Shown here: piece after piece, positions 1 through 64,000 of the stretch
How the letters are laid out: every line of letters starts with the position of its first letter
How positions within the stretch are numbered: position 1 is the stretch's first letter
DNA from: Rebecca billardiae RCC1528
Taxonomy: Eukaryota > Protista > Haptophyta
Length of the DNA: 64,000 nucleotides
Direction of reading: 5' to 3'
Assembly (NCBI GenBank): GCA_965240325.2
Contig: OZ251236.1
Coordinates: forward strand, 248,001 to 312,000
The notes under the pieces: generated by a model
The model's database searches: none
The model's input: the letters and a program-made list of their open reading frames with translations, nothing else
Told to the model about the DNA's origin: nothing
Position numbers and translations under genes: made by a program

Positions 1-649
1 GCTGTCCGATAGCCCGCGGCACGCAGCAGGCCGCAGGACGCGCTGCGTCAGCGCGAGAGGGCTGAGTTCGTGAGGGATACTGTATCCTCAACACGTCTGG
101 AAGAGTTCTAGGAGCTGACGCAGGTTCACGGACCGTAGGCTGCTCGTCATTCGTCCCGCGACCCGGCAGCGGGCAGCATCAGGCTCAGCTTCCCAGTCGT
201 CGGCTGACGACTTGCTGACAATCAATCCTTGATCGCGGTCCTTCAGCTGCGAGCGCCCGGCGCCATCGTGCCCGGCGCCGGCTGGCTGCCGACGACAGCG
301 ACCTGAGACGGCCGGACGGTGGTGCATCGGGCCTGCTCATGGCCGCGTCCGAATGTACGTGGCGCCGAGCGCGCCACGGCCGGTCGTTCTATGCGATAGA
401 TCCGCCGCACTAGCCTAGGGCCGCACCGCCGGCCACCGGACACCCGCACGAGGGTGTCGGGTGTCCTCGCGGTCGCGCCTCAAGTTGGGCGAGGAGGAAG
501 CCGGCAGCCTTTCGTCGGGAGTTCGACTGAGAAATCGGAGCGTGGCCTTCCAGGGGCGTTCCCCGCATCGGTCATACGCCAAATTGAACCGTCTTCCTAT
601 TGGAACGGGCTTCGTCCATTTGAAGCGGGTACATTGAATACGGAAAAAG

Positions 650-676
650 GCAAAGCCCCCCCAGGGGGGGCTTTGC
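650..676. repeat. Perfect 13-bp-arm palindrome GCAAAGCCCCCCC-A-GGGGGGGCTTTGC
   Basis: Arms 650-662 and 664-676 are exact reverse complements around A663. An A-run lies on the left and a T-run on the right. Confidence 0.9.
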
Positions 677-951
677 TTTTCGGGAGCGTGTGGCAGGATC
701 CCGGGAACGCCCTTGGGAAGGCGATGGCCGCTGAGGCCACAGCCAATCAGAAGAGGCCTTCATGAGATGCGGGGAGATCTCTTTCACTCTTTTGGTGCGC
801 AGCGGCGGCGGCGGCCGGTGGCCACGGGCTCGCTTGTTCACCAATCCACGATGGCGCGGGACCTCCTCCACGAGGGCCTCGCTTGACCAGTGACCTTGCA
901 GCCCCAAGGCCGCCGAGCGGACCTCCTAGACGCCTGCCGCACGCCGGCAGG

Positions 952-1548
952 ATGTTTGCAGGGCTCGACGAGCGCTCTGACACGCGCACGGCGAGGCAGC
1001 TGCGCGAAGATGTTGGCCGGCTGGAGCGCGAGAAGGCTGAGCTCTGCACCAGGCTGGGGCTGAGCCAGTCTCGCGCCAAGGAGCTCAAGGAGGAGAACAC
1101 CCAGCTCGCGCAGAACATGTGCGTGATGCTGAAGACGGTGAGGCAGGAGCTCAAGCGGAAGGAGCTGCAGCACGCGCAGCTGACTCCGAGTGCGAGAGTG
1201 GGCGGTGCGCGCGCGCACGGCAAGAGCGCAATGCGAACGCCATCAGCGCAGCGCCCATCGGATGTTAGGCTGCAGCCCCGGCTCGCCGCGGGGGACGCTG
1301 GGCGCGGGCCGCCGCAGCGCCCGTCAAATGCCGCCCTGCCGGCTCATCAACTCCCAGAGGATGCTCGTCGAGGGCTGCCAGTGGTGATGTCGGCGGCGCA
1401 CACCGACCGGGGGCCGCACCGCCCGCCGAGTTATGGGCGGCAGCCTCGACGTGACGATGCAGCGAACGTCGGACGGCGACCACCGCCAACCTCAGGGCGT
1501 GACCGTGATTACAACCGGGGTGATGAGCGCTCGGGCCCTCCGTGGTGA
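952..1548 (+). CDS. Coiled-coil protein resembling the N-terminal region of CASP8AP2/FLASH, with a low-complexity R/D/P tail; 5' end uncertain
   Basis: ORF 883-1548 with ATG at 952 (MFAGLD...). The heptad segment KEENTQLAQNMCVMLKTVRQELKRKE resembles the FLASH-type N-I-S-x-L-x-K-T-A-R-x-E-I-x-R-K motif as recalled, not searched. An upstream exon is possible because CAG lies one base before the ATG. Confidence 0.5.
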   Translation: MFAGLDERSDTRTARQLREDVGRLEREKAELCTRLGLSQSRAKELKEENTQLAQNMCVMLKTVRQELKRKELQHAQLTPSARVGGARAHGKSAMRTPSAQRPSDVRLQPRLAAGDAGRGPPQRPSNAALPAHQLPEDARRGLPVVMSAAHTDRGPHRPPSYGRQPRRDDAANVGRRPPPTSGRDRDYNRGDERSGPPW

Positions 1549-1738
1549 CCGCCATCGGCCTGCGCGCGTGCCAACCGTGCGTCGCGACTTGCTGGCGAAT
1601 TTCGTCCGTTTAGGCGGCGCCAGGCGCCACTGACGGGCGCCGACGCGACGGCGGTGTCCATGGTTACGACCGAACTCGGATCTGTTCTACCGCGGGCTGA
1701 ATAGTAGAGTCTGATGACAATGGTCGAACAATATCGCG

Positions 1739-2763
1739 TATCCCCTTACCGCAGTCTGCTTCTATACGAAGCAGATTTGGGTGGGCGGCGGCGTGGGAGC
1801 GCTGGGCGCGCAGGTAGACGGCGCGAGCGGGCGCGCGCACGCTTGGGGGCATCTTTGGGACCATACCCATCGATGACCCGAGCCTCGCCGCCACCGCCCT
1901 TCCCCTTCTCCCGTGCCACGGCGTCCAGACGGAGTGCCAAACGAGCGTTTGAACATGCCACGAAGCAGATTTGGAATGGTGCTCAAACCGCTGCGGAGGG
2001 GATCGTCAGGCTGCGGCGTGAGGCTGGGAGGGGTATCATAACATAATGGATGACGGTCGTCACCCGTGAACCGGTCGGTAGGCTGCTACTCAGCGCCCGT
2101 AGCCTCGTACGCTGCACGTCGAGCTCAAGATCCCTCACCGTGGGCTCCGCGCGAGTGACACTGAGCACGAGGAGGGTGTACTTGCGAGGGGTACGCGCGT
2201 CGCGCCTGCGATCGACGCCAAGACAAGCGAAGAAGCGATACCACCACTTCCGCGAAGCGCCTGCCTGACTTGCACTCGGTGTACACACCGCGTGCGGCGT
2301 GCCGCAAGGAAGGAGCCCGACCCGTGCCTCAGCGTGTCCCGCAAGGAAGGAGCCCGACCCGTGCCTCAGCGTGTCCCGCGCGGCTGGCTGGTGGGCACTT
2401 TCAGCGTGATCGGTCATGCGAACGCGCGCAGAGTAACGCGCGCAGTATGTACACTGTCTACAATCATCTTTGTCGGTCGCCCACGTGCTTGAAGCGGCTG
2501 CAAGGAGTGCAGCCGGGTGTCGCGGGCCAGTCGAGCGCCCAGCTAGCGCGACGGCAGCTCGGCGCCGCCGCGCGTTGCCATCGTGGAGGCGGTGAAGCTG
2601 GAGGTACTAGGCTGGCGGCTGTCTGAGGGTAGCTAGACCATGCCTGGGCACTCTCAAGCCGTGTTCAATGCCCAGGCGCGCGTGGGTGGGCCGCAAAGCG
2701 CGCGCAGCGGCCGCCGTCAAATCTGCTTCCATACGAAGCAGATTGAACTGCGGTAAGGGGATA
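1739..2763. mobile_element. Putative ~1.0-kb non-autonomous TIR DNA element with TA ends and subterminal hairpins
   Basis: TATCCCCTTACCGCAGT at 1739-1755 has its exact reverse complement at 2747-2763. Each end is followed internally by a CTGCTTC-N5-GAAGCAG hairpin. There is no convincing internal ORF. Confidence 0.65.
2304..2377. repeat. Perfect 37-bp tandem duplication
   Basis: GCAAGGAAGGAGCCCGACCCGTGCCTCAGCGTGTCCC occurs at 2304-2340 and 2341-2377. Confidence 0.95.
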
Positions 2764-3275
2764 GTAGTATTGCATGTGGTGAGTGTCGTGCCCGACGTCT
2801 GAGCGCATCGTCGCTGAGGACGACTACATTGATCAAGCGCGTGCTTGCCGTGCGTGGACCCAGTTCCCCGCGCAAGCCACCGCTCATCAATATCATCAAG
2901 ACGATCGTCGCGGCGAAGGGCGCGAATAACGTGGACGATGTCGACTACAACATGCAGCAAGGGACGGCGCACGCGCGAGACGAGTCGATTCACTCCTCAT
3001 GACGACTGCGCCGGAGCCATCGCGGCCAACACAGGCCAAGTATTGGACGACGATTCTTGAGGGGCGCTTAGACGAGGTCGTCGCCAGGGCGGCTCAGCCT
3101 GTCACCGTAACTTTGAAGTGCGTGGGTGTAGGTCACTAGGTAGCCACTCATAAGCCACGCTGCCAGCCGTCAGAGATTGAATTGCCCATGCCATTGCGGC
3201 CCTCGGCGGGGCGGTCGCCATGCTGCGCGGTGCGGTGGCCAACGCCATCCTGCCTGCCAAACCGTTGCCACCAAA

Positions 3276-3866
3276 CAGGGCTGCTGGGAGTTCGTGATCA
3301 CGTGAGCGTGATATGAGATATCACGGCGCGTGATCACGTGACGCGTGATCACGTGACGCGTCACGTCGGCAATGGGTCCGTCACGTGACAGCAGTCCGGT
3401 AGTCCTGGTGTGCACCCGGATAGCCCCCGGGCCCGAGGCCGGGGCACTCGGCGCGTGCCTGCGCGGGGGCGCGCCGACTCGCCGAGTCCTCGAGGCGAGC
3501 CAAGGCGGGTTCGCGGCCGCAGTGAGTGCGCGTGAGCTGGCCAAGTTGATGAATGATGGCTCGGCAGGCGAGCCTCATGCAGGTCTTCAAAGACGGGGCT
3601 GCTGACCGCGACTAGTCGGAGTGCAGCTGCTGTCTTATCGCGCTCTTCATGAGTCACTCGTCAGTACTGATAGTCTGTCGTAGTTAGATTTCGTCATTAT
3701 TCACTCCCAAATAGGCCCAAAAGTTTTCGTCGCCTCGGGCCGGCGGGGCCGGGGGGGGGGGGGGGGGGGGGGGCCGGACTCGTCACGTGATGTCACGTGA
3801 TCACGCCTGTTGGGCAGCCGTGACGACACGTGATGATGGTCACTGTACGCCGAATTCCCAGCCCTG
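3276..3866. mobile_element. hAT-superfamily-like MITE (591 bp) with 8-bp target-site duplication
   Basis: TIRs are CAGGGCTG(CTG)GGAGTTCG and CGAATTCCCAGCCCTG. The direct repeat CCACCAAA lies immediately outside both ends (3268-3275, 3867-3874). TCACGTGA/GTGATCAC subterminal repeats cluster at both ends, and there is an internal G23 tract at 3751-3773. Confidence 0.85.
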
Positions 3867-4653
3867 CCACCAAACCAACGGTATCCATATACAGTTTACT
3901 ATATGTTTTAACGTGCACGACACTTGGTTAAGGCGTGATTGACTACGCCATCCAATAACACTGCACACAGTAGGCGCCTAGGCGGTGGCCAAGGCGACCG
4001 TCCTTCACGATGTCGCCACCCGGCCGGGTACAGTACGCTCTGCGACGGCCCAACGCAAGCTCGCACGCGCTATCGCGCGCTGCGAGCAGCAGCGCGCACA
4101 CCTCGGGCGGGTCTATTGGCACACGCCGTGCGACGTGTGCACCTCTCCGCCGCGGTCAGGCCAGCTCGCACTCGGGCCGCGCGATCCTAACGCTGCTGTG
4201 GGTGCGGGGATGGCGCCGTGCCGTGCACGTGACACGCAAACCAACCGATGATGATGCAGGGAGGGCAGATGAGCTGCATAAAAATCCGGTGCGCCCTTGA
4301 GTGGCGGAGTGCAGGCTCACTGAGGCCTGCGCGCGCATACGAGCGCGCAACTCGCCGGCTGGCGCCTCGACGCGCCTCCGGGTCAGGCGCCCACGAGTCA
4401 TGCCCTGCTCGGCGGCCCCGCCCGGTCCCGGGGCCCTGACCGGAGTGACGAGTGGCGGCGGACCATCTCGTCGGCCGCGTATAGTCTGTCGCTGATGAAG
4501 ACATATCAGCATGCTGCTGGACTGCTGCTATAGTGCTACGCCATATATTCAGATCAGCATCGATCGGCGACATAATACGCATCGTCGTCGCGCGCGTCGT
4601 CATCGCCATCGTCGTCGTCATACCGTCAAGGCCGGCGGATACCGGCCTACAGC

Positions 4654-7600
4654 TCACGACCTGCTGGCCGCGAGCCGCTCGGCGAGCAGCGTGCCCTGGC
4701 CGGCCAGGGGCTCGAGGAAGAGCAGCTTGAGCACGAGGCAGGCCGCCCAGACGAGCATCACCTGCTCGCGCCAGAGGGCGGGGTCGCGCAGCCGGCTGCC
4801 CAGCCGCTCGCCGACGATCGAGAGGCCGAGCAGCGCGACGATGAGCACGGCGGCGGCGGCGAGGTGGGCGGCCCACACGAGCTTGCGCTTCCACGCCTTG
4901 GGCTTGTTGGCCCACCAGTTGGCCTGCTGCAGCTGGCTGCGCGAGAGGCGCACGCGCTTCTGCACGCGCTGCTGCGTCAGCGGGCTGGTGGCCTCCTGCG
5001 ACGCGTCGTACGCGGCCCCGGCGGCGCGGATGGCGATGTCCGGTGCGGCGATCACCTGCGCCTGCGTCACCGGCGTGTCCGACTCGAACGGCGGCCAGTA
5101 CACGGCCGTGATCATCTTCGCGTACTTGCGCTTGCCGCCGCTCCCGTCGCCGTCGCCACGCAGCCGCGCGCCGAACGTCGTCTCGACCTCGGCGCGCAGC
5201 GCGGGCGCGGCGCGGTACACCGTCTCGACCTGCACGAAGCGCACGTCCGGCAGCTCGCCCTCGCCAAGCTCGATGTGCACCTCGCCGAGGTCCTCGTCAG
5301 CCCCGCGGGTCACCTGCGTGAACAGCTCCTGGATGATCGACGGCCGGTTGCGCATGCTCAACTCGCGCTCCGCGCGCGCCTCGCGCGCAGCCGCGCCTGC
5401 CACGAAGAAGCCGACCATGTGCTCGTCGTGCATCGGGATGGAGACGAGCGCCTCCTCGGGCAGCTCGAGGCGCATCGTGCCGGGCGCCACCGAGCCGCGC
5501 CGCGGCGCCGAGTTGCCGCCGGCGCGCTCAGGCCGCACGCGCTCGCTCAGGTTGTCAGCGGTGACGTTTGCGAGGCTGAAGCTGCGCGTGAGCGAGTGCT
5601 TGAGGCCACCGGGGCCGTCCCGGCCCACGCGCGACATGCCCGTCGGGCGGACGTACAGAAGGCGCTGCCGGCCGCCCTGCGCGCGCGCGCTGTTGGCCGC
5701 GCCGCTTGCCGAGCTGTCCCTCGAGGGCGCGCGGTGCATGCCGCCGGCGGTGGCGCCTCCCGCCGCCTGCGGCACGTTGTGCGCGTACGTGCGCGTCGCA
5801 CCGGTGCCGCCCTCGGCGGCATCCGCGCCCACCGGCTGGCGGAGCGCGCGCTGGCGCTCCTCCTCCGTGAGCGTCTCACCCCGGCGCGCGCGCAGCAGCC
5901 CGCTCCGCTTCGCCGCCCACACGCTCAGCTGCTTGAAGACGAACGTGGCGGGGAACGAGGCGCCGAGCCCGGCGAGCGCGGCAAGCCCCAGCCAGAGCAG
6001 CCGTGCGTCGACCGCCTGGCCGAGCACGAGCGAGATGGCGAGGATCTCGACGAGCGTCGAGTTGAACTGGGCCATCAGCCGCTGCGTCGCCGTCATCGGC
6101 TCGCCCGGCAGGCGCACGAGCCACGAGGTGACCATCGAACGCCGCAGCACGTTGGTGAGCACGCGCCACGCGATCGATGTGCGCGCGAGGTGCATCCACC
6201 CGGGCACGCGCGGCTCAACGTCCACGCGCCGGTCCACGACGCGCGCGACCAAGTGCAGCCCGGCGTACAGCGCGACCAGGACGCACACCACGACCACGCC
6301 CCTGCGAGGCGGCGTGCGACGGCGAAGGGCGGCGGGCGGGCGGTGAGCGCGAGCTGAGGATGGCGCACAGCGCTGCTGCGCCGCGCGTGCGCACTGGCGC
6401 GCACCAGTAGTTGGCGGCGAGCCGCTCGGCGAGGGCGCCAATGCCGCCCTGCTCTCCGGAGTCCGACTGGGTGCGAGCGGCCGTCGTCGACTCCTCGATC
6501 GGTGCGGACGGCGGCGGGCTCGAGACGATCGGGTCCACGCCCTCCTGCTGCGCGCCCGCGAGCTCGCTCTGCGACGCCTCCGGATCGATGGAGCCGTCGG
6601 CCACGCCCGCAACCAGCTCGGTGCCGCGCTCCTGCGTGACGCGCGCCACCTCGCCGAGCGCAGCCGTGATGGCGGCCGCGCCACGGTTGCTCGAGATCGC
6701 CTGTGACAGCGCCGGGCGGCGTGGCGCGATGGGTGCTACGCGTCAGCGCGCGGGCGCGGCCTCGGGTGCGCCGGCACCGCGGAAGGGCGCCGCGCACGCG
6801 CGCGACAGGCGTCGCGGCGCGCGCAGTCACCGTCTGGGCAGCGGCGGCGACACCGTCGAGCGCGGCCTTCATCACGGCGATCGCCGCGGCCGTGCGGTTG
6901 GTCGCGTTGCCCACGAGACTGGACGGGTCCACGGCCGCGCTCACGACCGTCTCGAGCGTGCTTTGCTCCTGCGTGACGCCGCGCGCGCGGGCAGCCGCGT
7001 GCGGCGGGTGAGAGCGAGCGCGGGCGCGCGCGGCGCCCGCAGTCGCGCGCGGCGCGCGCACGGCCAGGCGCGGCGGGTGGCGGCGGGCGAGGCAGGCGCG
7101 GGCGCGCACCGAGAGCACCGACAGCAAGGGCAGGCTCGGCGCGCTGCTGTTCCCCGCACTGCCGCCGTCCTCGTCGACCGGCGGCGCGGTGTCGACCATC
7201 TCCCGCCCGCGCTCAGTGAGGACGGTCGCGAGCGCGCGCATCACGGCCTCGGCCTTCTCCTCGGCGTCCTCCTCCGCCCCGTCCTCCGGGGACGCGCTGG
7301 TGCGCGCGACTGCGCGGCCAATCTCCACGGCCTGCATCACGACCGACGCCGTCTGCGTGAGCGCGCTCACCGTCTTGATCGACAGCTCGCGCTGCTCCGC
7401 CGTCACGCCCGCGCCGTCCGACTGCGAGAGCGCGAGGAACGGGTCATACTGGTAGACGGACGCCGTGCCGGTCAGCCCGCCCAGCCCGAGGGAGACGAGG
7501 AGGTCGCGCTCCGCGGTCGGGCTCGTGGGGGCGTTGGCGAGCAGCGTGGTGAGCGGCGTGAGCACCGTGGCCACGCCGCGCGTCTCGAAGGCCACGGTCG

Positions 7601-10600
7601 GCTGGAGGCCTGTCGTGATGTCCACGCAGCCAGGCGTGCCGATGCGCAGCTTGACGCGCATCGCACGCCGCTCCGCGTCAGACAGCCCCGCCAGAGTGTC
7701 CTCCGAAAAGGTGTAGTACCCGTTCTCCGCGCCGGTGATGTTGGACGGCTCCGTGGACGGGTCGTGCCGCCCGTCGTTGTCCAGGTCGAGGTACACGGTG
7801 CAGCCGCGGAAGTAGCCGTCAAAGGCGTGGCCGCACACGGGAGCCAGGCCGTCGGCGCAGGTGCGCTGGCCCGGAGCAGCGCACCCCGAGCCGGTGCAGC
7901 CGGCGGGCGGCGAGCTGGGCGGCGGCGGCGAGGGCGGCGGGCTCGGCGGCGGCGTTGGGGGTGGCGACGGCGGCGGGCTCGGTGGTGGGCTGGGCGGCGG
8001 GCTGGGCGGCGGCGGCGGCGGGCTGGGCGGCGGGCTGGGCGGCGGCAATGGCGGCGGGCTGGGCGGCGGCGGGCTGGGCGGCGGGCTGGGCGGCGGGCTG
8101 GGTGGTGGCGACGGCGGCGGCGACGGCGGCGGCGGGCTGGGCGGCGGTGATGGCGGCGGGCTCGGTGGCAGTGATGGCGGCGGGCTGGGCAGCGGCGTTG
8201 GCGGCGGCGAGGGCGGCGGGCTCGGCGGCGGGCTCGGTGGCGGGCTCGGCGGCGGGCTGGGCGGCGGGCTCGGCGGCGGCGAGGGCGGCGGGCTCGGTGG
8301 CGGCGATGGCGGAGGGGAAGGCGGCGGGCTCGGCGGTGGCGAGGGCGGCGGGCTCGGCGGCGTGCTGGGCGGCGGGCTGGGCGGCGGGCTGGGCGGCGGG
8401 CTGGGCGGCGGCGAGGGCGGTGGGCTGGGCGGCGGGCTGGGCGGCGGGCTTGGCGGCGGCGAGGGCGGCGGGCTCGGCGGTGGCGACGGTGGCGGCGACG
8501 GTGGCGGGCTTGGAGGCGGGCTGGGCGGCGGGCTGGGCGGCGGGCTTGGCGGCGGCGACGGTGGTGGCGAGGGCGGCGGGCTCGGCGGCGGGCTCGGTGG
8601 TGGCGATGGCGGCGGCGATGGTGGCGGCGATGGCGGCGGGCTGGGCGGCGGGCTCGGCGGCGGCGATGGCGGCGGGCTCGGTGGCGGAGACGGCGGCAGG
8701 CTGGGCGGCGGGCTTGGCGGCGGCGACGGTGGTGGCGAGGGCGGCGGGCTCGGCGGCGGGCTCGGTGGTGGCGATGGCGGCGGCGATGGTGGCGGCGATG
8801 GCGGCGGGCTGGGCGGCGGGCTTGGCGGCGGCGATGGCGGCGGGCTTGGTGGCGGGCTGGGCGGCGGGCTTGGCGGCGGCGACGGAGGCGGGCTCGGCGG
8901 TGGCGACGGTGGCGGCGACGGTGGCGGAGAGGGCGGCGGGCTGGGCGGACGTGACGGCGGAGGGCTCGGCGGTGGCGATGGCGGCGGGCTCGGCGGCGGC
9001 GGCGATGGCGGCGGCGATGGCGGCGGCGATGGCGGCGGGCTTGGCGGCGGCGGCGGCGAGGGTGGCGGCGAGGGTGGCGGCGAGGGTGGCGGGCTCGGCG
9101 GCGGTGACGGCGGCGGGCTGGGTGGTGGGCTGGGCGGCGGGCTGGGGGGTGGCGATGGCGGTGGGCTCGGTGGCGGCGACGGTGGCGGGCTGGGCGGCGG
9201 CGATGGCGGTGGGCTCGGCGGCGGGCTGGGCGGCGGCGGCGAGGGCGGCGGGCTGGGTGGCGGGCTGGGCGGCGGGCTTGACGGCGGTGACGGAGGCGGG
9301 CTCGGCGGTGGCGACGGTGGCGGCGACGGTGGCGGAGAGGGCGGCGGGCTGGGCGGACGTGACGGCGGAGGGCTCGGCGGTGGCGATGGCGGCGGGCTCG
9401 GCGGCGGCGGCGATGGCGGCGGCGATGGCGGCGGCGATGGCGGCGGGCTTGGCGGCGGCGGCGGCGAGGGTGGCGGCGAGGGTGGCGGCGAGGGTGGCGG
9501 GCTCGGCGGCGGTGACGGCGGCGGGCTGGGTGGTGGGCTGGGCGGCGGGCTGGGGGGGGGCGATGGCGGCGGGCTCGGTGGCGGCGACGGTGGCGGGCTG
9601 GGCGGCGGCGATGGCGGCGGGCTCGGCGGCGGGCTGGGCGGCGGCGGCGAGGGCGGCGGGCTTGGTGGCGGGCTGGGCGGCGGGCTTGACGGCGGTGACG
9701 GAGGCGGGCTCGGCGGTGGCGACGGTGGCGGCGACGGTGGCGGAGAGGGCGGCGGGCTGGGCGGAGGTGATGGCGGAGGGCTCGGCGGTGGCGATGGCGG
9801 CGGGCTCGGCGGCGGCGGTGATGGCGGTGGCGATGGCGGCGGCGATGGCGGCGGGCTTGGCGGCGGCGGCGGCGAGGGTGGCGGCGAGGGTGGCGGCGAG
9901 GGTGGCGGGCTCGGCGGCGGTGACGGCGGCGGGCTGGGTGGTGGGCTGGGCGGCGGGCTAGGGGGGGGCGATGGCGGCGGGCTCGGTGGCGGCGACGGTG
10001 GCGGGCTCGGCGGCGGCGATGGCGGCGGGCTCGGCGGCGGGCTGGGCGGCGGCGGCGAGGGCGGCGGGCTGGGTGGCGGGCTGGGCGGCGGGCTGGGCGG
10101 CGGTGACGGAGGCAGGCTCGGCGGTGGCGACGGTGGCGGCGATGGTGGCGGAGAGGGCGGCGGGCTGGGCGGACGTGACGGCGGAGGGCTCGGCGGTGGC
10201 GATGGCGGCGGGCTCGGCGGCGGCGGTGATGGCGGCGGCGATGGCGGCGGCGATGGCGGCGGGCTTGGCGGCGGCGGCGGCGAGGGTGGCGGCGAGGGTG
10301 GCGGCGAGGGTGGCGGGCTCGGCGGCGGTGACGGCGGCGGGCTGGGTGGTGGGCTGGGCGGCGGGCTGGGGGGGGGCGATGGCGGCGGGCTCGGTGGCGG
10401 CGACGGCGGCGGGCTCGGCGGCGGCGATGGCGGTGGGCTCGGCGGCGGGCTGGGCGGCGGCGGCGAGGGCGGCGGGCTGGGTGGCGGGCTGGGCGGCGGG
10501 CTTGGCGGCGGTGACGGAGGCGGGCTCGGCGGTGGCGACGGTGGCGGCGACGGTGGCGGAGAGGGCGGCGGGCTGGGCGGAGGTGACGGCGGAGGGCTCG

Positions 10601-13600
10601 GCGGTGGCGATGGCGGCGGGCTCGGCGGCGGCGGCGATGGCGGCGGCGATGGCGGCGGCGATGGCGGCGGGCTTGGCGGCGGCGGCGGCGAGGGTGGCGG
10701 CGAGGGTGGCGGTGACGGCGGCAGGCTGGGTGGTGGGCTGGGCGGCGGGCTGGGGGGCGGCGACGGTGGCGGGCTGGGCGGCGGCGATGGCGGTGGGCTC
10801 GGCGGCGGGCTGGGTGGCGGCGGCGCGGGCGGCGGGCTGGGTGGCGGGCTGGGCGGCGGGCTTGGCGGCGGTGACGGAGGCAGGCTCGGCGGTGGCGACG
10901 GTGGCGGCGACGGTGGCGGAGAGGGCGGCGGGCTGGGCGGACGTGACGGCGGAGGGCTCGGCGGTGGCGATGGCGGCGGGCTCGGCGGCGGCGGCAATGG
11001 CGGCGGCGATGGCGGCGGCGATGGCGGCGGGCTTGGCGGCGGCGGCGGCGAGGGTGGTGGCGAGGGTGGCGGCGAGGGTGGCGGGCTCGGCGGTGGTGAC
11101 GGCGGCGGGCTGGGTGGTGGGCTGGGCGGCGGGCTGGGGGGTGGCGATGGCGGCAGGCCCGGTGGCGGCGACGGTGGCGGGCTCGGCGGCGGCGATGGCG
11201 GTGGGCTCGGCGGCGGGCTGGGCGGCGGCGGCGAGGGCGGCGGGCTGGGTGGCGGGCTGGGCGGCGGGCTTGGCGGCGGTGACGGAGGCGGGCTCGGCGG
11301 TGGCGGCGGTGGCGGCGACGGTGGCGGAGAGGGCGGCGGGCTGGGCGGAGGTGACGGCGGAGGGCTCGGCGGTGGCGATGGCGGCGGGCTCGGCGGCGGC
11401 GGTGATGGCGGCGGCGATGGCGGCGGCGATGGCGGCGGGCTTGGCGGCGGCGGCGGCGAGGGTGGTGGCGAGGGTGGCGGCGAGGGTGGCGGGCTCGGCG
11501 GCGGTGACGGCGGCGGGCTGGGTGGTGGGCTGGGCGGCGGGCTGGGGGGTGGCGATGGCGGCAGGCTCGGTGGCGGCGACGGTGGCGGGCTCGGCGGCGG
11601 CGATGGCGGTGGGCTCGGCGGCGGGCTGGGCGGCGGCGGCGAGGGCGGCGGGCTGGGTGGCGGGCTGGGCGGCGGGCTTGGCGGCGGTGACGGAGGCGGG
11701 CTCGGCGGTGGCGACGGTGGCGGCGACGGTGGCGGAGAGGGCGGCGGGCTGGGCGGAGGTGATGGCGGAGGGCTCGGCGGTGGCGATGGCGGCGGGCTCG
11801 GCGGCGGCGGCGATGGCGGCGGCGATGGCGGCGGCGAGGGCGGCGGCGAGGGCGGCGGCGAGGGTGGCGGCGGCGGCGAGGGCGGCGGCGAGGGCGACGG
11901 GGGCGGCGAGGGCGGCGGCGAGGGTGGCGGCGGCGGCGAGGGCGGTGGCGAGGGTGGCGGCGAGGGTGGCGGCGGCGGCGAGGGCGGCGGCGAGGGTGGC
12001 GGCGGTGGCGAGGGCGGCGGCGAGGGCGACGGCGGCGGCGAGGGCGGCGGCGAGGGTGGCGGCGGCGGCGAGGGCGGCGGCGAGGGTGGCGGCGAGGGCG
12101 GCGGCGGCGGCGAGGGCGGCGGCGAGGGCGGTGGCGACGGGCACTCGGCAAGAGTGCTGAGGTCCGGGTTGAACTTGGTGTTGCTCGCGAAAGGCGTGAG
12201 CGCGCAGAAGTCACTGCCGTCGTAAAACCTGTGATGCAGTGAGGGGGGAGGGGGCGCGGGTGGGGCGGGGAACGCGTTGGCCATCAACCCTGCCAGCGCG
12301 TGGGGGCCGACGATGCTGCCACCGTGCGGAAGACTGCAAGGCTCCTCAGGTGGACACGCCCTCTTGAGCAGGCGAGCAGCCCAGGCGGCAGGCAGAACGC
12401 AGCTGGCTGGCGTGTGGGGGCGCGCGTGCGCAGGCACACATACAATCCGCTGGAGGACAAAGCAGTCAGCTGCAACACCTCTGTTGGCATGGCGCCGCCG
12501 AGCGAGTTGGAGTTGAGATACCTGTCACTCGTGTGGTGGGAGGAGCGCCGGGTGGCAGCACGCATAACAATGCACGTCAGGTTCCAAGCGGTGTGCATGC
12601 GCCACACGCGGGGAGAGGGAAGTGGTGCGATCTCTTGGGGTCGTTGGTGCGCGCTGCTGCGCGCACAAGAACTGCATGCTCGCCATTGCGCCCACTTCCG
12701 AGGGCAGGCTGCCTGTGAGCGAGTTGAAGTGGAGACGCCTGTCACGCGTGTGATGGGAGGAGCGCCGGGTGGCAGCACGCATAACAATGCACGTCAGATT
12801 GCACGCGGTGTGTGTACGCCACACGCGGGGGGCGGAGAGTGATGCAACCTCTGGGGGCGGTTGGTGCTCGCTGCTGCGCGCACAGTTGAGTCATGCTCGT
12901 CATTGCGCCCACTTCCGAGGGCAGGCTGCCTGTGAGCGAGTTGAAGTTGAGCCACCTGTCACGCGTGTGGTGGGAGGAGCGCCGGGTGGCAGCACGCATA
13001 ACAATGCACGTCAGATTCCAAGCGGTGTGCATGCGCCACGCGTGGGGGGAGGAGAGTGGTGCGATCTCTGGGGGCGGTTGGTGCTCGCTGCTGCGCGCAC
13101 AAGAACTGCATGCTCGCCATTGCGCCCACTTCCGAGGGCAGGCTGCCTGTGAGCGAGTTGGAGAAGAGAAACCTGGCACGCGTGTGGTGGGAGGAGCGGC
13201 GGGTGGCAGCACGCATAACAATGCACGTCAGCTTCCATGCGGTGTGCATGCGCCACGCGTGGGGGGAGGAGAGTGGTGCGATCTCTGGGGGCGGTTGGTG
13301 CTCGCTGCTGCGCGCACAGCCACTGCAAGCTCGCCATTGCGCCCACTTCGGTAGGGATGCTCCCGACGAGAGCGTTTCCGTCGAGAAACCTGCGACCAGG
13401 CAGCAGCATGAGGGGGGGATGCCATCAGCCAAGGCAGAGGTGACCAGATCGTCCGCTGGTGGCGCGCAAGAAGGCGTATGCCGCGCAGAAAAGCACGTCG
13501 TACACTTTGGGCACATTGACCATGTAGCCGACCTCGGTGGGTATCGTGCCTGTCTTGCCAGCACCCCTGTACGCGCTGCGCTCGGTCGTTTCCAAGCGGG

Positions 13601-16072
13601 CAGCGCGCAAAGCATGATGACGCGCAGGGCGGGCAGGCCAGCGCGGGCGGTGTGTAAGCGCAACGACGCTGAGCGCGCACGTGCGCGAGCGCGCGCGCGC
13701 GGAGGGGAAGGGGTTGCTCTGCAGCGCGGTCACAGCGACGCACATGTCCCTAGCAATGCCATTGCACGCGAGCTCGTTGAATGTGCCCGAGTCAGGGAAG
13801 CACTGGGGGTAGTCTGTCAGCATCGCATCGCGCAGGCTAGATGATGCGGCCGTCTCGACCTGGGCGATCAGCGCGCAGGAGATGAGCATTGCTTTCGCGA
13901 GCGGAACGTGGCTCGTGCACGAAGTCCGCAGCCGAGGGAGGCCCAAAGGGGAGACACGTCGACAGGAAACCACGTGGTGGTAGAAGAACGTCAGCAAAAA
14001 GCATGCGACGAGCATGCGCAGGCAACCACCAATGACCAGTTCGTGCCGTGGTGAGATGGTCTTCTGCTCCTTGTTGATCATGCAAGCAAGCGCGTGCCAT
14101 GGAGGCGCGTTGGTCTTCTGCTGCTTGGTCGCCGCCTCGGCCGGCATGCCCGTGAGCGCGTGCGGCGGTGGCGCGTTGGTCTGGTGCTGCTTGGTCGCCG
14201 CGTCGGCCGGCGTGCACGTGAGCGCGTGCGGCGGCGGCGCGTTGGTCTTCTGCTGCTTGGTCGCCGCCTCGGCCGGCATGCCCGTGAGCGCGTGCGGCGG
14301 TGGCGCGTTGGTCTGGTGCTGCTTGGTCGCCGCGTCGGCCGGCATGCCCGTGAGCGCGTGTGGCGGCGGCGCGTTGGTCTGGTGCTCCGTCATCAGCGTG
14401 TCGGCCGGCGTGCCCGTGAGCGCGTGCGGCGGCGGCGCGTTGGTCTGGTGCTCCGTCATCATCAGCGTGTCGGCCGGCGTGCCCGTGAGCGCGCGCGGCG
14501 GCGGCGCGTTGGTCTTCTGCTGCTTGGTCGCCGCCTCGGCCGGCATGCCCGTGAGCGCGTGCGGCGGTGGCGCGTTGGTCTGGTGCTGCTTGGTCGCCGC
14601 GTCGGCCGGCGTGCACGTGAGCGCGTGCGGCGGCGGCGCGTTGGTCTTCTGCTGCTTGGTCGCCACGTCGGCCGACATGCCCGTGAGCGCGTGCGGCGGC
14701 GGCGCGTTGGTCTTCTGCTGCTTGGTCGCCACGTCGGCCGACATGCCCGTGAGCGCGTGCGGCGGCGGCGCGTTGGTCTTCTGCTGCTTGGTCGCCACGT
14801 CGGCCGGCATGCCCGTGAGCGCGCGCGGCGGCGGCGCGTTGGTCTTGTGCTCCGTCATCATCAGTGTGTCGGCCGGCATGCCCGTGAGCGCGTGCGGCGG
14901 CGGCGCGTTGGTCTGGTGCTCCGTCATCAGCGTGTCCGCCGGCGTGCCCGTGAGCGCGTGCGGCGGCGGCGCGTTGGTCTGGTGCTCCGTCATCATCGTG
15001 TCGGCCGGCGTGCCCGTGAGCGCGTGCGGCGGCGGCGCGTTGGTCTGGTGCTCCGTCATCATCGTGTCGGCCGGCGTGCCCGTGAGCGCGTGCGGCGGCG
15101 GCGCGTTGGTCTGGTGCTCCGTCATCATCGTGTCGGCCGGCGTGCACGTGAGCGCGTGCGGCGGCGGCGCGTTGGTCTTCTGCTGCTTGGTCGCCACGTC
15201 GGCCGACATGCCCGTGAGCGCGTGCGGCGGCGGCGCGTTGGTCTTCTGCTGCTTGGTCGCCACGTCGGCCGACATGCCCGTGAGCGCGTGCGGCGGCGGC
15301 GCGATGGTATGGTGCTCCGTCATCAGCGCGTCAGCCGGCGTGCCCGTGAGCGCGTGCGGCGGCGTCACGTAGGTCTTGTGCTGCTTGGCCGCCGCGTCCG
15401 CCGCGTCGATCGGCATGCCCGCGAGCTCGCGCGGCGGCGGCGCGAGTGCGCGCTGTGGCGACGTGTCGTCAATCTTCGTCGGCATGGGGAGTGAGGCGCC
15501 ATCGTGCAGCGCGGAAGGCGGAGCCGATCCGGCGCCGTCGTCGCCTGGTCCGGCCTCCTGGCCTGCGAATCAAATGGCGGGCGAAAAACAGCAGCAGGGA
15601 AAAGCAAAACAAAAAGGCGGATCAAATGCAGCGCGCAGATTGCCAGATACCGCCGACGCGCGGCGCGGCGCCCGCGGGGGCGAGCGCGCGGCGCGCCCTC
15701 GGCATGCGCGCTTCGCGCCACGCACACGCACCTGCATCAAGCGTGATCGTCAGGCCCTGGGTCTTGTTGAAATCGGTGTTGGTCGGCGCGCCCGAGAGCG
15801 CGGGCGCGGGCGCGTCGCCGCTATTGCGCCCCTCAGCCGCCACCGCTCGGCCGGCGGCGCTGACGGCGCGTGACGACAGCGTGCGCTGCGCCGGGGGGCG
15901 ATCGGCGAGGTGCATGGCACGGTCTGCCGAGCCCCAGGCCGCGTGCGTCAGGTCGGCCGGGTCGATGCGCGCACAAATGCCGCCGCCGTGCGCAGCGGCA
16001 TGCGCGAGCACGGCGATGAGCGCGATGCCCACGGCGCCGACGATCGAGCTGAGCTTCGCCGCGCGAGTTCCG
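4654..16072 (-). CDS. Giant multi-exon membrane protein: hydrophobic segment, 22-aa repeats, 6 plant-type LRRs, (SPPP)n extensin-like stalk, bacterial-type Ca-binding module and polycystin-1-like TM region; start codon probably further upstream (~16.2-16.35 kb)
   Basis: Exons that join in frame (top-bottom): 16072-15732, 15562-~13721, 13575-13504, 13389-13318, 13172-13101, 12955-12884, 12738-12667, 12521-12444, 12228-7110, 6968-6831, 6700-6405, 6301-4654. All junctions are GT-AG except the ~13721 donor, which is probably GC and least certain. LRR consensus is LxLxxNSLTGSLPSEVGAMxSxxxL. Confidence 0.75.
7913..12140 (-). repeat. Coding (Ser-Pro3-4)n repeat of ~1400 codons with a 408-bp higher-order period
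   Basis: Translation of ORF 6093-12437. The marker GACGGAGGC recurs at 8881, 9289, 9697, 10105, 10513, 10873, 11281 and 11689, spaced 408 bp except one 360-bp interval. Confidence 0.95.
12522..13389 (-). repeat. Tandem array of four 217-bp units, each a 72-nt LRR exon plus a 145-nt intron
   Basis: Introns 12522-12666, 12739-12883, 12956-13100 and 13173-13317 are near-identical, each with a GTGCGC donor, a CTGAC branch-like motif and a CAG acceptor on the minus strand. The exons are exactly 72 nt and phase 2/2. Confidence 0.92.
14094..15440 (-). repeat. Coding minisatellite, ~20 copies of 66 bp (some 69 bp): (K/Q)TNAPPPHALTG(M/T)PAD followed by AATKQQ or TMMTEH
   Basis: A 66-bp period is visible in the DNA (GCGCGTTGG at 14105, 14171 and onward) and in ORF 13425-15485. 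Confidence 0.95.
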
Positions 16073-16763
16073 CTGTCCGGCTTGGCATGCGTGGCGCATG
16101 CACGGGGGCGAAGGGCCTGCGCGCACGCGCCGCCGCAGCGCCCACACCCCACGCGCGCGCCAGGGCCATCGGTGAGGCCAGTCGCCGCCCGCGCCGCGGA
16201 GTCGCGCGGCCGCCCGCGCCCGCGGCCGCACAGCGCGGCTGCTGCGCATGACGACTGCCCAGCCGCCCGGAAAGCGTTCGACAATGGTCGAAGCGGCCGC
16301 GGGATCGGTGTGACGATGCGTAGCACGCACCTTGCAAGTTGTCATCGAAATCCGTGCGGGCGCTGCGGCGGGGGGGGGGGGGGGGCTTTGTCACGCGAGC
16401 CGTGGCAAATGAGACGACGAGAGGCGGCAGGAGGATCCGTGCCACCGGCTTTGCCTGCACAAAGGGAATCTGTCAGACACGTCAAATCATCAGTTCTTCA
16501 ACTGAGAAGAAGTACTCCGACACCACGCGGAATGATCAGCAATAATGAAATGGTGTGTGTCATTGATTAAACCGCATACTGAGTCTCTATTGTACAGGTA
16601 GCATAATGAGTACTAGTAATAGTAGTAAACTGCTGGACGCACGCAGCTTAAACAGTCTAAAGTATTTATTACGACGTCTCTTATTCTTAGTAAACTGTAT
16701 GCTCTGCCACCATCAACGCTGAGGTGCGTCCTGATTATTCATCTATGACGACAGGTATTTCCG

Positions 16764-17779
16764 TATCTCTTTATTGGTACCCATCGGGTGAAGCCCCGGT
16801 CCCGGGGCTCGTGCATGGCGGCACTTCGAGCCTCCGCCGCGAGGCATAGAAGCTGGTGCGTCGGTGGGGATCTTGCTGGGCATGTTGCGCATGGTGTCTT
16901 GTACCCTCACCGTGGCCCTCGTCTCGTTGTCCACCGGGTTACGGCCTGCACAATGCACGCGATCGTGCGCGGTGCCGGGCAAACGTCTGCGTGAGCCGCG
17001 CAGCATGAGCATCCGCGTGCCGCTTCCATCGGCTCTGCTGAGGTACGTTGTGGGTGCGTTGTGTGAGGGAGGCTGTGAGACGTGTCTCTGGTCCCCTCAG
17101 GATAGCTGCTAAGGTGCGTCTCGACCAATGCAGGCGTGGATGCTGCGTTGCGTGTGCCGCGAATCTGCTGTCGTGCCGTGCTCTCACACGGGTAGTAGTC
17201 CGTGGCGGCTGCACGGCACCATTCAAAGTGCGCTGCTACAGTCAGGCGTGGGGCAGCGTGTAGCCTCATGTAGTTCAGTCACCCCAGTCCACATCTGAGT
17301 CGCCCCATGCATCACTACGGCCTCGGTGCGGATGTGACGTGTCACGGTCGTGGCCGCACGGCGACATGCAGCACGGCTGCCCCGCCGTTGTCGGCGGAGC
17401 ACATCTGAGTCGAACTACAGGCAGAGAAGGGGTTGCCGCCGCATTGGGGCACCCACAGGCCACGCTGGGGCAATTGACATCGAGTCACAGCACGCGCAAT
17501 GGCTAGCAGTAGCTCGTTTGCGGTGTACTCAAGTGAAGCCCCGGGTCCGGGGCTTGGCGGAATCCGCTTCTCCGGACCTATCCGGACTCTCACTCAGTGA
17601 CGGCTGTATATGTGACATACGTAGTGACATCCGAAGTTGAAGTACCCTAAATTGATGTCGCTGAATCGATCTGTCACCGGCACTCAAGCGCGTAAAACCA
17701 CGTATTCAGCCGTAATTGCGTGATACATAGTAGCTTGAAGCCCCGGGGCCGGGGCTTCGGGTATTCCGCCAAAGAGCTA
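16764..17779. repeat. Three copies of a GAAGCCCCGG-NN-CCGGGGCT(TC) hairpin with a related flank, two direct and one inverted; possible degenerate TIR element
   Basis: Hairpins at 16790-16809, 17535-17555 and 17737-17758. Flank 17510-17530 matches the reverse complement of 17759-17779 at 16/21 positions. Confidence 0.7.
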
Positions 17780-18266
17780 ATATACTAATAATAGTCAACT
17801 GTACACACAGCTCAGGCAGGCGAGATCGACGCCAACCACGGCCTGTCACCGGCCTCACCCAGGACCAACCATGATCTGATCCCCCTTTCATTCGCCTTTG
17901 AACTGATGAAGCCGTCGCCCAGGGGAGAGAGAGAGGAGTGTTGCGTGTCGGCCTCAACTAGCCGGCGGCAGGCGGTTCTGTTGCCCGGCGGGGCGCCGGT
18001 CCGCTGGCCTCGCCAGCTGCGGGGGCCGGGTCGTCCCGGGCTGTTTGCGCTTACGGGCTGGGGGCGGCACTGGTGCCACCCTGCCGCTCGTGCTGGCAGC
18101 CTGCCATGTAGCCATGTACGGCTGCCGTGCCAGCGAGGTCAGACTCAGACCCGGCCGAGGCTGCTCCCAGGCAGAGGCTGTGCCTGTTACGGCTGGTACT
18201 TGCAGGGCGCATGTGAAGCGTCGTCATCAGTGCTGGCGAGGAGCTGTGCCTGCTCCGCGCGCATGC

Positions 18267-18365
18267 GGCGCTGGCACAGCCGCCTGGCAGACTTGCGCTG
18301 GCACAGCCCCGGGCCTGGCACGGACTTGCGCTGGCACAGCCGCCGCTGGCAGGCAGACTTGCGCA
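18267..18365. repeat. Three imperfect tandem copies of GCGCTGGCACAGCC...GACTT (~27-33 bp)
   Basis: Read directly from the sequence. Confidence 0.75.
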
Positions 18366-18463
18366 GAGGGGGCGTCGGGGGTGGGGGGCGGGCTCAGGCG
18401 CAGGTGCTGGGGGCTGGGGTTATTGGCGGGTCAGGGACAGACATGAGACAGGGCACCAGACCA

Positions 18464-18895
18464 TCATTGAAGCTGCAGGGTATCAGAATCCAGGCGGCCC
18501 CGTTTTGGCCGGCGCCCGGCGGCGACGCCCCCGACTGCTGTAGGGGGATCAACACCGGCGGCGCGTCGGGCGCGGCGCTGGTGCGCTGCACTGCTGCTGC
18601 CACCCCGGAGCTGGCTCCAGGGGCTACAATTACACTCCGCGGGCGCGGTGTTCACGCGGGGGGCTGTTGACTCACAGACAGTCACAGGTGCTCGGACGGG
18701 GGGCCGTGTCTGCCGTGGGCCCTGTGCATACATAGGGCGGACAGAGTCACAGAGTATCGGACGGGCGCAGGTCTCGTCCCATGATTCGTCGTTGGCATCA
18801 GTGCTCGATCGTCGGTGACAAGTAAAGTCGGCGTTGGTGGCTAAGAGCTCCGCCTGCACCGCGATCGAAATATAGCTTGAGTAGCGCGACGACAT
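18464..18895 (-). CDS. Possible small hypothetical protein (MSSRYSS..., basic RRPKRGR near the C-terminus)
   Basis: ATG-initiated part of ORF 18464-19564. No domain is recognised, so it may be non-coding. Confidence 0.2.
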   Translation of the reverse strand: MSSRYSSYISIAVQAELLATNADFTCHRRSSTDANDESWDETCARPILCDSVRPMYAQGPRQTRPPVRAPVTVCESTAPRVNTAPAECNCSPWSQLRGGSSSAAHQRRARRAAGVDPPTAVGGVAAGRRPKRGRLDSDTLQLQ

Positions 18896-19725
18896 TTTCG
18901 AGCTGCTGCTCACATGACGGGCTGCTGCTGCCTGCTGCTGCCGTGCAGCAGCGCGCTCCACCTGCGTTGCGCAAATGACCAGATCGCATGGGCCTGCCGC
19001 TGCGCCCTGGTTAGGGGCGAGGGTGCACGGATGGCAGATGGCCGTCTCAGCCGCTGGGCCCTGGCGAGTGGTCCGACGGCGATGATATAGCAGTCGTAGT
19101 CCCCGTGTGCCGCCCTGGGCCTGCGCCGCGGCCGCCGTGCGGGCCGTGCGCGGCTTGGCACCGCTACTGGGTCTCATCCGCGCGGTGCCAATTTGCCTCT
19201 GATGAGCCACCAAGGGGCTTACAAAAGTACCACTTTGTACAGGTCGATGAGGGCTGAATTCGACAGAGCCTGGCACTTTGAGACAAAGGCGGCGGCCCAG
19301 TGGCGGCCCCGACGGTGGCGCCCACTTGGCGTGGTGCATGGCGCCCGCCCCGCACGCGCTACAACGCCCGGTGAGGTGGACGCAAGTCTGTCGAGGCGCG
19401 TCACATGTGCGCCCAAGGTGCATGCCTGGCACCTCCGCTCGTTTACCGGCCGCTCCGCTGCCCATGCCTGACCTGCACGCACCAAACGTAGCCACCGAAG
19501 GTGCCCCGCCACTGTGAGACGGCCGCGAACCGCGATGCACGGTGCCCTTCAGTGACGTGAGCAAGGTAGTCTACTACTGCAAGAGGACGCCAACCTGACG
19601 GCTGGCCATGCCATGGGAGGTAGTAAGGACGCCAGATACGCGCCAAGACCCCATGGGAAGCATGCTCTCCCCGAGTAGTGAGCTCTTCCGTCTTCGGGCG
19701 TGCGCACGCGGTTTGTCTCAAAGTG

Positions 19726-19750
19726 CCCCCCCCCCCCCCCCCCCCCCCCC
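19726..19750. repeat. C25 homopolymer (G-tract on the minus strand)
   Basis: Direct count. Confidence 0.9.
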
Positions 19751-20097
19751 AAAGAGAGACAAAGTTGATGGTGCTCGTGCTCCTCAACGGCATGGAACTA
19801 GTCCACGAGACTCGCGGCTTGAACTCTTCGTCTGATGCCCTCCACAACGACGTGCGCGACGGGCGTGAGCGCCATGGTGGTCGAGCGCAAAACAGCCGGG
19901 ATTTTGGTGTCTCATTCTGCTTCGTTAATCTTGTCCGCCATGTGTGCGCATCGATCAAGCTCACAAAACCGTCAACGGCTTTCAATTAATATTATTCATA
20001 AGCGCACAAAACGGTCAAAACCGTCAGCTAAGCACCAAAACGGCTGGACGCCGCAGACCTCGACCTTGTGGGTGGCCTCCTAACCGCCGCGGACGCG

Positions 20098-23094
20098 ATG
20101 CCGATGGCGCACAACGCGGGGAACGCGGGCCGCGGGCCGGGCGTGGGCGTGGGCGCGGGTGGGCGTGGTGGGCGTGGCCCCAATGTGGCCAAGCGCCCGC
20201 CGTGGAACGACGACTTTGCTGCCAACGCCGTGGCGCGCGCGCAGGCGGAGAACGTGGCTAACCTCGCGCCGCGCGCGCCGCCGTCTTCGGCGGGCGGCCG
20301 CGGCCCAGCGGCGGGCATGCCGGCGGGTGCGCGGCCGGCAGGGGGCGCGGGCCGGCCGCTCCCCGGCCGTGGGGCCCCGCTCGGCCCCGCCGGCGCCGGC
20401 GCCGGCGCCGCCGTGCCCGCCGCGGCGGCGCGCGGCTTTGTGCAAGAGTCTCTCTCGTCGACGATGCCGCGCTGCCAGCAGCACGTGTACGTGGGCGACC
20501 GCGTGCGCGACCGGCACTCGGGGCGGATGGGCGTGGCGATGTACATCGGCCCCGCCGAGTTCGCGCGGGGCAACACCGTCGTCGGCCTGCGCCTGGACAA
20601 CGCGCGCACGACAACCGACTGCGATGGCAAGTTCAAGGGCGAGCGCTACTTCCGCTGCACGCCGGGGCACGGGCTGTACATCCCGTTCGACGACGCGGAG
20701 GTGCTCGGCGGGGAGGACGCCGCGGCGGGCGGCGCCTTCGAGGGCAAGCCCGCCCCGCTCGGCGCGCCGCCCGCGGCCGGCGGCGCGCCGGCGGCCGCGC
20801 GCGGCGGCGGCGGCGGCGGCGGCGGCGCGGGCGCTCACAACCAGAACGCCAACCCGAACGCGAAGGGCGGCGGCGGCGGCCCGGAGCTGCCGCCGCCGGA
20901 GGACATCGCCGACCTCGAGCGCGAGGTGGAGCAGCTCGTCGGCCTCGCCGACGTCAAGGCGATGCTCCAGTCGCTGCGCAACTCGGTCGAGGTCCAGCGG
21001 CGGCGCGCGCACCTCGGCGTCAAGGAGGAGCGCGTGCTCAATATGCTCTTCCTGGGTAATCCGGGTACGGGGAAGACGAAGGTGGCGAAGCTGGTGGCGC
21101 GGATGATGCGCTCGCTCGGCGTGCTGCAGAGCGGCCAGCTCGTCGAGGTCACGCGCAAGGACCTCATCGGCCCGCACCACGGCGAGACCGCGCAGCTCAC
21201 GTGCGACGCGGTGAAGCGCGCGCTTGGCGGCGTTCTATTTATAGACGAGGCCTATGCGCTCAAGCACGAGGGCTCGTCGGACTCGGGCGGGCAGGAGGCG
21301 ATCAACACGCTGGTGAAGGAGATCGAGGACCACCAGGGCGAGCTCGTCGTCATCCTCGCGGGGTACCAGCGCGAGATGACCGCCTTCCTCTCCTCCAACT
21401 CGGGACTGACCTCGCGGTTCCCGCACAACTTCAACTTTGCCGACTACACGGCGGAGGAGATGTCGTGCATCCTGAGGGTGATGGTCTCGGAGCGCGGCTT
21501 CACGCTGGACGAGGGGCTGCGCGACGACGCGAAGCTGCTCGCGCTCGTGCAGCAGCTCGTGAAGGGCACCGAGGCCGCCAAGGGCAACGGCCGCCTCGTG
21601 CGCAACCTCGTCGAGCAGGCGATCAAGCGGCAGACCGACCGCGTCTTCAAGATGGGTACCGTCTCGCGCGAGCGGCTCGTCACGCTGACTGAGCCCGATT
21701 TCTTCGAGGACGCGGCGAGCGAGCAGTCGATGGGCGACGTGCTCGCGCGGCTGGACGAGGTGATCGGGCTCGACGACGCCAAGTCCTTCATGCGCTCGCT
21801 CGCCGCGCAGCTGCAGGTCAACCGCGAGCGCAAGGAGGCGGGTCTGCCGACCGGCGCCGAGCAGTCGCTGCATATGCTGTTCGTGGGTAATCCGGGTACG
21901 GGCAAGACGACGATGGCGCGGATGGTGGCGAGCCTGCTCAAGTCGCTGCGCATGCTGCGGCTGGGCCACGTCGTCGAGGCGGACCGCGGCTCGTTCGTCG
22001 CGGGCTACGCCGGCCAGACCGCCATCAAGACGCGCGCGGTCGTCGAGTCCGCCCTCGGCGGCGTGCTCATTGTCGACGAGGTGCGCCGCTGCCGCTGCCG
22101 CTGCCGCTGCCGCGCGCCGCTGCCGCTGCCGCGCGCCGCTGCCTGCCGCTGCCTGCCGCTGCCTGCCGCTGCCTGCCGCTGCCTGCCGCTGCCGCGCGGC
22201 GTGCCGCACGCGGCGTGCCTCCTGCGTCGTGCGCGCGCATGCTGGCGCCGCGCCCCGCTCCTCGCTTCGCCCGGCTCACGCACCCTCGTCCTCCGCCTCC
22301 CTCCCCTCGCGTGTGCCCGCCCGCGCCCTCGCCCGCCGGCCGCCCGCCCGCCCTCCCGCCGCCCGCCACGCACTCGCGCGCGCACAGGCGTACGCGCTGG
22401 TCGAGGACGCGAAGGACTCGTTCGGCCGCGAGGCGCTCGACACGATCGTGAAGATGCTCGAGGACAACCGCGACGACATCGTGGCGATCCTCGCGGGCTA
22501 CCCACATGAGATGAAGCAGCTGATGTCGGTCAACCCGGGCCTGGCCTCGCGCTTCCCGACGACCGTCAATTTCAGAGACTACTCGGCGAGCGAGCTCATG
22601 GCGATCGCGGACAAGATGCTGCTGGAGGAGCACCTCACGCTGCGCGAGGACGCGCGCTCGCACCTGCTCACGCAGCTCCAACGCGTCTCCAACGTGCGCG
22701 CACCGCCGCGCCGCGCGTGTGACGCGCGAGCGAGCGCGCGCGCGGACGCGCGCGCGGCCTGCGCGCGCGGACGCACCGCCGCTCGGCACAGGGCTCTCAC
22801 GCGCGCGCCCGCCACCCTCGGCGCCCGACGCGCCGCCGCTCGCAGTCGCAGAGCAAGGCCTCGGGCAACGCGCGCGCGGTGCGCAACATGCTCGAGCAGG
22901 CCAAGAGGCGACAGGCGCTCCGGCTCGTCAACATCCCGGGCAAGAAGTCTGCGGAGGAGCTTGTCCTGCTCACGGCTGAGGACGTGAGCGCCGCGGCCGA
23001 GCTCGTGCACGAGACGATGCGGCCACACGGGCACGGCGGCGGCGCGCGAAGAGGCGGCGACGATCGCGACGGCGGCGCGATCGCGCCCGCCTGA
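20098..23094 (+). CDS. CAP-Gly domain protein with two tandem CbbX/SpoVK-type AAA+ ATPase domains
   Basis: CAP-Gly-like VGDRV...YIGPAEFARGNTVVGLRLD...CDGKFKGERYFRC...GLYI. Two Walker A motifs (GNPGTGKT), Walker B FIDEAY and IVDE|AY, plus ILAGY, SRF and GNxRxVRN motifs in both domains. Introns at 22081-22387 and 22694-22845 restore the motifs. Confidence 0.9.
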
Positions 23095-24058
23095 GCGAGC
23101 ACAGCTGGGCGCAGGCAGCTCGAGCTGCGCGGCGCTTGGGCGCACCACCGGGCTGGCGGATTGTTGGGCCCCGGCCACTACGCTGCGCGCGCGGGCAAGC
23201 TGTGCCGCCACGACGTCGTCGCCGTCACTCGCCGAAGCCGAAGGTCGACGACGTCAGTTGTGGCGCGGTGCTCGCGTCACCAGACTCACCTGACGACTCA
23301 CAAGTCGTCCGTGACAACGACGACTGACGAGGCGCGGTGATGATCGGAACCATTCATTCAATCAGTGTCGACAGTCTCAGCAGTCGTCTGAAATTAGATC
23401 CGATCACGGATCAGTGAGTCTGGATCAGCCTCACGGCCACGGGCGATCACGGATCAGCGGCCCCGGCGCCCCGCTGCGGCCCGAATTGGCGAGGTCTGCT
23501 GCCTGACTCGTCTGGGAGTAGCTAGGCCGCCGCTGCTGTAGGATTAGCAGCCGGCGGCGCGCAACCAGTAGTTGACGGTTCGGAACAGTATGACTGTATG
23601 TAGTCATGATGTCGTACTGGTTTATAGCAGCAGTCGTCAGCAATTTATCAGAATTCTGGCCGCGCACTTCGCATCGTCGATGGCTGCTGCTGCCGCTGAG
23701 CTGCCGCGCGGGCCGGCGGTGGACAGGCGGTGCTGCTGCGCCACCTCACAGAGTTCTGTTGACGAGTTCGACGCCGCCAGGCCAAGCCCATGCAGGCGCC
23801 AACGGCAGTGCCGATTCGGCCGAGCCGGCGCGTTACCACTACGAGGCCTAGCAGAGCTAGTGGCTGCAGATGCGGCGCACGGCCTGTCCGTGCGCGCGTG
23901 AGCGTGCAGCTGTCCGCCGCGCAAGGGACCGGGCGAGCGACGCGAGCGAAGCGCAGTAGAGCGGTCCTCAGCGCGGCTTCGCCGGCCACGTCGGCCGTGG
24001 GGCGCTGGCCGTTGTATCGACGAGTGACGACAGACGTTTGATCGCCTTCACGGACACG

Positions 24059-24925
24059 ATGGCCGCTGGGTTGATGTCCGCTGTGGTCCTATTTTTGGTG
24101 GTGACTGGTGGCCCGATCTGGAGCCTTTCTACGCAGCCTCCGCCCTCGCCGCTGAGTCCTAGTGGTCCTGCAAGTCTCTTGCAGCCACCGCAGCCACCAC
24201 CTCCATCGCCACCGCCGCCGTCTCCCGCACCTGTCGCCGCGGACGTTGGGAGCGCAGACGATGACCATCCGACGGGAAGCGGCGGCGGCGACGACGACGA
24301 CGACGACGATGACGATGACGACGACGAGCCCGACAGCCACGAGGATCACGTGCGAGTGGCACCAGCTCCGCGCCTCCAGGCCGAGGAATCCGTCGCGATC
24401 GCGCTCATGGCGCTCATCATGACGGCCGGGCTCTTGTCGTGCGCATGCGCATTGCGGCGCCATCATCACTCCGCGAGCAACCAGAGCGAGAGCCTCACGC
24501 CCATTGTGCTTGTCTCCCCTGATGCGACCCCAGGCGGAGGCTTGGGAGCCAGCAGCGCTCCCAACCTGCCACCGGCGCAAGCGACGCGCACGCAGCTGCC
24601 GCCAGCTCGGCAGTCCCCGCCGCGCGCGGCGGCCCCTCAGCGACGAGGCCTTCGCCGTGTGCCTCACGCACGTGGCACGCCCACTAGCAGCGCTGCAGTC
24701 AGCCGGGCGATCGCCGCGAGCAAGCAGAGCAGAGCGCAACAGTGCGCGCCCGCGGCCACGTGTGGCCCGCAGGCACAGCCACGGCCGTCGGATCCGGCAC
24801 AGCCTGTTGGGCTCATCCCTGCGGCCCCGGGCAACGCAGGGCTGGCGTCTTCAGCGCCGGCTGGCAGCGCGCGCTCGACGGCAGCCCGTCCGGCCGCTAA
24901 TGCAGCGGTCATCACGTGGACGTGA
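24059..24925 (+). CDS. Predicted type I membrane protein (signal peptide, Pro-rich and poly-Asp ectodomain, one TM, low-complexity tail)
   Basis: Hydrophobic N-terminus MAAGLMSAVVLFLVV, then PPPSPPPPSP, an Asp run, and TM VAIALMALIMTAGLLSCACAL followed by RRHHH. Confidence 0.6.
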   Translation: MAAGLMSAVVLFLVVTGGPIWSLSTQPPPSPLSPSGPASLLQPPQPPPPSPPPPSPAPVAADVGSADDDHPTGSGGGDDDDDDDDDDDDEPDSHEDHVRVAPAPRLQAEESVAIALMALIMTAGLLSCACALRRHHHSASNQSESLTPIVLVSPDATPGGGLGASSAPNLPPAQATRTQLPPARQSPPRAAAPQRRGLRRVPHARGTPTSSAAVSRAIAASKQSRAQQCAPAATCGPQAQPRPSDPAQPVGLIPAAPGNAGLASSAPAGSARSTAARPAANAAVITWT

Positions 24926-25252
24926 ACGTTGAGTCATCATTGACGCATTGCGCTAGCTCGTCACTGTAGCTACGCCTACTGTTGACTCCTTGTCTGTCAT
25001 CACCAGACCGCCCTGCCCCGCGCTGTAGCTGAGCCTGATCAGAGCGCTGAATTGAGAGAGACTCCGCCGAGCGGCTCCGAGTCGCAGCGCTGCGCGCGCG
25101 CGCATTTCCGCATCACAAGCGCCCCTCAAGATTGATTCGGACCGCAAGCGGCAAGGGACCGCAACACTGGAACACCGGGTCCGCCGGCACCGGACGTGAG
25201 TCCAGCTGCTGCTTGCACGGGGACACGCCAGCATCAACCAGCCGGCGCGACG

Positions 25253-26071
25253 ATGAGCCTCGCGCGCTCGCGGTTCTCCGCCAACCTGGCGATGCTGTAC
25301 GGCGAGACGCACTTCCTCGACCGCTTCCGCCGCGCGGCCGCGGCCGGCTTCAAGGCTGTCGAGATCTCGACGCCCGAGCTGTTCAAACACGACGCGTCGG
25401 CCGTTCGAGCGGCGCTCGACGAGCACGGCCTGTCGTGTGTCCTCTTCAACATGCCAGCCGGGGCCTGGGCCGACGGCGAGCGTGGAATCGCCGCACTCCC
25501 CGGCCGAGCCGACGAGTTCCGCGACTCGGTGGCCGTGACCGCCGAGTACGCGCGCGCGCTGTCGTGCGACCGCGTGCACTGCCTGTCCGGCATCGCGCCG
25601 CACAGCGCCGAGCACGAGCACACGTACCGCGAGTCGTTGGGCACGGCTCTCGAGGAGCTCAGCCCGGCCGGCGTGGAGGTGCTCATCGAGCCCATCAACC
25701 AGCGCTCCATCCCGGGCTACTACCTCCGCTCCTTCGACCAGGCGGCGAGCACGATCGGTGCGTTCGAGCGACTGGGCGGCGGCGAGATGCGCCCTCGGCT
25801 GCTCTTCGACCTGTTCCACGCGCAGATCATCCACGGGGACGTGACGATGCTGCTGCGCAAGCACCGGGAGCACATCGGCCACGTGCAGCTCGCCGGCGTG
25901 CCCGACCGCGCCGAGCCCGACGAGCACAACGAGCTCAACTTTGCGCACCTGTTCCGCGTGCTCGGCTCCGAGCTCCGTTGGGAGGGGCACGTGGGCTGTG
26001 AGTACATCCCGCGCGGGGAGACGGACGCCGGGCTGGGCTGGCTGCGCACCGTGGGGCTGCGAGACGCGTGA
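25253..26071 (+). CDS. hyi: Hydroxypyruvate isomerase (xylose-isomerase-like TIM barrel)
   Basis: RFSANL...FLDRF..AAAAGFKAVE, LIEPIN...PGYYL, FDLFHAQ, IGHVQLAGVPDRAEPD..NELN and VGCEY.P motifs. Intronless. Confidence 0.92.
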   Translation: MSLARSRFSANLAMLYGETHFLDRFRRAAAAGFKAVEISTPELFKHDASAVRAALDEHGLSCVLFNMPAGAWADGERGIAALPGRADEFRDSVAVTAEYARALSCDRVHCLSGIAPHSAEHEHTYRESLGTALEELSPAGVEVLIEPINQRSIPGYYLRSFDQAASTIGAFERLGGGEMRPRLLFDLFHAQIIHGDVTMLLRKHREHIGHVQLAGVPDRAEPDEHNELNFAHLFRVLGSELRWEGHVGCEYIPRGETDAGLGWLRTVGLRDA

Positions 26072-26134
26072 ACGGGAGCCGTGACCCGCCGAATGAGTGG
26101 CGAGCTGGGTGCCAGCATTCGACGACGAATATCA

Positions 26135-26163
26135 ACTCTCTCTCAGTCTCTCTCTCTCTCGAT

Positions 26164-26205
<42 letters not shown>

Positions 26206-26377
26206 ACTCTCATCTCGCTCTCTCTCATACTACTTGCTCACGATGCTGCTATAATAATTGCATATATATATAGTTTTAAAATTAAGCATATTATAATTCA
26301 TCAGCATCGTCAATCAATAGTATATATATATATATTCAGAGACAGAGAGTAGAGATGAGAGAGAGAGAAAGAGAGAG
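26135..26377. repeat. (CT)n and oppositely oriented (GA)n microsatellites flanking AT-rich DNA between convergent genes
   Basis: CT runs at ~26135-26226, (TA)n runs, and GA runs at ~26338-26377. Confidence 0.85.
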
Positions 26378-26401
26378 TTTATTCGAGTATAGTCTACTTC
26401 A

Positions 26402-28432
26402 TCACTTGCCACCGCCGATGCCGCCGTAGAAGCGGCGGCATCGTTTGCGCGCGCACTCGGCCGCGACGGCGCGCTTGACTGCGCCCGAGCCCTGCGCAAA
26501 CACGACGGCGTGCTCGGTGATGGCGCCCTCAAAGTCGAGCCGTCCCGCGCGCAGCTCGAGCCACCCGTCGAGGTGGGCGAACTGCGCGCGCATCTGCTGC
26601 AGCCGCTCGGTCGGGGTCGCCGCGCGCCGGCCGATTCGGCGCAGCGCCTGCTGCGCGACGCCGCCGATGTCCTTCGTCTGGTCTCTGGTCGCCGCCTCGC
26701 CGCGCGCCTTGGCGGTGAAGACGGACTTGAGGTCCCAGGTGAGCGCGAGCACGACGCGCAGCCCGGGCGCGGGCCCCGCCGCGCTGCTGCCCGAGCTCGA
26801 GCCCGCCGAGCCGCCCGGCGTCCCTCCGCCGCCCTCCGCCGCGCGCCGCGCCGCGTCGACCAACGGCGCGATGAGCGAGAGCACCCACCGCAGCAGCGCC
26901 TCGTCTCTCGTCGTGAAGAGAATTGTGAGCGGGCAGCCGGAGCACGGGTCGTACCACTGCAGCGCGTCGATGAGGTAGTTGCACGCCGAGCCCGAGCCGA
27001 CCAGCACCGCCGGCGCGCACCGCTCCAGCGCGAGCTTCACGGCCTCCGACATCTCGCCGCGCACCGGGCCCCACGCGTGGAGCGCGAGCGGCGCGCCGGC
27101 CGGCGCGTCGGCAATGCGGCGCGTGTGCGGCAGCGCGTCGAGCGTCGAGAGCGGCATGGCGCGCCTGGCGCGGAAGACGCGCATCACCACGCCCACCGTC
27201 CACGCCCTCCGCGCGCCGCCGCCCGCCGCCTTCCCCGCCGCGCCGAGCGCGATGCCGCGGCGGTTCTCGAATGCGGTGAACACGTGCGCGAGCTCGAGCG
27301 CGGACGATTCGCACAGCCGCAGCCGGTAGTCCGGCCCGACCGTGTCCGAGCGGTACGGGTGGGCCCAGTACACGACGCAGTACTGCGCCGAGATCGGCTC
27401 GCGGTGCACGACCGCCGGCGTGTGCCGCCGGAACACCGCGTGCCACGCCTTGTCCGCCAGCCAGAGCGCGAAGACAGGCGCGTTGAGCGCGATCGAGTGC
27501 GGGTGTGTGTGCCGGCGCACAATGTCGAAGAAGTAGAGAACGAAGAGCGCGCGGTGCACGTGCACGCCGACGTGGTAGTGCGTGGCGAGCCAGCGCGTCG
27601 AGAGCGGCGCGAGCACGCCGAGCAGCACCGTCATCTCCACGATGCGCCACACGTCGTCCAGCTGCAGCGACATGGTGCGGCTGTGCGGGTCGGCATCCTT
27701 CATACCGGGGGGCTTGCGCTCGGAGAGCGGCCACTCAAACGCGCCGACGACGACCCGCGCGGCCCAGCCGTGGGTGAGGCACGGCAGCAGGATGCTCCAC
27801 ACGTGCACGAGCGTGAGCACGCACAGCGCGATCCCGTTCCACTTGTGCAGCCGCCGGTTCGCCGTGACGATGTCCGAAGTGTCGACGAGCCGAGCGAGCG
27901 CGCGCGACGACGCGAGCCACTCGAGCGGCGCGCGCATCATCGTGAGCATGAGCAGGTTGAGCGCGACGATGGAGACGCGGCCCGAGACACGCGCGATCAC
28001 GTCGTACGCGACCACGCTCCACGGCCCCGGCTTGTACCCGACCAGCCGGTCCGAGCCCGCCGAGCCCGAGCCGATCATGTGCGTCTGCCGCGGCCACACG
28101 TTCCAGACGAAGCGGTCGGCCACGGCGAGGGCGGTGACCGCGAGGTAGATCGCCCACACCACGGCCTCGTAGGACAGCGTCGGGCGGCTCCGCTCGCGCG
28201 CGCGCGCCGGCACGCTCGAGCGGAACTCGTCGACGCTGATGGCGACTTCGCACGGCGTGATCGGCGGCGCGTCCGAGTCATCGCGCGAGTCGCGCACGTC
28301 GCGCGAGTCGGTCGGGGCGGTGCGGCCGGAGAAGGCGTGGGCGAGGAGGCCGAGCATCGCCCTCGCGCCCTGCGGACGGGGGGGCGCCAGCTTGCCCGCG
28401 ACCTCGACGTCGTTGCGGCTGCCTTGCTCCAT
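26402..28432 (-). CDS. Ferric reductase / NADPH-oxidase-like transmembrane flavocytochrome
   Basis: TM helices carry paired His (HKWNGIALCVLTLVH; HRALFVLYFFDIVRRH). FAD-site-like HVFT (cf. HPFT), WGP and NAD(P)H-site-like VLVGSGSA. ATG at 28432 chosen. Confidence 0.75.
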   Translation of the reverse strand: MEQGSRNDVEVAGKLAPPRPQGARAMLGLLAHAFSGRTAPTDSRDVRDSRDDSDAPPITPCEVAISVDEFRSSVPARARERSRPTLSYEAVVWAIYLAVTALAVADRFVWNVWPRQTHMIGSGSAGSDRLVGYKPGPWSVVAYDVIARVSGRVSIVALNLLMLTMMRAPLEWLASSRALARLVDTSDIVTANRRLHKWNGIALCVLTLVHVWSILLPCLTHGWAARVVVGAFEWPLSERKPPGMKDADPHSRTMSLQLDDVWRIVEMTVLLGVLAPLSTRWLATHYHVGVHVHRALFVLYFFDIVRRHTHPHSIALNAPVFALWLADKAWHAVFRRHTPAVVHREPISAQYCVVYWAHPYRSDTVGPDYRLRLCESSALELAHVFTAFENRRGIALGAAGKAAGGGARRAWTVGVVMRVFRARRAMPLSTLDALPHTRRIADAPAGAPLALHAWGPVRGEMSEAVKLALERCAPAVLVGSGSACNYLIDALQWYDPCSGCPLTILFTTRDEALLRWVLSLIAPLVDAARRAAEGGGGTPGGSAGSSSGSSAAGPAPGLRVVLALTWDLKSVFTAKARGEAATRDQTKDIGGVAQQALRRIGRRAATPTERLQQMRAQFAHLDGWLELRAGRLDFEGAITEHAVVFAQGSGAVKRAVAAECARKRCRRFYGGIGGGK

Positions 28433-28700
28433 GTCTGCCGGTGATGCGTTGTGCGTTGCAGAACGCACAGACGAGCGCAAGGCCGACGCGAACCGGCGCA
28501 CGCCGCAACGCGACCAAGATTGAATAGAAACTCGAGACCTGCCACTGCGCGTGAATCATGGTTGATGAATAAGCACCCACAGCACGCGCCTGACGCCAAC
28601 ATACTGGGGAGCCAGCCTTGACGAAACACTTGACAGACATCAGACACTCGGCCGTGTGACTCCGACTCCGCATGACTTAGCAATCAGCTCCATCACGCGA

Positions 28701-31562
28701 TCAAGCAATGAGCCGTGGCCTGTCTTGAGGGCGGTGCGAGCGCGCCGCTTCCCAGCCGGCACCGCTCTCAGCGCCGCTGTCGGAGCCGGACAGCGCCGAG
28801 CCGTCGGACTCGGCACTGAGGGTCGAGCTCGCGCCGTCCATGGCCGCGACGTGGCTCACGTGACCGACCGATGAGACAGCGCACGCGGGGCTCGGCGCGC
28901 GCGCCGCCGCGCTGCCGTCGCCGGGCGTCGAGCTGGACCGATCGGCGGCGGCGCCACCGAGAGTGCCGCTGCCGCCGTGCGGGGCCGCGGGCGCCGGCGA
29001 CGACGTCCGGCCCGAGGGTGTGCCCCCGAGCGCGCGCCTCGCGCGCGCAGCGCCAGAGGCAGAGCCCAGCTCGCCGCCGCCACCGCCCGGCAGCTTGAAG
29101 CCAAGCAACTCGCGCGGCGACAGCGCGCTCGCTGCGGCGGCGAGCGCGTCCGCGCGCGGCGAGGACACGGCGGCGGCGGCGCGGCCGCCGGCACTGCTGC
29201 TCAGCAACGGCGGCGGCGGCCCGACGCTGTGCGCGCCAGCGTCGCGTGCGTGCGCGCCGGCCACGCGCCCCAGCCGCGAGCGGCGCGCGGGCGCCGGCGC
29301 CGCGCCCGCGCCGCGCGCCGCGTGCGCCGGCGGCTCTGCTCGCCGGCGCCGCGTCGACGGCGGCGGCACCGGCGAGGTGGGCTGCGCCGAGGCGGCTGCT
29401 GCTGCCTGCGCCATCGGCGGCGCGTCCGGCGCCGTCGCCCCGCCGCCGCCCGCCGCCGCCTTGCGCGCGCGACCGCGCGTCGGCGGTGTGGCCTGTACCG
29501 CCCTGAGAACAGGGCGGCGCGCCGGCGCGCCGGCGGCGGGCTCGGCGGCGGGCTCGGCGGCGGGCTCGGCGGCGGGCTCGGCGGCGGGCTCGGCGGCGAG
29601 CTCGGCGGCGGGCTCGGCGGCGGGCTCGGCGGCGGGCTCGGCGGCGGGCTCGGCGGCGGGCTCGGCGGAGCGAGGCACGCCCGCCGCAAGCGGCGCACGC
29701 TCCGCCGCCGCCGAGTGCGCCGCATCCGGGGCGCGGTCTGCGCGGCTCGCGGCGCCGCCGTCCGCGTTGTCGGCGGCGCCCAACCTCTCACACGAGGCCG
29801 GCGTCGGCCGACTGACCGGCGGTGGCGGCTCGGCGGACGGCGCGGCCGCCGGGGCGGCGGCGTCGAGGTCGGCGGCGCCAAGCCTCGCGCACGCCGTGAG
29901 CAGCCGGTCAACTCGCCCTGCGGAGGCGTGGCGCCGCACGGCGCGGCGGCGGCGCAAAGGCGTGAGCGGCGCCGCGCCTCGCCGCATGGCCGGTGCGCGC
30001 GCAGCGCCGGCCGGCGACAGGGTGGGCGGGCGCGCGCGCGTGGGCTACGCGGCGCCGGGCGCGCGCGCGGCGCGCAGTCGCGCACCCGCCGCGCGCCGCA
30101 GCCGCGCGCTCGGGCCCTTGGGGTCGTCGTCGTCGTCGGCGAGATCGCGCGCGCCGCGCGCCGCGGCGAGCGCTCGCGCCGCCAGCCGCAGCTGTGGCAG
30201 CCGCAGCCGATGTTTCTGCGGAAAAAAGAAAAGCGGAAAAAAGAAAAAAGGAAAGTAAATAAGGACGAAGGGAATCGTGATGTCAAATAAGCGAAAGCGC
30301 GGCAGAGGCGCGGGCATGCGTGCGCGTGAGGCGCGGAGGCGCACTGCGCACGCGCGCGCGCCGCGAGCCGCGCGCGCGCCGCGCGCGCACCTCGCGGGAC
30401 AGCGCCTGGCGCGCGGCCGCGCGCGCGCCCGGCGGCGCGAATTGGCCGTCGCGCGCGCGGCGCGCGCGACCTGGCGCTGCCAGCTTAGCCAGCGCGAGCG
30501 TCCGCAGCAGCAGCTCCGCCTCGAGTGCGGCGCACAGCGCGCCGGCGGGGTCGTGCGACGCCAGCTGCTCGGGCAGCGCGCCCCAGCCCGCGCCGCCGCC
30601 GTCGGCCGCCGCCGCCGCCGCGCAGCGCTCGCTTAAAAGCTCGCCCGCGCACGCGGCCGCGCGCGCGTCGGCGCCGCAGAGCGCCGCAAGCGCGTAGGCT
30701 TGCGTCATCGCCGCGTGGCAGAGGGTGCGCGCGTGCAGCTCGGCGGCGGCCTCGGAGGCGACAGCGGCGGGGTCGGAGGCGGCCGGCGGCGGCTGCTCGT
30801 CGCAGAGCGCGGCGCACGCCGCCTCCGCGGCGCGGTCGTACGCGCGCGCGCACGCGTCCCTCTGGCCACCGACGCCTGAGCAGTGCACGCTGCCGCTGCC
30901 GCCGGCGGCGCCGCCGCCGCCGCCGCCGCCGATCATCAGAAGCGGCGTGCACGGCGAGGGCGGCGAGCGCGCGCGCCGGCCGGCGCGGCCGGCGCCGCCG
31001 CCCGTGCTGAGCGCAGCGGCGCGCATCGCGCGCGTGAGCGGCATCCAGAGCTCGTCACAGCAACGCTCGCACAGCGCAGCCGCCGCCGCGCCCGCCGCGG
31101 CCGCGCGCGCGCCGCCGCGCGCCGGCGGCACCACCGCCTCATGCGCCCACGCGCCGCCGCGCGCTGCCGGCGGCAGCGGCGTCGTGCGAGCGCGCGCGAG
31201 CGCGCGCGCCGCCGGCGAGCCGCTGGCGGGTGTGCGGGGTGGCGAGATCGCGCCGGAGATTGCGCCGCGCGGCGAGATTGCGCGGGAGATTGCGCGGCGC
31301 GGCGAGATCGCGCCGGAGATTGCGCCGCGCGGCGAGATTGCGCGGGAGATTGCGCCGCGCGGCGAGAGCGCGGGCGGTGTGCCTTCCGCTGCGCTCGAGT
31401 CAGCTGCCCACGCGGCCGCCGCGGCGGCGGAGCCCGCCGCGAGGCAGTGCGCCGGCATCGACGCGCGCCGCCGAGCGCCGCCGCCGCTGCCGCCCGCCGC
31501 CGGCACGGCAGTCGCCGCGCGCAGCCGCGCTGAGCGCGAGCGCACGCCCTCCCAGCCGCACA

Positions 31563-31634
<72 letters not shown>

Positions 31635-31783
31635 GTGGCCTTGTGGACGGGGAGAGCGGCGTGGGCGGCGCGGGCGGCGCGGGCGGCACGGTCGGCTCGA
31701 GGCTGCGCACCGCGCACCACCCGCCAGCACGGCCGCCGCCGCCGCCACCGCCGCCGCAGCCATCCGCACCGCCGTCGCAGCCG

Positions 31784-31815
<32 letters not shown>

Positions 31816-33813
31816 GCCGCCGCCGAGTCGGCAAGCCCGCAGCGCGCGCCGCACAGACGCAAGCGCGCCGAGCGGCAGCTGAAGCTCGGCGAGCGCGAGG
31901 CGGCGCGCGCGCGGCAGGCTCGCCAGCGTGCCCGACTGCGTGAGCGCGTCGCACCCCGCGACGAGCACGCGCGCCACCGCGCGCTGCTCCGTCGCGACAC
32001 CACCGCCGGCGGCGGCGCCGACGCCGCGCGCCGCGCGCCACCGCACGCCGACGCAGTGCGGCGCGCCTGGCACCAGCGACGCGGTGGCGAGGGTGGCGGC
32101 CTCGCCCGGGAGCAGGCAGAGCCGCTCGTGCCCGCCCGGCCGCGCGCGCACCGCCGTCGACGCTCGGACGCCCCGCTTATCGCGCGCCGCTCCGCCCGCC
32201 GCCATCGCCCCGCGCGCGCGCGCGCCGCGCGCCGCGCGCGGGCGGCGCGGCGCGCTCAGCGCGCGCCGGTCCGCGCGCGTCGCGTGCGCAGCAACGTGTG
32301 GCGGCAGCTCGAGGACGAGCGCGCGCGCGCGCGCGCCGCTCGTGGCGTTGGTGAGCGTGACGAGCGCGCCGGACGGTACGACCGTCACCTCCTCCTCGCC
32401 CTCGCCCTCGCCGGCCGCGCCGCCGCCGCCGGCCGCGCCGCCGCCGCCACCGCCGCAAAAATGCGCAGTCTCGCGCACGGGTGTCGCGCGCGCGGCGGCG
32501 GCGGCGGCGGCCCGGCCGTCGCACGGGGCGGGCGAGCCCGGGGCGGCGCTCGAGCCATCGTCGCTGCCGCCCGTGCGCACGCGCAGCGGCGGCGCAAAGC
32601 GCGAGCCCAAGTCCGGGGCGGCCGAGTCCGGGGCGGCCGAGTCCGGGGCGGCCGAGTCCGGTGGCGGCGCGGGCGTGCGCGGGCGGCGCATGGACGGCAC
32701 GCCGCGCAGGCCGGGCGGCGTGAGGCGCGCGTGCGCGCGGAGCGGCGCCGCCGCGCGCGCCTCCGCCGCCACCTCCTCCAGCCAGCCGCGCAGCGCGCGC
32801 GCCGCGGCCGGCGGCAGGCCCACCGCCAAGTCCGAGCTCCGTGCAAGCTGAGTGTTTGCAGCGTCGCGCGCGCGCGCGAGCGCCGCGCAGCCCGGCGGCG
32901 CGTGTTCGGGCGTGCCCGGCGCGCGCGGCGGCGCGTACCGCCCGCGCGCGGCGCGGCGCAGCCACTCCTCCGCGCGCGCCGCGTCGCACGCCGGCACGAG
33001 CCACACAGCGAGCGGCGGCGCCGCGCTGACGAGCGCCGCGCGCGCGCTCGCGTGTCTGAGGTCGAGGTCGGAGCGCGTGAGGGCAAGGATGAGCGGCGCG
33101 GCGTGCGCCGCCGCCTCGTCGTCGTGGTCGTGGCCCTCGGCAGGCCGCGCCCACCGCCAGTCGAGCGGGCGCTCGCGCTGCGCCGACGCCGCCGCCGCAC
33201 CGCCGCCGCCGCCATCGCCCGCCGGCGACGGCGGCGGCGGCCAATGCGCCGCGCCCGCAAGCACGCTCGTTCGGACGAGGGCGCGCACTCGCTCCGGGCC
33301 GACGCCGGCGGCGGGCAGCCGGCGCGCCATCACGAGGAGGCGCGGGAGCGCGTCCTGCCAGAACGCCCGCGCCGACGTCGGCGGGCCGCACGCCAGCAGC
33401 CAGTTCAGGACGTCGACGTAAAGCGCAAGGAATTCCGCCGTCTTGCAGGCCTCGAGCGCGCGCGCCCACGAGGGCGTGGGCGGCACGGCGTGCGCGGGCG
33501 TGAAGGGCGGGGAGAGCGGGCCGAAGGCGGGCGATAGCACACGCGGGGCTGTCGCGCCGCCGAGCCCGCGCATCGCCGCCGCGAGCGCCGCGAGCTCGCG
33601 CCGTTGCCGCCGCAGCGTCGCCGCTTGCGCCGCCGCGACGCGGACGACGCGCAGCATGGCGGCGCAGAGCAGCTCGAGGCGCGCCGGACTGCGCACCGCG
33701 GCGAGCCGGAGCAGCCAGCGCCACACCGACGTGCGCCGCGCGAGCAGCCGCAGCACACGCCGCGCGCTGCGCGCGAGCGAGACGACGCCGCCGCCGTCTG
33801 CGGACCCGCCCAT
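28701..33813 (-). CDS. Large Ala/Gly/Pro-rich hypothetical protein, spliced
   Basis: ORF 30283-33840 joins ORF 28701-29987 in frame through GT-AG introns 30216-30390 (strong polypyrimidine tract) and 29918-30085. No domain is confidently recognised. Confidence 0.6.
29533..29667 (-). repeat. 12-bp coding tandem repeat (AEPA)n, ~11 copies
   Basis: GGCGGCGGGCTC is repeated on the + strand. Confidence 0.9.
31243..31366 (-). repeat. 30-bp coding tandem repeat (SPRGAISRAI-like), ~4 copies
   Basis: Repeated GGCGAGAT(C/T)GCGC(C/G)GGAGATTGCGC units. Confidence 0.8.
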
Positions 33814-34069
33814 CGTGCGTGGCCAGCACACGCCTGCCACTTGCTGGCCTTGGATCGAGCGTTCAACCGGCTGGAATGAGATGCCCGTTTTGACGGGCTG
33901 GCTTCGTCGGCGGCTGCGTCCGGCCGTTCGGCGCGAGCAAAGCTCTCCGGATCAGTTTTCAAGTTGGGCGGCCCGGTGGCGAACTGGCTTTGACGCGCGT
34001 CGGTGAGTGCGCGCGCGGTGCGCACCAGCGTGCACTCCGGCCCAGCGGCAGGGCACCGCGCAGGCGAGG

Positions 34070-35152
34070 ATGGGCGACGAGGCAGCGGCGCGCTTGTGCC
34101 GGCTGGCACTAGAGCTGGGAGCCGAGCAGGGCGACGCGCAAGCGCAGCGCGAGCTGGGCGCGTGCTACGAGATAGGCGAGGGTGTGCAGCAGGATTTGGG
34201 CGAGGCGGCACGCTGGTATCGGCTGGCGGCCGAGCAGGGCGATGCTGGAGCGCAGCACAATCTGGGCCGGTGCTACGCACAGGGCCAAGGTGTGCAGCAG
34301 GATTGGGGCGAAGCAGTGCGCTGGTACCGGCTGGCAGCCGAGCAGGGCCAGGCTGCAGCGCAGTGCAATCTGGGCGTGTCCTACGAGAGTGGCGAGGGCG
34401 TGCAGCGGGACAGGGGCGAGGCCGCGCGCTGGTATCGGCTGGCGGCAGAGCAGGGCAATGCGCGAGCGCAGTGCAATCTGGGCATTTGCTACGCGCTCGG
34501 CGAGGGTGCGCAGCAGGATTGGGGCGAGGCGGTGCGCTGGTACCGGCTGGCAGCCGAACAGGGCGATGCTGTAGCGCAGCACAATCTAGGCGCATCCTAC
34601 GCACATGGCAATGGTGTGCAGCAGGATTGGGGCGAGGCGGTGCGCTGGTACCGGCTGGCAGCCGAGCAGGGCGATGCTGTAGGCCAGCACAATCTGGGCA
34701 TGGCCTACATTTCCGGAGACGGCGTGTCGAGGGATGTCCGCGAGGCGGCGCGCTGGCTCCGCCTGGCCGTTGACGGCGGGTTCGCACCCGCGCACTTTGT
34801 GCTGGGGACGCTGACGCTGGCGGGTGCGGGAGTGGAGCGTGACGTGGAGGAGGGCGCGCGGCTGCTGCACCGTGCCCAAGAGCTCGATCCCGACCTCAGA
34901 GATGCAGCGTGCGATGCACTGGCCAAGAGAGCTGGAGATCCCGTGGTGGTCTCCCAGTGCTGCACCACCTGCGGACGGACGGGCCGTGGTCTGAAGAAGT
35001 GCGAGCGGTGCCACGTGGCGGTCTTCTGCTCGCGTGAGCACCTGCGCAGCTCGTGGAAGGTGCACAAGCCCCACTGCCACGCGTGGTGCGCGCAGGCAGC
35101 AGGTGAAGCCTCGTCTGCCGCAGCTCGGACCCCGCCTGATGAGCCTACTTGA
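34070..35152 (+). CDS. SEL1-like (36-aa) repeat protein with C-terminal MYND-type zinc finger
   Basis: About 7 repeats of AQxNLGxxYxxGxGVxQDxGEAxRWYRLAAEQG, followed by CTTC...KKCERC...FCSREH....WKVHKPHC. Intronless. Confidence 0.92.
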   Translation: MGDEAAARLCRLALELGAEQGDAQAQRELGACYEIGEGVQQDLGEAARWYRLAAEQGDAGAQHNLGRCYAQGQGVQQDWGEAVRWYRLAAEQGQAAAQCNLGVSYESGEGVQRDRGEAARWYRLAAEQGNARAQCNLGICYALGEGAQQDWGEAVRWYRLAAEQGDAVAQHNLGASYAHGNGVQQDWGEAVRWYRLAAEQGDAVGQHNLGMAYISGDGVSRDVREAARWLRLAVDGGFAPAHFVLGTLTLAGAGVERDVEEGARLLHRAQELDPDLRDAACDALAKRAGDPVVVSQCCTTCGRTGRGLKKCERCHVAVFCSREHLRSSWKVHKPHCHAWCAQAAGEASSAAARTPPDEPT

Positions 35153-35461
35153 TTCTTGGACTTGAAGCCGCCGGACTTCGCGACGATATATATATAATAT
35201 ATAAGTTCTCTGACGCCTGCCCGTTGCATACCACGTCGTTAATATATATATATTGGACTTGGTCGTCGTCGAGTAGTTAATGGTCTGCTGCTGATACTAC
35301 TATATAGTCGTCTGACTCTGAGTAAGTCTGACTCTGAGGCCGCCGTCCGACTCTGAGTCATCGCGGTCCGGCAACCGGGATATGCGACACATCAGCGTCG
35401 CCATCAGATTCAGTCAGTGATTCAGTCATTCAGTGCCGCGCCGCCGGCGTGTTAATATTTA

Positions 35462-35463
<2 letters not shown>

Positions 35464-35506
<43 letters not shown>

Positions 35507-35533
35507 GTAGTAGTATTATAATTATAATAATAA
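35464..35533. repeat. (AAT)n microsatellite
   Basis: Read directly; lies between convergent 3' ends. Confidence 0.95.
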
Positions 35534-35750
35534 ATGACACGAGGACGTCGGACAGACGACGATTGACGACTACATCCAAATTGATGGCGGTTCAAAAATG
35601 ACTGTGGCGCGATGACCATGCGCATCATAGGACCGCATCATGTACCGCCGCCGGTATGGTGTGGCCACACGGCTTACGCGCGCTTACAGGTGGGACCACG
35701 TGACGCGCCGCTCGCGCAGCGCAGCAGCGGCCCGCATCGAACACCGCCGC

Positions 35751-37031
35751 TCAGGACAGCACACCGCCCTTGCCCATCTCCTGCAGCACGAGCGCCACCG
35801 CCGCACTCGCCGACACGATCGCCGCCGCGAGCGTCGGGTCCCGGGTCACGACGGCGCGCGCCGCGCCGAGCGCGTCGCCGAGCTGCCGGCCGGCGGCGTC
35901 CAGGGCTGAGGCGTCGTCGTCGTCGTCGTCCGCCGCGCGGCGCTTCGCCTCGGCGCGGCGCACGCCCTCCAGCCCGCCCTCGCGCTCGATGGGCCACTTG
36001 CCGCCCGCGAACGCCCAGGCGGGGGCTGCCGCCTCGGCCGCGGCCGCGCCGCCCGCCGCGGCCGCGCCGCTTGCCGCGGCCGCGGCCGCGCCGTCTGCGC
36101 CGCCGCTGCCTGGGCTCTCGATGGCGTCGACGCACGCGTCGACGGGGAGCCCGGCCTCCATCGCGGCGGCGAGGCGCTCGAACGCGGGCCCGTTGCTGTA
36201 CAGCAGCGCGTACGCCTGCACCGCCGCCCAGCGCACGCGGTTGCGCTCGTCAGCGTCGGCGCTGTCCGCGTCCGCGCCCGCCTCGCCCGCACGGCGCGCA
36301 GCGGCGCTCTCGCGCGCGCGCCACAGCGACTGCGCCGCCTGCAGCTGCGAGAGGTCGGCGAGGCCGCCCTCTGCGGTGCCGAAGCAGAGGCACTCGGCCA
36401 TCACGCCCGCCAGCGAGACCACCGCCATCTTGTCCAGCACGCTCGCGTCGCCGCGCGCGGCCTCCGCGCGCGACGCCTCGCACTGGACGGCGCATGCGGC
36501 CGCGTCTGCAGTGTAGCCGCTCACCCGCAGGCCGACGAGGTGGCCGGCGAGGAAGTGGCCCGCCTCGTGGCGCAGCATGCGCGCGCGGTACGCCGGGCTC
36601 GCCCCGCGCCGCGCCGCCGCCACGCCTCGCTGCAGCGTCTCCGGCGCCGCCAGCCCGGTGGCGAGCACGCCGTAGGGAGCCATCACACACGCGGCGCTTG
36701 CCGTCCACCGAACAATGTCTGGCCCGGGCAGAGCCTGCGCAGCGAGGATGCCGCCGGCGCCGCCGAGCACGGTGAGCGCGCCCGTGAGCGTCGAGATCAC
36801 CCGCACGTCCGACTCGCCGTCCAGCCCGAGCTTCTCGTACGTCGCGAGTCCTTTTGTGTACATGCGAGCCTCCACCTCGGAGACGCGCGCGTAATTCAGT
36901 CTGGCTGCGCTGCGCCAGAGCGCCGGCTTGGCGGGTGCGGCGGTGGCGGTGACGGCCTTGGTGGGCGTCGGGGTTGGAGAGGCCGCCGCGGAGACGCCCG
37001 CCGCGAGCGCGCCCGCCATGATCAGCGCCAT
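35751..37031 (-). CDS. Peptidase M41-like (FtsH protease-domain-only) protein, probably plastid-targeted
   Basis: YRARMLRHEAGHFLAGHLVG, SLAGVMAE...GGLADL and VRWA motifs. Two TM segments upstream and a signal-peptide-like N-terminus. No AAA motifs. Confidence 0.8.
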   Translation of the reverse strand: MALIMAGALAAGVSAAASPTPTPTKAVTATAAPAKPALWRSAARLNYARVSEVEARMYTKGLATYEKLGLDGESDVRVISTLTGALTVLGGAGGILAAQALPGPDIVRWTASAACVMAPYGVLATGLAAPETLQRGVAAARRGASPAYRARMLRHEAGHFLAGHLVGLRVSGYTADAAACAVQCEASRAEAARGDASVLDKMAVVSLAGVMAECLCFGTAEGGLADLSQLQAAQSLWRARESAAARRAGEAGADADSADADERNRVRWAAVQAYALLYSNGPAFERLAAAMEAGLPVDACVDAIESPGSGGADGAAAAAASGAAAAGGAAAAEAAAPAWAFAGGKWPIEREGGLEGVRRAEAKRRAADDDDDDASALDAAGRQLGDALGAARAVVTRDPTLAAAIVSASAAVALVLQEMGKGGVLS

Positions 37032-37327
37032 CGACGGCGCGCCCGCACGTCGGTGCCGCATCTGCCACTGCACAGCCATCTCGCGGCGGTGGGCGGCGGC
37101 CAGGGGCTCTCGTCCGCGCGCTTCGAGAATCTTGGACTCGAAGACTGACGGTTCGCCCAAAACGCCCTCTCCGGGAGGTCCTCACGAGCGCGCAGCGCGC
37201 GCCACCGCCCAGGACCGGACGCACGAGGAATCTCACCGTTCATCGGGCGCGCGACCGCATGGCGGCGCTCGCCTGACAAGAGCGCGCGCCGCAATCGCGT
37301 GCCGTGCCTGCGCGCTCGGGCGGGACG

Positions 37328-38320
37328 ATGCTGCCGTACGTCGGCCTGCTCGGCGACGGGCGTCCCCGACAGAGCGAGCTCCAGCTGTACACCTCCGAGT
37401 TCGTGCCGCTCGAGCTGCGCCGGCCGCACATCGGCGGCGCGTACCGCGCATGCCCCATGTCGCTGCGCGCGTGCGCGCTCTCGGCGTTCAAGCCGACGAA
37501 CGAGACGGCGAACGTGTGGTCGCACGTGCTCGGCTGCGCGCTCTTCGCCCGCCACGCGCTCTCGCCACGCGTCTTCCGCGGCGGCTCCGCCAACCTCGCG
37601 TGCGGCCGCCTGCTCGCTTGCACGGCCGCGGTGTGCTTCGCCCTTTCCGCGACATTTCACCTGCTCGGCACGCGCTCGCTGCAGACGTACCGCGCGCTGC
37701 ACAAGCTGGACGTGGGCGGGATCCTCGCGCTCATCGTCGCGTGCTTCGTCGCGGGGCTGCAGCTCGGCTTCGCCTGCGCGCCGCGCTGGGGCGCCGCGTA
37801 CCAGGGCGCCGTGTGCACCGCCGCGCTCGTCGGCGGCTGGCGCTTTGCCCGCGCCGACGGCGTGCCTCGGCGCACGGCGGCGTCGCTCGGCGTGCTGGCG
37901 GCGCTGGGGCTCGTGCCGATCGCGCACTGGGCGGTCCTTCTCGCCGACCCCGCCGAGGCCGCAACCTTCGGCCCGCACATCGCCCGCTTCTTCCTCCTCC
38001 TCGCCGCGGGCGCGGGCTGCTACGCGAGCGCCGCGCCCGAGCGTTGGGCACCCGGTCGGTTTGACGTCTGGGGACACTCGCACACGTGGTGGCACGTGCT
38101 CGTGCTGCTCGCCGTGCAGCACTTCTACGCGACGCTCGTCGCGTACAGCGAGTGGCAGCACCTCGGCGCGGGCGCGGCCCGAACCGCCGCGTGCCTCTCA
38201 TCCGCCCTCTCAGCCGCCGGCGGCGGAGGCAGTGCCGGCGCCGGCGGCTTCGCGGCGTCGGCGGTGCCAGCCGAGGCAGCGGCGGCCAGCATCGTCGCTA
38301 GCGGTGTCGGACTCAGCTAG
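37328..38320 (+). CDS. PAQR / AdipoR / haemolysin-III family 7-TM protein
   Basis: NETANVWSH, SATFH, KLDVGGI and PERWAPGRFDVWGHSHTWWH motifs. Confidence 0.92.
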   Translation: MLPYVGLLGDGRPRQSELQLYTSEFVPLELRRPHIGGAYRACPMSLRACALSAFKPTNETANVWSHVLGCALFARHALSPRVFRGGSANLACGRLLACTAAVCFALSATFHLLGTRSLQTYRALHKLDVGGILALIVACFVAGLQLGFACAPRWGAAYQGAVCTAALVGGWRFARADGVPRRTAASLGVLAALGLVPIAHWAVLLADPAEAATFGPHIARFFLLLAAGAGCYASAAPERWAPGRFDVWGHSHTWWHVLVLLAVQHFYATLVAYSEWQHLGAGAARTAACLSSALSAAGGGGSAGAGGFAASAVPAEAAAASIVASGVGLS

Positions 38321-38867
38321 TTGGCGCTATGGCGGTTGTGCGTGCCGCCGGGCAGCGCGGGTTGCCCTACTACACCGGGTACGCTGACTATACGTATCCA
38401 ACGACTACTGAGCCAGTAGTGTCAGCAGAGCGTTGCCGCCTAAACTCTGCTCCCGTCCTCCCGAGAGACGGAGAGTCCGAGTCCGACACGCGGCCGCGGG
38501 CGGCGCGTCAGCCGTCACGGCGCCCGGAGAGTGCGACACTGCGGTATATAGTATAGTCAGCACGCGGTATGTATGCCGTCGGCGGCGCCTGGTGAGTGGT
38601 GGTCTGATGATATCGGACTGGCGCGGAGGGCTCGGCGGGACCGCGTCGTCAGGCTCGGCCATATCGATCGTGATTCACACGACTCGGACAGACAGACAGT
38701 GGCCGGTGGTGCATTATGGCGCTCGTCAGGCACGGCTGCCATCGGCGCATGCTGGGCTGACCTCACAGCTGTGGCGCCGAAAAGCAACGGCAGCAGCTTG
38801 GCGCATGCGCGCAAAGGTGTGATGCGCGGCTGAGCGCACCACTCGGCTGCAGGCGGCACCGAGTCCG

Positions 38868-39833
38868 TCAGGCGCCGCGCGCGAGGATGTCGTTGAGCAG
38901 CACGTCGAAAACGTCGTCGAACGTGGTAGTCGCCGCGGCGTCGCCGGGTACTGGTAGGCACTCACGCGGCTGCCATGCAGTGTGCACGAAGCTCGTGTGG
39001 AGCTCCGCATCGCCGGCAGACGAGCTCGGCGCCGTCGAAGGCGTGTTGAGGAGGGGCGGCGGCAACGGGTCGAACGGCACCGCGGCGTAGGGCGGCTGCT
39101 GCTGCTGCTGCTGCAGGAGCAGCTGGTGGTGGTGGCGCTGGTCGGCGCCGAACATGGCCTTGGTGACGTCGTGCGGGCTGCCCGGGAAGACGCATGGCGC
39201 ACCGGCAGCCTCCGGGACGCACGCGTTGTCTGCGTGGTTGGGCACAGAGCGAGAGGGGCGCGCCAGCTGGACGAGGCCGCTGTTCATCGCCGAAGCGAGC
39301 TCGCGCGCGAGCAGCGCGTGGAAGGGCGCGATCTGACGCTGCTGCGCTGCTCGCCACGCGAGCGCGTCGGTGGGCGAGGGCAGCGCGGCGGTGTGTGGCT
39401 GGGCACGCAGCTGGCCCGGCACGACTAGCGGCGGCGTGTGCATGCTCGCGCGCGCAGTCGACGGCGCACTCGGCGCGGCGATCGGAGTCGCGGACACGTC
39501 CACGTGTGCGTCCGAGCGAGACGCGCCCGGCCGCGCGACGGCGGCCAGGGCCTGCGGTGCGAGGAGCGCGGGGAGCATGGCAGCGATGGGGCCCTCGAGC
39601 GTCATGTTTGGCACGGCCTCCGCGCCGTGCCGCGCGCGCAGGCGCTGCCGCTTGTTCTGGAACCAGATCCTGGCTTGGCGCGGGTGGACGTTCAGCGACT
39701 TGGCGAGCGCATCGACCGTCAGCCGGTTGGGCATGTTCGACACGCTGAAGACGGACTCGAGGAGCAGCCGCTGCGCCGGGAGCGGCCGCCAGCGGTGCTT
39801 CACGTGCGCGTCAGATCGGCCGGCATCGGGCAT
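38868..39833 (-). CDS. Homeodomain transcription factor
   Basis: KHRWRP...QRLLLESVF...LAKSLNVHPRQARIWFQNKRQR, with a Pro/Gln-rich body and an acidic C-terminus. Confidence 0.9.
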   Translation of the reverse strand: MPDAGRSDAHVKHRWRPLPAQRLLLESVFSVSNMPNRLTVDALAKSLNVHPRQARIWFQNKRQRLRARHGAEAVPNMTLEGPIAAMLPALLAPQALAAVARPGASRSDAHVDVSATPIAAPSAPSTARASMHTPPLVVPGQLRAQPHTAALPSPTDALAWRAAQQRQIAPFHALLARELASAMNSGLVQLARPSRSVPNHADNACVPEAAGAPCVFPGSPHDVTKAMFGADQRHHHQLLLQQQQQQPPYAAVPFDPLPPPLLNTPSTAPSSSAGDAELHTSFVHTAWQPRECLPVPGDAAATTTFDDVFDVLLNDILARGA

Positions 39834-40358
39834 GGCGGGGGGTACGAATCGAGCGTGGCGGGGGAGGACCGAGGGAGGGCACGAATGTCCACGACTCGTC
39901 TTTTGCGGCGCTGGTCAGATCGAGTTCGGGCCCGAGTCCACGGCCCACGCCCGTGTTGTGCCGTAAGAGGTTTGACCGCGACGACGACGGACTGTGCTAT
40001 GAGTCGACGAATCAGGAGACCCGCGTCGTACTACCTGTATCGTTAAATCATAGATGAGTATGAGTTCGTGCAGTGGAATATCAATATATGTACTCGCGAA
40101 TCGTGACATACCAGGCCCTGATAAACTGAGAAAGGGCGCGGACGCCGGAAGACACCGCGCGCGAATTCATTAACATGAGTATGAGCTATGATACATCACC
40201 ATCGTCATGATTCTGACGGTTGGGTTAACGGTTGGGTTTTGAGAGGTCAAGAGGTTACAACTGCCACTAACCACTAAGCAAATAATAGGTTGCCGCCTGA
40301 CACCCTGATGATTTCATTTATAATAATTTGGGGAATCTCCGCCAGACTTCGTGGCAGT

Positions 40359-40510
40359 GACGAGTGCGCGCAAGGTTCGAGTGAGTGCGTGCTTGCGGCA
40401 GGGCCATCATGAGTGAGTGCGTGCGGAGTCCGGCTGCGCGGGGCCCGCGAACGAGCGAGTGCGTGCGGGGCCGGCTCCGGGGCCGGCGGAGCCGGCCAGT
40501 GAGTGCGTGC
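40359..40510. repeat. Four to five spaced direct copies of GAGTGAGTGCGTGC
   Basis: Copies at 40379, 40411, 40453 and 40497, with a degenerate one at 40359. Confidence 0.8.
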
Positions 40511-41404
40511 ACTCGAGTGCCAGGCGGTGCGACACCATCTGCATCACGTGGTGGCGCACGCTGCCACGCACGCGTCCTCGCTTCGGTCGCTAGCTTGACG
40601 GTGCGTCAGTCAGGCTTCATGCTGCTCAGCCTCAGCTCGGCCATGAAGTGATGGGCAATAACTGCTGCAAAGGGGACAGTGGAGCGCCTGCGCCGACGAG
40701 CGCTATCCTGGTCGTGTTTCTTGCTGCCTGATCCGCTGCCATTCTCGGTCGGTGGCGCCAGCCCGCTGCACGGCCACGTCCGGAGAACTAGTGCAGCAGT
40801 CGATCACAGAGTGACGGCGCGAGGCCAGTGCTGAGGAGTGCACGGGCATCCCCGAGCCCACGCATGGCGCATGCAAGAAATTAGAAAGACTGAGCGAATC
40901 GGGGCCGAGCTGATAAGTGCCGCATCGAGCGAGCTTACTAGGCTGGCTGATACGGTTAGTCAGTACAGTGAGTCACACTACTCACAGACACAGTGAATCG
41001 CACCGGGACGGACAGTGACTAGGACTGGGCACTGTCGGAACCGGTGACCCGGTGTAGAACTGTGTGGCAGGCCAGTGAGACCGCCGGTGTATACGACGAC
41101 GTGAGTAGTGAAGCAGACTGGCTGTGACGTCGACCAGGATGATGGCGTGAGGCTATAAGTATATGCGTAATGCGACAGCGATGCGTGCTGCTGACTGATC
41201 TAAGTCTGCTATAGTAATCTGCTGACCGTATCAGCGCCAGAGTCGCTGCTAGGCTACGCGCAGCCGACTTATTCCGGTAGTATCGTAGTGTAGTCACATG
41301 CTGATGCACATCGATCGTCAGCAGTGATGCATGCATGCGTCTGACGATGATAATAGCAGTAGCAGTAGTCATCCAGAGTACCGAGGTCCGAGTGGCGTCC
41401 GTGC

Positions 41405-44400
41405 TCATCGCACGCTCATCAGGTCTGTGGTGTACACGAAGTGGCGCTGCCGCTTGACCGGCTTGGCCGCGGCCGGCGCGGGCGGCGCGAACCGGTGCGC
41501 GACGCTCATCGCGGGGAGCAGCGCGTCGCGCGGCGGCGGCGAGCGTCGGTGCGGCGCGAGCGCGGCGCGCAGCTCGGGCGCTCGGTCCGGGCCGCGCGCG
41601 CGCGCGCGCGCGGGCTGCTCGGCGGCGTCGTGCGGCCCGGCCACGGCGGGCGCGCGCTGCGCGCGGCGGGCGGCGCCGTCGGCCGCCGCCGCCGTCGCCG
41701 GGGGCGTCGGATTCGCCGACGATGCCGCCGGCGGCGGCGTCGTCGGCAGCAGCGGCGGCAGCTCGGCCGGGCGCCGCGGCGGCGGGCGCGGCGGCGCGGG
41801 CGCCACCTCGGCGCGCGCCGCCGCGTCGGAAGCGCCGGCCTGGGCGCTGCCGCCGGCGGCGGGCGCGGCGGCGGGCACCGGCGCGTGGGGCCTGCCCGAG
41901 CGCAGGGAGCCGCGCGACGCCGAGACGCGCCGCGTCTCGCCCAGCAGCAGCGGGTGCGGCGCGCGCCACGCCGAGGCCGCCTCGAGCGACGGCGCGACGG
42001 CGGCGCCGCCGGCGGCGAGCGGCGGCGGTCGCTCGCCCTCGTGCTGCGCTGCGGTGAGGAGGAGGGCGCGCTGGCGCACGGCGCGCGGCGAGGCGCGGCG
42101 CGCGGCGTCGAGCCCGCCGCGCGGCGGCCGCGCCACGGGCGGCAGCGCGCCCGCGCCCAGCGCCGCGCGGACCACCTCCTCCACGCGCGTCGCCACCCAG
42201 CCGCGCATCGTCGCGGCGCGAGCTCCAAGCTCGTGCTCGCCGACGCCGCGGAGCAGCCGTCGCAACTCGGGCTCGGCGATCTCGAGGGCGCGGAGCGGGG
42301 TCTGCGCGACGAGCCGCCACGCGTGCCGTGGCACCAGCGTCTCGAGCGTCGCGGCGCAGAGCACGTTGCCCCCGCCGAGCATCATCACGCTCAGCTCGTG
42401 CCCGTGCGCGCCGTGCGCGCCGCCGTGCGCGCCGTGCGCGCCACTCAGCGAGTGCGCGGCGTGCAGCGTGCCGTGAGAGGAGGGCGCGCGCCGGCCGTCA
42501 CGGCCGGCGGCGGCGGCGGCGGCGGCACCGCCGTCGTCGCCACCGCCCGCCCCGCCGCCGCTCGGGCGGAGTGGCGAGCCCAGCTTTGGCGAGCTCGTGC
42601 CCGCGGCCGCCGCCGCGCCGCCGCCGCGCCGCCGACCGCCAGGCGTGCGCGCCTTGCCCGCGGCCGCCTCCGCGTCAGCGGACCCGCCGCCGCCGCTGGT
42701 TGCACTGCCGCCGCCGCCGCCGGCGGCGGCGGCGGCGGCGCCCGTGGAGAGCGCGGTGGCGCGGCTGGTCGGCGGCGGCGCGAGCGCGAGCGTCTTGTTC
42801 CGCTCCAGCCTCGCGCGCTCCGCGCGCGCCTCGTCGAGCGCCTCGCGCGCACTCACTGCGAGCCGACACTCACCAGAGACCAACAGCAGAGCGCGCGGCG
42901 GCGCGCACGCGCGCTCGCTCGCGAGCACCTCACCGCGGCGGATCTCGCAGTGGGTGAAGAGCGGCGCGACCCTGAGCAGCTCCGCCTCCGCCGCGGCGCG
43001 CGCCTCCGCCGCCGTCCCCGCCGCCGCGTGCGCCTGCGCCAGCCGCGGTCCGGGGAAGAGTCCGGATGCCGAGAGCAGCGCCGCCGTGCGCTCGAGGCCC
43101 GCCACGTGCGCCGCCGCGCCGCCGTGCGCGCGGTACGCGGCGCGCGAGATGGCGAGGACTTCGACCGGGCCGACGGCGCGCGCGGAGGAGTCGGGAGGGT
43201 CGCCGAGCGCGGCGGCGGTCTCGTTGATCGCCTCGCCCGCCCCGACCGTGCGCTCGAGCGCCTCCCACCGCCACGCGCCGTGCGTCTGCGCCGCGGCCGC
43301 GCCCGCCGCGCCGGCCGCGCCCGGCTCGCGCGTCGACGCGCCAGCGCCACCAAAGGCCCTCGCCACCTCGGCTGCGTCGAGGCCCTCTTCGAAGCCGCGC
43401 AGCGCGGCGGCGGCCGCTCGGCCGAGCATCGAGCGGCGGCGCGGCGTGGTGCCCCCGCCGCCGCCCGTCGCGCCGCCGCCGCCCGCGCCGCCGCCGCCAC
43501 CCGCCATCCCGCCGCCCTCCCCCGACCCGCCCGCCGGCCCGACCGCTGCGGTCGCATAGAGGCGGCCAGTTAGAGTGTTGACTGACACGTGCACGTGCAC
43601 GCTCGCCTGGCCCGAGAGCAGGATGAGCACGTCGGTCGGCGCGAAGCCGAGGTAGCTGCCGCCGCCCGCGCCGGCGCCGCCGGCGCCGCCGGGCTTGGAG
43701 CGCGGCGCGGCCGCGCCGGCGCCACCGCCGACGCCTGCCACGCCCGCCGCGCCGCCGCTGCGTGGGTGCATGCAGATGCGGACTCCCGCGCCGACGCGCG
43801 CATACATCACGCCCTTGCACAGCTCGCGCGCGTCCTCCTCCGCCAGCCTGGCGAAGAAGGGCAGCGCGCGCACGCGCTCAAGCAGCGCGGACACGTCCTC
43901 CGACGTGCGGCTCGCGCGCGGCTTGGCGCACGCCAGGTTGAACGCGGCGTCGGCGCGCGCGGCCCAGAGCATGCCTGCGCACACGCCGTCGTCGGCGCCG
44001 GCGCCGTCGGCGCGCCGGGCGGGCGGGCGGGTGGTGCGTGTCAGCGGTGCCGAGCGCGAGGTCGCGCGTATGGGCACGCGCGCACGCGCGCACAGCCAGG
44101 GCAGCGCACGCAGCGCACGCGGCGCCCACAGCGCACGCAGCGCGCAGTGCGGCACAGCACACAGCGCACGCAGCGCATGCGCAGCGCCGCGCGCAGCGCG
44201 CAGCGCGCAGCGCGCACGTTCGGTGAGCGCCGAGAGCAGCACGTCCTTGCTGAGGAGCAGGATGGTGGCGCCGCCCGCGCCCGCACCGCGCCCGCCCGTG
44301 CCCGCGGAGCCGAGCACCGCCGCGTTCCGCCGCAGCCCCTCCTGCAGCAGAGCCGCTTCGCCCACGAGCGCGCCTGCGTGCAGAGTTGACACGTGGCGCA

Positions 44401-45502
44401 GCGGCGACCGCAGCGCCGCGCCGTCGCGGCTCGTGCACTGGCGGAGCAGCTCCCAGCGCGCGCGCGCGAGCGCGCCGCCGTCTCGCTGCGCGTCCGCCAG
44501 CGCGGGCGGCGGCCGCGCGTGCGCGTGCACGCACACGTCCACCGAGCCCGCCGTGACCAGGAAGCAATATTCGGCCGGGTCGTTTTGACGAAACAACAGC
44601 TCGTCCGGCCGCAGGCTGCGCTGCACCATCCGGTCGCACAGCTGCGTGAGCGGCTCGCGCGCCCAGCTCTGGAAGAGCGCGCGGCTGCGGAGCAGCGCGG
44701 TCCGCGCGTGCAGCGTCCGCCTGTACGAGGGCACGAGGCACGCGAGCGCCGCCGCGCGCGGCACGACGAGCAGCCACGCCCAGCCGCCAGGAGTCGGCTC
44801 GTGCGCCGTCTCGAGCGCCGCGCGCGCGGCGGAGGGCGGCGGCGCGGCGTCGAGCTCCGCGGCGGTGGGCGGGGCGAGCACCGTCGCGTCGTAGTCGTTC
44901 GCCGGCTGGTGCTCCGCCAGCGCGAGCACGCCGATGCACGCGCCGCGGCCGACGACGCGCGCCGAGCGCGGCCGTGTCGCGCTCGCCGGCCGGGCGGCCG
45001 GGCCGAGGGCCGAGTCGCGCCGCATGGAGGCCCTCGCGCTGCGCCGCCCTGGCTCGGCGCGGGCGGAGGCGCCGCGCGGCAGGTTCGACGCCTCCTCGCC
45101 CTCCTCCTCCTCCGTCGCCGCGACGATCTTGGGCTCGAGCAGCTCGACGCGTCCGGCGGCGACCACAAAGACGAACTCTGGGAAGGCGGCCGCGCGCGCA
45201 AACGTGTGGCCCGGCGGGACGGCGATGCACTCGGCGTGCGCGACGAGCCGGTCCATCATGCCGTCCTCGTCCAGGGTCGCCTCCCCGTCGGCGGCGGCGG
45301 CGCCGCCGCCCGGCTCCTCCGCGCCCGCGTGGCGCAGCTGGCCGAGCACCGGCGGGTTGAGGGCGCGCACGAGCCTGCGCAGCTGCTGCCGCTCGTTGGA
45401 CGAGCGGTCGGCGGACGGGCGGCGCAGGAGGTCGGCGAGCTTGGCGATGCCTGGCGGCTCGGCCGGCGCCGGCTCGTCGATGCTGTCGAGCAGGTCGTCC
45501 AT
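41405..45502 (-). CDS. Protein with several, partly degenerate cyclic-nucleotide-binding (cNMP) domains
   Basis: LFQSW...ELLFRQNDPAEYCFLVTAGSVDV...GALVGEAALL...RRNAAV, plus LPFFARL, ILLSGQASV and GEAINE segments. Probable in-frame intron at 43975-44217. Confidence 0.8.
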   Translation of the reverse strand: MDDLLDSIDEPAPAEPPGIAKLADLLRRPSADRSSNERQQLRRLVRALNPPVLGQLRHAGAEEPGGGAAAADGEATLDEDGMMDRLVAHAECIAVPPGHTFARAAAFPEFVFVVAAGRVELLEPKIVAATEEEEGEEASNLPRGASARAEPGRRSARASMRRDSALGPAARPASATRPRSARVVGRGACIGVLALAEHQPANDYDATVLAPPTAAELDAAPPPSAARAALETAHEPTPGGWAWLLVVPRAAALACLVPSYRRTLHARTALLRSRALFQSWAREPLTQLCDRMVQRSLRPDELLFRQNDPAEYCFLVTAGSVDVCVHAHARPPPALADAQRDGGALARARWELLRQCTSRDGAALRSPLRHVSTLHAGALVGEAALLQEGLRRNAAVLGSAGTGGRGAGAGGATILLLSKDVLLSALTERARCALRAARGAAHALRALCAVPHCALRALWAPRALRALPWLCARARVPIRATSRSAPLTRTTRPPARRADGAGADDGVCAGMLWAARADAAFNLACAKPRASRTSEDVSALLERVRALPFFARLAEEDARELCKGVMYARVGAGVRICMHPRSGGAAGVAGVGGGAGAAAPRSKPGGAGGAGAGGGSYLGFAPTDVLILLSGQASVHVHVSVNTLTGRLYATAAVGPAGGSGEGGGMAGGGGGAGGGGATGGGGGTTPRRRSMLGRAAAAALRGFEEGLDAAEVARAFGGAGASTREPGAAGAAGAAAAQTHGAWRWEALERTVGAGEAINETAAALGDPPDSSARAVGPVEVLAISRAAYRAHGGAAAHVAGLERTAALLSASGLFPGPRLAQAHAAAGTAAEARAAAEAELLRVAPLFTHCEIRRGEVLASERACAPPRALLLVSGECRLAVSAREALDEARAERARLERNKTLALAPPPTSRATALSTGAAAAAAGGGGGSATSGGGGSADAEAAAGKARTPGGRRRGGGAAAAAGTSSPKLGSPLRPSGGGAGGGDDGGAAAAAAAGRDGRRAPSSHGTLHAAHSLSGAHGAHGGAHGAHGHELSVMMLGGGNVLCAATLETLVPRHAWRLVAQTPLRALEIAEPELRRLLRGVGEHELGARAATMRGWVATRVEEVVRAALGAGALPPVARPPRGGLDAARRASPRAVRQRALLLTAAQHEGERPPPLAAGGAAVAPSLEAASAWRAPHPLLLGETRRVSASRGSLRSGRPHAPVPAAAPAAGGSAQAGASDAAARAEVAPAPPRPPPRRPAELPPLLPTTPPPAASSANPTPPATAAAADGAARRAQRAPAVAGPHDAAEQPARARARGPDRAPELRAALAPHRRSPPPRDALLPAMSVAHRFAPPAPAAAKPVKRQRHFVYTTDLMSVR

Positions 45503-46947
45503 ATCGAGCCTCGCCGCAGGTGTGCCGCCACGGGGTGCGCAGCCTAGGCTGGCCGCATCCTGCACCCGAGTCTGTGGGCTCAGGCGCACCCGTTCAGATG
45601 ACCTGAGATATGGGAAACGGCGAATTCGCAAATAGGCCCGTTCGTCATGTTCCCGGCCAGAGTGGGTAAACCACGTAAGGAAGTCAGTCGAAGCTCGTCA
45701 GTGCCGTCAATAATAATGGATGAATGGGCGCCTGGTAAATGGGTACTTTTTCAGCGCTAGGTACTTCTATTAAAACTGCGGGGGCCTGGCGGCCTTGTCC
45801 CGGTGGGGCTGGTCAAACACAGCGCGTCTAGGACGCGACGGAGAAGCTTGCTAGGGCCGGCAGACCCGACGACGATGGGACGCGTTGGCCGTTCAGCGCT
45901 GACTACCCGTACCGGTATGCCGGTATCACCTATCCTCCGGTTGCGCGCGCGGGCGCGCACGGCGCGCGCGCGCGGCGCGGCACGGCGCGGCACCGCACCG
46001 CCACCGCGGTTCTGCAAGGCCCATCGAGGCGCCGGCGAGGCGCGCGTCGATGCAGTCGTCGCTGCGCGCGGCCGCTCGGGCACGACGGTTCGGCAACGGC
46101 ACGCACCGCGGATGGCCCACCGGTCTGCAGGCGGCGGCTGCTGCAGGCGTGGGGCGAGCCGCGGCGCAGGGCACAACCCGTGCACGGCGTAGACTTGCAG
46201 CCGTCGCTGAGCACGGCCCGTTGGGCACGACGTGGTACGAGCGGCTCGCGTCGGTGCGCATGATGTGTTGTGCAGCTCGCGCCGGCGGGCACGCACCTCC
46301 ACGATGGCGCCGCGCGCCGCGGGCGGCGCGGGTGACGGCTCAAAGGCCGCGCCCGTTGATGACGAGCCAGCGCTCGAGTACAGGAGTAGTAGTCGGGCAT
46401 AAGTCGGCGAGCGGGTGGCTTATGGTAGGCTTGTGGTACGAGCTTCTCCATCAGGCCGTTCGTCCACGTCATCTGATGCGGTTGCGGCTGCTTGATCGCC
46501 GCCACGTGCCGCTGGATTAATCCGCCAGATCGGCGCCAGTACCTCGCGATGCCGACGATGGCATCTGGCGCTGGGAATTCGGCGGAGGCCCGCGGAGCTG
46601 ATCCTTGTCGCGCGAGCAAAACGCGGGCACGCCAGACATGCGCATTGGTCGCGGGGCGCGCGTGAACTGCGAGCACGGGCTCGACTGGCACGCCGCCATG
46701 CGCCTCGACGCGCACGCGCGCCACCGGCGGACGAAAGCCCAGCTCGGCTGGGGCTCCCAAGCATTTTTGGTCGGGTCTGCCTGATTAATATTGGTTCGCT
46801 CGGGCGAATCCAACTGCCGGTGCATCTATTATAAAGTTCGTGGTTCGGTGCGGATCTCGTCAGGTAAGCGCAGCACCGCGTGGCAGCGGCAATTCCACAT
46901 GCGCCCGCCCAAGCGAAGTTTGTGTGGCACGACTGAGCGGGCGGTGG

Positions 46948-49077
46948 ATGCCGCACGACGACCAGCTTGAGGCTGCTGCTCGCATGAACGAACTGGCGGA
47001 GGAGGGCGGGGACGGCCGCGCGCCGCGCCGCTCGGCGCGCCGCTCGCCGCCCTCCGCCTCGCTGCGCGCCGGCGCCGGGCACAAGCGCTCCGCCTCGCAC
47101 CACGCGCACCCGCGCACGTCGCCGCCGCTCGAGCTGCTGCAGCGTTACGACATGTCGGCGCACACGGTCGGGCGCGGGCACTTCTCGGTGGTGAAGCTCG
47201 GCGTGGACCGGCGGACGAACGAGCGCGTCGCGATCAAGGTGATCGACAAGCGCACGCTCCACTCCGAGGCGCGGCTGCGCACCGAGGTCGCCGTGCTGCA
47301 GCGCGCCGGCCGGCACGAGCACATCGTGCAGCTGCTCGACGTCTTCGAGAACGCGGAGGCGCTGTTCCTCGTGATGGAGCTCGTGCAGGGCGGCGAGCTG
47401 TTCGGCCGGATCGTCGCCAAGACGCGCTACTCCGAGGCCGAGGCGCGCGAGGCCATCGCGCAGATCGCCTCCGCACTCGAGTACCTGCACCGGCGCGGCG
47501 TCGTGCACCGCGACCTCAAGCCAGAGAACCTTCTCTACGCTTCGGCGGCGGAACATTCGCCGCTGAAGATCGCCGACTTCGGGCTGGCGCGCGCGTTCGA
47601 GCCAGCCGACGGCGCGAGGCTCTCCTCGCCCTGCGGCACGCCCGGCTACGTCGCGCCCGAGGTGCTTACCCACAATGGGTACGACGGCGCGGTCGACCTA
47701 TGGAGCCTCGGGGTGATTCTGTATGTGTTGCTATGCGGCCACCCGCCCTTCTACGCGCAGACGACGGCGAAGCTGTTCGACAAGATCAAGCGCGCCGAGT
47801 ACGGCTTCCCCGACGCGCAGTGGCGGCATATCTCCGACGACGCCAAGGACCTCGTCCGCCACCTGCTCACCCTCGAGCCCGCGCATCGGCTGACGGCGCG
47901 CGAAGTGTTGCAGCATCGGTGGGTGCGGGTCGCGGGCGCGGCGAGCGCGGAGCGCGTGCTGACCTCGCCGCAGGAGCTGGCGTACGCGTACTCGCAGCGG
48001 CTGTGGGGCATGTCGCTCGAGCTCTCCACCGCCGTGCACCGCCTCGGCAACTTCGCCGCGCTGCCCGCCATCCCGATGGGCGCCCTGTGGGCGCGGCGCC
48101 GGTCCGAACAGCCCGCGGCGCAGCAGCAGCGCCCGGCGCGCGGGGCGCGCCGCTCGGACGCGAGCGGCGGCGGCGGCGCCGAGGACGGCGGCGGCGGCGG
48201 CGGCGGCGCCCCGGCGCCGGCCGCGGCACCCGCCTCTGCCTTCGCCCTGCCGCAGCCCTCGCTGCTCGCGCCGCCCTCGCTGTCCACCGCGTGCGCGTGG
48301 GCCGCGTCGCCCGCGCGCCGCGCGCCGCCCGCCGAGGCGCCGCCGCCGCGCGGCACGTCGACGCGAGATACAATCTCGATCGTGCCGCCGCCGGAGGCTA
48401 CGCGAGATACAATCTCGATCGTGCCGCCGCCGGAGGCTACGCGAGATACAATCTCGATCGTGCCGCCGCCGGAGGCGCACGTGGGCGGGGCGCCCGCGGC
48501 GGACGGCGGCGTGGCCGCGTGGCACACGCCGCCGCGCGCGCCGCCGCGCGGCGCGCAGCCGGCGGCGTCGGCCCTGGCCCTGGCGCAGCTGGTGCCCGCA
48601 GCTGCCGGGCCGGCGCCGCCGCCGCCGCCCCGGCGCGAGCCGCCCCGCGCGGCCGAGCCGCCGCGCGCGCCGCGCGCCGAGCCGGCCGCCGTTGTCACCC
48701 CGCCGGCGGCGCCGGTGCCAGCCGCGCCCCGCGCGGCCATGCCGCCCTCGCTCCGGGCCGTCGGCCGCTCCGAGAGCCTGCCCACGCAGCTGCTGCGCAT
48801 GTCCCTCTTCGAGGCCTGCGAGCACGGTGGGTCCGCGGCGCTGGGGGCGGCCGGAGGAGCGGCGGACGGCGGCGGCGGCGGCGCGGACGGCTCGCCGCGC
48901 GCGCGGATGCGCCGCGTGAACAGCCTGCAGCACCAGAGCTCCGCGGCGGCGGCGGTGGTCTGCCGGTCGGGCGGAGGGCTCGACTGCGCCACGGCGAGCG
49001 CCGAGGAGAGGCAGAGGCGCGCGGCCGCGTGGCAGCGCGCGGACGGCCAGCAGCATCAGCCCGTGAGCGCAGCCTGA
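46948..49077 (+). CDS. CaMK-family (CaMKI-like) Ser/Thr protein kinase with Pro/Ala-rich C-terminal extension
   Basis: GRGHFSVV, VAIKVIDK, HRDLKPEN, DFG, CGTPGYVAPE and DLWSLGVILY motifs. Start could be 46948 or 46984. Confidence 0.93.
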   Translation: MPHDDQLEAAARMNELAEEGGDGRAPRRSARRSPPSASLRAGAGHKRSASHHAHPRTSPPLELLQRYDMSAHTVGRGHFSVVKLGVDRRTNERVAIKVIDKRTLHSEARLRTEVAVLQRAGRHEHIVQLLDVFENAEALFLVMELVQGGELFGRIVAKTRYSEAEAREAIAQIASALEYLHRRGVVHRDLKPENLLYASAAEHSPLKIADFGLARAFEPADGARLSSPCGTPGYVAPEVLTHNGYDGAVDLWSLGVILYVLLCGHPPFYAQTTAKLFDKIKRAEYGFPDAQWRHISDDAKDLVRHLLTLEPAHRLTAREVLQHRWVRVAGAASAERVLTSPQELAYAYSQRLWGMSLELSTAVHRLGNFAALPAIPMGALWARRRSEQPAAQQQRPARGARRSDASGGGGAEDGGGGGGGAPAPAAAPASAFALPQPSLLAPPSLSTACAWAASPARRAPPAEAPPPRGTSTRDTISIVPPPEATRDTISIVPPPEATRDTISIVPPPEAHVGGAPAADGGVAAWHTPPRAPPRGAQPAASALALAQLVPAAAGPAPPPPPRREPPRAAEPPRAPRAEPAAVVTPPAAPVPAAPRAAMPPSLRAVGRSESLPTQLLRMSLFEACEHGGSAALGAAGGAADGGGGGADGSPRARMRRVNSLQHQSSAAAAVVCRSGGGLDCATASAEERQRRAAAWQRADGQQHQPVSAA
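48361..48477 (+). repeat. 39-bp coding triplication (TRDTISIVPPPEA)x3
   Basis: Three near-identical copies. Confidence 0.95.
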
Positions 49078-49435
49078 TTAGCCTGATGCTGCTCTCGACT
49101 ACTACGCTGCGTGGTCCGACCATGCACGCCGTCCTGCGTCCGCCACCGAGCTGCTGAGCCGCCGTAGTCAGTAGCATCATCGTCCGATTCACAGGCTGCT
49201 GGTCATTACTGGCGGCGTCACGCTCGCGCAGACGAGCGCGGCGCGGCGGTCCCGCGGCGGTCCGCGTCGCGCCGGACGCTATGGCACGTCCGATCGGGAT
49301 CGACTGCGTGTCGTCGCGGTAGTGACGCAATAAATGCGGCGCGCCTGACGACGCATCGGGCGGCATTGGCATTTGGCAGCGCATATCCGTGCATGCTCAT
49401 CGGGCCGCACGGCGGGGCCACGCGGCGCCTCAGGC

Positions 49436-50099
49436 TCACTGCTCGGCGCCCGGCGTCTGCGGCGAGCCCGCCTTGGCCTTGGCGCGTCCGCCCCTCGACT
49501 TGCGCCCAAAGCTCGAGGAGCGCTTGAGGATCTCGTTCTTGAGTACCTCCTCGACGGAGACGGTGAGCGGGCGCTCGGAGGGCAGCGGCACCGTGCCGGC
49601 CACCGACGAGCGCCGGCCGTCGGGCGAGCAGCCGCCGCCGCCGCCCGGCGGCGGCGCGCCGCCGCCACCGTAATAAGATGCCTCGGGCGCGGGGCCGGTG
49701 GCGGCGCGGGCGCCGTCGGCGGCGCCGCCGGCGCGGCGGCGGCGTCCGAAGGAATTGGCGCGGCGCACGCCGCCCTGCGCCTGCTGCTGTGCGCGGGGCG
49801 GCGGCGCGGGGATGGACGCCGCGGCGGCGGCGACCGCCGCATACCCGCCGCAGCAGCAGTGGCCGCCTCCGCCCGGCGAGGCGCCGCCCGCCGCGCCGCC
49901 CCACGCGCCGCCGCCGCCGCCGCCACCGTCCGCATACGCACCGGGCGCCGCGCCCGCTCCCGGGCCCGCCGCCCAGCTCGGCAGCGGCGGCGGCGGCGCG
50001 GCGGCGCCCGGCCCCGCCGCGGCCGACGGCGGCGCGATCGGCGGCTGCGCGCGCCCGCGCCGCCGCCCGAACGACTGCACGCGCTGGAGACCACTGCCC

Positions 50100-50174
<75 letters not shown>

Positions 50175-52081
50175 GGCTGCGCGCGCGAGGCGGCCGCGTG
50201 CTGCGACGGGTGCGGCAGCACGCACCCGGCCGCCGCCGCCGCGTGCGCGTGCGACGGCTGCGCGAGGAAGTGGAGGTCCGAAGGGTACGGCCCGCCGCCG
50301 GAGGCATGGGCGGCGGCGGCGTTTGGCGCGGCGGCGCAGGCGCCGCCAGGCCCGTGCTGCGGCGGCGGCCGCGCGGCGGCGGCATATGCTGCAAGCACTG
50401 CGGCGGTGTGCGCGTCGACGGGCGCGGGCGAGCTCGAGCGCGCGCCGCGACCGCGGCCGCGCGACTGCCGCGGCTCGGCGCCGCCGCCGCACGACCAGCC
50501 GCCCAGCGGCGGGAAGGCCGCCGGCGAGGTAAGTAAAGCTGAGTAGCACGCGCCGCCCGCGTCGGGCGGCGGGCCGGCGCGCGCGGCCGCGGCCGCGGCC
50601 GCGGCGAGCGCGGCGCGAGCGCTCTGTAGCTGCCGTGCAAGCTCGTGCGCGCGCGCCTCCGCGCCGCGCGCGCGCGCCTCCGCCGCCTCCGCGCGCGCCT
50701 CGGCGCGCGAGCGCATCTTGTGCTCCGCCGCGGCGTGGTCGTCCGCGGCGGCCGCGGCACTCTCCGCCGCGGCGCGCGCCGAGCGAGCGCTCTTGAGTTG
50801 TTCGCGCAGCTCCGCTCGCTCGGCGGAGAGGGTGGCGATGAGGGCCTCGGCGCTGGAGAGCGCCGCGTCCTCCGCCGCGGCCGCCTGCCGCCGCGCCGCG
50901 CCGTCGTCCGTCGTGACGACACCATCGGCGTCAGCGTCGGCGGCGTCGGCACCGTCGGCGGCGTCGGTGCCCGTGTCCGCCGCCGCGCCGCCCGCGCCCG
51001 CCGCGTGCAGCGCAGAGTGCGCGCGCGCCTCCGCCGCCTTCCGAGCCGCCGTCTCCGCGCCGAGCGCGGCGCGGAGCGCAGCGAGCTGCCCGGCGATCGA
51101 CGCGGCGGCGGCCGCCTCCGCCGCCGCCGCCGCCGCCGCGCGGCGTGCCAGCCGCCCGCGCGCGCGCGCCTGCACGCGCGCCGCGCCCGCGCGCGCGCGC
51201 GCGAGCGCGCGCGCGCCGCGCCGGCCGAGCCAAGCTGCGCGCAGCCGCGTCGAGGAAGCATGCTCGCGGCGAGCGCGCGCGGCGCGGCGGCTGGCGAGCC
51301 CGCGCGCTGCGCACTGCAGCGCGAGCGCGGCCGCGAGCGCGCGCGCGCGCGCGCGCCGCGCCGCCGCGCCGCGCGCGCTCGCCTGCACGCGGCGCGCGGC
51401 CGCGAGCGCGCGCGCGCGGCGCGCGCGCGCGGCGCGCGCGCGCGCACTCGCCTGCGCGCGCGTGGCCGCGGCGCCGAGCGCGCGCGCGAGCTGAGCCTCG
51501 AGATGCGCGAATGGCGCGGCCCGGAGGAAGACGCTGTAACGGCCGAGCGCGAGCTCCGACGCCGCGAGCAGCGCGTCGTACTCCCCCGCGCCGGCTCCGC
51601 CGCCGCCGCCGCCCCCATGCGCTTTCGGATCGAAGAGGGCCCGGAGGAGAAGCTCGCACGCCGCGCGCTCGGGCGGTGGCGTGGGCTCGCGCGGCGGCGC
51701 GCCGTCGGCGTTGCACTCGCGTGCGCCGGCGGCGGCGGCGGCGTCGGACGCGCGCGGCGGCGGCGGGAGCGGCGGCACCGCGCCGGGCGCGAGCGCGCGG
51801 TACCGCCGCACCGCCGCGCGGTGGCTCAGCCGGTGCGGGTGCGCCTGCCGCCCCACTTGGCACGCGTGCACAATGCCGGCCGTGCGCAACTGCCGCCCGA
51901 CGCAGGCACCGTCGAGCGCGTGCGCGCCCGGCGTGCCGTTGTCGTTGGGGCGGACGCAGCGCGCGTACTGCACGCGCGTCGACGCCACGCCCGCCATCAG
52001 CGAGCCCAGCTGCCGCGCGAAGCGCGCGGCGACGCCGCTCTGCCCGCGCCGCCCGCGGCCCGCGGCGCCGCGGCCAGGCCT

Positions 52082-52147
<66 letters not shown>

Positions 52148-52357
52148 CGGCGGCGCGCCTCCCTCAGCCTCGCTCGCGAAGAGCGTGAGCAGCAGCGGCG
52201 CGCGCGACGCGCGGCGCAGCAGCGCCTCGAGGTCCGCGCGCCCCGCGTCCACGTTCTTCTCGCGCCACCCCACGCGGCCATACGAGACGGTGGCGGCGTA
52301 GTGCCGAACGCTGAACGCGCACGATTCTGCCGAGAGGCCCTTCGCGGCGATCAGGAG

Positions 52358-52390
<33 letters not shown>

Positions 52391-54789
52391 CGCCGGCGGC
52401 GGCGCGGCGGCGGCGGTGGCGGTGCTCGCGGGCGGGGCGGCGTGCGCGCGGAGCGCCTTGCGTACGAACCCCTCGTCCGAGCCGCCCTGCAGCGACGCCT
52501 CCTCGCCGAGCAGGTGCACAAGCCCCATCGGCGCCCCTTCGAAAAGCCGCACCCGCGCCGCCGCCTCCGCGTCTGCGCCAACTTGGACCCACGCGATGCC
52601 TTCGCGCGAGTACTCGGCTTGCTGCGCCACCAGCACGTCGGTGACGAACTGCGACTGCAGCCGCTCGTTCGCGTAGTTGATCATCAGCTGCTCGAAGCCG
52701 TCGCGCCCGCCGCCGAAGGACTCGAAGCCGAAGAGGTCGAGCAGGCCGATGCAGCCGGCGGCGGCCGAGCGCGCGCCGCCGCCCTCGGCGGCGGCGGCGG
52801 CGCCGCCGCCGCCGCCGCCGCGCAAAATGCCCGCCGCGGCGTCGGCGGCGGCGTCGGCGGCGAGGCCGGCCGCCACGGGCTCGTCCAGCGGGGGCCCCTG
52901 GCTCGCCTCCAGCTCGCGGTTCGCGCGCGAGATCAGCCACTCAAAGAGCCGCGCGTAGAGGGCGCGCGCCAGCCCGTGCGCGCCTGCCGTCGCCTGCGCG
53001 GCCGTTAGCGTCAAGTCCACGCGCTCCGCGTCCGCGCCGACGCGGATGCGCCGGCGCACGAGGTGGCGGTGCAGCTCGGCCGCGCCGCCGCGCAGCCCGC
53101 CGTCGTCGCCCGGCGCGATCGGCAGCTCGAGCTCGTCGTCCTCGTCCTCCTCGTCCTCGCCCTCGTCGTCAGACTCGTTGCCCTCGCCGCTGTCGTCGTC
53201 GTCGTCGTCGTCGTCATCGAACTCGTCGTTGCCAGCGTCGTCGCCGGCATTGCCGTCGTTGGCGACGGCGGCGCCGGCGCTGTTGGCGGCGTCGGCGGCG
53301 CGATCGGCGATGGCGGCGTGGTGCTTGGCGCGGCGCGAGAGCTCGCGCCGCCGCGCGCGCCGCGAGCGCAGGCCGAGCGCGCGCGCCGCGCTCTCCAGAG
53401 CCAAGCGCGATTCGTCACTCGAGAGAGCTGCCACTGGTTCGGCGCCGGCGCCGGCCGGGTGCGCGGCGGTGGCGCCGTCAGCCTGGGCGCCCTCGCTGAA
53501 GCTGACCGTGCCGAGCAGCAGCACGGCCGCGACCGCGTCGAGCGCCGCGCGGATGCCCTCCGCCGAGATCCCCGCCACCGCCATCGCGCGCGCCGTCGCG
53601 CCCAGCCGCGCGCCGTCGTCCACGCCCGCAATGGCAGTCCTTCCGCTCTGCTGAAGCGCGCCGTACCGCGACGGGTCGGTTGGGAGGCCGAGCGAGGACG
53701 GGCGGCGGGGCTCGGCGGGCGCGGTGCCGCCGCCCGCGCCGCCGCCGCGCGGGCCGAACAGCCGGCGCAGCGCGTCGCGCACCGCCTGCTCCGCCTCCGC
53801 CTCCGCCGAGCTCGCGCCCGCGGCGCCGGCCTCCGCCTCGGCCGCCGCCGCGGCCGGCGGGTCCGAATCGGCGCCAGTGCCTCGCTCGGCACAAAACGCT
53901 TCGCCCGCCTTGAGCAGCTGGTAGAAGACGTGGAAGGAGCGCTCGTCGCGCGGCACGCTCACCACGCGCGAGCGCTCGAGCAGGTACACCTGCACCCGCG
54001 CGCCCACGAGCTCACACCGGCGGCCGCGCGCGCCGAGGCCGCGCGCGCCCGCCGGCGCCGCCGCTCCAAAGATCAGAGACACGTGTTTGCCAAATCGAGA
54101 GGAGTTGTCGTTGCTGCGGGCGGCGCGAGGGGCGGCGCAGCCGCGCGCGCGGTGTGAGCCGCGCGCCCGCAACCGCGCGCCCGCTCTCCCTTTCGCCCTC
54201 GCGCGCGCGCCGCCGCGCCGCGCACCGCGCCGCGCGCCGCGCGACGCCGCGCGCCGCGCGCGCGCGCGACGCACCGAAGCGTGCGCGCGTTTCCAAAAGC
54301 CTCGAGGAGCGGGTTGGTGGCGACGACGGCGCTGGCGACGGCGTGCGCGCTGGCGACGGCGTCCCCCGTGCCGCTCGCCGCCGCGAGGAAGCCCATCACC
54401 AGCTTGAGCGTCTCCGTCTTGCCCGCGCCGGACTCGCCCGAGATCAGAATGGACTGGTCCGGTGCGCGCCCCTCGTCGCTCGCGTCCACGTCGGCGCCGC
54501 CCGAGGCGCCGAGCACCTTGGCCGCGACGCTGCGGTACGCGCTGTTCGCGATCGCGTACACGTGCGGCGGCAGCTCGGCCGCGCCGCGCGCGCCGCCGCC
54601 ACCGCGGTACCGCGCTATCTGCGCGTCGCCGTACAGCGCCTGTGAGATCTGCCAGTCGTGCGGGTTCACGAAGAGCACGACGCCGGAGCACACGTCCGTG
54701 TAGAGCGAGCCCGCGGCGTAGCGCTCGCGCACGTGCGCGACGAGGGACTCCTCGTCCACGTGCTCGAGCGCGCTGATCGCGCTCGCCAT
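49436..54789 (-). CDS. Unconventional myosin heavy chain (motor, ~5 IQ-like motifs, coiled coil, low-complexity tail)
   Basis: LPPHVYAIA, QSILISGESGAGKTE, NPLLEAFGNART-LR|NDNSSRFGK joined by intron 54114-54274, YLLERSRV, ERSFHVFYQL, LLDLFGFE, FEQLMINYANERLQ and RCVRPN. Confidence 0.93.
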
Positions 54790-55212
54790 TGCTCGCGTGC
54801 AGCGTGGCTCGTGCACTCGAGCAGCCGGGTTGACGGGTGGCGCAGCGCGTTGAGCACTCGCCGGGCTCGAGGCAACTCGTCAACAAGCGCAGTCATTTTG
54901 TCAACCGGACCAGAGCTGCCGGCGAACCGGGAGCCAGCGCTGGAGCCCGGCCCACCTGGCACCTGTCCACCGGGGCCCCAGCCAGCCTGCCACTCTGCCA
55001 AGTGCCAGGGCCTTGGGCTTGGCTCGCGCACGGCGCAGCACCGCCAGACGCGGTCCGGCTCCGAGCCGTGCAGTGACGCACCTGCCGCCGCTGCAGATCA
55101 TCAATCATCAGTAGAAGCAGTCGTAGTAGTCGCGGAGTAGCCGATGGGGTGAGACTAGCGCCTTAGTCTCAGATGACGAATAATCGTCCAATAATGCCGC
55201 TGCTGCTCATTC

Positions 55213-56835
55213 TTATTCGGACGCCTCGTCTGACTTGAAGCGCGCCATGATGTTCTCATCGACCCACGGCGCGAGCGCGATGGCCGCGCCGAGGCGGAGC
55301 GGCACGGCGAGCCTCGCGGCGTTCGCGCCGGCGAAGATGAAGCCGAGCACCGCCGCGCGGTCCGCGTTCTCGCCAAAGTCGGGCCAGTGCCCCGCCGTGT
55401 TGTAGAAGACGGTCGCGGCCACCGGAAACGCTACCGCCCAGAACGCGAGCTCGGTGAGCACGTAAGCGACCGTGCCGCTCACGCCGTACTTCTTGACGTC
55501 GGCCATCGAGAGGCTCATCCCGCCCTGCTCGCCGGCCGCGCCGTCGGCGCCCCCGAGCAGCCCCGAGCGCTTCGCGTACTGCGCCGCGACCGCCACCGGC
55601 GGCAGCGCGAACACGAGCGCGGACGCCGGCACGCTCGGCGAGAAGGGCAGATCGAGCGCCAGCTCGCCGTACTTGACGAAATACGCGGCCGCGCCCGAGA
55701 GGAGGAGGACCTCGGCGGCGAGGATGGCCTCGGCGGTGAGCGAGGGCTGGGCGGCGGGGCGCAGCTCGAGCGCCGCGCCGCCCTCGGCCTCCGCCGCGCC
55801 CTCCGACCCGCCGCCGCCGAGCGGGTTCAGCGCGGAGAGTTTCCAGCCGTTTGAAAACGCCACGCGGCCGGCGGCGATCGCCAGCGCCGTGTTGCCCGCG
55901 AGCGTGAGGCCGGCCTGCAGCGTGACGAGGTACTTGAGCTCGGGCGCGTTGTAGAAGAAGTGGTACGTGCACGCCGCGACGCCCGACGCGTGCAGCGGCA
56001 GCATCGCCCAGACGAACCCCTTCCACTTCTCGTTCCCGGAAACTTCCGCCCACGTCCACATCGCCGACATAGCGACCAGCCACTCAATCACCGACGACGA
56101 GTGGATCGCCCAGGTGGGGATGGAGAGCGCGTTGGCGGGCTCGGCGTGGAGCGCGAGGGGCGAGGCGGCGAGCGCCGACTCGGGCAGCGCGCCCACGCCG
56201 AGCAGGAACGGGTCGTGCGCCTGCAGCCCCAGCACCGGAATCCCGGCCGCGCCGACCCCGACCAGGAGTGCAAAGAGAGCGAGCGCGCCGTTGCGCACGA
56301 GCGGGTTGGGCTTGACGTCGCCGACGTTGGCGGCGCGCAGGCCGGCGACGAGGATGAGGTTGGTGACGGTGAGCAGCAGCTCCGCGCCGCCGTGCAGCCA
56401 GTCCGCGTCCGCCAGCGACACGCCGTACACGCTCTTCGAGACGATGCCGGTCGGAATCGTCGCGAGAACAAACAGCAGGAGGAACTGGAAGCCGAACTTG
56501 ACGAGCGGCGGCGTGCCGTTCTTGTCGTAGTTGAGGAAGGCGAGGAAGGCGAGGTACGGCAGCAGCGACGCCTGGAAGAAGATACCCGCCAGGTTCTGGC
56601 CCTGGTCTGCGAACGCGAGCGCCTCGGACGACGCCGATGCCGACGACGCGCCCGCGAGCTCGAGCGCGTGCGGCGCGGCGGCGAGCAGATCGGCGGCGGC
56701 GACCGCGGCGGACGCGAGTGGCCGGGCGCGCCCGAGCGCGACGCGCGCCACGGGCCTCGGCGCGGCGGCGGGCACGAGGGCCGGCCGGCCGGCGAGCGCC
56801 GCGGCCGAGCACAGCGCGGCGATGACGTGCTGCAT
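55213..56835 (-). CDS. Plastid-type membrane protein: DUF3593-like + Ycf49/DUF2499-like + C-terminal FAM210/DUF1279-like region
   Basis: SLLPYLAFL...GFQFLLLFV...LADADWLHGGAE; NALSIPTWAIHSSSVIEW...ACTYHFFYN; KKYG...AY...VPLRLGAAIALAP. Signal/transit-like N-terminus from ATG 56835. Confidence 0.8.
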   Translation of the reverse strand: MQHVIAALCSAAALAGRPALVPAAAPRPVARVALGRARPLASAAVAAADLLAAAPHALELAGASSASASSEALAFADQGQNLAGIFFQASLLPYLAFLAFLNYDKNGTPPLVKFGFQFLLLFVLATIPTGIVSKSVYGVSLADADWLHGGAELLLTVTNLILVAGLRAANVGDVKPNPLVRNGALALFALLVGVGAAGIPVLGLQAHDPFLLGVGALPESALAASPLALHAEPANALSIPTWAIHSSSVIEWLVAMSAMWTWAEVSGNEKWKGFVWAMLPLHASGVAACTYHFFYNAPELKYLVTLQAGLTLAGNTALAIAAGRVAFSNGWKLSALNPLGGGGSEGAAEAEGGAALELRPAAQPSLTAEAILAAEVLLLSGAAAYFVKYGELALDLPFSPSVPASALVFALPPVAVAAQYAKRSGLLGGADGAAGEQGGMSLSMADVKKYGVSGTVAYVLTELAFWAVAFPVAATVFYNTAGHWPDFGENADRAAVLGFIFAGANAARLAVPLRLGAAIALAPWVDENIMARFKSDEASE

Positions 56836-57172
56836 CAGTCCACCACGCGTCTCGGTCTGGGATTGATTACCGCGCGCATTCCATTTCCGCGCTGTCAAAA
56901 TAGCGCACGCGCCGGCAGTCCGGTGCGGCAATTCGCGTCCGGGCCGGCCGCGCTCAAACGCCGGGCGGCGGCTCAGGAGCGGTTTGGCGCTTTGCTCGCC
57001 TGGGCGATCCCCGCTCGCGCCAATGTCGACGGTGCGCGGCGCGTGGCTCCCGCGCCGCCGTCGGCCCGCGCGCACGCCCGTATGCCAACCCCGCACGTGC
57101 ACGCCGCGCTCGGCGCCCGTCCGCTCACGCACGCGCGCGCGCGCGCGCGCCGCTCGCCGCGCGCAGCCGGGG

Positions 57173-60100
57173 ATGGCTTCGCGCAACTCGCGGCAGGCCA
57201 CAGACTGGGCGGCGAAGCGGCGCGACCAGCTCGATCGCGCGAGTCGCGTGCGGCAGGACCGTGCGAACGGCGTCACCTCGTCCGACGCCGAGCCCGCGGG
57301 CGCCGGCGCGCACGCGCCTTGGCCGGGCGCGCGCGCGCAGTCGCAGCCGGCCGCTGACGGCCGCACGCGCACAGAGGCCGCGCACGCGTACGGCGGCGGC
57401 GCGGAGCTGGGCGTGGGGCACGGGGTCCCGTCGCACCTGCCGCGCCCAGCCTCCGAGCAGAGAGGCGGCGGCGCGCCGTACGGCACGATGCACGGCGCCG
57501 CCGCCGCCGCTGGCGGTTATGCCGCGCCGCCTGCCGACCGCGCCGTGCCAGAGTGGGCGGCCGGTCTCGGCGTGCAGAGCGGGGCGGCGTCAGGCATGTC
57601 GTCGAGCTTCGTGCACACCGCGTACCAGCACGCACCGGCCCACCAGCCGCACGCGCAGCCGCAGTACCAGACGATGCACGCGAGCGCGGACGGACGACCA
57701 GTGTGGCTGCAGCCGAGCACGCAGCAGCCGCCAGGCGGCGGCGGCGGCGGCGGGCGGGGCGGCGGGGCGGCGCAGGGCGGGTACGGCGCGGGCGCGTACG
57801 CGCCATACGCGCAGCCGGCCGGTGGCGCGAGCGCGTACGAGGCGTACCTGCTCGAGCACCCGCGCCACGGCCCGGGCGGCGTGCCGCAGATGTCGAGTGC
57901 GATGGCTGCGGCGCTGCAGCCGCCGCAGCCGTTGGCGGCTGTGCACGCGCTCGGCGCGGCGCAGGCGGGGGCGCACTACTCGTCGCACTGCTGCGCGGCC
58001 GCGCTGCCGCCCACCGCCTCCGAGCTCAGCGCCAGCAGCACCGCCCTCGGCGCCTCGCCCGCAAGCCGAGCCTACGGCCGAGTCCTGACGACGCCGGCGG
58101 CGCTCGACGCGCCGCTGTCATCCTACGCCGCACACGGGCCGTACGGCGCGCCGCCGCGGTACCACGATGGCGGCCTCGGCGCGTACGCGCAGCAGCACCC
58201 GCCGCCGGCGCAGCCGTACCAGCAGCAGCAGCACCCGCAGCCGCCGCACTGGCTGAGCCACGCCGACGAGCTGCCGCCGTCGGTGCGCGCGTCCGCCGCG
58301 AGCACCGTCAGCGCGCGCTCGACGTCGGCGGAGGGCGGCGCGGGCGCGGACGGCGTGTTCGGCGGCGCAGCGGCGCCCTTCAAGGCGCGCCGCGCGCGCG
58401 CGTCCGGCCGGCGCACCGGCTCGGCGCAGCAGCGGCCCGAGTGGAACTCCGACTTTGCTTCCGCGAGCGCGCTCTCCCAAGGCGGCCTCGGGTCCGGACC
58501 GGCTGGCCAAAGTCCGGACGATCCGATGGTGCCGGCGGCGGAGGAGGCGGCGGCGCCGGCGCGCGCGGCGGGGCGGCGCGCCGCCCCGCCCGCCGGCGGC
58601 ACCCGCCCGCCTCGCCCCGAGTGGAACAGCGACTTCTCCACCGCGGGGCCGCAGGAGTGGGACGGTGCGGACGGCGCGGGCGGCGCGGACGGTGGGCAGC
58701 GGCAGCAGCGCCGCTCCGGCCGGCGCGCGCCGGGGTCGGGCGAGGCGGAGGGGGGCGCTGTGGAGGCGGAGCAGGGACACCCGGCCGCAGCGCCGCAGCC
58801 GTCGCAGACCGGCGCGCTGCGCGCTCTCAAGGAGAGGCAGCTGCACTCGCGCTCACACGGCGGCGGCGGCACGGCGGGGCGCGCGCCGCCGCCGGCGCAG
58901 CAGCGGCACGCGCGCGACTCGGGCTCGTCGAGTGCTCCGGACGATGGCGCAGGCGGCTCGCCGCCGCCACCTCCGATGTATGCGGATCGCGGCGCGGCCG
59001 AGGAGATGGTGGCGTGCCAGGTGTGTGCGCGCACGTTCGGCGCGGCGCGCATCGGCGCGCACGAGCGCATCTGCTCGCGCGTGAAGGACAAGCGGCGGCC
59101 GGAGTTCGTCGCGCAGTACAAGCGCGCCGCGTCGACGTCAGAGCTTCCCGCGGCGCACGCCGACGCGGCCGCGCCGCCGCGCGCCGACGGGCGCCGAGCC
59201 AGTTTCAGTCACGGCGAGCGAGCCGGCGGCGGCGTCGGCGCGCGCTCTGCGCATTCGGGCGGCGGCGCGGCGGGTGGCGCCGGCGCGGGCAAGCACCCCG
59301 GCGGGCCCGGCCCTCGGGACCAGGAGAACGCCAGGCGGAACGACGGCGCCGCCGGCGGCGCCGCGCGCGGCGCGGCGGCGCGCACGCCCGATGGCGCCGC
59401 GGGCCGCGCGCACAAGCCCGCGTCGCGCGAGGGCGCGGGCGCGCGCGGCGTCAACGCTCGCGAGCACGGCTCAGCGCCGCAGGCGCCGCCCTCGGCCGCC
59501 CTCGGCGGCCGGGTGTTCGAGCCGAGCGTGGTGCCGACGGAGGACGCGCCGGTCGTGGGCGGGCGTGGCGCGTACAAGCTTGACGACCTGCCGCCGGAGG
59601 CGTTCGCGCCGGGCGGTGGCGCGCCGCCCGCGCCGCGCGCCGGCGGCGCGCGGGGCGCCGCCGCCCGCGCGGGCGGCGTGGGCGCCGGGCCACCGCCCGG
59701 CGGCGCCGACTACGACGTGATGGCGGACGAGCCGCGCGTGCCCTGCCCGCTGTGCGCGCGGCACTTCGCCGCGTCTCGGCTCGCGCGCCACCAGGAGGCG
59801 TGCGCCAAGGCCGCGAGCAAGAAGGTGGGTGCCCGCACCGAAGCGCCAAGCGCTGCACACCGGCACTTGGCCAATTGGCGTGCCCGCACCGAAGCGCCAA
59901 GCGCTGCACACCGGCACTTGGCCGATTGGCCGCGGCGCGGCTCTCGCGCCGCGCCGCGCCGCTCGGACGACGAGTCTGGCGGGTTCGGCTGCCGCGCCCA
60001 CCCCCTGCGCCGCGTCCGACGCCGCTCACCGTGGCCGCGCGCCCCGCACCCCCTGCCGGCCGCGCTCGCCCCCGCGCGCACCAGCGCCCCAAGTTCGACC

Positions 60101-60640
60101 CGTCCAAGCAGCGGCTTCCGGTGGAGGCGCAGAGGCTGCACAAGGACACGGAGCGCGCGGCGCGGCGCGGCGGCGGCGCGGCGGGGGCGCGCGCGGGCGG
60201 CGGCGCGGCGGCGCGCGAGCAGCAGGCGCTGCGGCGCAAGCCCAAGTGGAAGATTGAACACGAGCAGTTCCAGGCCGCCCTGCGCGCCAACCGCCAGATC
60301 GTGCAGGCCGAGAAGGCCGGAGTGCCCTTGTCATCATTGCCGCAGGCGCCGAGTGCGCGCGCGCCCTTCGGAGCGCGCCGCCGAGCCGCGCTGCGCGCGC
60401 GCCGCCCGCCGCCACGATCGGCCAGGGCGACGCTCACGCGCTCCCCGCGCGTGGACCCGCGCGCGCGCAGCCAACGACGAGCTGGACACACGCGTGCAAT
60501 GCCCCAACTGCGGCCGCAAATTCAACGAGATGGCCGCCTCGCGGCACATGCCGCTGTGCGCAGGCATCCGCGCCAAGCCCAAGATGCTGACTCGAGGCTC
60601 GGGGGGAATGTCGTCGTCTGTGCGCAAGCCTGTGCGGTAG
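57173..60640 (+). CDS. C2HC zinc-finger protein (ZC2HC1-like, three CxxCxRxF...HxxxC fingers)
   Basis: CQVCARTF...HERIC, CPLCARHF...HQEAC and CPNCGRKF...HMPLC fingers, plus RPKFDPSKQR and KWKIEHEQFQAALR segments. Introns at 59825-60084 and 60353-60470. Confidence 0.85.
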   Translation: MASRNSRQATDWAAKRRDQLDRASRVRQDRANGVTSSDAEPAGAGAHAPWPGARAQSQPAADGRTRTEAAHAYGGGAELGVGHGVPSHLPRPASEQRGGGAPYGTMHGAAAAAGGYAAPPADRAVPEWAAGLGVQSGAASGMSSSFVHTAYQHAPAHQPHAQPQYQTMHASADGRPVWLQPSTQQPPGGGGGGGRGGGAAQGGYGAGAYAPYAQPAGGASAYEAYLLEHPRHGPGGVPQMSSAMAAALQPPQPLAAVHALGAAQAGAHYSSHCCAAALPPTASELSASSTALGASPASRAYGRVLTTPAALDAPLSSYAAHGPYGAPPRYHDGGLGAYAQQHPPPAQPYQQQQHPQPPHWLSHADELPPSVRASAASTVSARSTSAEGGAGADGVFGGAAAPFKARRARASGRRTGSAQQRPEWNSDFASASALSQGGLGSGPAGQSPDDPMVPAAEEAAAPARAAGRRAAPPAGGTRPPRPEWNSDFSTAGPQEWDGADGAGGADGGQRQQRRSGRRAPGSGEAEGGAVEAEQGHPAAAPQPSQTGALRALKERQLHSRSHGGGGTAGRAPPPAQQRHARDSGSSSAPDDGAGGSPPPPPMYADRGAAEEMVACQVCARTFGAARIGAHERICSRVKDKRRPEFVAQYKRAASTSELPAAHADAAAPPRADGRRASFSHGERAGGGVGARSAHSGGGAAGGAGAGKHPGGPGPRDQENARRNDGAAGGAARGAAARTPDGAAGRAHKPASREGAGARGVNAREHGSAPQAPPSAALGGRVFEPSVVPTEDAPVVGGRGAYKLDDLPPEAFAPGGGAPPAPRAGGARGAAARAGGVGAGPPPGGADYDVMADEPRVPCPLCARHFAASRLARHQEACAKAASKKVGARTEAPSAAHRHLANWRARTEAPSAAHRHLADWPRRGSRAAPRRSDDESGGFGCRAHPLRRVRRRSPWPRAPHPLPAALAPARTSAPSSTRPSSGFRWRRRGCTRTRSARRGAAAARRGRARAAARRRASSRRCGASPSGRLNTSSSRPPCAPTARSCRPRRPECPCHHCRRRRVRARPSERAAEPRCARAARRHDRPGRRSRAPRAWTRARAANDELDTRVQCPNCGRKFNEMAASRHMPLCAGIRAKPKMLTRGSGGMSSSVRKPVR
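59829..59930. repeat. 51-bp tandem duplication inside an intron (1 mismatch)
   Basis: Copies at 59829-59879 and 59880-59930. Confidence 0.9.
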
Positions 60641-60962
60641 CGTGAGTCGTCGAGTAGCCGTCGACTGCTGCGCGCGTCGTGGTCATCATTCTAGATTATA
60701 TTGACTATTTGACGCCGCCGCGATGAGCAGCAGTGCTGAATCGCGTAGTGACTAGTGACAATATGGCGGGCCGTACCGGTAGGTCCGCCCCTTGTAGTGC
60801 CCGGGAAAAAGATGTAAGAAAAAGAAAAAGAAATAAAATAAAATCGCCGCCTCGCCAAGAATAAAAGAAAATCGCTTCGCTCACTACAGTACCCAGACCG
60901 GGCGCCCTCGCTGCCTCGCAGCTCCCACTGCCAGGGACGCTCGGCCGAAAAGTGGTTCGCCC

Positions 60963-61899
60963 ATGGCGCGGAGCGCGTGGGCGCCGCGCGCCAGATCCAA
61001 CGCCGGCGCGGACATCGTGAGAGGACTCCCGAGGGGGGGTTCGCCCGATTCGCGATTGCTGCCCTCGTCGTCTCGCGTGCAGGTCGAACGAGGGCCAAAG
61101 TCGACGCGTTTGGAGGTACGCTCGGCGCGTCGACACGATCGTGCGACCTGGTGCGGTCCTCGCCTGACTTGCACGTCGAGCGCTCGCACGGGCCATATCA
61201 TCAAGCGCTGCGCTACGACAACCGCCTCGCGCGATCCACCGCCGCGCGTCGAGCTCGTTGCGGAAAGGCCCTCATCACGAGGTGTCTCGCGGGCGGGAGC
61301 GCCATCGCACGCGACGCAAGATTTGGCGCGGCCTTCTGAACACGATCGCCGGAATCCGCGCACCGGACTCAGTCCTCGCTCGCGGTCCGGTCCCTCAGCC
61401 GACAAGCCCACGTCCGGCCTGCATGGCGTCGACGGTGACCAATGCGACGGAAGCGCAACGCCAACGGCGTACGACGCGCAGCGGACGCACCTCCCGGGTC
61501 TGTCGCCGTGGCAGCAACCGCGTATTCGCGAGTTGGCGACCCTCGCCGCAGCGCGACACAGACAAGCCCGTGATGCCATCCGCACAGAGATGAAACGTCG
61601 AGCATGCAACATCGCCGCGCCATCCTCGTCCATGGCGCAGGCGCTGCGGGACGAGGCGGAAGTCGTCACGCCGGTGACGGATGCGCTGCGATTCGTGTGC
61701 CCGCGTGAGCAGCGCTTGCCCACTCTCGATCGCGAGTGGCACACGCTGTCGCTGTGCGCGCGCGCGCGCACAACCAACAGCTCCCCGTGCCGCCGAGCAC
61801 GCGAGCGCCAGACCTGTCGAAGAGGCGAAGAGCGACGACCGCGTGAACGTCAACGCGCTCGTGATTCCCTCGTGGGTGTGGGCCTCGCTGATGGGGTGA
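60963..61899 (+). CDS. Hypothetical protein, probably spliced; structure uncertain
   Basis: Protein-like 3' part of ORF 60963-62159. A GTGCGC donor near 61755 and a CAG acceptor at ~61810 lead to a short last exon ending TGA at 61899. Confidence 0.3.
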
Positions 61900-62725
61900 T
61901 GCGCATACTACTAAGAGTACAGACCGTGAGACGTGTGTACACGTCGGAGAGCCAACTTCACGTGTCACTCGGCGGTCCTTGCACTCGACTGTCCGTCACC
62001 CACGGCCACGAGCGAATGTGGAAAGCAGACGCGAACCCGCAAAGGATACATTGCGACAGCACTGGCACGGCCCGCCGACCCCCCCGCCCGCCAGGGCACA
62101 GTTTACTATTCTCTCGGGCCGCACGTCGGCCACCAGGCAGTAGGCACCACGCGCCCTAGCTTGACCACGCGGCCCCTTGGGCAATGGGCGGCCTGCGGGC
62201 GCGGACGCGGGCGGAACGAAACCTCAACGCGACAACTGGTGCTGCCGTGATACCGGCATGCAATATGCATGACGCGGGTTGCGTCTGCCGGGCCTTATGG
62301 CAATAATTTAAGTTACCTGATGAGCGCGGCGCGTGTCGCCTATGCAATATCACGACAGCAAGTTGAGCGCGGCGCGTGCGTCGTCGCGTGCGCCGGTACC
62401 TTATATTGCGTGCCCTTGGGAAGGGCCGCCTTGTCCCCATGTCCGAACTATGCAAGGGCCGTACCACTAATTAGTCATCAGTTTTTTGGGGTGTGAGTAG
62501 GCCGGGGTGAGGGGGGTCTACCAATCAGCCCTTGGTACTGACCCCTGCATGGCCACAAGGCGCCACAACCCTTGGTACTACGTTACCCCTGGCCATAGCT
62601 AAAGTAGTGCTGATGAAGTTTGGCTCGCGGGTGCGGCCCTTGGCTCGGGTTCACGCGAGAGTGTGGGCAGCCGCAAGCACCCCGCCCCCCGCCCCTGCCA
62701 GCTTACGGTTCCCAGCAGCGCCGTC

Positions 62726-64000
62726 ATGCTTTTGACGTGCGCGGCCGCGACGTGGCTGCTTCTCCCCGCCGCCGTGGCGGGTGCTGGCCCCGCGCACGCA
62801 GCATCGGTGCTGGCATCGCCAGCTGGCCGGAGTCCGATCGATGCGGCTCGCACGCCGGCAGGCCCGACATCCACCTCCAAGTGCGCGCGCTTTGCGGGCG
62901 GCGGTGCGAGCAGCGTGTCACGTGTGCCACGGCGCATCTGCCTGACGGTCGTCTGGCGGGTGGGGAGGGGGGCGCGCGGCGAGGCGGGTGTGGCTCGGCG
63001 CACTTGGGGCCCACGACGCGCCTTAGCGCATTGTCCCTCCTGGCCGCACAGGGCGTCGGCCGGGCCTGCGCAGCAGTCGGGTTGCCATTGCTGCCCAGCC
63101 CACGGCCGCGCCCCCAAGGACGCGGCGCGCGCGTGCGGGCGCCTGCAGCGCGCATCCATGGTGCCAGCCGAGCACGGGGCGGCAGACCCGAGCGCGCCCC
63201 TGCGGCAACACCAACGACGGTAACTCACGACTGTCCCCCTCCCCCCCGCCCGCCGTCGCCCGGCGTGCGCGCGCGCGCGCGCTGCAGGAACCAGCGTCGG
63301 CTGGGGACGTACATCGGCAAGGGCGGGCCGGATGTTCTGGCTGCACCAGACGCCAGGCCCGCCCTGCTGCCGACCGCGCTCGACGGCTACAAGGCCATCC
63401 GCTACCACTACGTTGGCGGCGACAAGGGCGACGACACGCTTGACGGCGGCAGCGCCGGCACGGCCGCCTTCTACGGCGACGGCCTGGACGTCGTGAACGC
63501 CGTGTACGGCGGTGGCGGCGACGACGTGATCAACGACGATGGCGCGTCGTCGGCGGGCGCCGGCCTCCTGCTCGGCACGGGCGGCAGCGTGCTCAACGTC
63601 GTGCGCGGCCAGTCGGGTGACGACACCATCAACACCGACCGTGGCGGCTCCGCTGGCGTCGGCATCGGCGGCACGGGTGGCGATGCTGTCAACATCGTGT
63701 TCGGCGGGCGCGGCGACGACGACGTCAACTACAATGGTGGTGGCGACGCTGGCGATGCGCAGCTCCACGGCCAAGGTGGCAACGCGCTCAACGTGCTTCT
63801 CGGGCGGCAGGGCGACGACGACCTCAACGACGACGGCGGCAAGGCCGGCGACGCCACCTGGAACTCGGCCGGCGGCAGCGCCGTGAACATTGTGGCCGGC
63901 GGCGCCGGATCCGACACGATCCAGTACGACGGCGGCGACGCGGGTGACGGTGCGCAGGGCGGCACGGGCGGCAACGTGCTCAACATCCTCTCCGGCGGCC
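62726..64000 (+). CDS. Secreted Gly/Asp-rich protein with RTX/haemolysin-type Ca-binding-like repeats; truncated by the window end
   Basis: Signal peptide MLLTCAAATWLLLPAAVAGA. Introns at 62881-63051 and 63220-63287. The exon from 63288 reads GDKGDDTL, GGGGDDVI, GQSGDDTI, GGRGDDDV, GGQGDDDL and GGAGSDTI at ~32-aa spacing. This exon is absent from the ORF track. Confidence 0.8.

Follow-up and report, generated by a model that had tools for sequence, protein, structure and literature searches.

A probable single gene for a chimeric surface receptor that joins plant-type LRRs, a Ser-Pro3 rod and a five-helix membrane module in a high-GC alga

The minus strand of the window, i.e., the whole 64,000-nt stretch of Rebecca billardiae RCC1528 DNA analyzed here, carries a series of open reading frame pieces, and the locus raises the question of whether these pieces form one gene and what kind of protein it would encode. 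The initial annotation had read them as a single multi-exon gene, and every piece is present where it had been placed. In our hand-built model, 13 exons run from 16345 to 4654 and give a CDS of 9,849 nt (3,282 aa) without an internal stop. All 12 introns are GT-AG and 103-215 nt long, with donors mostly GTGCG[CT] and acceptors CAG|G. The predicted protein has a hydrophobic N-terminus, about twenty 22-aa repeats, one or two hydrophobic segments and a Cys cap, followed by six plant-type LRRs, a hinge with two Cys, a Ser-Pro3 tract of 1,413 aa, an orphan module and a 5-TM module that includes a cytosolic alpha/beta domain. The open frame across the 13 exons bears out the domain order that had been proposed, and the gene is longer than the earlier end at 16072 allowed, with exon 2 extending to 16116 and a candidate ATG at 16345. 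We favor, with moderate confidence, one gene for a chimeric hydroxyproline-rich surface receptor. From the LRR cap through to the stop codon, the sequence gives good support for one gene, and the 5' third (signal-like segment, 22-aa repeats and hydrophobic hairpin) probably belongs to the same protein as the LRR-rod-TM part.

Base composition was profiled along the locus. No minus-strand TGTAA occurs inside the gene, and GC dips only at 16400-16800 and at about 3800. GC3 reaches 0.92-0.97 in both the 22-aa repeats and the large exons, compared with 0.74-0.83 in the LRR cassette, and these codon-position GC signatures lend coding support to the gene model. Plus-strand ORFs over the same region were rejected: they show a mirrored GC3 signal, but their GC1 is lower than their GC2, and homology places the last exon on the minus strand. 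As a caution for annotation, prokaryote-style ORF calling cuts a gene of this kind into more than 10 pieces.

Certainty is lowest for the 5' exons, which are plausible on splice logic together with weak to moderate GC3 signals. The putative exon 1 (16331-16345) consists of the first ATG past a low-GC, promoter-like stretch, four codons and an AAG|GTGCGT donor; its assignment is speculative, with no other ATG between 16490 and 16345 and a donor score that is best in its class. Exon 2 (15732-16116) would encode a basic N-terminus, a hydrophobic segment (model residues 29-47) that may be a signal peptide or an anchor, and a non-repetitive region. GC3 is 0.83-0.90 in its coding frame versus 0.57-0.77 in the two other frames, and its in-frame junction to exon 3 uses a GCAG|GTGCGT donor at 15732/15731 and a CAG acceptor at 15564-15563 with a strong polypyrimidine tract. 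Exon 3 (13744-15562) holds the 22-aa repeats, the hydrophobic segment or segments, and the Cys-containing LRR N-cap (13744-13859). At 14089-15403 a 66-nt unit is repeated 19.8 times; each of its 22 codons ends in G or C, and two 3-nt insertions preserve the frame. Variation among the copies is spread as 41/39/33 over the three codon positions, without a third-position bias, which counts against this part of the model.

Between the repeats and the cap, one hydrophobic segment lies at model residues 642-665 and a borderline second one at 686-702 (short, KD about 1.6). We considered whether this part is spliced out and rejected the idea, since its composition resembles the LRR exons and not the introns, and since no usable in-frame donor is available: all in-frame donors score <= -1.3 versus >= 7 for the model donors, a comparison that is only indicative, since these same donors served to train the PWM. 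The third Cys formerly assigned to the cap (in "CVAVTAL") most likely falls inside intron 3, whose donor is at 13743.

The LRR head is built from six short exons on the minus strand, in agreement with the count of six LRRs given before. Exon 4 (13504-13566, 63 nt) encodes a short first LRR with the motif G-x-I-P-x-E-V-G in an open frame between a CAG acceptor and a GTACGA donor. Four LRR exons of exactly 72 nt follow within 12667-13389 (13318-13389, 13101-13172, 12884-12955 and 12667-12738), separated by 145-nt introns into a tandem unit of 217 nt, and they share identical GTGCGC donors, CAG acceptors and phase 2 introns throughout. The sixth LRR is encoded by exon 9 (12444-12521, 78 nt), with a GTATGT donor at 12443; an alternative GTGCCT donor at 12437 is equally compatible in phase. 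A profile of five LRR exons matched only plant LRR-RLK ectodomains in the PDB (MIK2, 2.8e-14; FLS2, 1.3e-8), and the matches at E <= 0.01 were all LRR-RLKs, with no LRX chain among them. Pfam and NCBIfam searches with the unspliced pieces and with single LRR exons gave no matches. Judged by the profile, the LRRs are of the plant-specific type.

LRR exons 1 and 2 differ at 20 of 72 nt and their introns at 4 of 145 (Fisher 1e-7), and 12 of the 14 amino-acid differences in LRR units 2-4 are found at positions 1, 3, 4, 22 and 23. The recently duplicated repeats differ mainly at predicted concave-face positions, so that the "variable LRR head" of the initial annotation holds. The 145-nt introns were also examined as dispersed introners, a candidate rejected on finding only four copies within the window. 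The hinge at the start of exon 10 (12138-12228; acceptor CACAG|G at 12230-12229) contributes the expected Cys hinge, with two Cys between the LRRs and the rod, and the hinge region has no signal-peptide-like start for a separate rod gene.

The Ser-Pro3 rod (7899-12137) is organized in a 408-nt higher-order repeat. The SPPP tract, previously estimated at about 1400 aa, was counted at 1,413 aa, i.e., 1,054 Pro, 338 Ser and 21 other residues, with 288 S-P3 units, 98.5% Ser plus Pro and no Tyr. Its Ser residues come from both AGC (161) and TCN (177) codons, and the frame is unbroken over 4.2 kb. At about 0.31 nm per residue the tract would reach about 0.44 µm, close to the stalk of roughly 0.4 micrometre that had been calculated, the length being derived from the residue count; a published poly-Pro rod of 429 residues corresponds to 133 nm (PMC11015965). 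The module expected after the rod was found in the same exon as a non-repetitive, Cys-containing stretch of 263 aa (7110-7898; GC3 0.94). It has no relatives in Pfam/NCBIfam, in word-indexed searches or in scans of metagenome and prokaryote-genome contigs. It was also considered as a remnant of a REJ/GAIN region such as that of the relatives described below, and this was rejected, as BLASTP against the ectodomains of two of them (L001 and L002) returned noise and no GPS pattern is present.

Exons 11 (6831-6968) and 12 (6405-6700) encode an Ala-rich juxtamembrane stalk that ends in an ...NYW motif; this motif spans the last intron and also occurs in homologue P0002 directly before TM1. Exon 13 (4654-6301; stop codon 4654-4656) encodes the 5-TM module and a roughly 350-residue cytosolic insert that is largely disordered and contains a conserved alpha/beta domain. 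Hydropathy and an AF2 model both give five C-terminal TM helices, matching the multi-pass region of the initial annotation. An exhaustive phmmer search recovered 10 homologues of the module (P0001-P0010), all of them metagenome or sequencing-run proteins, which represent 10 clusters among 1.84 billion representative proteins. The best covers the whole last exon with 40% identity over 544 residues (E 5e-67), and the next reaches E 2e-58 over about 540 residues. Only this search worked: word-indexed homology searches, in which low-complexity words probably swamped the candidate lists, found no relatives, and neither did scans of metagenome and prokaryote-genome contigs for the TM module. Six sequences share 32 invariant columns, the family motifs being W-L-x-R-L-P-G-E, A-A-K-R, V-G-F-F-V, D-V-R-F-V-Q and W-W-x-N-K-P-K. 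With similarity over its full length, the window module is assigned on sequence to a small, uncharacterized 5-TM family.

A single-sequence AF2 prediction of the TM module was unusable (pLDDT 41), and an 11-sequence alignment was used instead (mean pLDDT 60, pTM 0.38; TM helices 76-88, beta domain 70-87). A GPS lies directly before the module in 4 of the 10 homologues (L001, L002, L004 and L005), with the spliced GPS motif completed in L001 and L002, and the ectodomain of L002 also has REJ (8.5e-30) and TIG (7e-17) domains. These four relatives, one of them with REJ, provide a tangible entry point to a rare family of algal receptors. The window, by comparison, has no C-x-C-x-H-L-T (GPS) pattern in any frame, and Pfam found no REJ in the window pieces. 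Homologue P0006 combines a signal peptide and a short ectodomain with a C-terminal Sec7 domain, which indicates that the module is oriented with its N-terminus outside and its C-terminus inside.

The membrane unit had been described as polycystin-like, which is true of its context only, in that relatives carry the module behind REJ/GPS ectodomains, and does not hold by sequence or fold. Pfam PKD_channel has no match in the window protein or the 10 homologues, nor has PLAT; the family profile retrieves no polycystin or TRP chain from the PDB even at E <= 10; and Foldseek of the AF2 model (pLDDT 60) against the PDB gives a best E of 1.8, with no channel. The TM4-TM5 loop, at about 17 residues, is too short for pore helices and a filter, and the roughly 350-residue cytosolic insert sits where the S4-S5 linker would be. 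On these sequence and model comparisons, the predicted membrane anchor is not a polycystin channel. The same observations weigh against the module being a very divergent partial PKD2-like domain, as in MST3 of Chlamydomonas, that forms a channel with a SIP-like helper and PKD2. In the number of TM helices (five) and in orientation (N-terminus out, C-terminus in) it does match S2-S6 of MST3, both domains stand behind a poly-Pro rod, LRRs occur in some MST3 relatives, and the REJ/GPS ectodomains of the module family are of the polycystin-1 type, but we consider such a domain highly improbable here.

The gene boundaries could also be drawn differently. The hydrophobic part before the LRR cap might separate two adjacent products, the upstream one a mucin-like type I membrane protein in which a signal peptide and the 22-aa repeats are followed by a TM anchor (model residues 642-665), and the other a separate LRR-rod-5TM receptor. 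The latter would start at an ATG near 14018, with its start (M-L-V-A-C-F-L-L...) as a cleaved signal peptide and the LRR head free at the rod tip. This ATG is indeed followed by a signal-peptide-like segment, GC3 shifts sharply from 0.97 to 0.74 at about 14090, and the division would remove the topology parity problem without a hairpin while agreeing with the free-N-terminus design of MST3. However, no stop interrupts the reading frame between 15562 and 13744, neither a GC dip nor a TGTAA lies between the repeats and the LRR part, the ATG follows the last repeat by only about 70 nt (no room for a 3' end and a promoter), and an internal start would need an alternative promoter; two products thus seem unlikely to us. 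A break further downstream would make the rod part a secreted LRX-like wall protein and the 5-TM exon an independent gene, the in-frame junctions being fortuitous. Plant LRXs do lack a TM domain, and P0006 illustrates that a homologue of the TM module can exist with a short ectodomain. Yet with three canonical introns taken out, the frame that follows the rod and the orphan module reaches its first stop only past the TM module, the homologous juxtamembrane motif bridges the last intron, no ATG with a signal peptide is present upstream of TM1, and the 7.9-6.3 kb interval has no GC dip and no TGTAA, which leaves this second break scarcely credible.

For the single 13-exon gene that we favor, an anchor with its N-terminus outside and its C-terminus inside would make the LRRs, rod and orphan module extracellular. 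A topology obeying the positive-inside rule would run from a signal peptide through external repeats and a TM hairpin with an Arg-rich cytosolic turn to the external LRR, rod and module and finally the 5-TM module. If the N-terminal segment and just one pre-LRR segment crossed the membrane, the LRRs and rod would be cytoplasmic. An uncleaved hairpin before the LRRs would leave the rod membrane-tethered at both ends, a poor fit with a free head. The proposal of a stalk that holds the LRR head outside the cell covering therefore stands as to rod length but is qualified as to a free head: the hydrophobic segments lie directly before the LRR cap and, unless cleaved, would tether the LRR end, so that the rod could not simply hold a free head outside the covering.

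As a working mechanism, the Ser-Pro3 tract would be hydroxylated and glycosylated to give a stiff polyproline-II rod of about 0.44 µm, and the LRR face would bind a variable external ligand, e.g., a mate, neighbor, wall or microbe molecule. Ligand binding or mechanical load might then be relayed along the rod to the 5-TM module and, through the conserved cytosolic domain of that module, to intracellular effectors; the signaling step through this module is something that we purely infer. The usual REJ/GAIN-GPS ectodomain of the receptor family would, in evolutionary terms, have been exchanged for an LRR-on-rod cassette. We tentatively suggest, as a possibility short of a probability, that a new class of algal surface receptor is characterized by this 5-TM module and cytosolic alpha/beta domain, normally joined to GAIN/GPS and in one relative also to REJ, and that exchange of the autoproteolytic ectodomain here produced a long-reach recognition or mechanosensing receptor or a strut. 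If so, adhesion GPCRs and polycystin-1 would be joined by a third class, and the diversifying binding face would point to long-reach recognition or mechanosensing; with both ends anchored, a membrane-to-membrane strut would result instead. With sequence changes on the predicted binding face of its duplicated LRR units, the protein is a candidate for cell-cell, mating or microbe recognition, and such a natural domain-swap experiment could reveal how a membrane domain reads a ligand bound, or a force applied, to the end of a stiff glycoprotein rod.

Several known receptor systems are comparable in layout. Adhesion GPCRs resemble the module family in placing a modular adhesive ectodomain and a GAIN/GPS before a multi-pass signaling domain, but the family has 5 TM helices rather than 7 and no 7tm_2 match, and the window member is without a GPS. 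Polycystin-1, PKDREJ, the sea-urchin REJ receptors and Ectocarpus Esi0130_0068 (PMC4700764) share with relatives of the window module a large ectodomain and a GPS before TM1, and with L002 also TIG and REJ, and a surface recognition or mechanosensory role would be a further likeness. The window gene differs in having no REJ, GPS, PLAT or PKD channel domain and 5 rather than 11 TM helices, and no sequence homology is demonstrable between the TM parts of its module and those of the polycystin-1/REJ receptors.

The land-plant LRXs (leucine-rich repeat extensins) resemble the window protein in the order of their parts: an N-terminal plant-type LRR region is followed in both by a Cys hinge (two Cys here) and Ser-Pro(3-5) repeats. 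The "convergent LRX analogue" of the initial annotation therefore holds as a resemblance and fails as a membership: LRXs are secreted wall proteins without TM segments, whereas the window protein has five TM helices after the rod and hydrophobic segments before the LRRs, i.e., membrane segments on both sides. An LRX also contains about 11 LRRs together with a conserved N-terminal domain and motifs for Tyr cross-linking, in contrast to 6 LRRs, only 2 hinge Cys and no Tyr in 1,413 residues here. The window protein is not an LRX, and LRXs were not found in four algae surveyed (PMC4769139). The same survey describes green-algal "long chimeric extensins" of >2,000 aa, in which many SP3-5 repeats are fused to non-extensin domains; chlorophytes are the only group for which they are reported, C. 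reinhardtii having 27, Volvox 84 and Ostreococcus lucimarinus 4 (PMC4769139). With 3,282 aa, 288 S-P3 units and LRR plus TM domains, the window protein fits this class, which is descriptive and not a homology family; the LRR-plus-5-TM combination is not described in PMC4769139.

A parallel design is that of Chlamydomonas reinhardtii MST3 and seven other "incomplete PKD domain" proteins, which combine LRR, SRCR, SEA or C-type lectin domains with a membrane-integral domain (Cell 2024, PMC11015965). All except Cre11.g479383 have long poly-Pro/Hyp rods, which are viewed as a spacer or ruler of about 0.31 nm per residue (PMC11015965). Like the window protein, these proteins are very large and have extracellular adhesive or recognition domains and a C-terminal multi-pass membrane domain with its N-terminus outside. 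They differ in having a recognizable partial PKD2 fold completed by SIP, whereas neither Pfam nor the PDB profile nor Foldseek gives any PKD signal for the window's 5-TM module, which carries a large cytosolic alpha/beta insert; their rods are made of P13/P11(XXP)3 units, whereas that of the window is nearly pure Ser-Pro3. A membrane-anchored rod is thus not unprecedented, and the window gene parallels the MST3-like proteins with a different anchor. Membrane-anchored hydroxyproline rods with recognition domains are not confined to PKD2-type anchors, the rod here being carried by a different, uncharacterized 5-TM module.

All open reading frame pieces listed for the gene in the initial annotation were found on the minus strand by direct reading of the window. 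We assembled them into an exon model by reading the DNA at every boundary, in combination with exon-pattern searches. The exons lie on the minus strand at 16345-16331 (exon 1), 16116-15732 (2), 15562-13744 (3), 13566-13504 (4), 13389-13318 (5), 13172-13101 (6), 12955-12884 (7), 12738-12667 (8), 12521-12444 (9), 12228-7110 (10), 6968-6831 (11), 6700-6405 (12) and 6301-4654 (13). Joined, they give a predicted gene of 9,849 nt encoding 3,282 aa, with the sole stop at its end. All 12 introns (103-215 nt) are GT-AG, with donors near GTGCG[CT] and acceptors of the form CAG/G. The donor GTGCGCGC is the same in the intron that interrupts the GPS motif of L001, a homologous locus of the five-transmembrane (5-TM) module, so this splice style is real for such organisms. 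A second homologous locus, L002, has a similar break; in both (L001 ~1490-1640, L002 ~5080-5240) the intron lies immediately behind H-L-T of the motif. Given the common donor, the source organisms of these sequencing-run contigs and of the window are probably related.

The GC content of the window is 60-86% across its first 24 kb, and the sequence is eukaryotic. Pfam domains elsewhere in the window were CAP-Gly with an AAA ATPase (20068-22506, plus), a cNMP-binding domain (41408-45631, minus), a myosin head (49439-54886, minus), DUF2499 with DUF3593 (a plastid-lineage pair) in one ORF (55216-57486, minus) and C2HC zinc fingers (56984-60637, plus). Together these domains mark the source as a photosynthetic eukaryote. 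The neighboring stop-free ORFs of 750-1,800 aa suggest an intron-poor genome, the LRR region excepted.

Composition pointed to the minus strand as coding. GC3 reaches 0.96 for exon 13 and 0.97-0.98 for the 22-aa repeats, with values of 0.91-0.94 for exons 11 and 12 as well as for the orphan module (a 263-aa Cys-containing stretch between the Ser-Pro3 rod and the juxtamembrane exons), and GC1 exceeds GC2 in all of these. Third positions of the repeat unit are G/C in 22/22 cases, for which we estimate a chance of ~0.004 for one unit at 74% GC, and the array keeps its frame through two 3-nt insertions. The mirrored plus-strand frame was rejected as the coding strand, having GC1 < GC2 plus a stop. 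GC3 of exon 2 is 0.83-0.90, versus 0.57-0.77 in the other frames. From the post-repeat segment through the N-cap (the Cys-containing LRR cap ending exon 3) and LRR exons to the hinge (the two-Cys start of exon 10), GC3 is 0.74-0.83 with GC1 and GC2 ~0.5, a lower yet codon-like signature, unlike that of the introns (74% GC). A compositional break thus sets 12138-14090 apart from the remaining exons (0.92-0.98, exon 2 excepted), and the LRR cassette may differ in origin or age, by exon shuffling.

The part from the LRRs through the stop codon is very likely one gene unit. The rod and the orphan module share one exon, the three introns downstream of the orphan module are canonical and in frame, and the last of them interrupts the NYW motif, which is found ahead of TM1 in the homologous protein P0002. 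A 215-nt gap separates the hinge exon from the last LRR exon, and the hinge exon contains no ATG that opens a signal peptide. Within the gene there is neither a minus-strand TGTAA, the volvocine poly(A) signal, nor a GC drop; GC dips only at the flanks, at 16400-16800 (0.43-0.49) and near 3800 (0.53). The AT-richer 16400-16800 region resembles a promoter or intergenic region and precedes a run of 14-17 C on the minus strand (16370-16386), close upstream of the putative ATG (16345). TGTAA occurs eight times in the 64-kb window (5 minus, 3 plus), and on the minus strand of the first 20 kb only at 1509, 18630 and 19219, none close to the stop at 4654, which implies a long 3' UTR or a different poly(A) signal in this host.

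Searched as a profile against the PDB, the five full LRR exons matched exclusively plant LRR receptor-kinase ectodomains, including MIK2 (2.8e-14), FLS2 (1.3e-8), At4g26540, ERL1/2, GSO1 and HSL1, which identifies the predicted LRRs as the plant-specific 24-residue type. Four units are 217-nt tandem copies (72-nt exon plus 145-nt intron; 12522-13389), in which the introns are 87-97% identical versus 65-93% for the exons. Units 1 and 2 differ at 20/72 exon and 4/145 intron positions (Fisher 1e-7). This excess divergence of exons suggests either diversifying selection on them or gene conversion that affected the introns alone. Of the 14 pairwise amino-acid differences among units 2-4, 12 fall at exon positions 1, 3, 4, 22 and 23, which correspond to x in the xxLxLxx strand (predicted concave face), the usual ligand face of LRRs; the proposed variable LRR head is thereby supported.

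The Ser-Pro tract comprises 1,413 codons (Pro 1,054, Ser 338, others 21), its frame intact across 4.2 kb. Its serines use both AGC (161) and TCN (177) codons, a mixture that favors selection acting at the peptide level. A 408-nt higher-order repeat (7906-12140; 10.4 copies, 81% matches) indicates that the rod grew via duplication of 34-unit blocks and is no collapsed simple repeat. Tyr is absent from the tract, hence no extensin-type cross-link motif. By analogy with a poly-Pro rod of 429 residues measuring 133 nm, i.e., 0.31 nm per residue (PMC11015965), the fully extended rod would be ~0.44 µm long. Domain-family, homology and contig-scan searches detected no relatives of the orphan module, nor did BLASTP reveal resemblance to the ectodomains of L001 and L002.

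Against 1.84 billion representatives, an exhaustive search with phmmer returned 10 proteins matching the 5-TM module. None of them is named, and all derive from assemblies of metagenomes or sequencing runs; the top two span the entire module (40% identity, E 5e-67; 37%, E 2e-58). In the family alignment, conserved motifs flank five hydrophobic helices and a cytosolic domain, and an AF2 model (11 sequences) gave pLDDT 76-88 for the TM helices and 70-87 for the alpha/beta domain. The loop joining the last two helices has ~17 residues. A polycystin relationship, claimed initially for the membrane unit, is not detectable: Pfam found no PKD_channel or PLAT in the module or its homologues, the family profile had no PDB match (lowest E 1.3, an unrelated antigen), and Foldseek found nothing (best E 1.8). 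Upstream of the module, however, L002 has a 1,711-aa ORF with TIG (7e-17), REJ (8.5e-30) and GPS (1.2e-5); a GPS also lies just upstream of TM1 in L001, L004 and P0007, and excision of one intron restores the canonical C-x-C-x-H-L-T-D-F-A-A ~70 residues ahead of TM1 in L001 and L002. The GPS pattern is absent from every frame of the window gene. Given these contexts, "polycystin-like" applies to the ectodomain partners of the family only, and not to the membrane unit or the window gene's own ectodomain.

The GPS ectodomains of the relatives, the order in P0006 (signal peptide, ~55 residues, 5-TM module, Sec7 domain) and positive-inside loops lead us to infer that the module's N-terminus is outside and its C-terminus inside, which would place the LRRs, rod and orphan module extracellularly. 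The Sec7 (Arf-GEF) domain is C-terminal in P0006 (residues 1019-1127), a hint that the cytosolic side may connect to Arf or membrane-traffic signaling. The 5' third of the model is weaker than the part from LRR to stop. Exons 2 and 3 join in frame with a strong donor, polypyrimidine tract and acceptor, and exon 3 is an unbroken ORF running from the 22-aa repeats through hydrophobic segments to the N-cap. A signal-like segment at model residues 29-47 combined with a single TM at 642-665 would leave the LRRs and rod intracellular, contradicting the module orientation.

Three arrangements are consistent with an extracellular LRR region: a hairpin of 642-665 and the borderline segment 686-702 with its Arg-rich turn inside; an exon 2 hydrophobic segment left untranslated; or a separate product from an ATG near 14018, whose hydrophobic start would be a cleaved signal peptide. 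Splicing out the pre-LRR hydrophobic segment was also considered, and no acceptable donor was found (indicative, the PWM being trained on the model's own donors). Under the hairpin or the untranslated segment, the LRR end stays attached to the membrane and the rod forms a giant extracellular loop or strut, not a free stalk. The free LRR head on a stalk initially envisaged thus requires cleavage or the separate product.

Among known systems, LRXs were not found in four algae surveyed, and many "long chimeric extensins" of > 2,000 aa are known in green algae (PMC4769139); that class label fits the window gene, whereas its TM domains exclude it from the LRXs. It shares its design with the group of Chlamydomonas MST3 and seven other proteins, which combine large extracellular regions, bearing LRR, SRCR or SEA domains and, in all except Cre11.g479383, poly-Pro tracts, with a partial PKD2 domain that SIP completes (PMC11015965). 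It does not qualify as a polycystin, being without channel, REJ, GPS and PLAT features; a multi-pass gamete receptor with REJ and GPS, under positive selection, is known from Ectocarpus (PMC4700764). The initial interpretation is partly supported: it holds for the single gene, domain order and variable LRR head, but not for a polycystin-like membrane unit. New in the window gene are its anchor and its domain combination: the 5-TM module may mark an undescribed class of GPS-coupled receptors, and the window gene may have arisen by natural exchange of the ectodomain for one whose LRR face is diversifying.

Follow-up and report, generated by a model that had tools for sequence, protein, structure and literature searches.

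An array of single-repeat LRR exons in a predicted surface-protein gene of the haptophyte Rebecca billardiae

Within a 64,000 nt window of the Rebecca billardiae RCC1528 genome (contig OZ251236.1, positions 248,001 to 312,000), one minus-strand gene contains a tandem array in which each LRR is carried by its own exon and the exons are separated by near-identical introns. We favour, with a probability of about 65%, a recent duplication of the exon-intron unit by unequal crossover, after which the concave face of a surface adhesion or receptor protein diverged under selection. Each LRR would correspond to one symmetric exon, and six LRRs would be placed at the far end of an SPPP stalk. The 217 nt unit would have multiplied recently when neighbouring repeats underwent unequal crossing-over or replication slippage, giving rise to four gap-free units. 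Selection acting after duplication, or against continuing gene conversion, would have driven or kept differences at five exposed positions per strip, and the structural scaffold would have stayed frozen. This is predicted to leave a short concave binding face, rich in aromatic residues, on which every repeat is different.

Anatomy and class of the LRR array

Tandem Repeats Finder places the array at 12500-13349, with a period of 217, 3.9 copies, 89% matches and 0% indels, and a separate repeat search recovers four gap-free copies at 217/217/217 spacing. Six LRR exons are found on the minus strand, five of 72 nt and one of 78 nt. They are joined by introns of 114, 145, 145, 145 and 145 nt, all of which have GT..AG borders and fall after the second base of a codon (phase 2). 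The features of this region (12444-13575), with the intron that follows it, are listed below.

13504..13575, minus strand: LRR exon 0 (72 nt), a degenerate opening repeat whose core reads GTIPTEVG
13390..13503, minus strand: intron of 114 nt, unrelated to the 145 nt introns
13318..13389, minus strand: LRR exon 1 (72 nt), its final ~32 nt within the 217 nt tandem array
13173..13317, minus strand: intron copy 1 (145 nt), differing from copy 2 at 4/145 positions
13101..13172, minus strand: LRR exon 2 (72 nt), first residues FLFS
12956..13100, minus strand: intron copy 2 (145 nt)
12884..12955, minus strand: LRR exon 3 (72 nt), first residues WLNF, last residues TQ
12739..12883, minus strand: intron copy 3 (145 nt), which has diverged furthest, with 12-19/145 differences from the other copies
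12667..12738, minus strand: LRR exon 4 (72 nt), first residues RLHF
12522..12666, minus strand: intron copy 4 (145 nt)
12444..12521, minus strand: LRR exon 5 (78 nt), of which just the initial ~22 nt lie within the array
12229..12443, minus strand: intron of 215 nt after the 78 nt exon, GTATGT..CAG, phase 2; the next exon starts at 12228

A preliminary description of this DNA had outlined four 217 bp units, each made of a 72 nt exon and a 145 nt intron, together with the flanking exons of 72 and 78 nt and their phases, and this outline is correct to the base. The introns, which it had called near-identical, differ in pairwise comparisons at 4-19/145 positions (3-13%; 87-97% identity) and have no indels. 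For the pair said to differ at only a few bases (13317-13173 and 13100-12956) we count 4/145 differences, and the remaining pairs differ at 11-19/145. All four 145 nt introns have a common donor (GTGCGCGCAG) and near-identical 3′ ends. Alignment of the exons at 13172-13101 and 12738-12667 likewise confirms exactly five differing bases, all of them in the first four codons (FLFS versus RLHF), with identity elsewhere, and the strips across the units read as had been given: QW-L-FLFS, QF-L-WLNF, TQ-L-RLHF and QF-L-YLNS.

Similarity between the 217 nt repeats begins within exon 1 (13349) and stops within exon 5 (12500), and repeat borders inside exons are as expected from unequal crossover between neighbouring repeats. 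The intron lies within the Leu codon at the centre of xxLxLxx, such that this junction codon is split 2+1, and each exon therefore encodes two half-strips, the latter part of one strip and the first part of its successor, and no complete strip. The LRR exons are spread over all three frames and the array is crossed by no unspliced ORF, so that the exons can be joined by splicing only. Predicted splicing at the GT..AG sites yields an open frame of 2,433 codons that extends from 15485 to 7110 with no stop, in which the LRR domain would comprise 146 aa.

Each of the five 72 nt exons specifies a repeat of 24 residues when the junction codon is counted, with xLxxNSLTGSLPTEVGAMASMQx as the unit consensus. 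A profile built from the units matches the PDB ectodomains of MIK2 (4.9e-14), ERL1 (1.4e-11), FLS2 (2.6e-10) and GSO1 (5.2e-8), and the PEX1 chains (6tme, 6qwn) are reached only at E = 0.94-0.96. As judged from these matches and from the LxxLxLxxNxLxGxIPxx core, the repeats are plant-type 24-residue LRRs, the class to which the preliminary description had assigned them. Pfam searches with single 23-aa units gave no match, the units being too short to score. Two Cys residues precede the first repeat and two follow the last, and these flanks have no Pfam LRRNT-type match.

Placement of changes and origin of the repeats

The differences between repeats are not placed at random. We counted variable columns among the three youngest exons in four bins, namely the five exposed codons, the Leu codons, the scaffold and the introns. 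Variable columns make up 12/15 of the exposed bin, 1/6 of the Leu codons, 1/51 of the scaffold and 21/145 of the introns (Fisher tests: exposed versus intron, p = 2.7e-7; exposed versus scaffold, p = 1.1e-9; scaffold versus intron, p = 0.018), where 'exposed' positions were set by analogy with solved plant LRRs rather than from a model of the LRR domain itself. The selection signal comes from ~14 variable exon columns, since there are no more than three to five units. In solved plant LRRs, the varying xxLxLxx codons correspond to the concave face. A concentration of variation at predicted ligand-facing codons, as had been proposed, is thus upheld in this small sample. F, W or Y accounts for 11/30 of the exposed strip residues. 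The introns, still 87-97% identical, can serve as an internal neutral clock, and by this measure change has been about eight times faster at the ligand-facing codons and the scaffold has barely changed. On our favoured reading, in which selection is the probable cause of this pattern, the array would be an unusually clean snapshot of LRR domain growth.

An assembly artefact or a decaying, non-functional repeat is hardly plausible as a source of this pattern. Tandem repeats are error-prone in assemblies, and the read-through ORFs of the array are missing from same-species short-read Logan assemblies. However, the units differ from each other at specific positions, the frame is kept in all six exons, the splice sites are all intact, the scaffold is more conserved than the introns and GC3 in the LRR region is 0.79. 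A decaying repeat would not leave 50/51 scaffold bases unchanged.

The differences among units are also clustered and mosaic. Some fall in runs, such as a block of seven adjacent bases at the exon 3 end, and these resemble patch replacement more than point mutation. The last 60 nt are the same in exons 2 and 4, yet the introns of those units differ at 11/145 positions; introns 1 and 2 show 4/145 differences, but 9/24 bases differ in the strip codons beside them. Concordant runs exceed the lengths obtained by permutation in 4/6 unit pairs (p = 0.002-0.02), and single codons are common to different units in a reticulate pattern. These three observations (mosaic relationships, long concordant runs and reticulate sharing) argue for concerted evolution of an older array, in which conversion homogenised the introns and scaffold but was blocked by selection at the exposed codons, so that the array only looks young. 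We consider this alternative unlikely. It would need to account for a unit of exactly 217 nt without indels and for tracts that avoid ~20 nt on either side of every intron, and is therefore less parsimonious than recent duplication. Selection on exposed residues is required by both readings, and four units cannot discriminate between them; on present data, divergence selected after duplication cannot be told apart from conversion that covered introns and scaffold and was selected against at the exposed codons.

The four introns of identical length and high identity could in principle also derive from an introner, a mobile element that generates introns, inserted at corresponding positions in LRRs that were already present. 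Exon and intron, however, are repeated together as a 217 nt unit whose borders are within exons. The 145 nt introns have no terminal inverted repeats (TIR) and no target-site duplications (TSD), match no Rfam family and show no unusual fold (z-scores -0.5 to -1.5). No other copy is present in the 64 kb window, which contains many other genes. Given the lack of TIR and TSD and of further copies in the window, we rejected an introner origin as exceedingly improbable.

The host gene and its predicted protein

The array is part of one minus-strand gene of ~10.8 kb that extends from ~15485 to 4654. The host alga is very GC-rich. In order, the predicted product comprises 22-aa repeats at its N-terminus, a putative transmembrane helix, the six LRRs, a ~1,400-aa SPPP stalk, a domain of no matched family and a multi-pass membrane module. 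The parts of the gene on either side of the array are as follows.

13744..15485, minus strand: exon 1, a continuous ORF from the probable start ATG at 15485
13576..13743, minus strand: putative intron of 168 nt, GTGCGT..CAG, phase 2
7110..12228, minus strand: large exon encoding the LRR C-cap, SPPP stalk and post-stalk domain
4654..7109, minus strand: downstream exons and introns with approximate junctions; stop codon at 4656-4654

Exon 1 carries ~20 copies of the 22-aa repeat at 14089-15403 (Tandem Repeats Finder, period 66, 19.8 copies), in a frame with a GC3 of 0.98 and no stops. A hydrophobic helix (aa 483-501, ~14039-13983; Kyte-Doolittle 2.26) is followed by a short Cys-containing stretch ahead of the LRRs. 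The LRR C-cap at the large exon also contains Cys (FYDGSDFC...AEC), and directly after it comes the stalk, with 319 SPPP motifs at 7905-12140 (~1,400 aa) and one Tyr in ~1,450 Pro/Ser-rich residues. For the post-stalk domain of ~265 aa (7910-7113), no Pfam, PDB or homologue match was obtained. The homologue search, conducted with residues 1505-1775 of a 2,114-aa ORF, gave none among the best 8,000 candidates, a weak result in that Pro-rich words may swamp the list. A single-sequence model of this domain (pLDDT 43.5) was too poor for a structure search.

The membrane module (6321-4657) has about five hydrophobic helices and 10 homologues among 1.84 billion representatives. It has no PDB sequence match, and its AlphaFold model (pLDDT 66.9) has no Foldseek match at E <= 0.001. 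In same-species paralogues the module is located directly behind REJ, TIG and GPS ectodomain motifs, a position that fits a surface receptor or adhesin. The other contigs that carry the module, three from the same species and three from other samples, contain no LRR motif and no SPPP array. Pfam searches with the N-terminal, post-stalk and C-terminal ORFs returned no family, and no immune-type signalling domain, ROC-COR or kinase.

Tandem Repeats Finder identifies two further internal tandem arrays in the same gene, one of 66 nt x 19.8 copies and the other with periods of 12/408 nt over 4.2 kb, which suggests that repeat expansion is general to this gene and is not an LRR-specific mechanism. 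From its sequence, the product is best read as a membrane-anchored, heavily repetitive surface glycoprotein with a predicted topology, and for an ectodomain with no detectable homologue it is the architecture alone that suggests a role in binding or adhesion. This architecture, in which plant-type LRRs are combined with an extensin-like stalk and a REJ/GPS-associated membrane module, is without annotated counterpart, and the host protein would be a good entry point into haptophyte cell-surface biology.

Diversification and comparison with known systems

The preliminary description had gone further and presented the array as a candidate diversification device of an immune-like or self/non-self kind, in which symmetric cassettes and homogeneous introns permit exon skipping, unequal crossover or gene conversion. 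In a dedicated device of this type, many receptor variants would be made by regulated skipping, by frequent crossover or conversion, or by rearrangement in somatic cells. Several features are compatible with such a device. The exon lengths of 72 and 78 nt are both multiples of 3 and the exons are symmetric, so that skipping, or gain or loss of units, stays in frame; the introns have a common donor and near-identical 3′ ends; change is concentrated on the predicted binding face; and LRR exons of this kind are reported to be alternatively spliced in ROCO genes of brown algae (PMC11378527). That part of the proposal which concerns in-frame gain, loss and skipping therefore stands. Its corollary, that whole binding strips could be swapped by skipping, does not, as each strip is split by an intron and skipping would produce chimeric strips.

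Searches with blastn and tblastn on both strands of the 64 kb window found no second copy of the intron or cassette, recovering only the array's own minus-strand exons, and no orphan, antisense or inactivated LRR cassettes. The BLASTN check for paralogous arrays or orphan cassettes that had been suggested was thus run on this window and found none. Two metagenome scans, one using an invariant intron 29-mer and the other a wobble pattern for NSLTGSLPSEVGAM, returned 0 matches each, and a protein search with a read-through ORF spanning 2.2 array units matched nothing, the window's own sequence included. A diversification device is made improbable by this single four-unit array, by the lack of inactivated or antisense cassettes of the Ectocarpus kind in the window and of anything related in the metagenome contigs or protein collection, by the lack of an immune-type signalling domain in the ORFs searched and by repeat expansion outside the LRRs of the same gene. 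Moreover, differences between the repeats of one protein are not equivalent to hypervariability between alleles, cells or isoforms. The immune-like or self/non-self interpretation is not supported, and nothing here shows a diversification machine of that type. We regard as similarly doubtful the idea that the array forms the variable end of a surface receptor or adhesin in this haptophyte, used for instance to recognise gametes, kin, prey or viruses. On this view, repeat number and half-strips would vary by strain or isoform, and the array would act as a repertoire generator at the population or splicing level that evolved independently of the brown-algal and ciliate cases. On present evidence the array adds no testable claim of algal immune-like or adaptive diversification beyond the brown-algal proposals.

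Plant LRX and PEX proteins are cell-surface proteins in which an LRR domain is followed by a Ser-Pro(3-4) extensin-like domain; the LRR domain binds a ligand and the stalk holds the protein. The predicted haptophyte protein similarly has an LRR domain followed by a Ser-Pro(n) stalk (319 SPPP), but the unit profile reaches only E = 0.94 and there is no detectable LRR homology. With a single Tyr in ~1,400 aa, its stalk has no Tyr cross-link motifs, whereas plant LRX is a secreted wall protein that has such motifs and no membrane module. It differs further in its N-terminal 22-aa repeats and hydrophobic helix, its extra domain and its C-terminal multi-pass membrane module. The plant LRR receptor kinases MIK2, ERL1, FLS2 and GSO1, which provide the best PDB matches, share the 24-residue repeat with an NxLxGxIPxE-type core, whereas the protein described here has only six repeats, no kinase and another domain context.

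Lamprey VLR genes also use LRR modules as the variable units of a recognition protein, but the germline VLR gene is incomplete and is completed by copying from flanking cassettes. In contrast, the haptophyte gene is complete, with an open spliced frame, ordinary spliceable exons and no flanking cassettes in the window.

The closest parallels are with exon arrays of other protists. In the type I LRR arrays of brown algae (ROCO and other LRR genes of Ectocarpus and Saccharina), a 24-residue LRR is encoded by each symmetric 72 nt exon, amino-acid change is in excess on the concave face, and repeats are gained and lost in frame (PMC3341825, PMC11378527). The haptophyte array resembles these in its symmetric 72 nt exon per LRR, in its repeated exon-intron structure and, in a small sample, in its concave-face excess. 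The shuffling loci of brown algae are marked out by orphan, antisense and inactivated cassettes (PMC3341825), whereas in the 64 kb window we detected no intronic or antisense relic cassettes and no gene family. The ROC-COR and kinase domains are likewise absent from Pfam searches of the ORFs here, and the host is a haptophyte. In Ectocarpus the exon reads GxxPxxLxxxxxLxxLxLxxNxLx and the intron falls between NxLx and GxxP (PMC3341825); here the exon reads xLxxNxLxGxLPxxVGxMxxLxx and the intron is within the Leu codon of LxxL|xLxxN. This different position within the repeat points to a convergent origin.

Tetrahymena LRR genes contain fixed-length arrays of exon plus intron with phase-2 junction codons (two bases plus one), for which unequal crossing-over has been proposed (PMC6564038), and the fixed 217 nt unit and phase-2 junction codon described here are alike in this respect. 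The Tetrahymena exons, however, are 90 nt long (30 residues), belong to a different LRR class, occur in tens of thousands across a very large family and have an adjacent LINE-like element (PMC6564038), in contrast to the 72 nt exons and one four-unit array in our window. Comparable symmetric LRR exon arrays, put down to unequal crossover, have already been described in brown algae (PMC3341825, PMC11378527) and Tetrahymena (PMC6564038), and they speak for our favoured reading. The haptophyte array is a clean new example of a known mode of LRR-domain growth, and, next to the brown-algal and ciliate cases, would bring the design of one LRR per symmetric exon to a fourth lineage of protists.

Structure and predicted splicing of the LRR array

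The LRR array is encoded on the minus strand. Tandem Repeats Finder reports a 217-nt period at 12500-13349 (3.9 copies, 89% matches, no indels), and a separate repeat search recovered four copies at intervals of exactly 217 nt. The predicted introns between the six LRR exons measure 114, 145, 145, 145 and 145 nt, and all are GT..AG introns placed after codon base 2. Pairwise, the four 145-nt introns differ at 4 to 19 positions with no indels, the minimum being between 13317-13173 and 13100-12956. Exons 13172-13101 and 12738-12667 are distinguished by five bases, all in the first four codons. The preliminary description of the array was thus borne out in every detail checked (period, exons, phases, and intron and exon differences).

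Features of the LRR-bearing gene
15485-13744, minus, exon 1, encoding about 20 copies of a 22-residue repeat
13575-13504, minus, LRR exon 0, 72 nt
13389-13318, minus, LRR exon 1, 72 nt
13172-13101, minus, LRR exon 2, 72 nt
12955-12884, minus, LRR exon 3, 72 nt
12738-12667, minus, LRR exon 4, 72 nt
12521-12444, minus, LRR exon 5, 78 nt
12443-12229, minus, intron of 215 nt; next exon starts at 12228
After the LRR exons, minus, large exon of 5.1 kb: Cys-containing cap, then SPPP stalk
7113-7910, minus, domain of about 265 residues at the end of the 5.1-kb exon, between stalk and membrane module
6321-4657, minus, C-terminal module reached through further exons: about five hydrophobic helices; stop codon at 4654

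The LRR segments use all three reading frames, and without splicing each ORF in the array runs into stop codons. Joined at the GT..AG sites, the exons read as 2,433 uninterrupted codons between the ATG at 15485 and position 7110; GTGCG, the donor motif, is also seen at other introns predicted for this gene. From the sequence, we strongly infer that the introns of the array are spliced. Each intron splits the Leu codon at the centre of xxLxLxx, so that a cassette spans two strips, with the latter half of one and the opening half of its successor. This is a small correction to the preliminary description: no exon carries a whole binding strip.

A profile of the six units matches plant LRR receptor kinase ectodomains in the PDB (MIK2, 4.9e-14; ERL1, 1.4e-11; FLS2, 2.6e-10; GSO1, 5.2e-8); single 23-residue units give no score in Pfam. 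The strips read, in order, PK-V-FLDG, QW-L-FLFS, QF-L-WLNF, TQ-L-RLHF, QF-L-YLNS and SG-L-FYDG, with aromatic residues at about one-third of the exposed positions.

Host protein and its membrane module

The array is a small portion of a single gene on the minus strand, about 10.8 kb long. The N-terminal 22-residue repeats, of the TGMPADAATKQHQTNAPPPHAL type and with no family match, are encoded by a 66-nt tandem array at 14089-15403 (minus; 19.8 copies, 399-nt higher-order period) that is in frame with a GC3 of 0.98 and no stops. They are followed by a helix of strong hydrophobicity (aa 483-501), then by a short segment that contains Cys. The stalk is encoded by a 4.2-kb array at 7905-12140 (minus) with 319 SPPP motifs, a single Tyr and a 408-nt higher-order period (10.4 copies), and this array is the reason why the interval reaches 85% G+C and is strongly GC-skewed. 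The domain of about 265 residues is Cys-rich and then helical, contains a DLDNDG...GYYTF stretch, and has no Pfam, PDB or homologue match; its single-sequence model (pLDDT 43.5) is too poor for use.

For the C-terminal module, 1.84 billion representative proteins include only ten relatives, all unnamed sequences from Logan or JGI assemblies, and the PDB offers no sequence or fold match. One Logan contig (L001, run ERR14847151) is 99.84% identical to 26182-29309 of the window, with 3 mismatches plus one gap over 3.1 kb, which identifies the run as the same species; short-read data for this species, or for a different haplotype or strain, are thus publicly available. The paralogue contigs (L002-L004) belong to this run and its companion ERR14847148, L003 and L004 overlapping with 100% identity. 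In same-species contigs the module lies directly behind ORFs with REJ (8.5e-30), TIG (7e-17) and GPS (1e-5 to 3e-9) motifs; it follows such ectodomains in L002, L003 and one metagenome contig (L005). In the window gene it follows an LRR-extensin ectodomain and there is no GPS. LRR motifs and an SPPP stalk are absent from all contigs retrieved for module relatives. Given its position behind REJ/TIG/GPS ectodomains, the module looks like a membrane anchor or transducer common to surface receptors.

The surrounding window averages about 72% G+C and carries long intron-free ORFs for a myosin, a kinase, an AAA/CAP-Gly protein and others; the Diacronema lutheri genome has 73.25% G+C and 45% single-exon genes (PMC8379373). 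At 55216-56835 (minus) lies a fused DUF3593+DUF2499 protein of plastid/cyanobacterial type. Its best named relatives are from Pavlovales sp. CCMP2436 (61%) and D. lutheri (59%), with diatoms behind, and it clusters with these two with 100/100 support in a small tree. Judged from this one gene and the composition, the window probably derives from a pavlovophyte haptophyte. At 34007-35149 (plus), an ORF combines six Sel1 repeats, in tandem with a 108-nt period, with a zf-MYND finger at its C-terminus. Short tandem duplications occur at 48361-48476 (39 nt x 3.0, 100%), 2302-2379 (37 nt x 2.1, 100%) and 59829-59930 (51 nt x 2.0, 98%).

Variation among units and origin of the array

Exposed positions were fixed before counting as the five x codons of xxLxLxx, and variable columns were counted across the three youngest exons, with the introns for comparison. 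The concentration of differences at predicted ligand-facing codons noted earlier was confirmed: 12 of 15 exposed columns vary, against 1/51 in the scaffold and 21/145 in the introns (two Leu codons, 1/6). By Fisher tests (exposed versus intron, p = 2.7e-7; exposed versus scaffold, p = 1.1e-9; scaffold versus intron, p = 0.018), change was far quicker in the exposed codons than in the introns, and slower in the scaffold. A scaffold that is frozen, introns that drift slowly and exposed codons that are saturated would together require selection on the concave face. Such selection may have diversified the units following a recent duplication, or may have shielded old differences from gene conversion; the clustered, mosaic differences between units are compatible with both.

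Repeat similarity starts within exon 1 (13349) and stops within exon 5 (12500), the outcome expected of unequal crossing-over or slippage between neighbouring LRRs, by which the 217-nt unit would have multiplied. The 145-nt intron was considered as a mobile element and rejected: it has no further copy in the 64-kb window, lacks terminal inverted repeats and target duplications, matches no Rfam family and does not fold unusually, and thus appears to be an ordinary intron copied together with its exon. Two other large tandem arrays in the same gene indicate that repeat expansion is a general trait of the locus. We favour, at a probability of roughly two in three, an adhesion or receptor protein with a stalk and a membrane anchor, whose ligand-binding tip is formed by this array and was recently enlarged by tandem exon duplication.

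The array had initially been proposed as a candidate immune-like or self/non-self diversification device, a reading that is not supported. The Ectocarpus shuffling loci are marked by inactivated and antisense LRR cassettes (PMC3341825), whereas the window holds one four-unit array and no second copy, orphan, antisense or inactivated cassettes; no related array emerged from two scans of metagenomes or from a search of proteins with a read-through ORF. ROC-COR, kinase, NB-ARC and TIR domains were not detected. The geometry would permit exons to be skipped and units to be gained or lost in frame, but it does so equally in every symmetric-exon LRR gene, and repeat-to-repeat differences within one protein are uninformative on alleles, cells or isoforms. 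We regard it as improbable that the array serves a haptophyte recognition protein as a generator of repertoire among strains or isoforms.

Relation to known LRR proteins

The host protein resembles plant LRX proteins in having LRRs followed by extensin, but is not a member of that family: it lacks Tyr cross-link motifs, LRX proteins do not share its membrane segments and additional domains, and the unit profile reaches E = 0.94 at best with LRX/PEX1 in the PDB search. Brown-algal ROCO and other LRR genes likewise encode one LRR per 72-nt symmetric exon, and show exon shuffling as well as positive selection acting on the concave face (PMC3341825, PMC11378527). Tetrahymena carries, on a massive scale, LRR units of fixed length that each consist of an exon plus an intron, have phase-2 junction codons and are attributed to unequal crossing-over (PMC6564038). 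The array described here differs from both in intron position, host lineage and host protein, and the different intron position within the repeat suggests that it arose independently.
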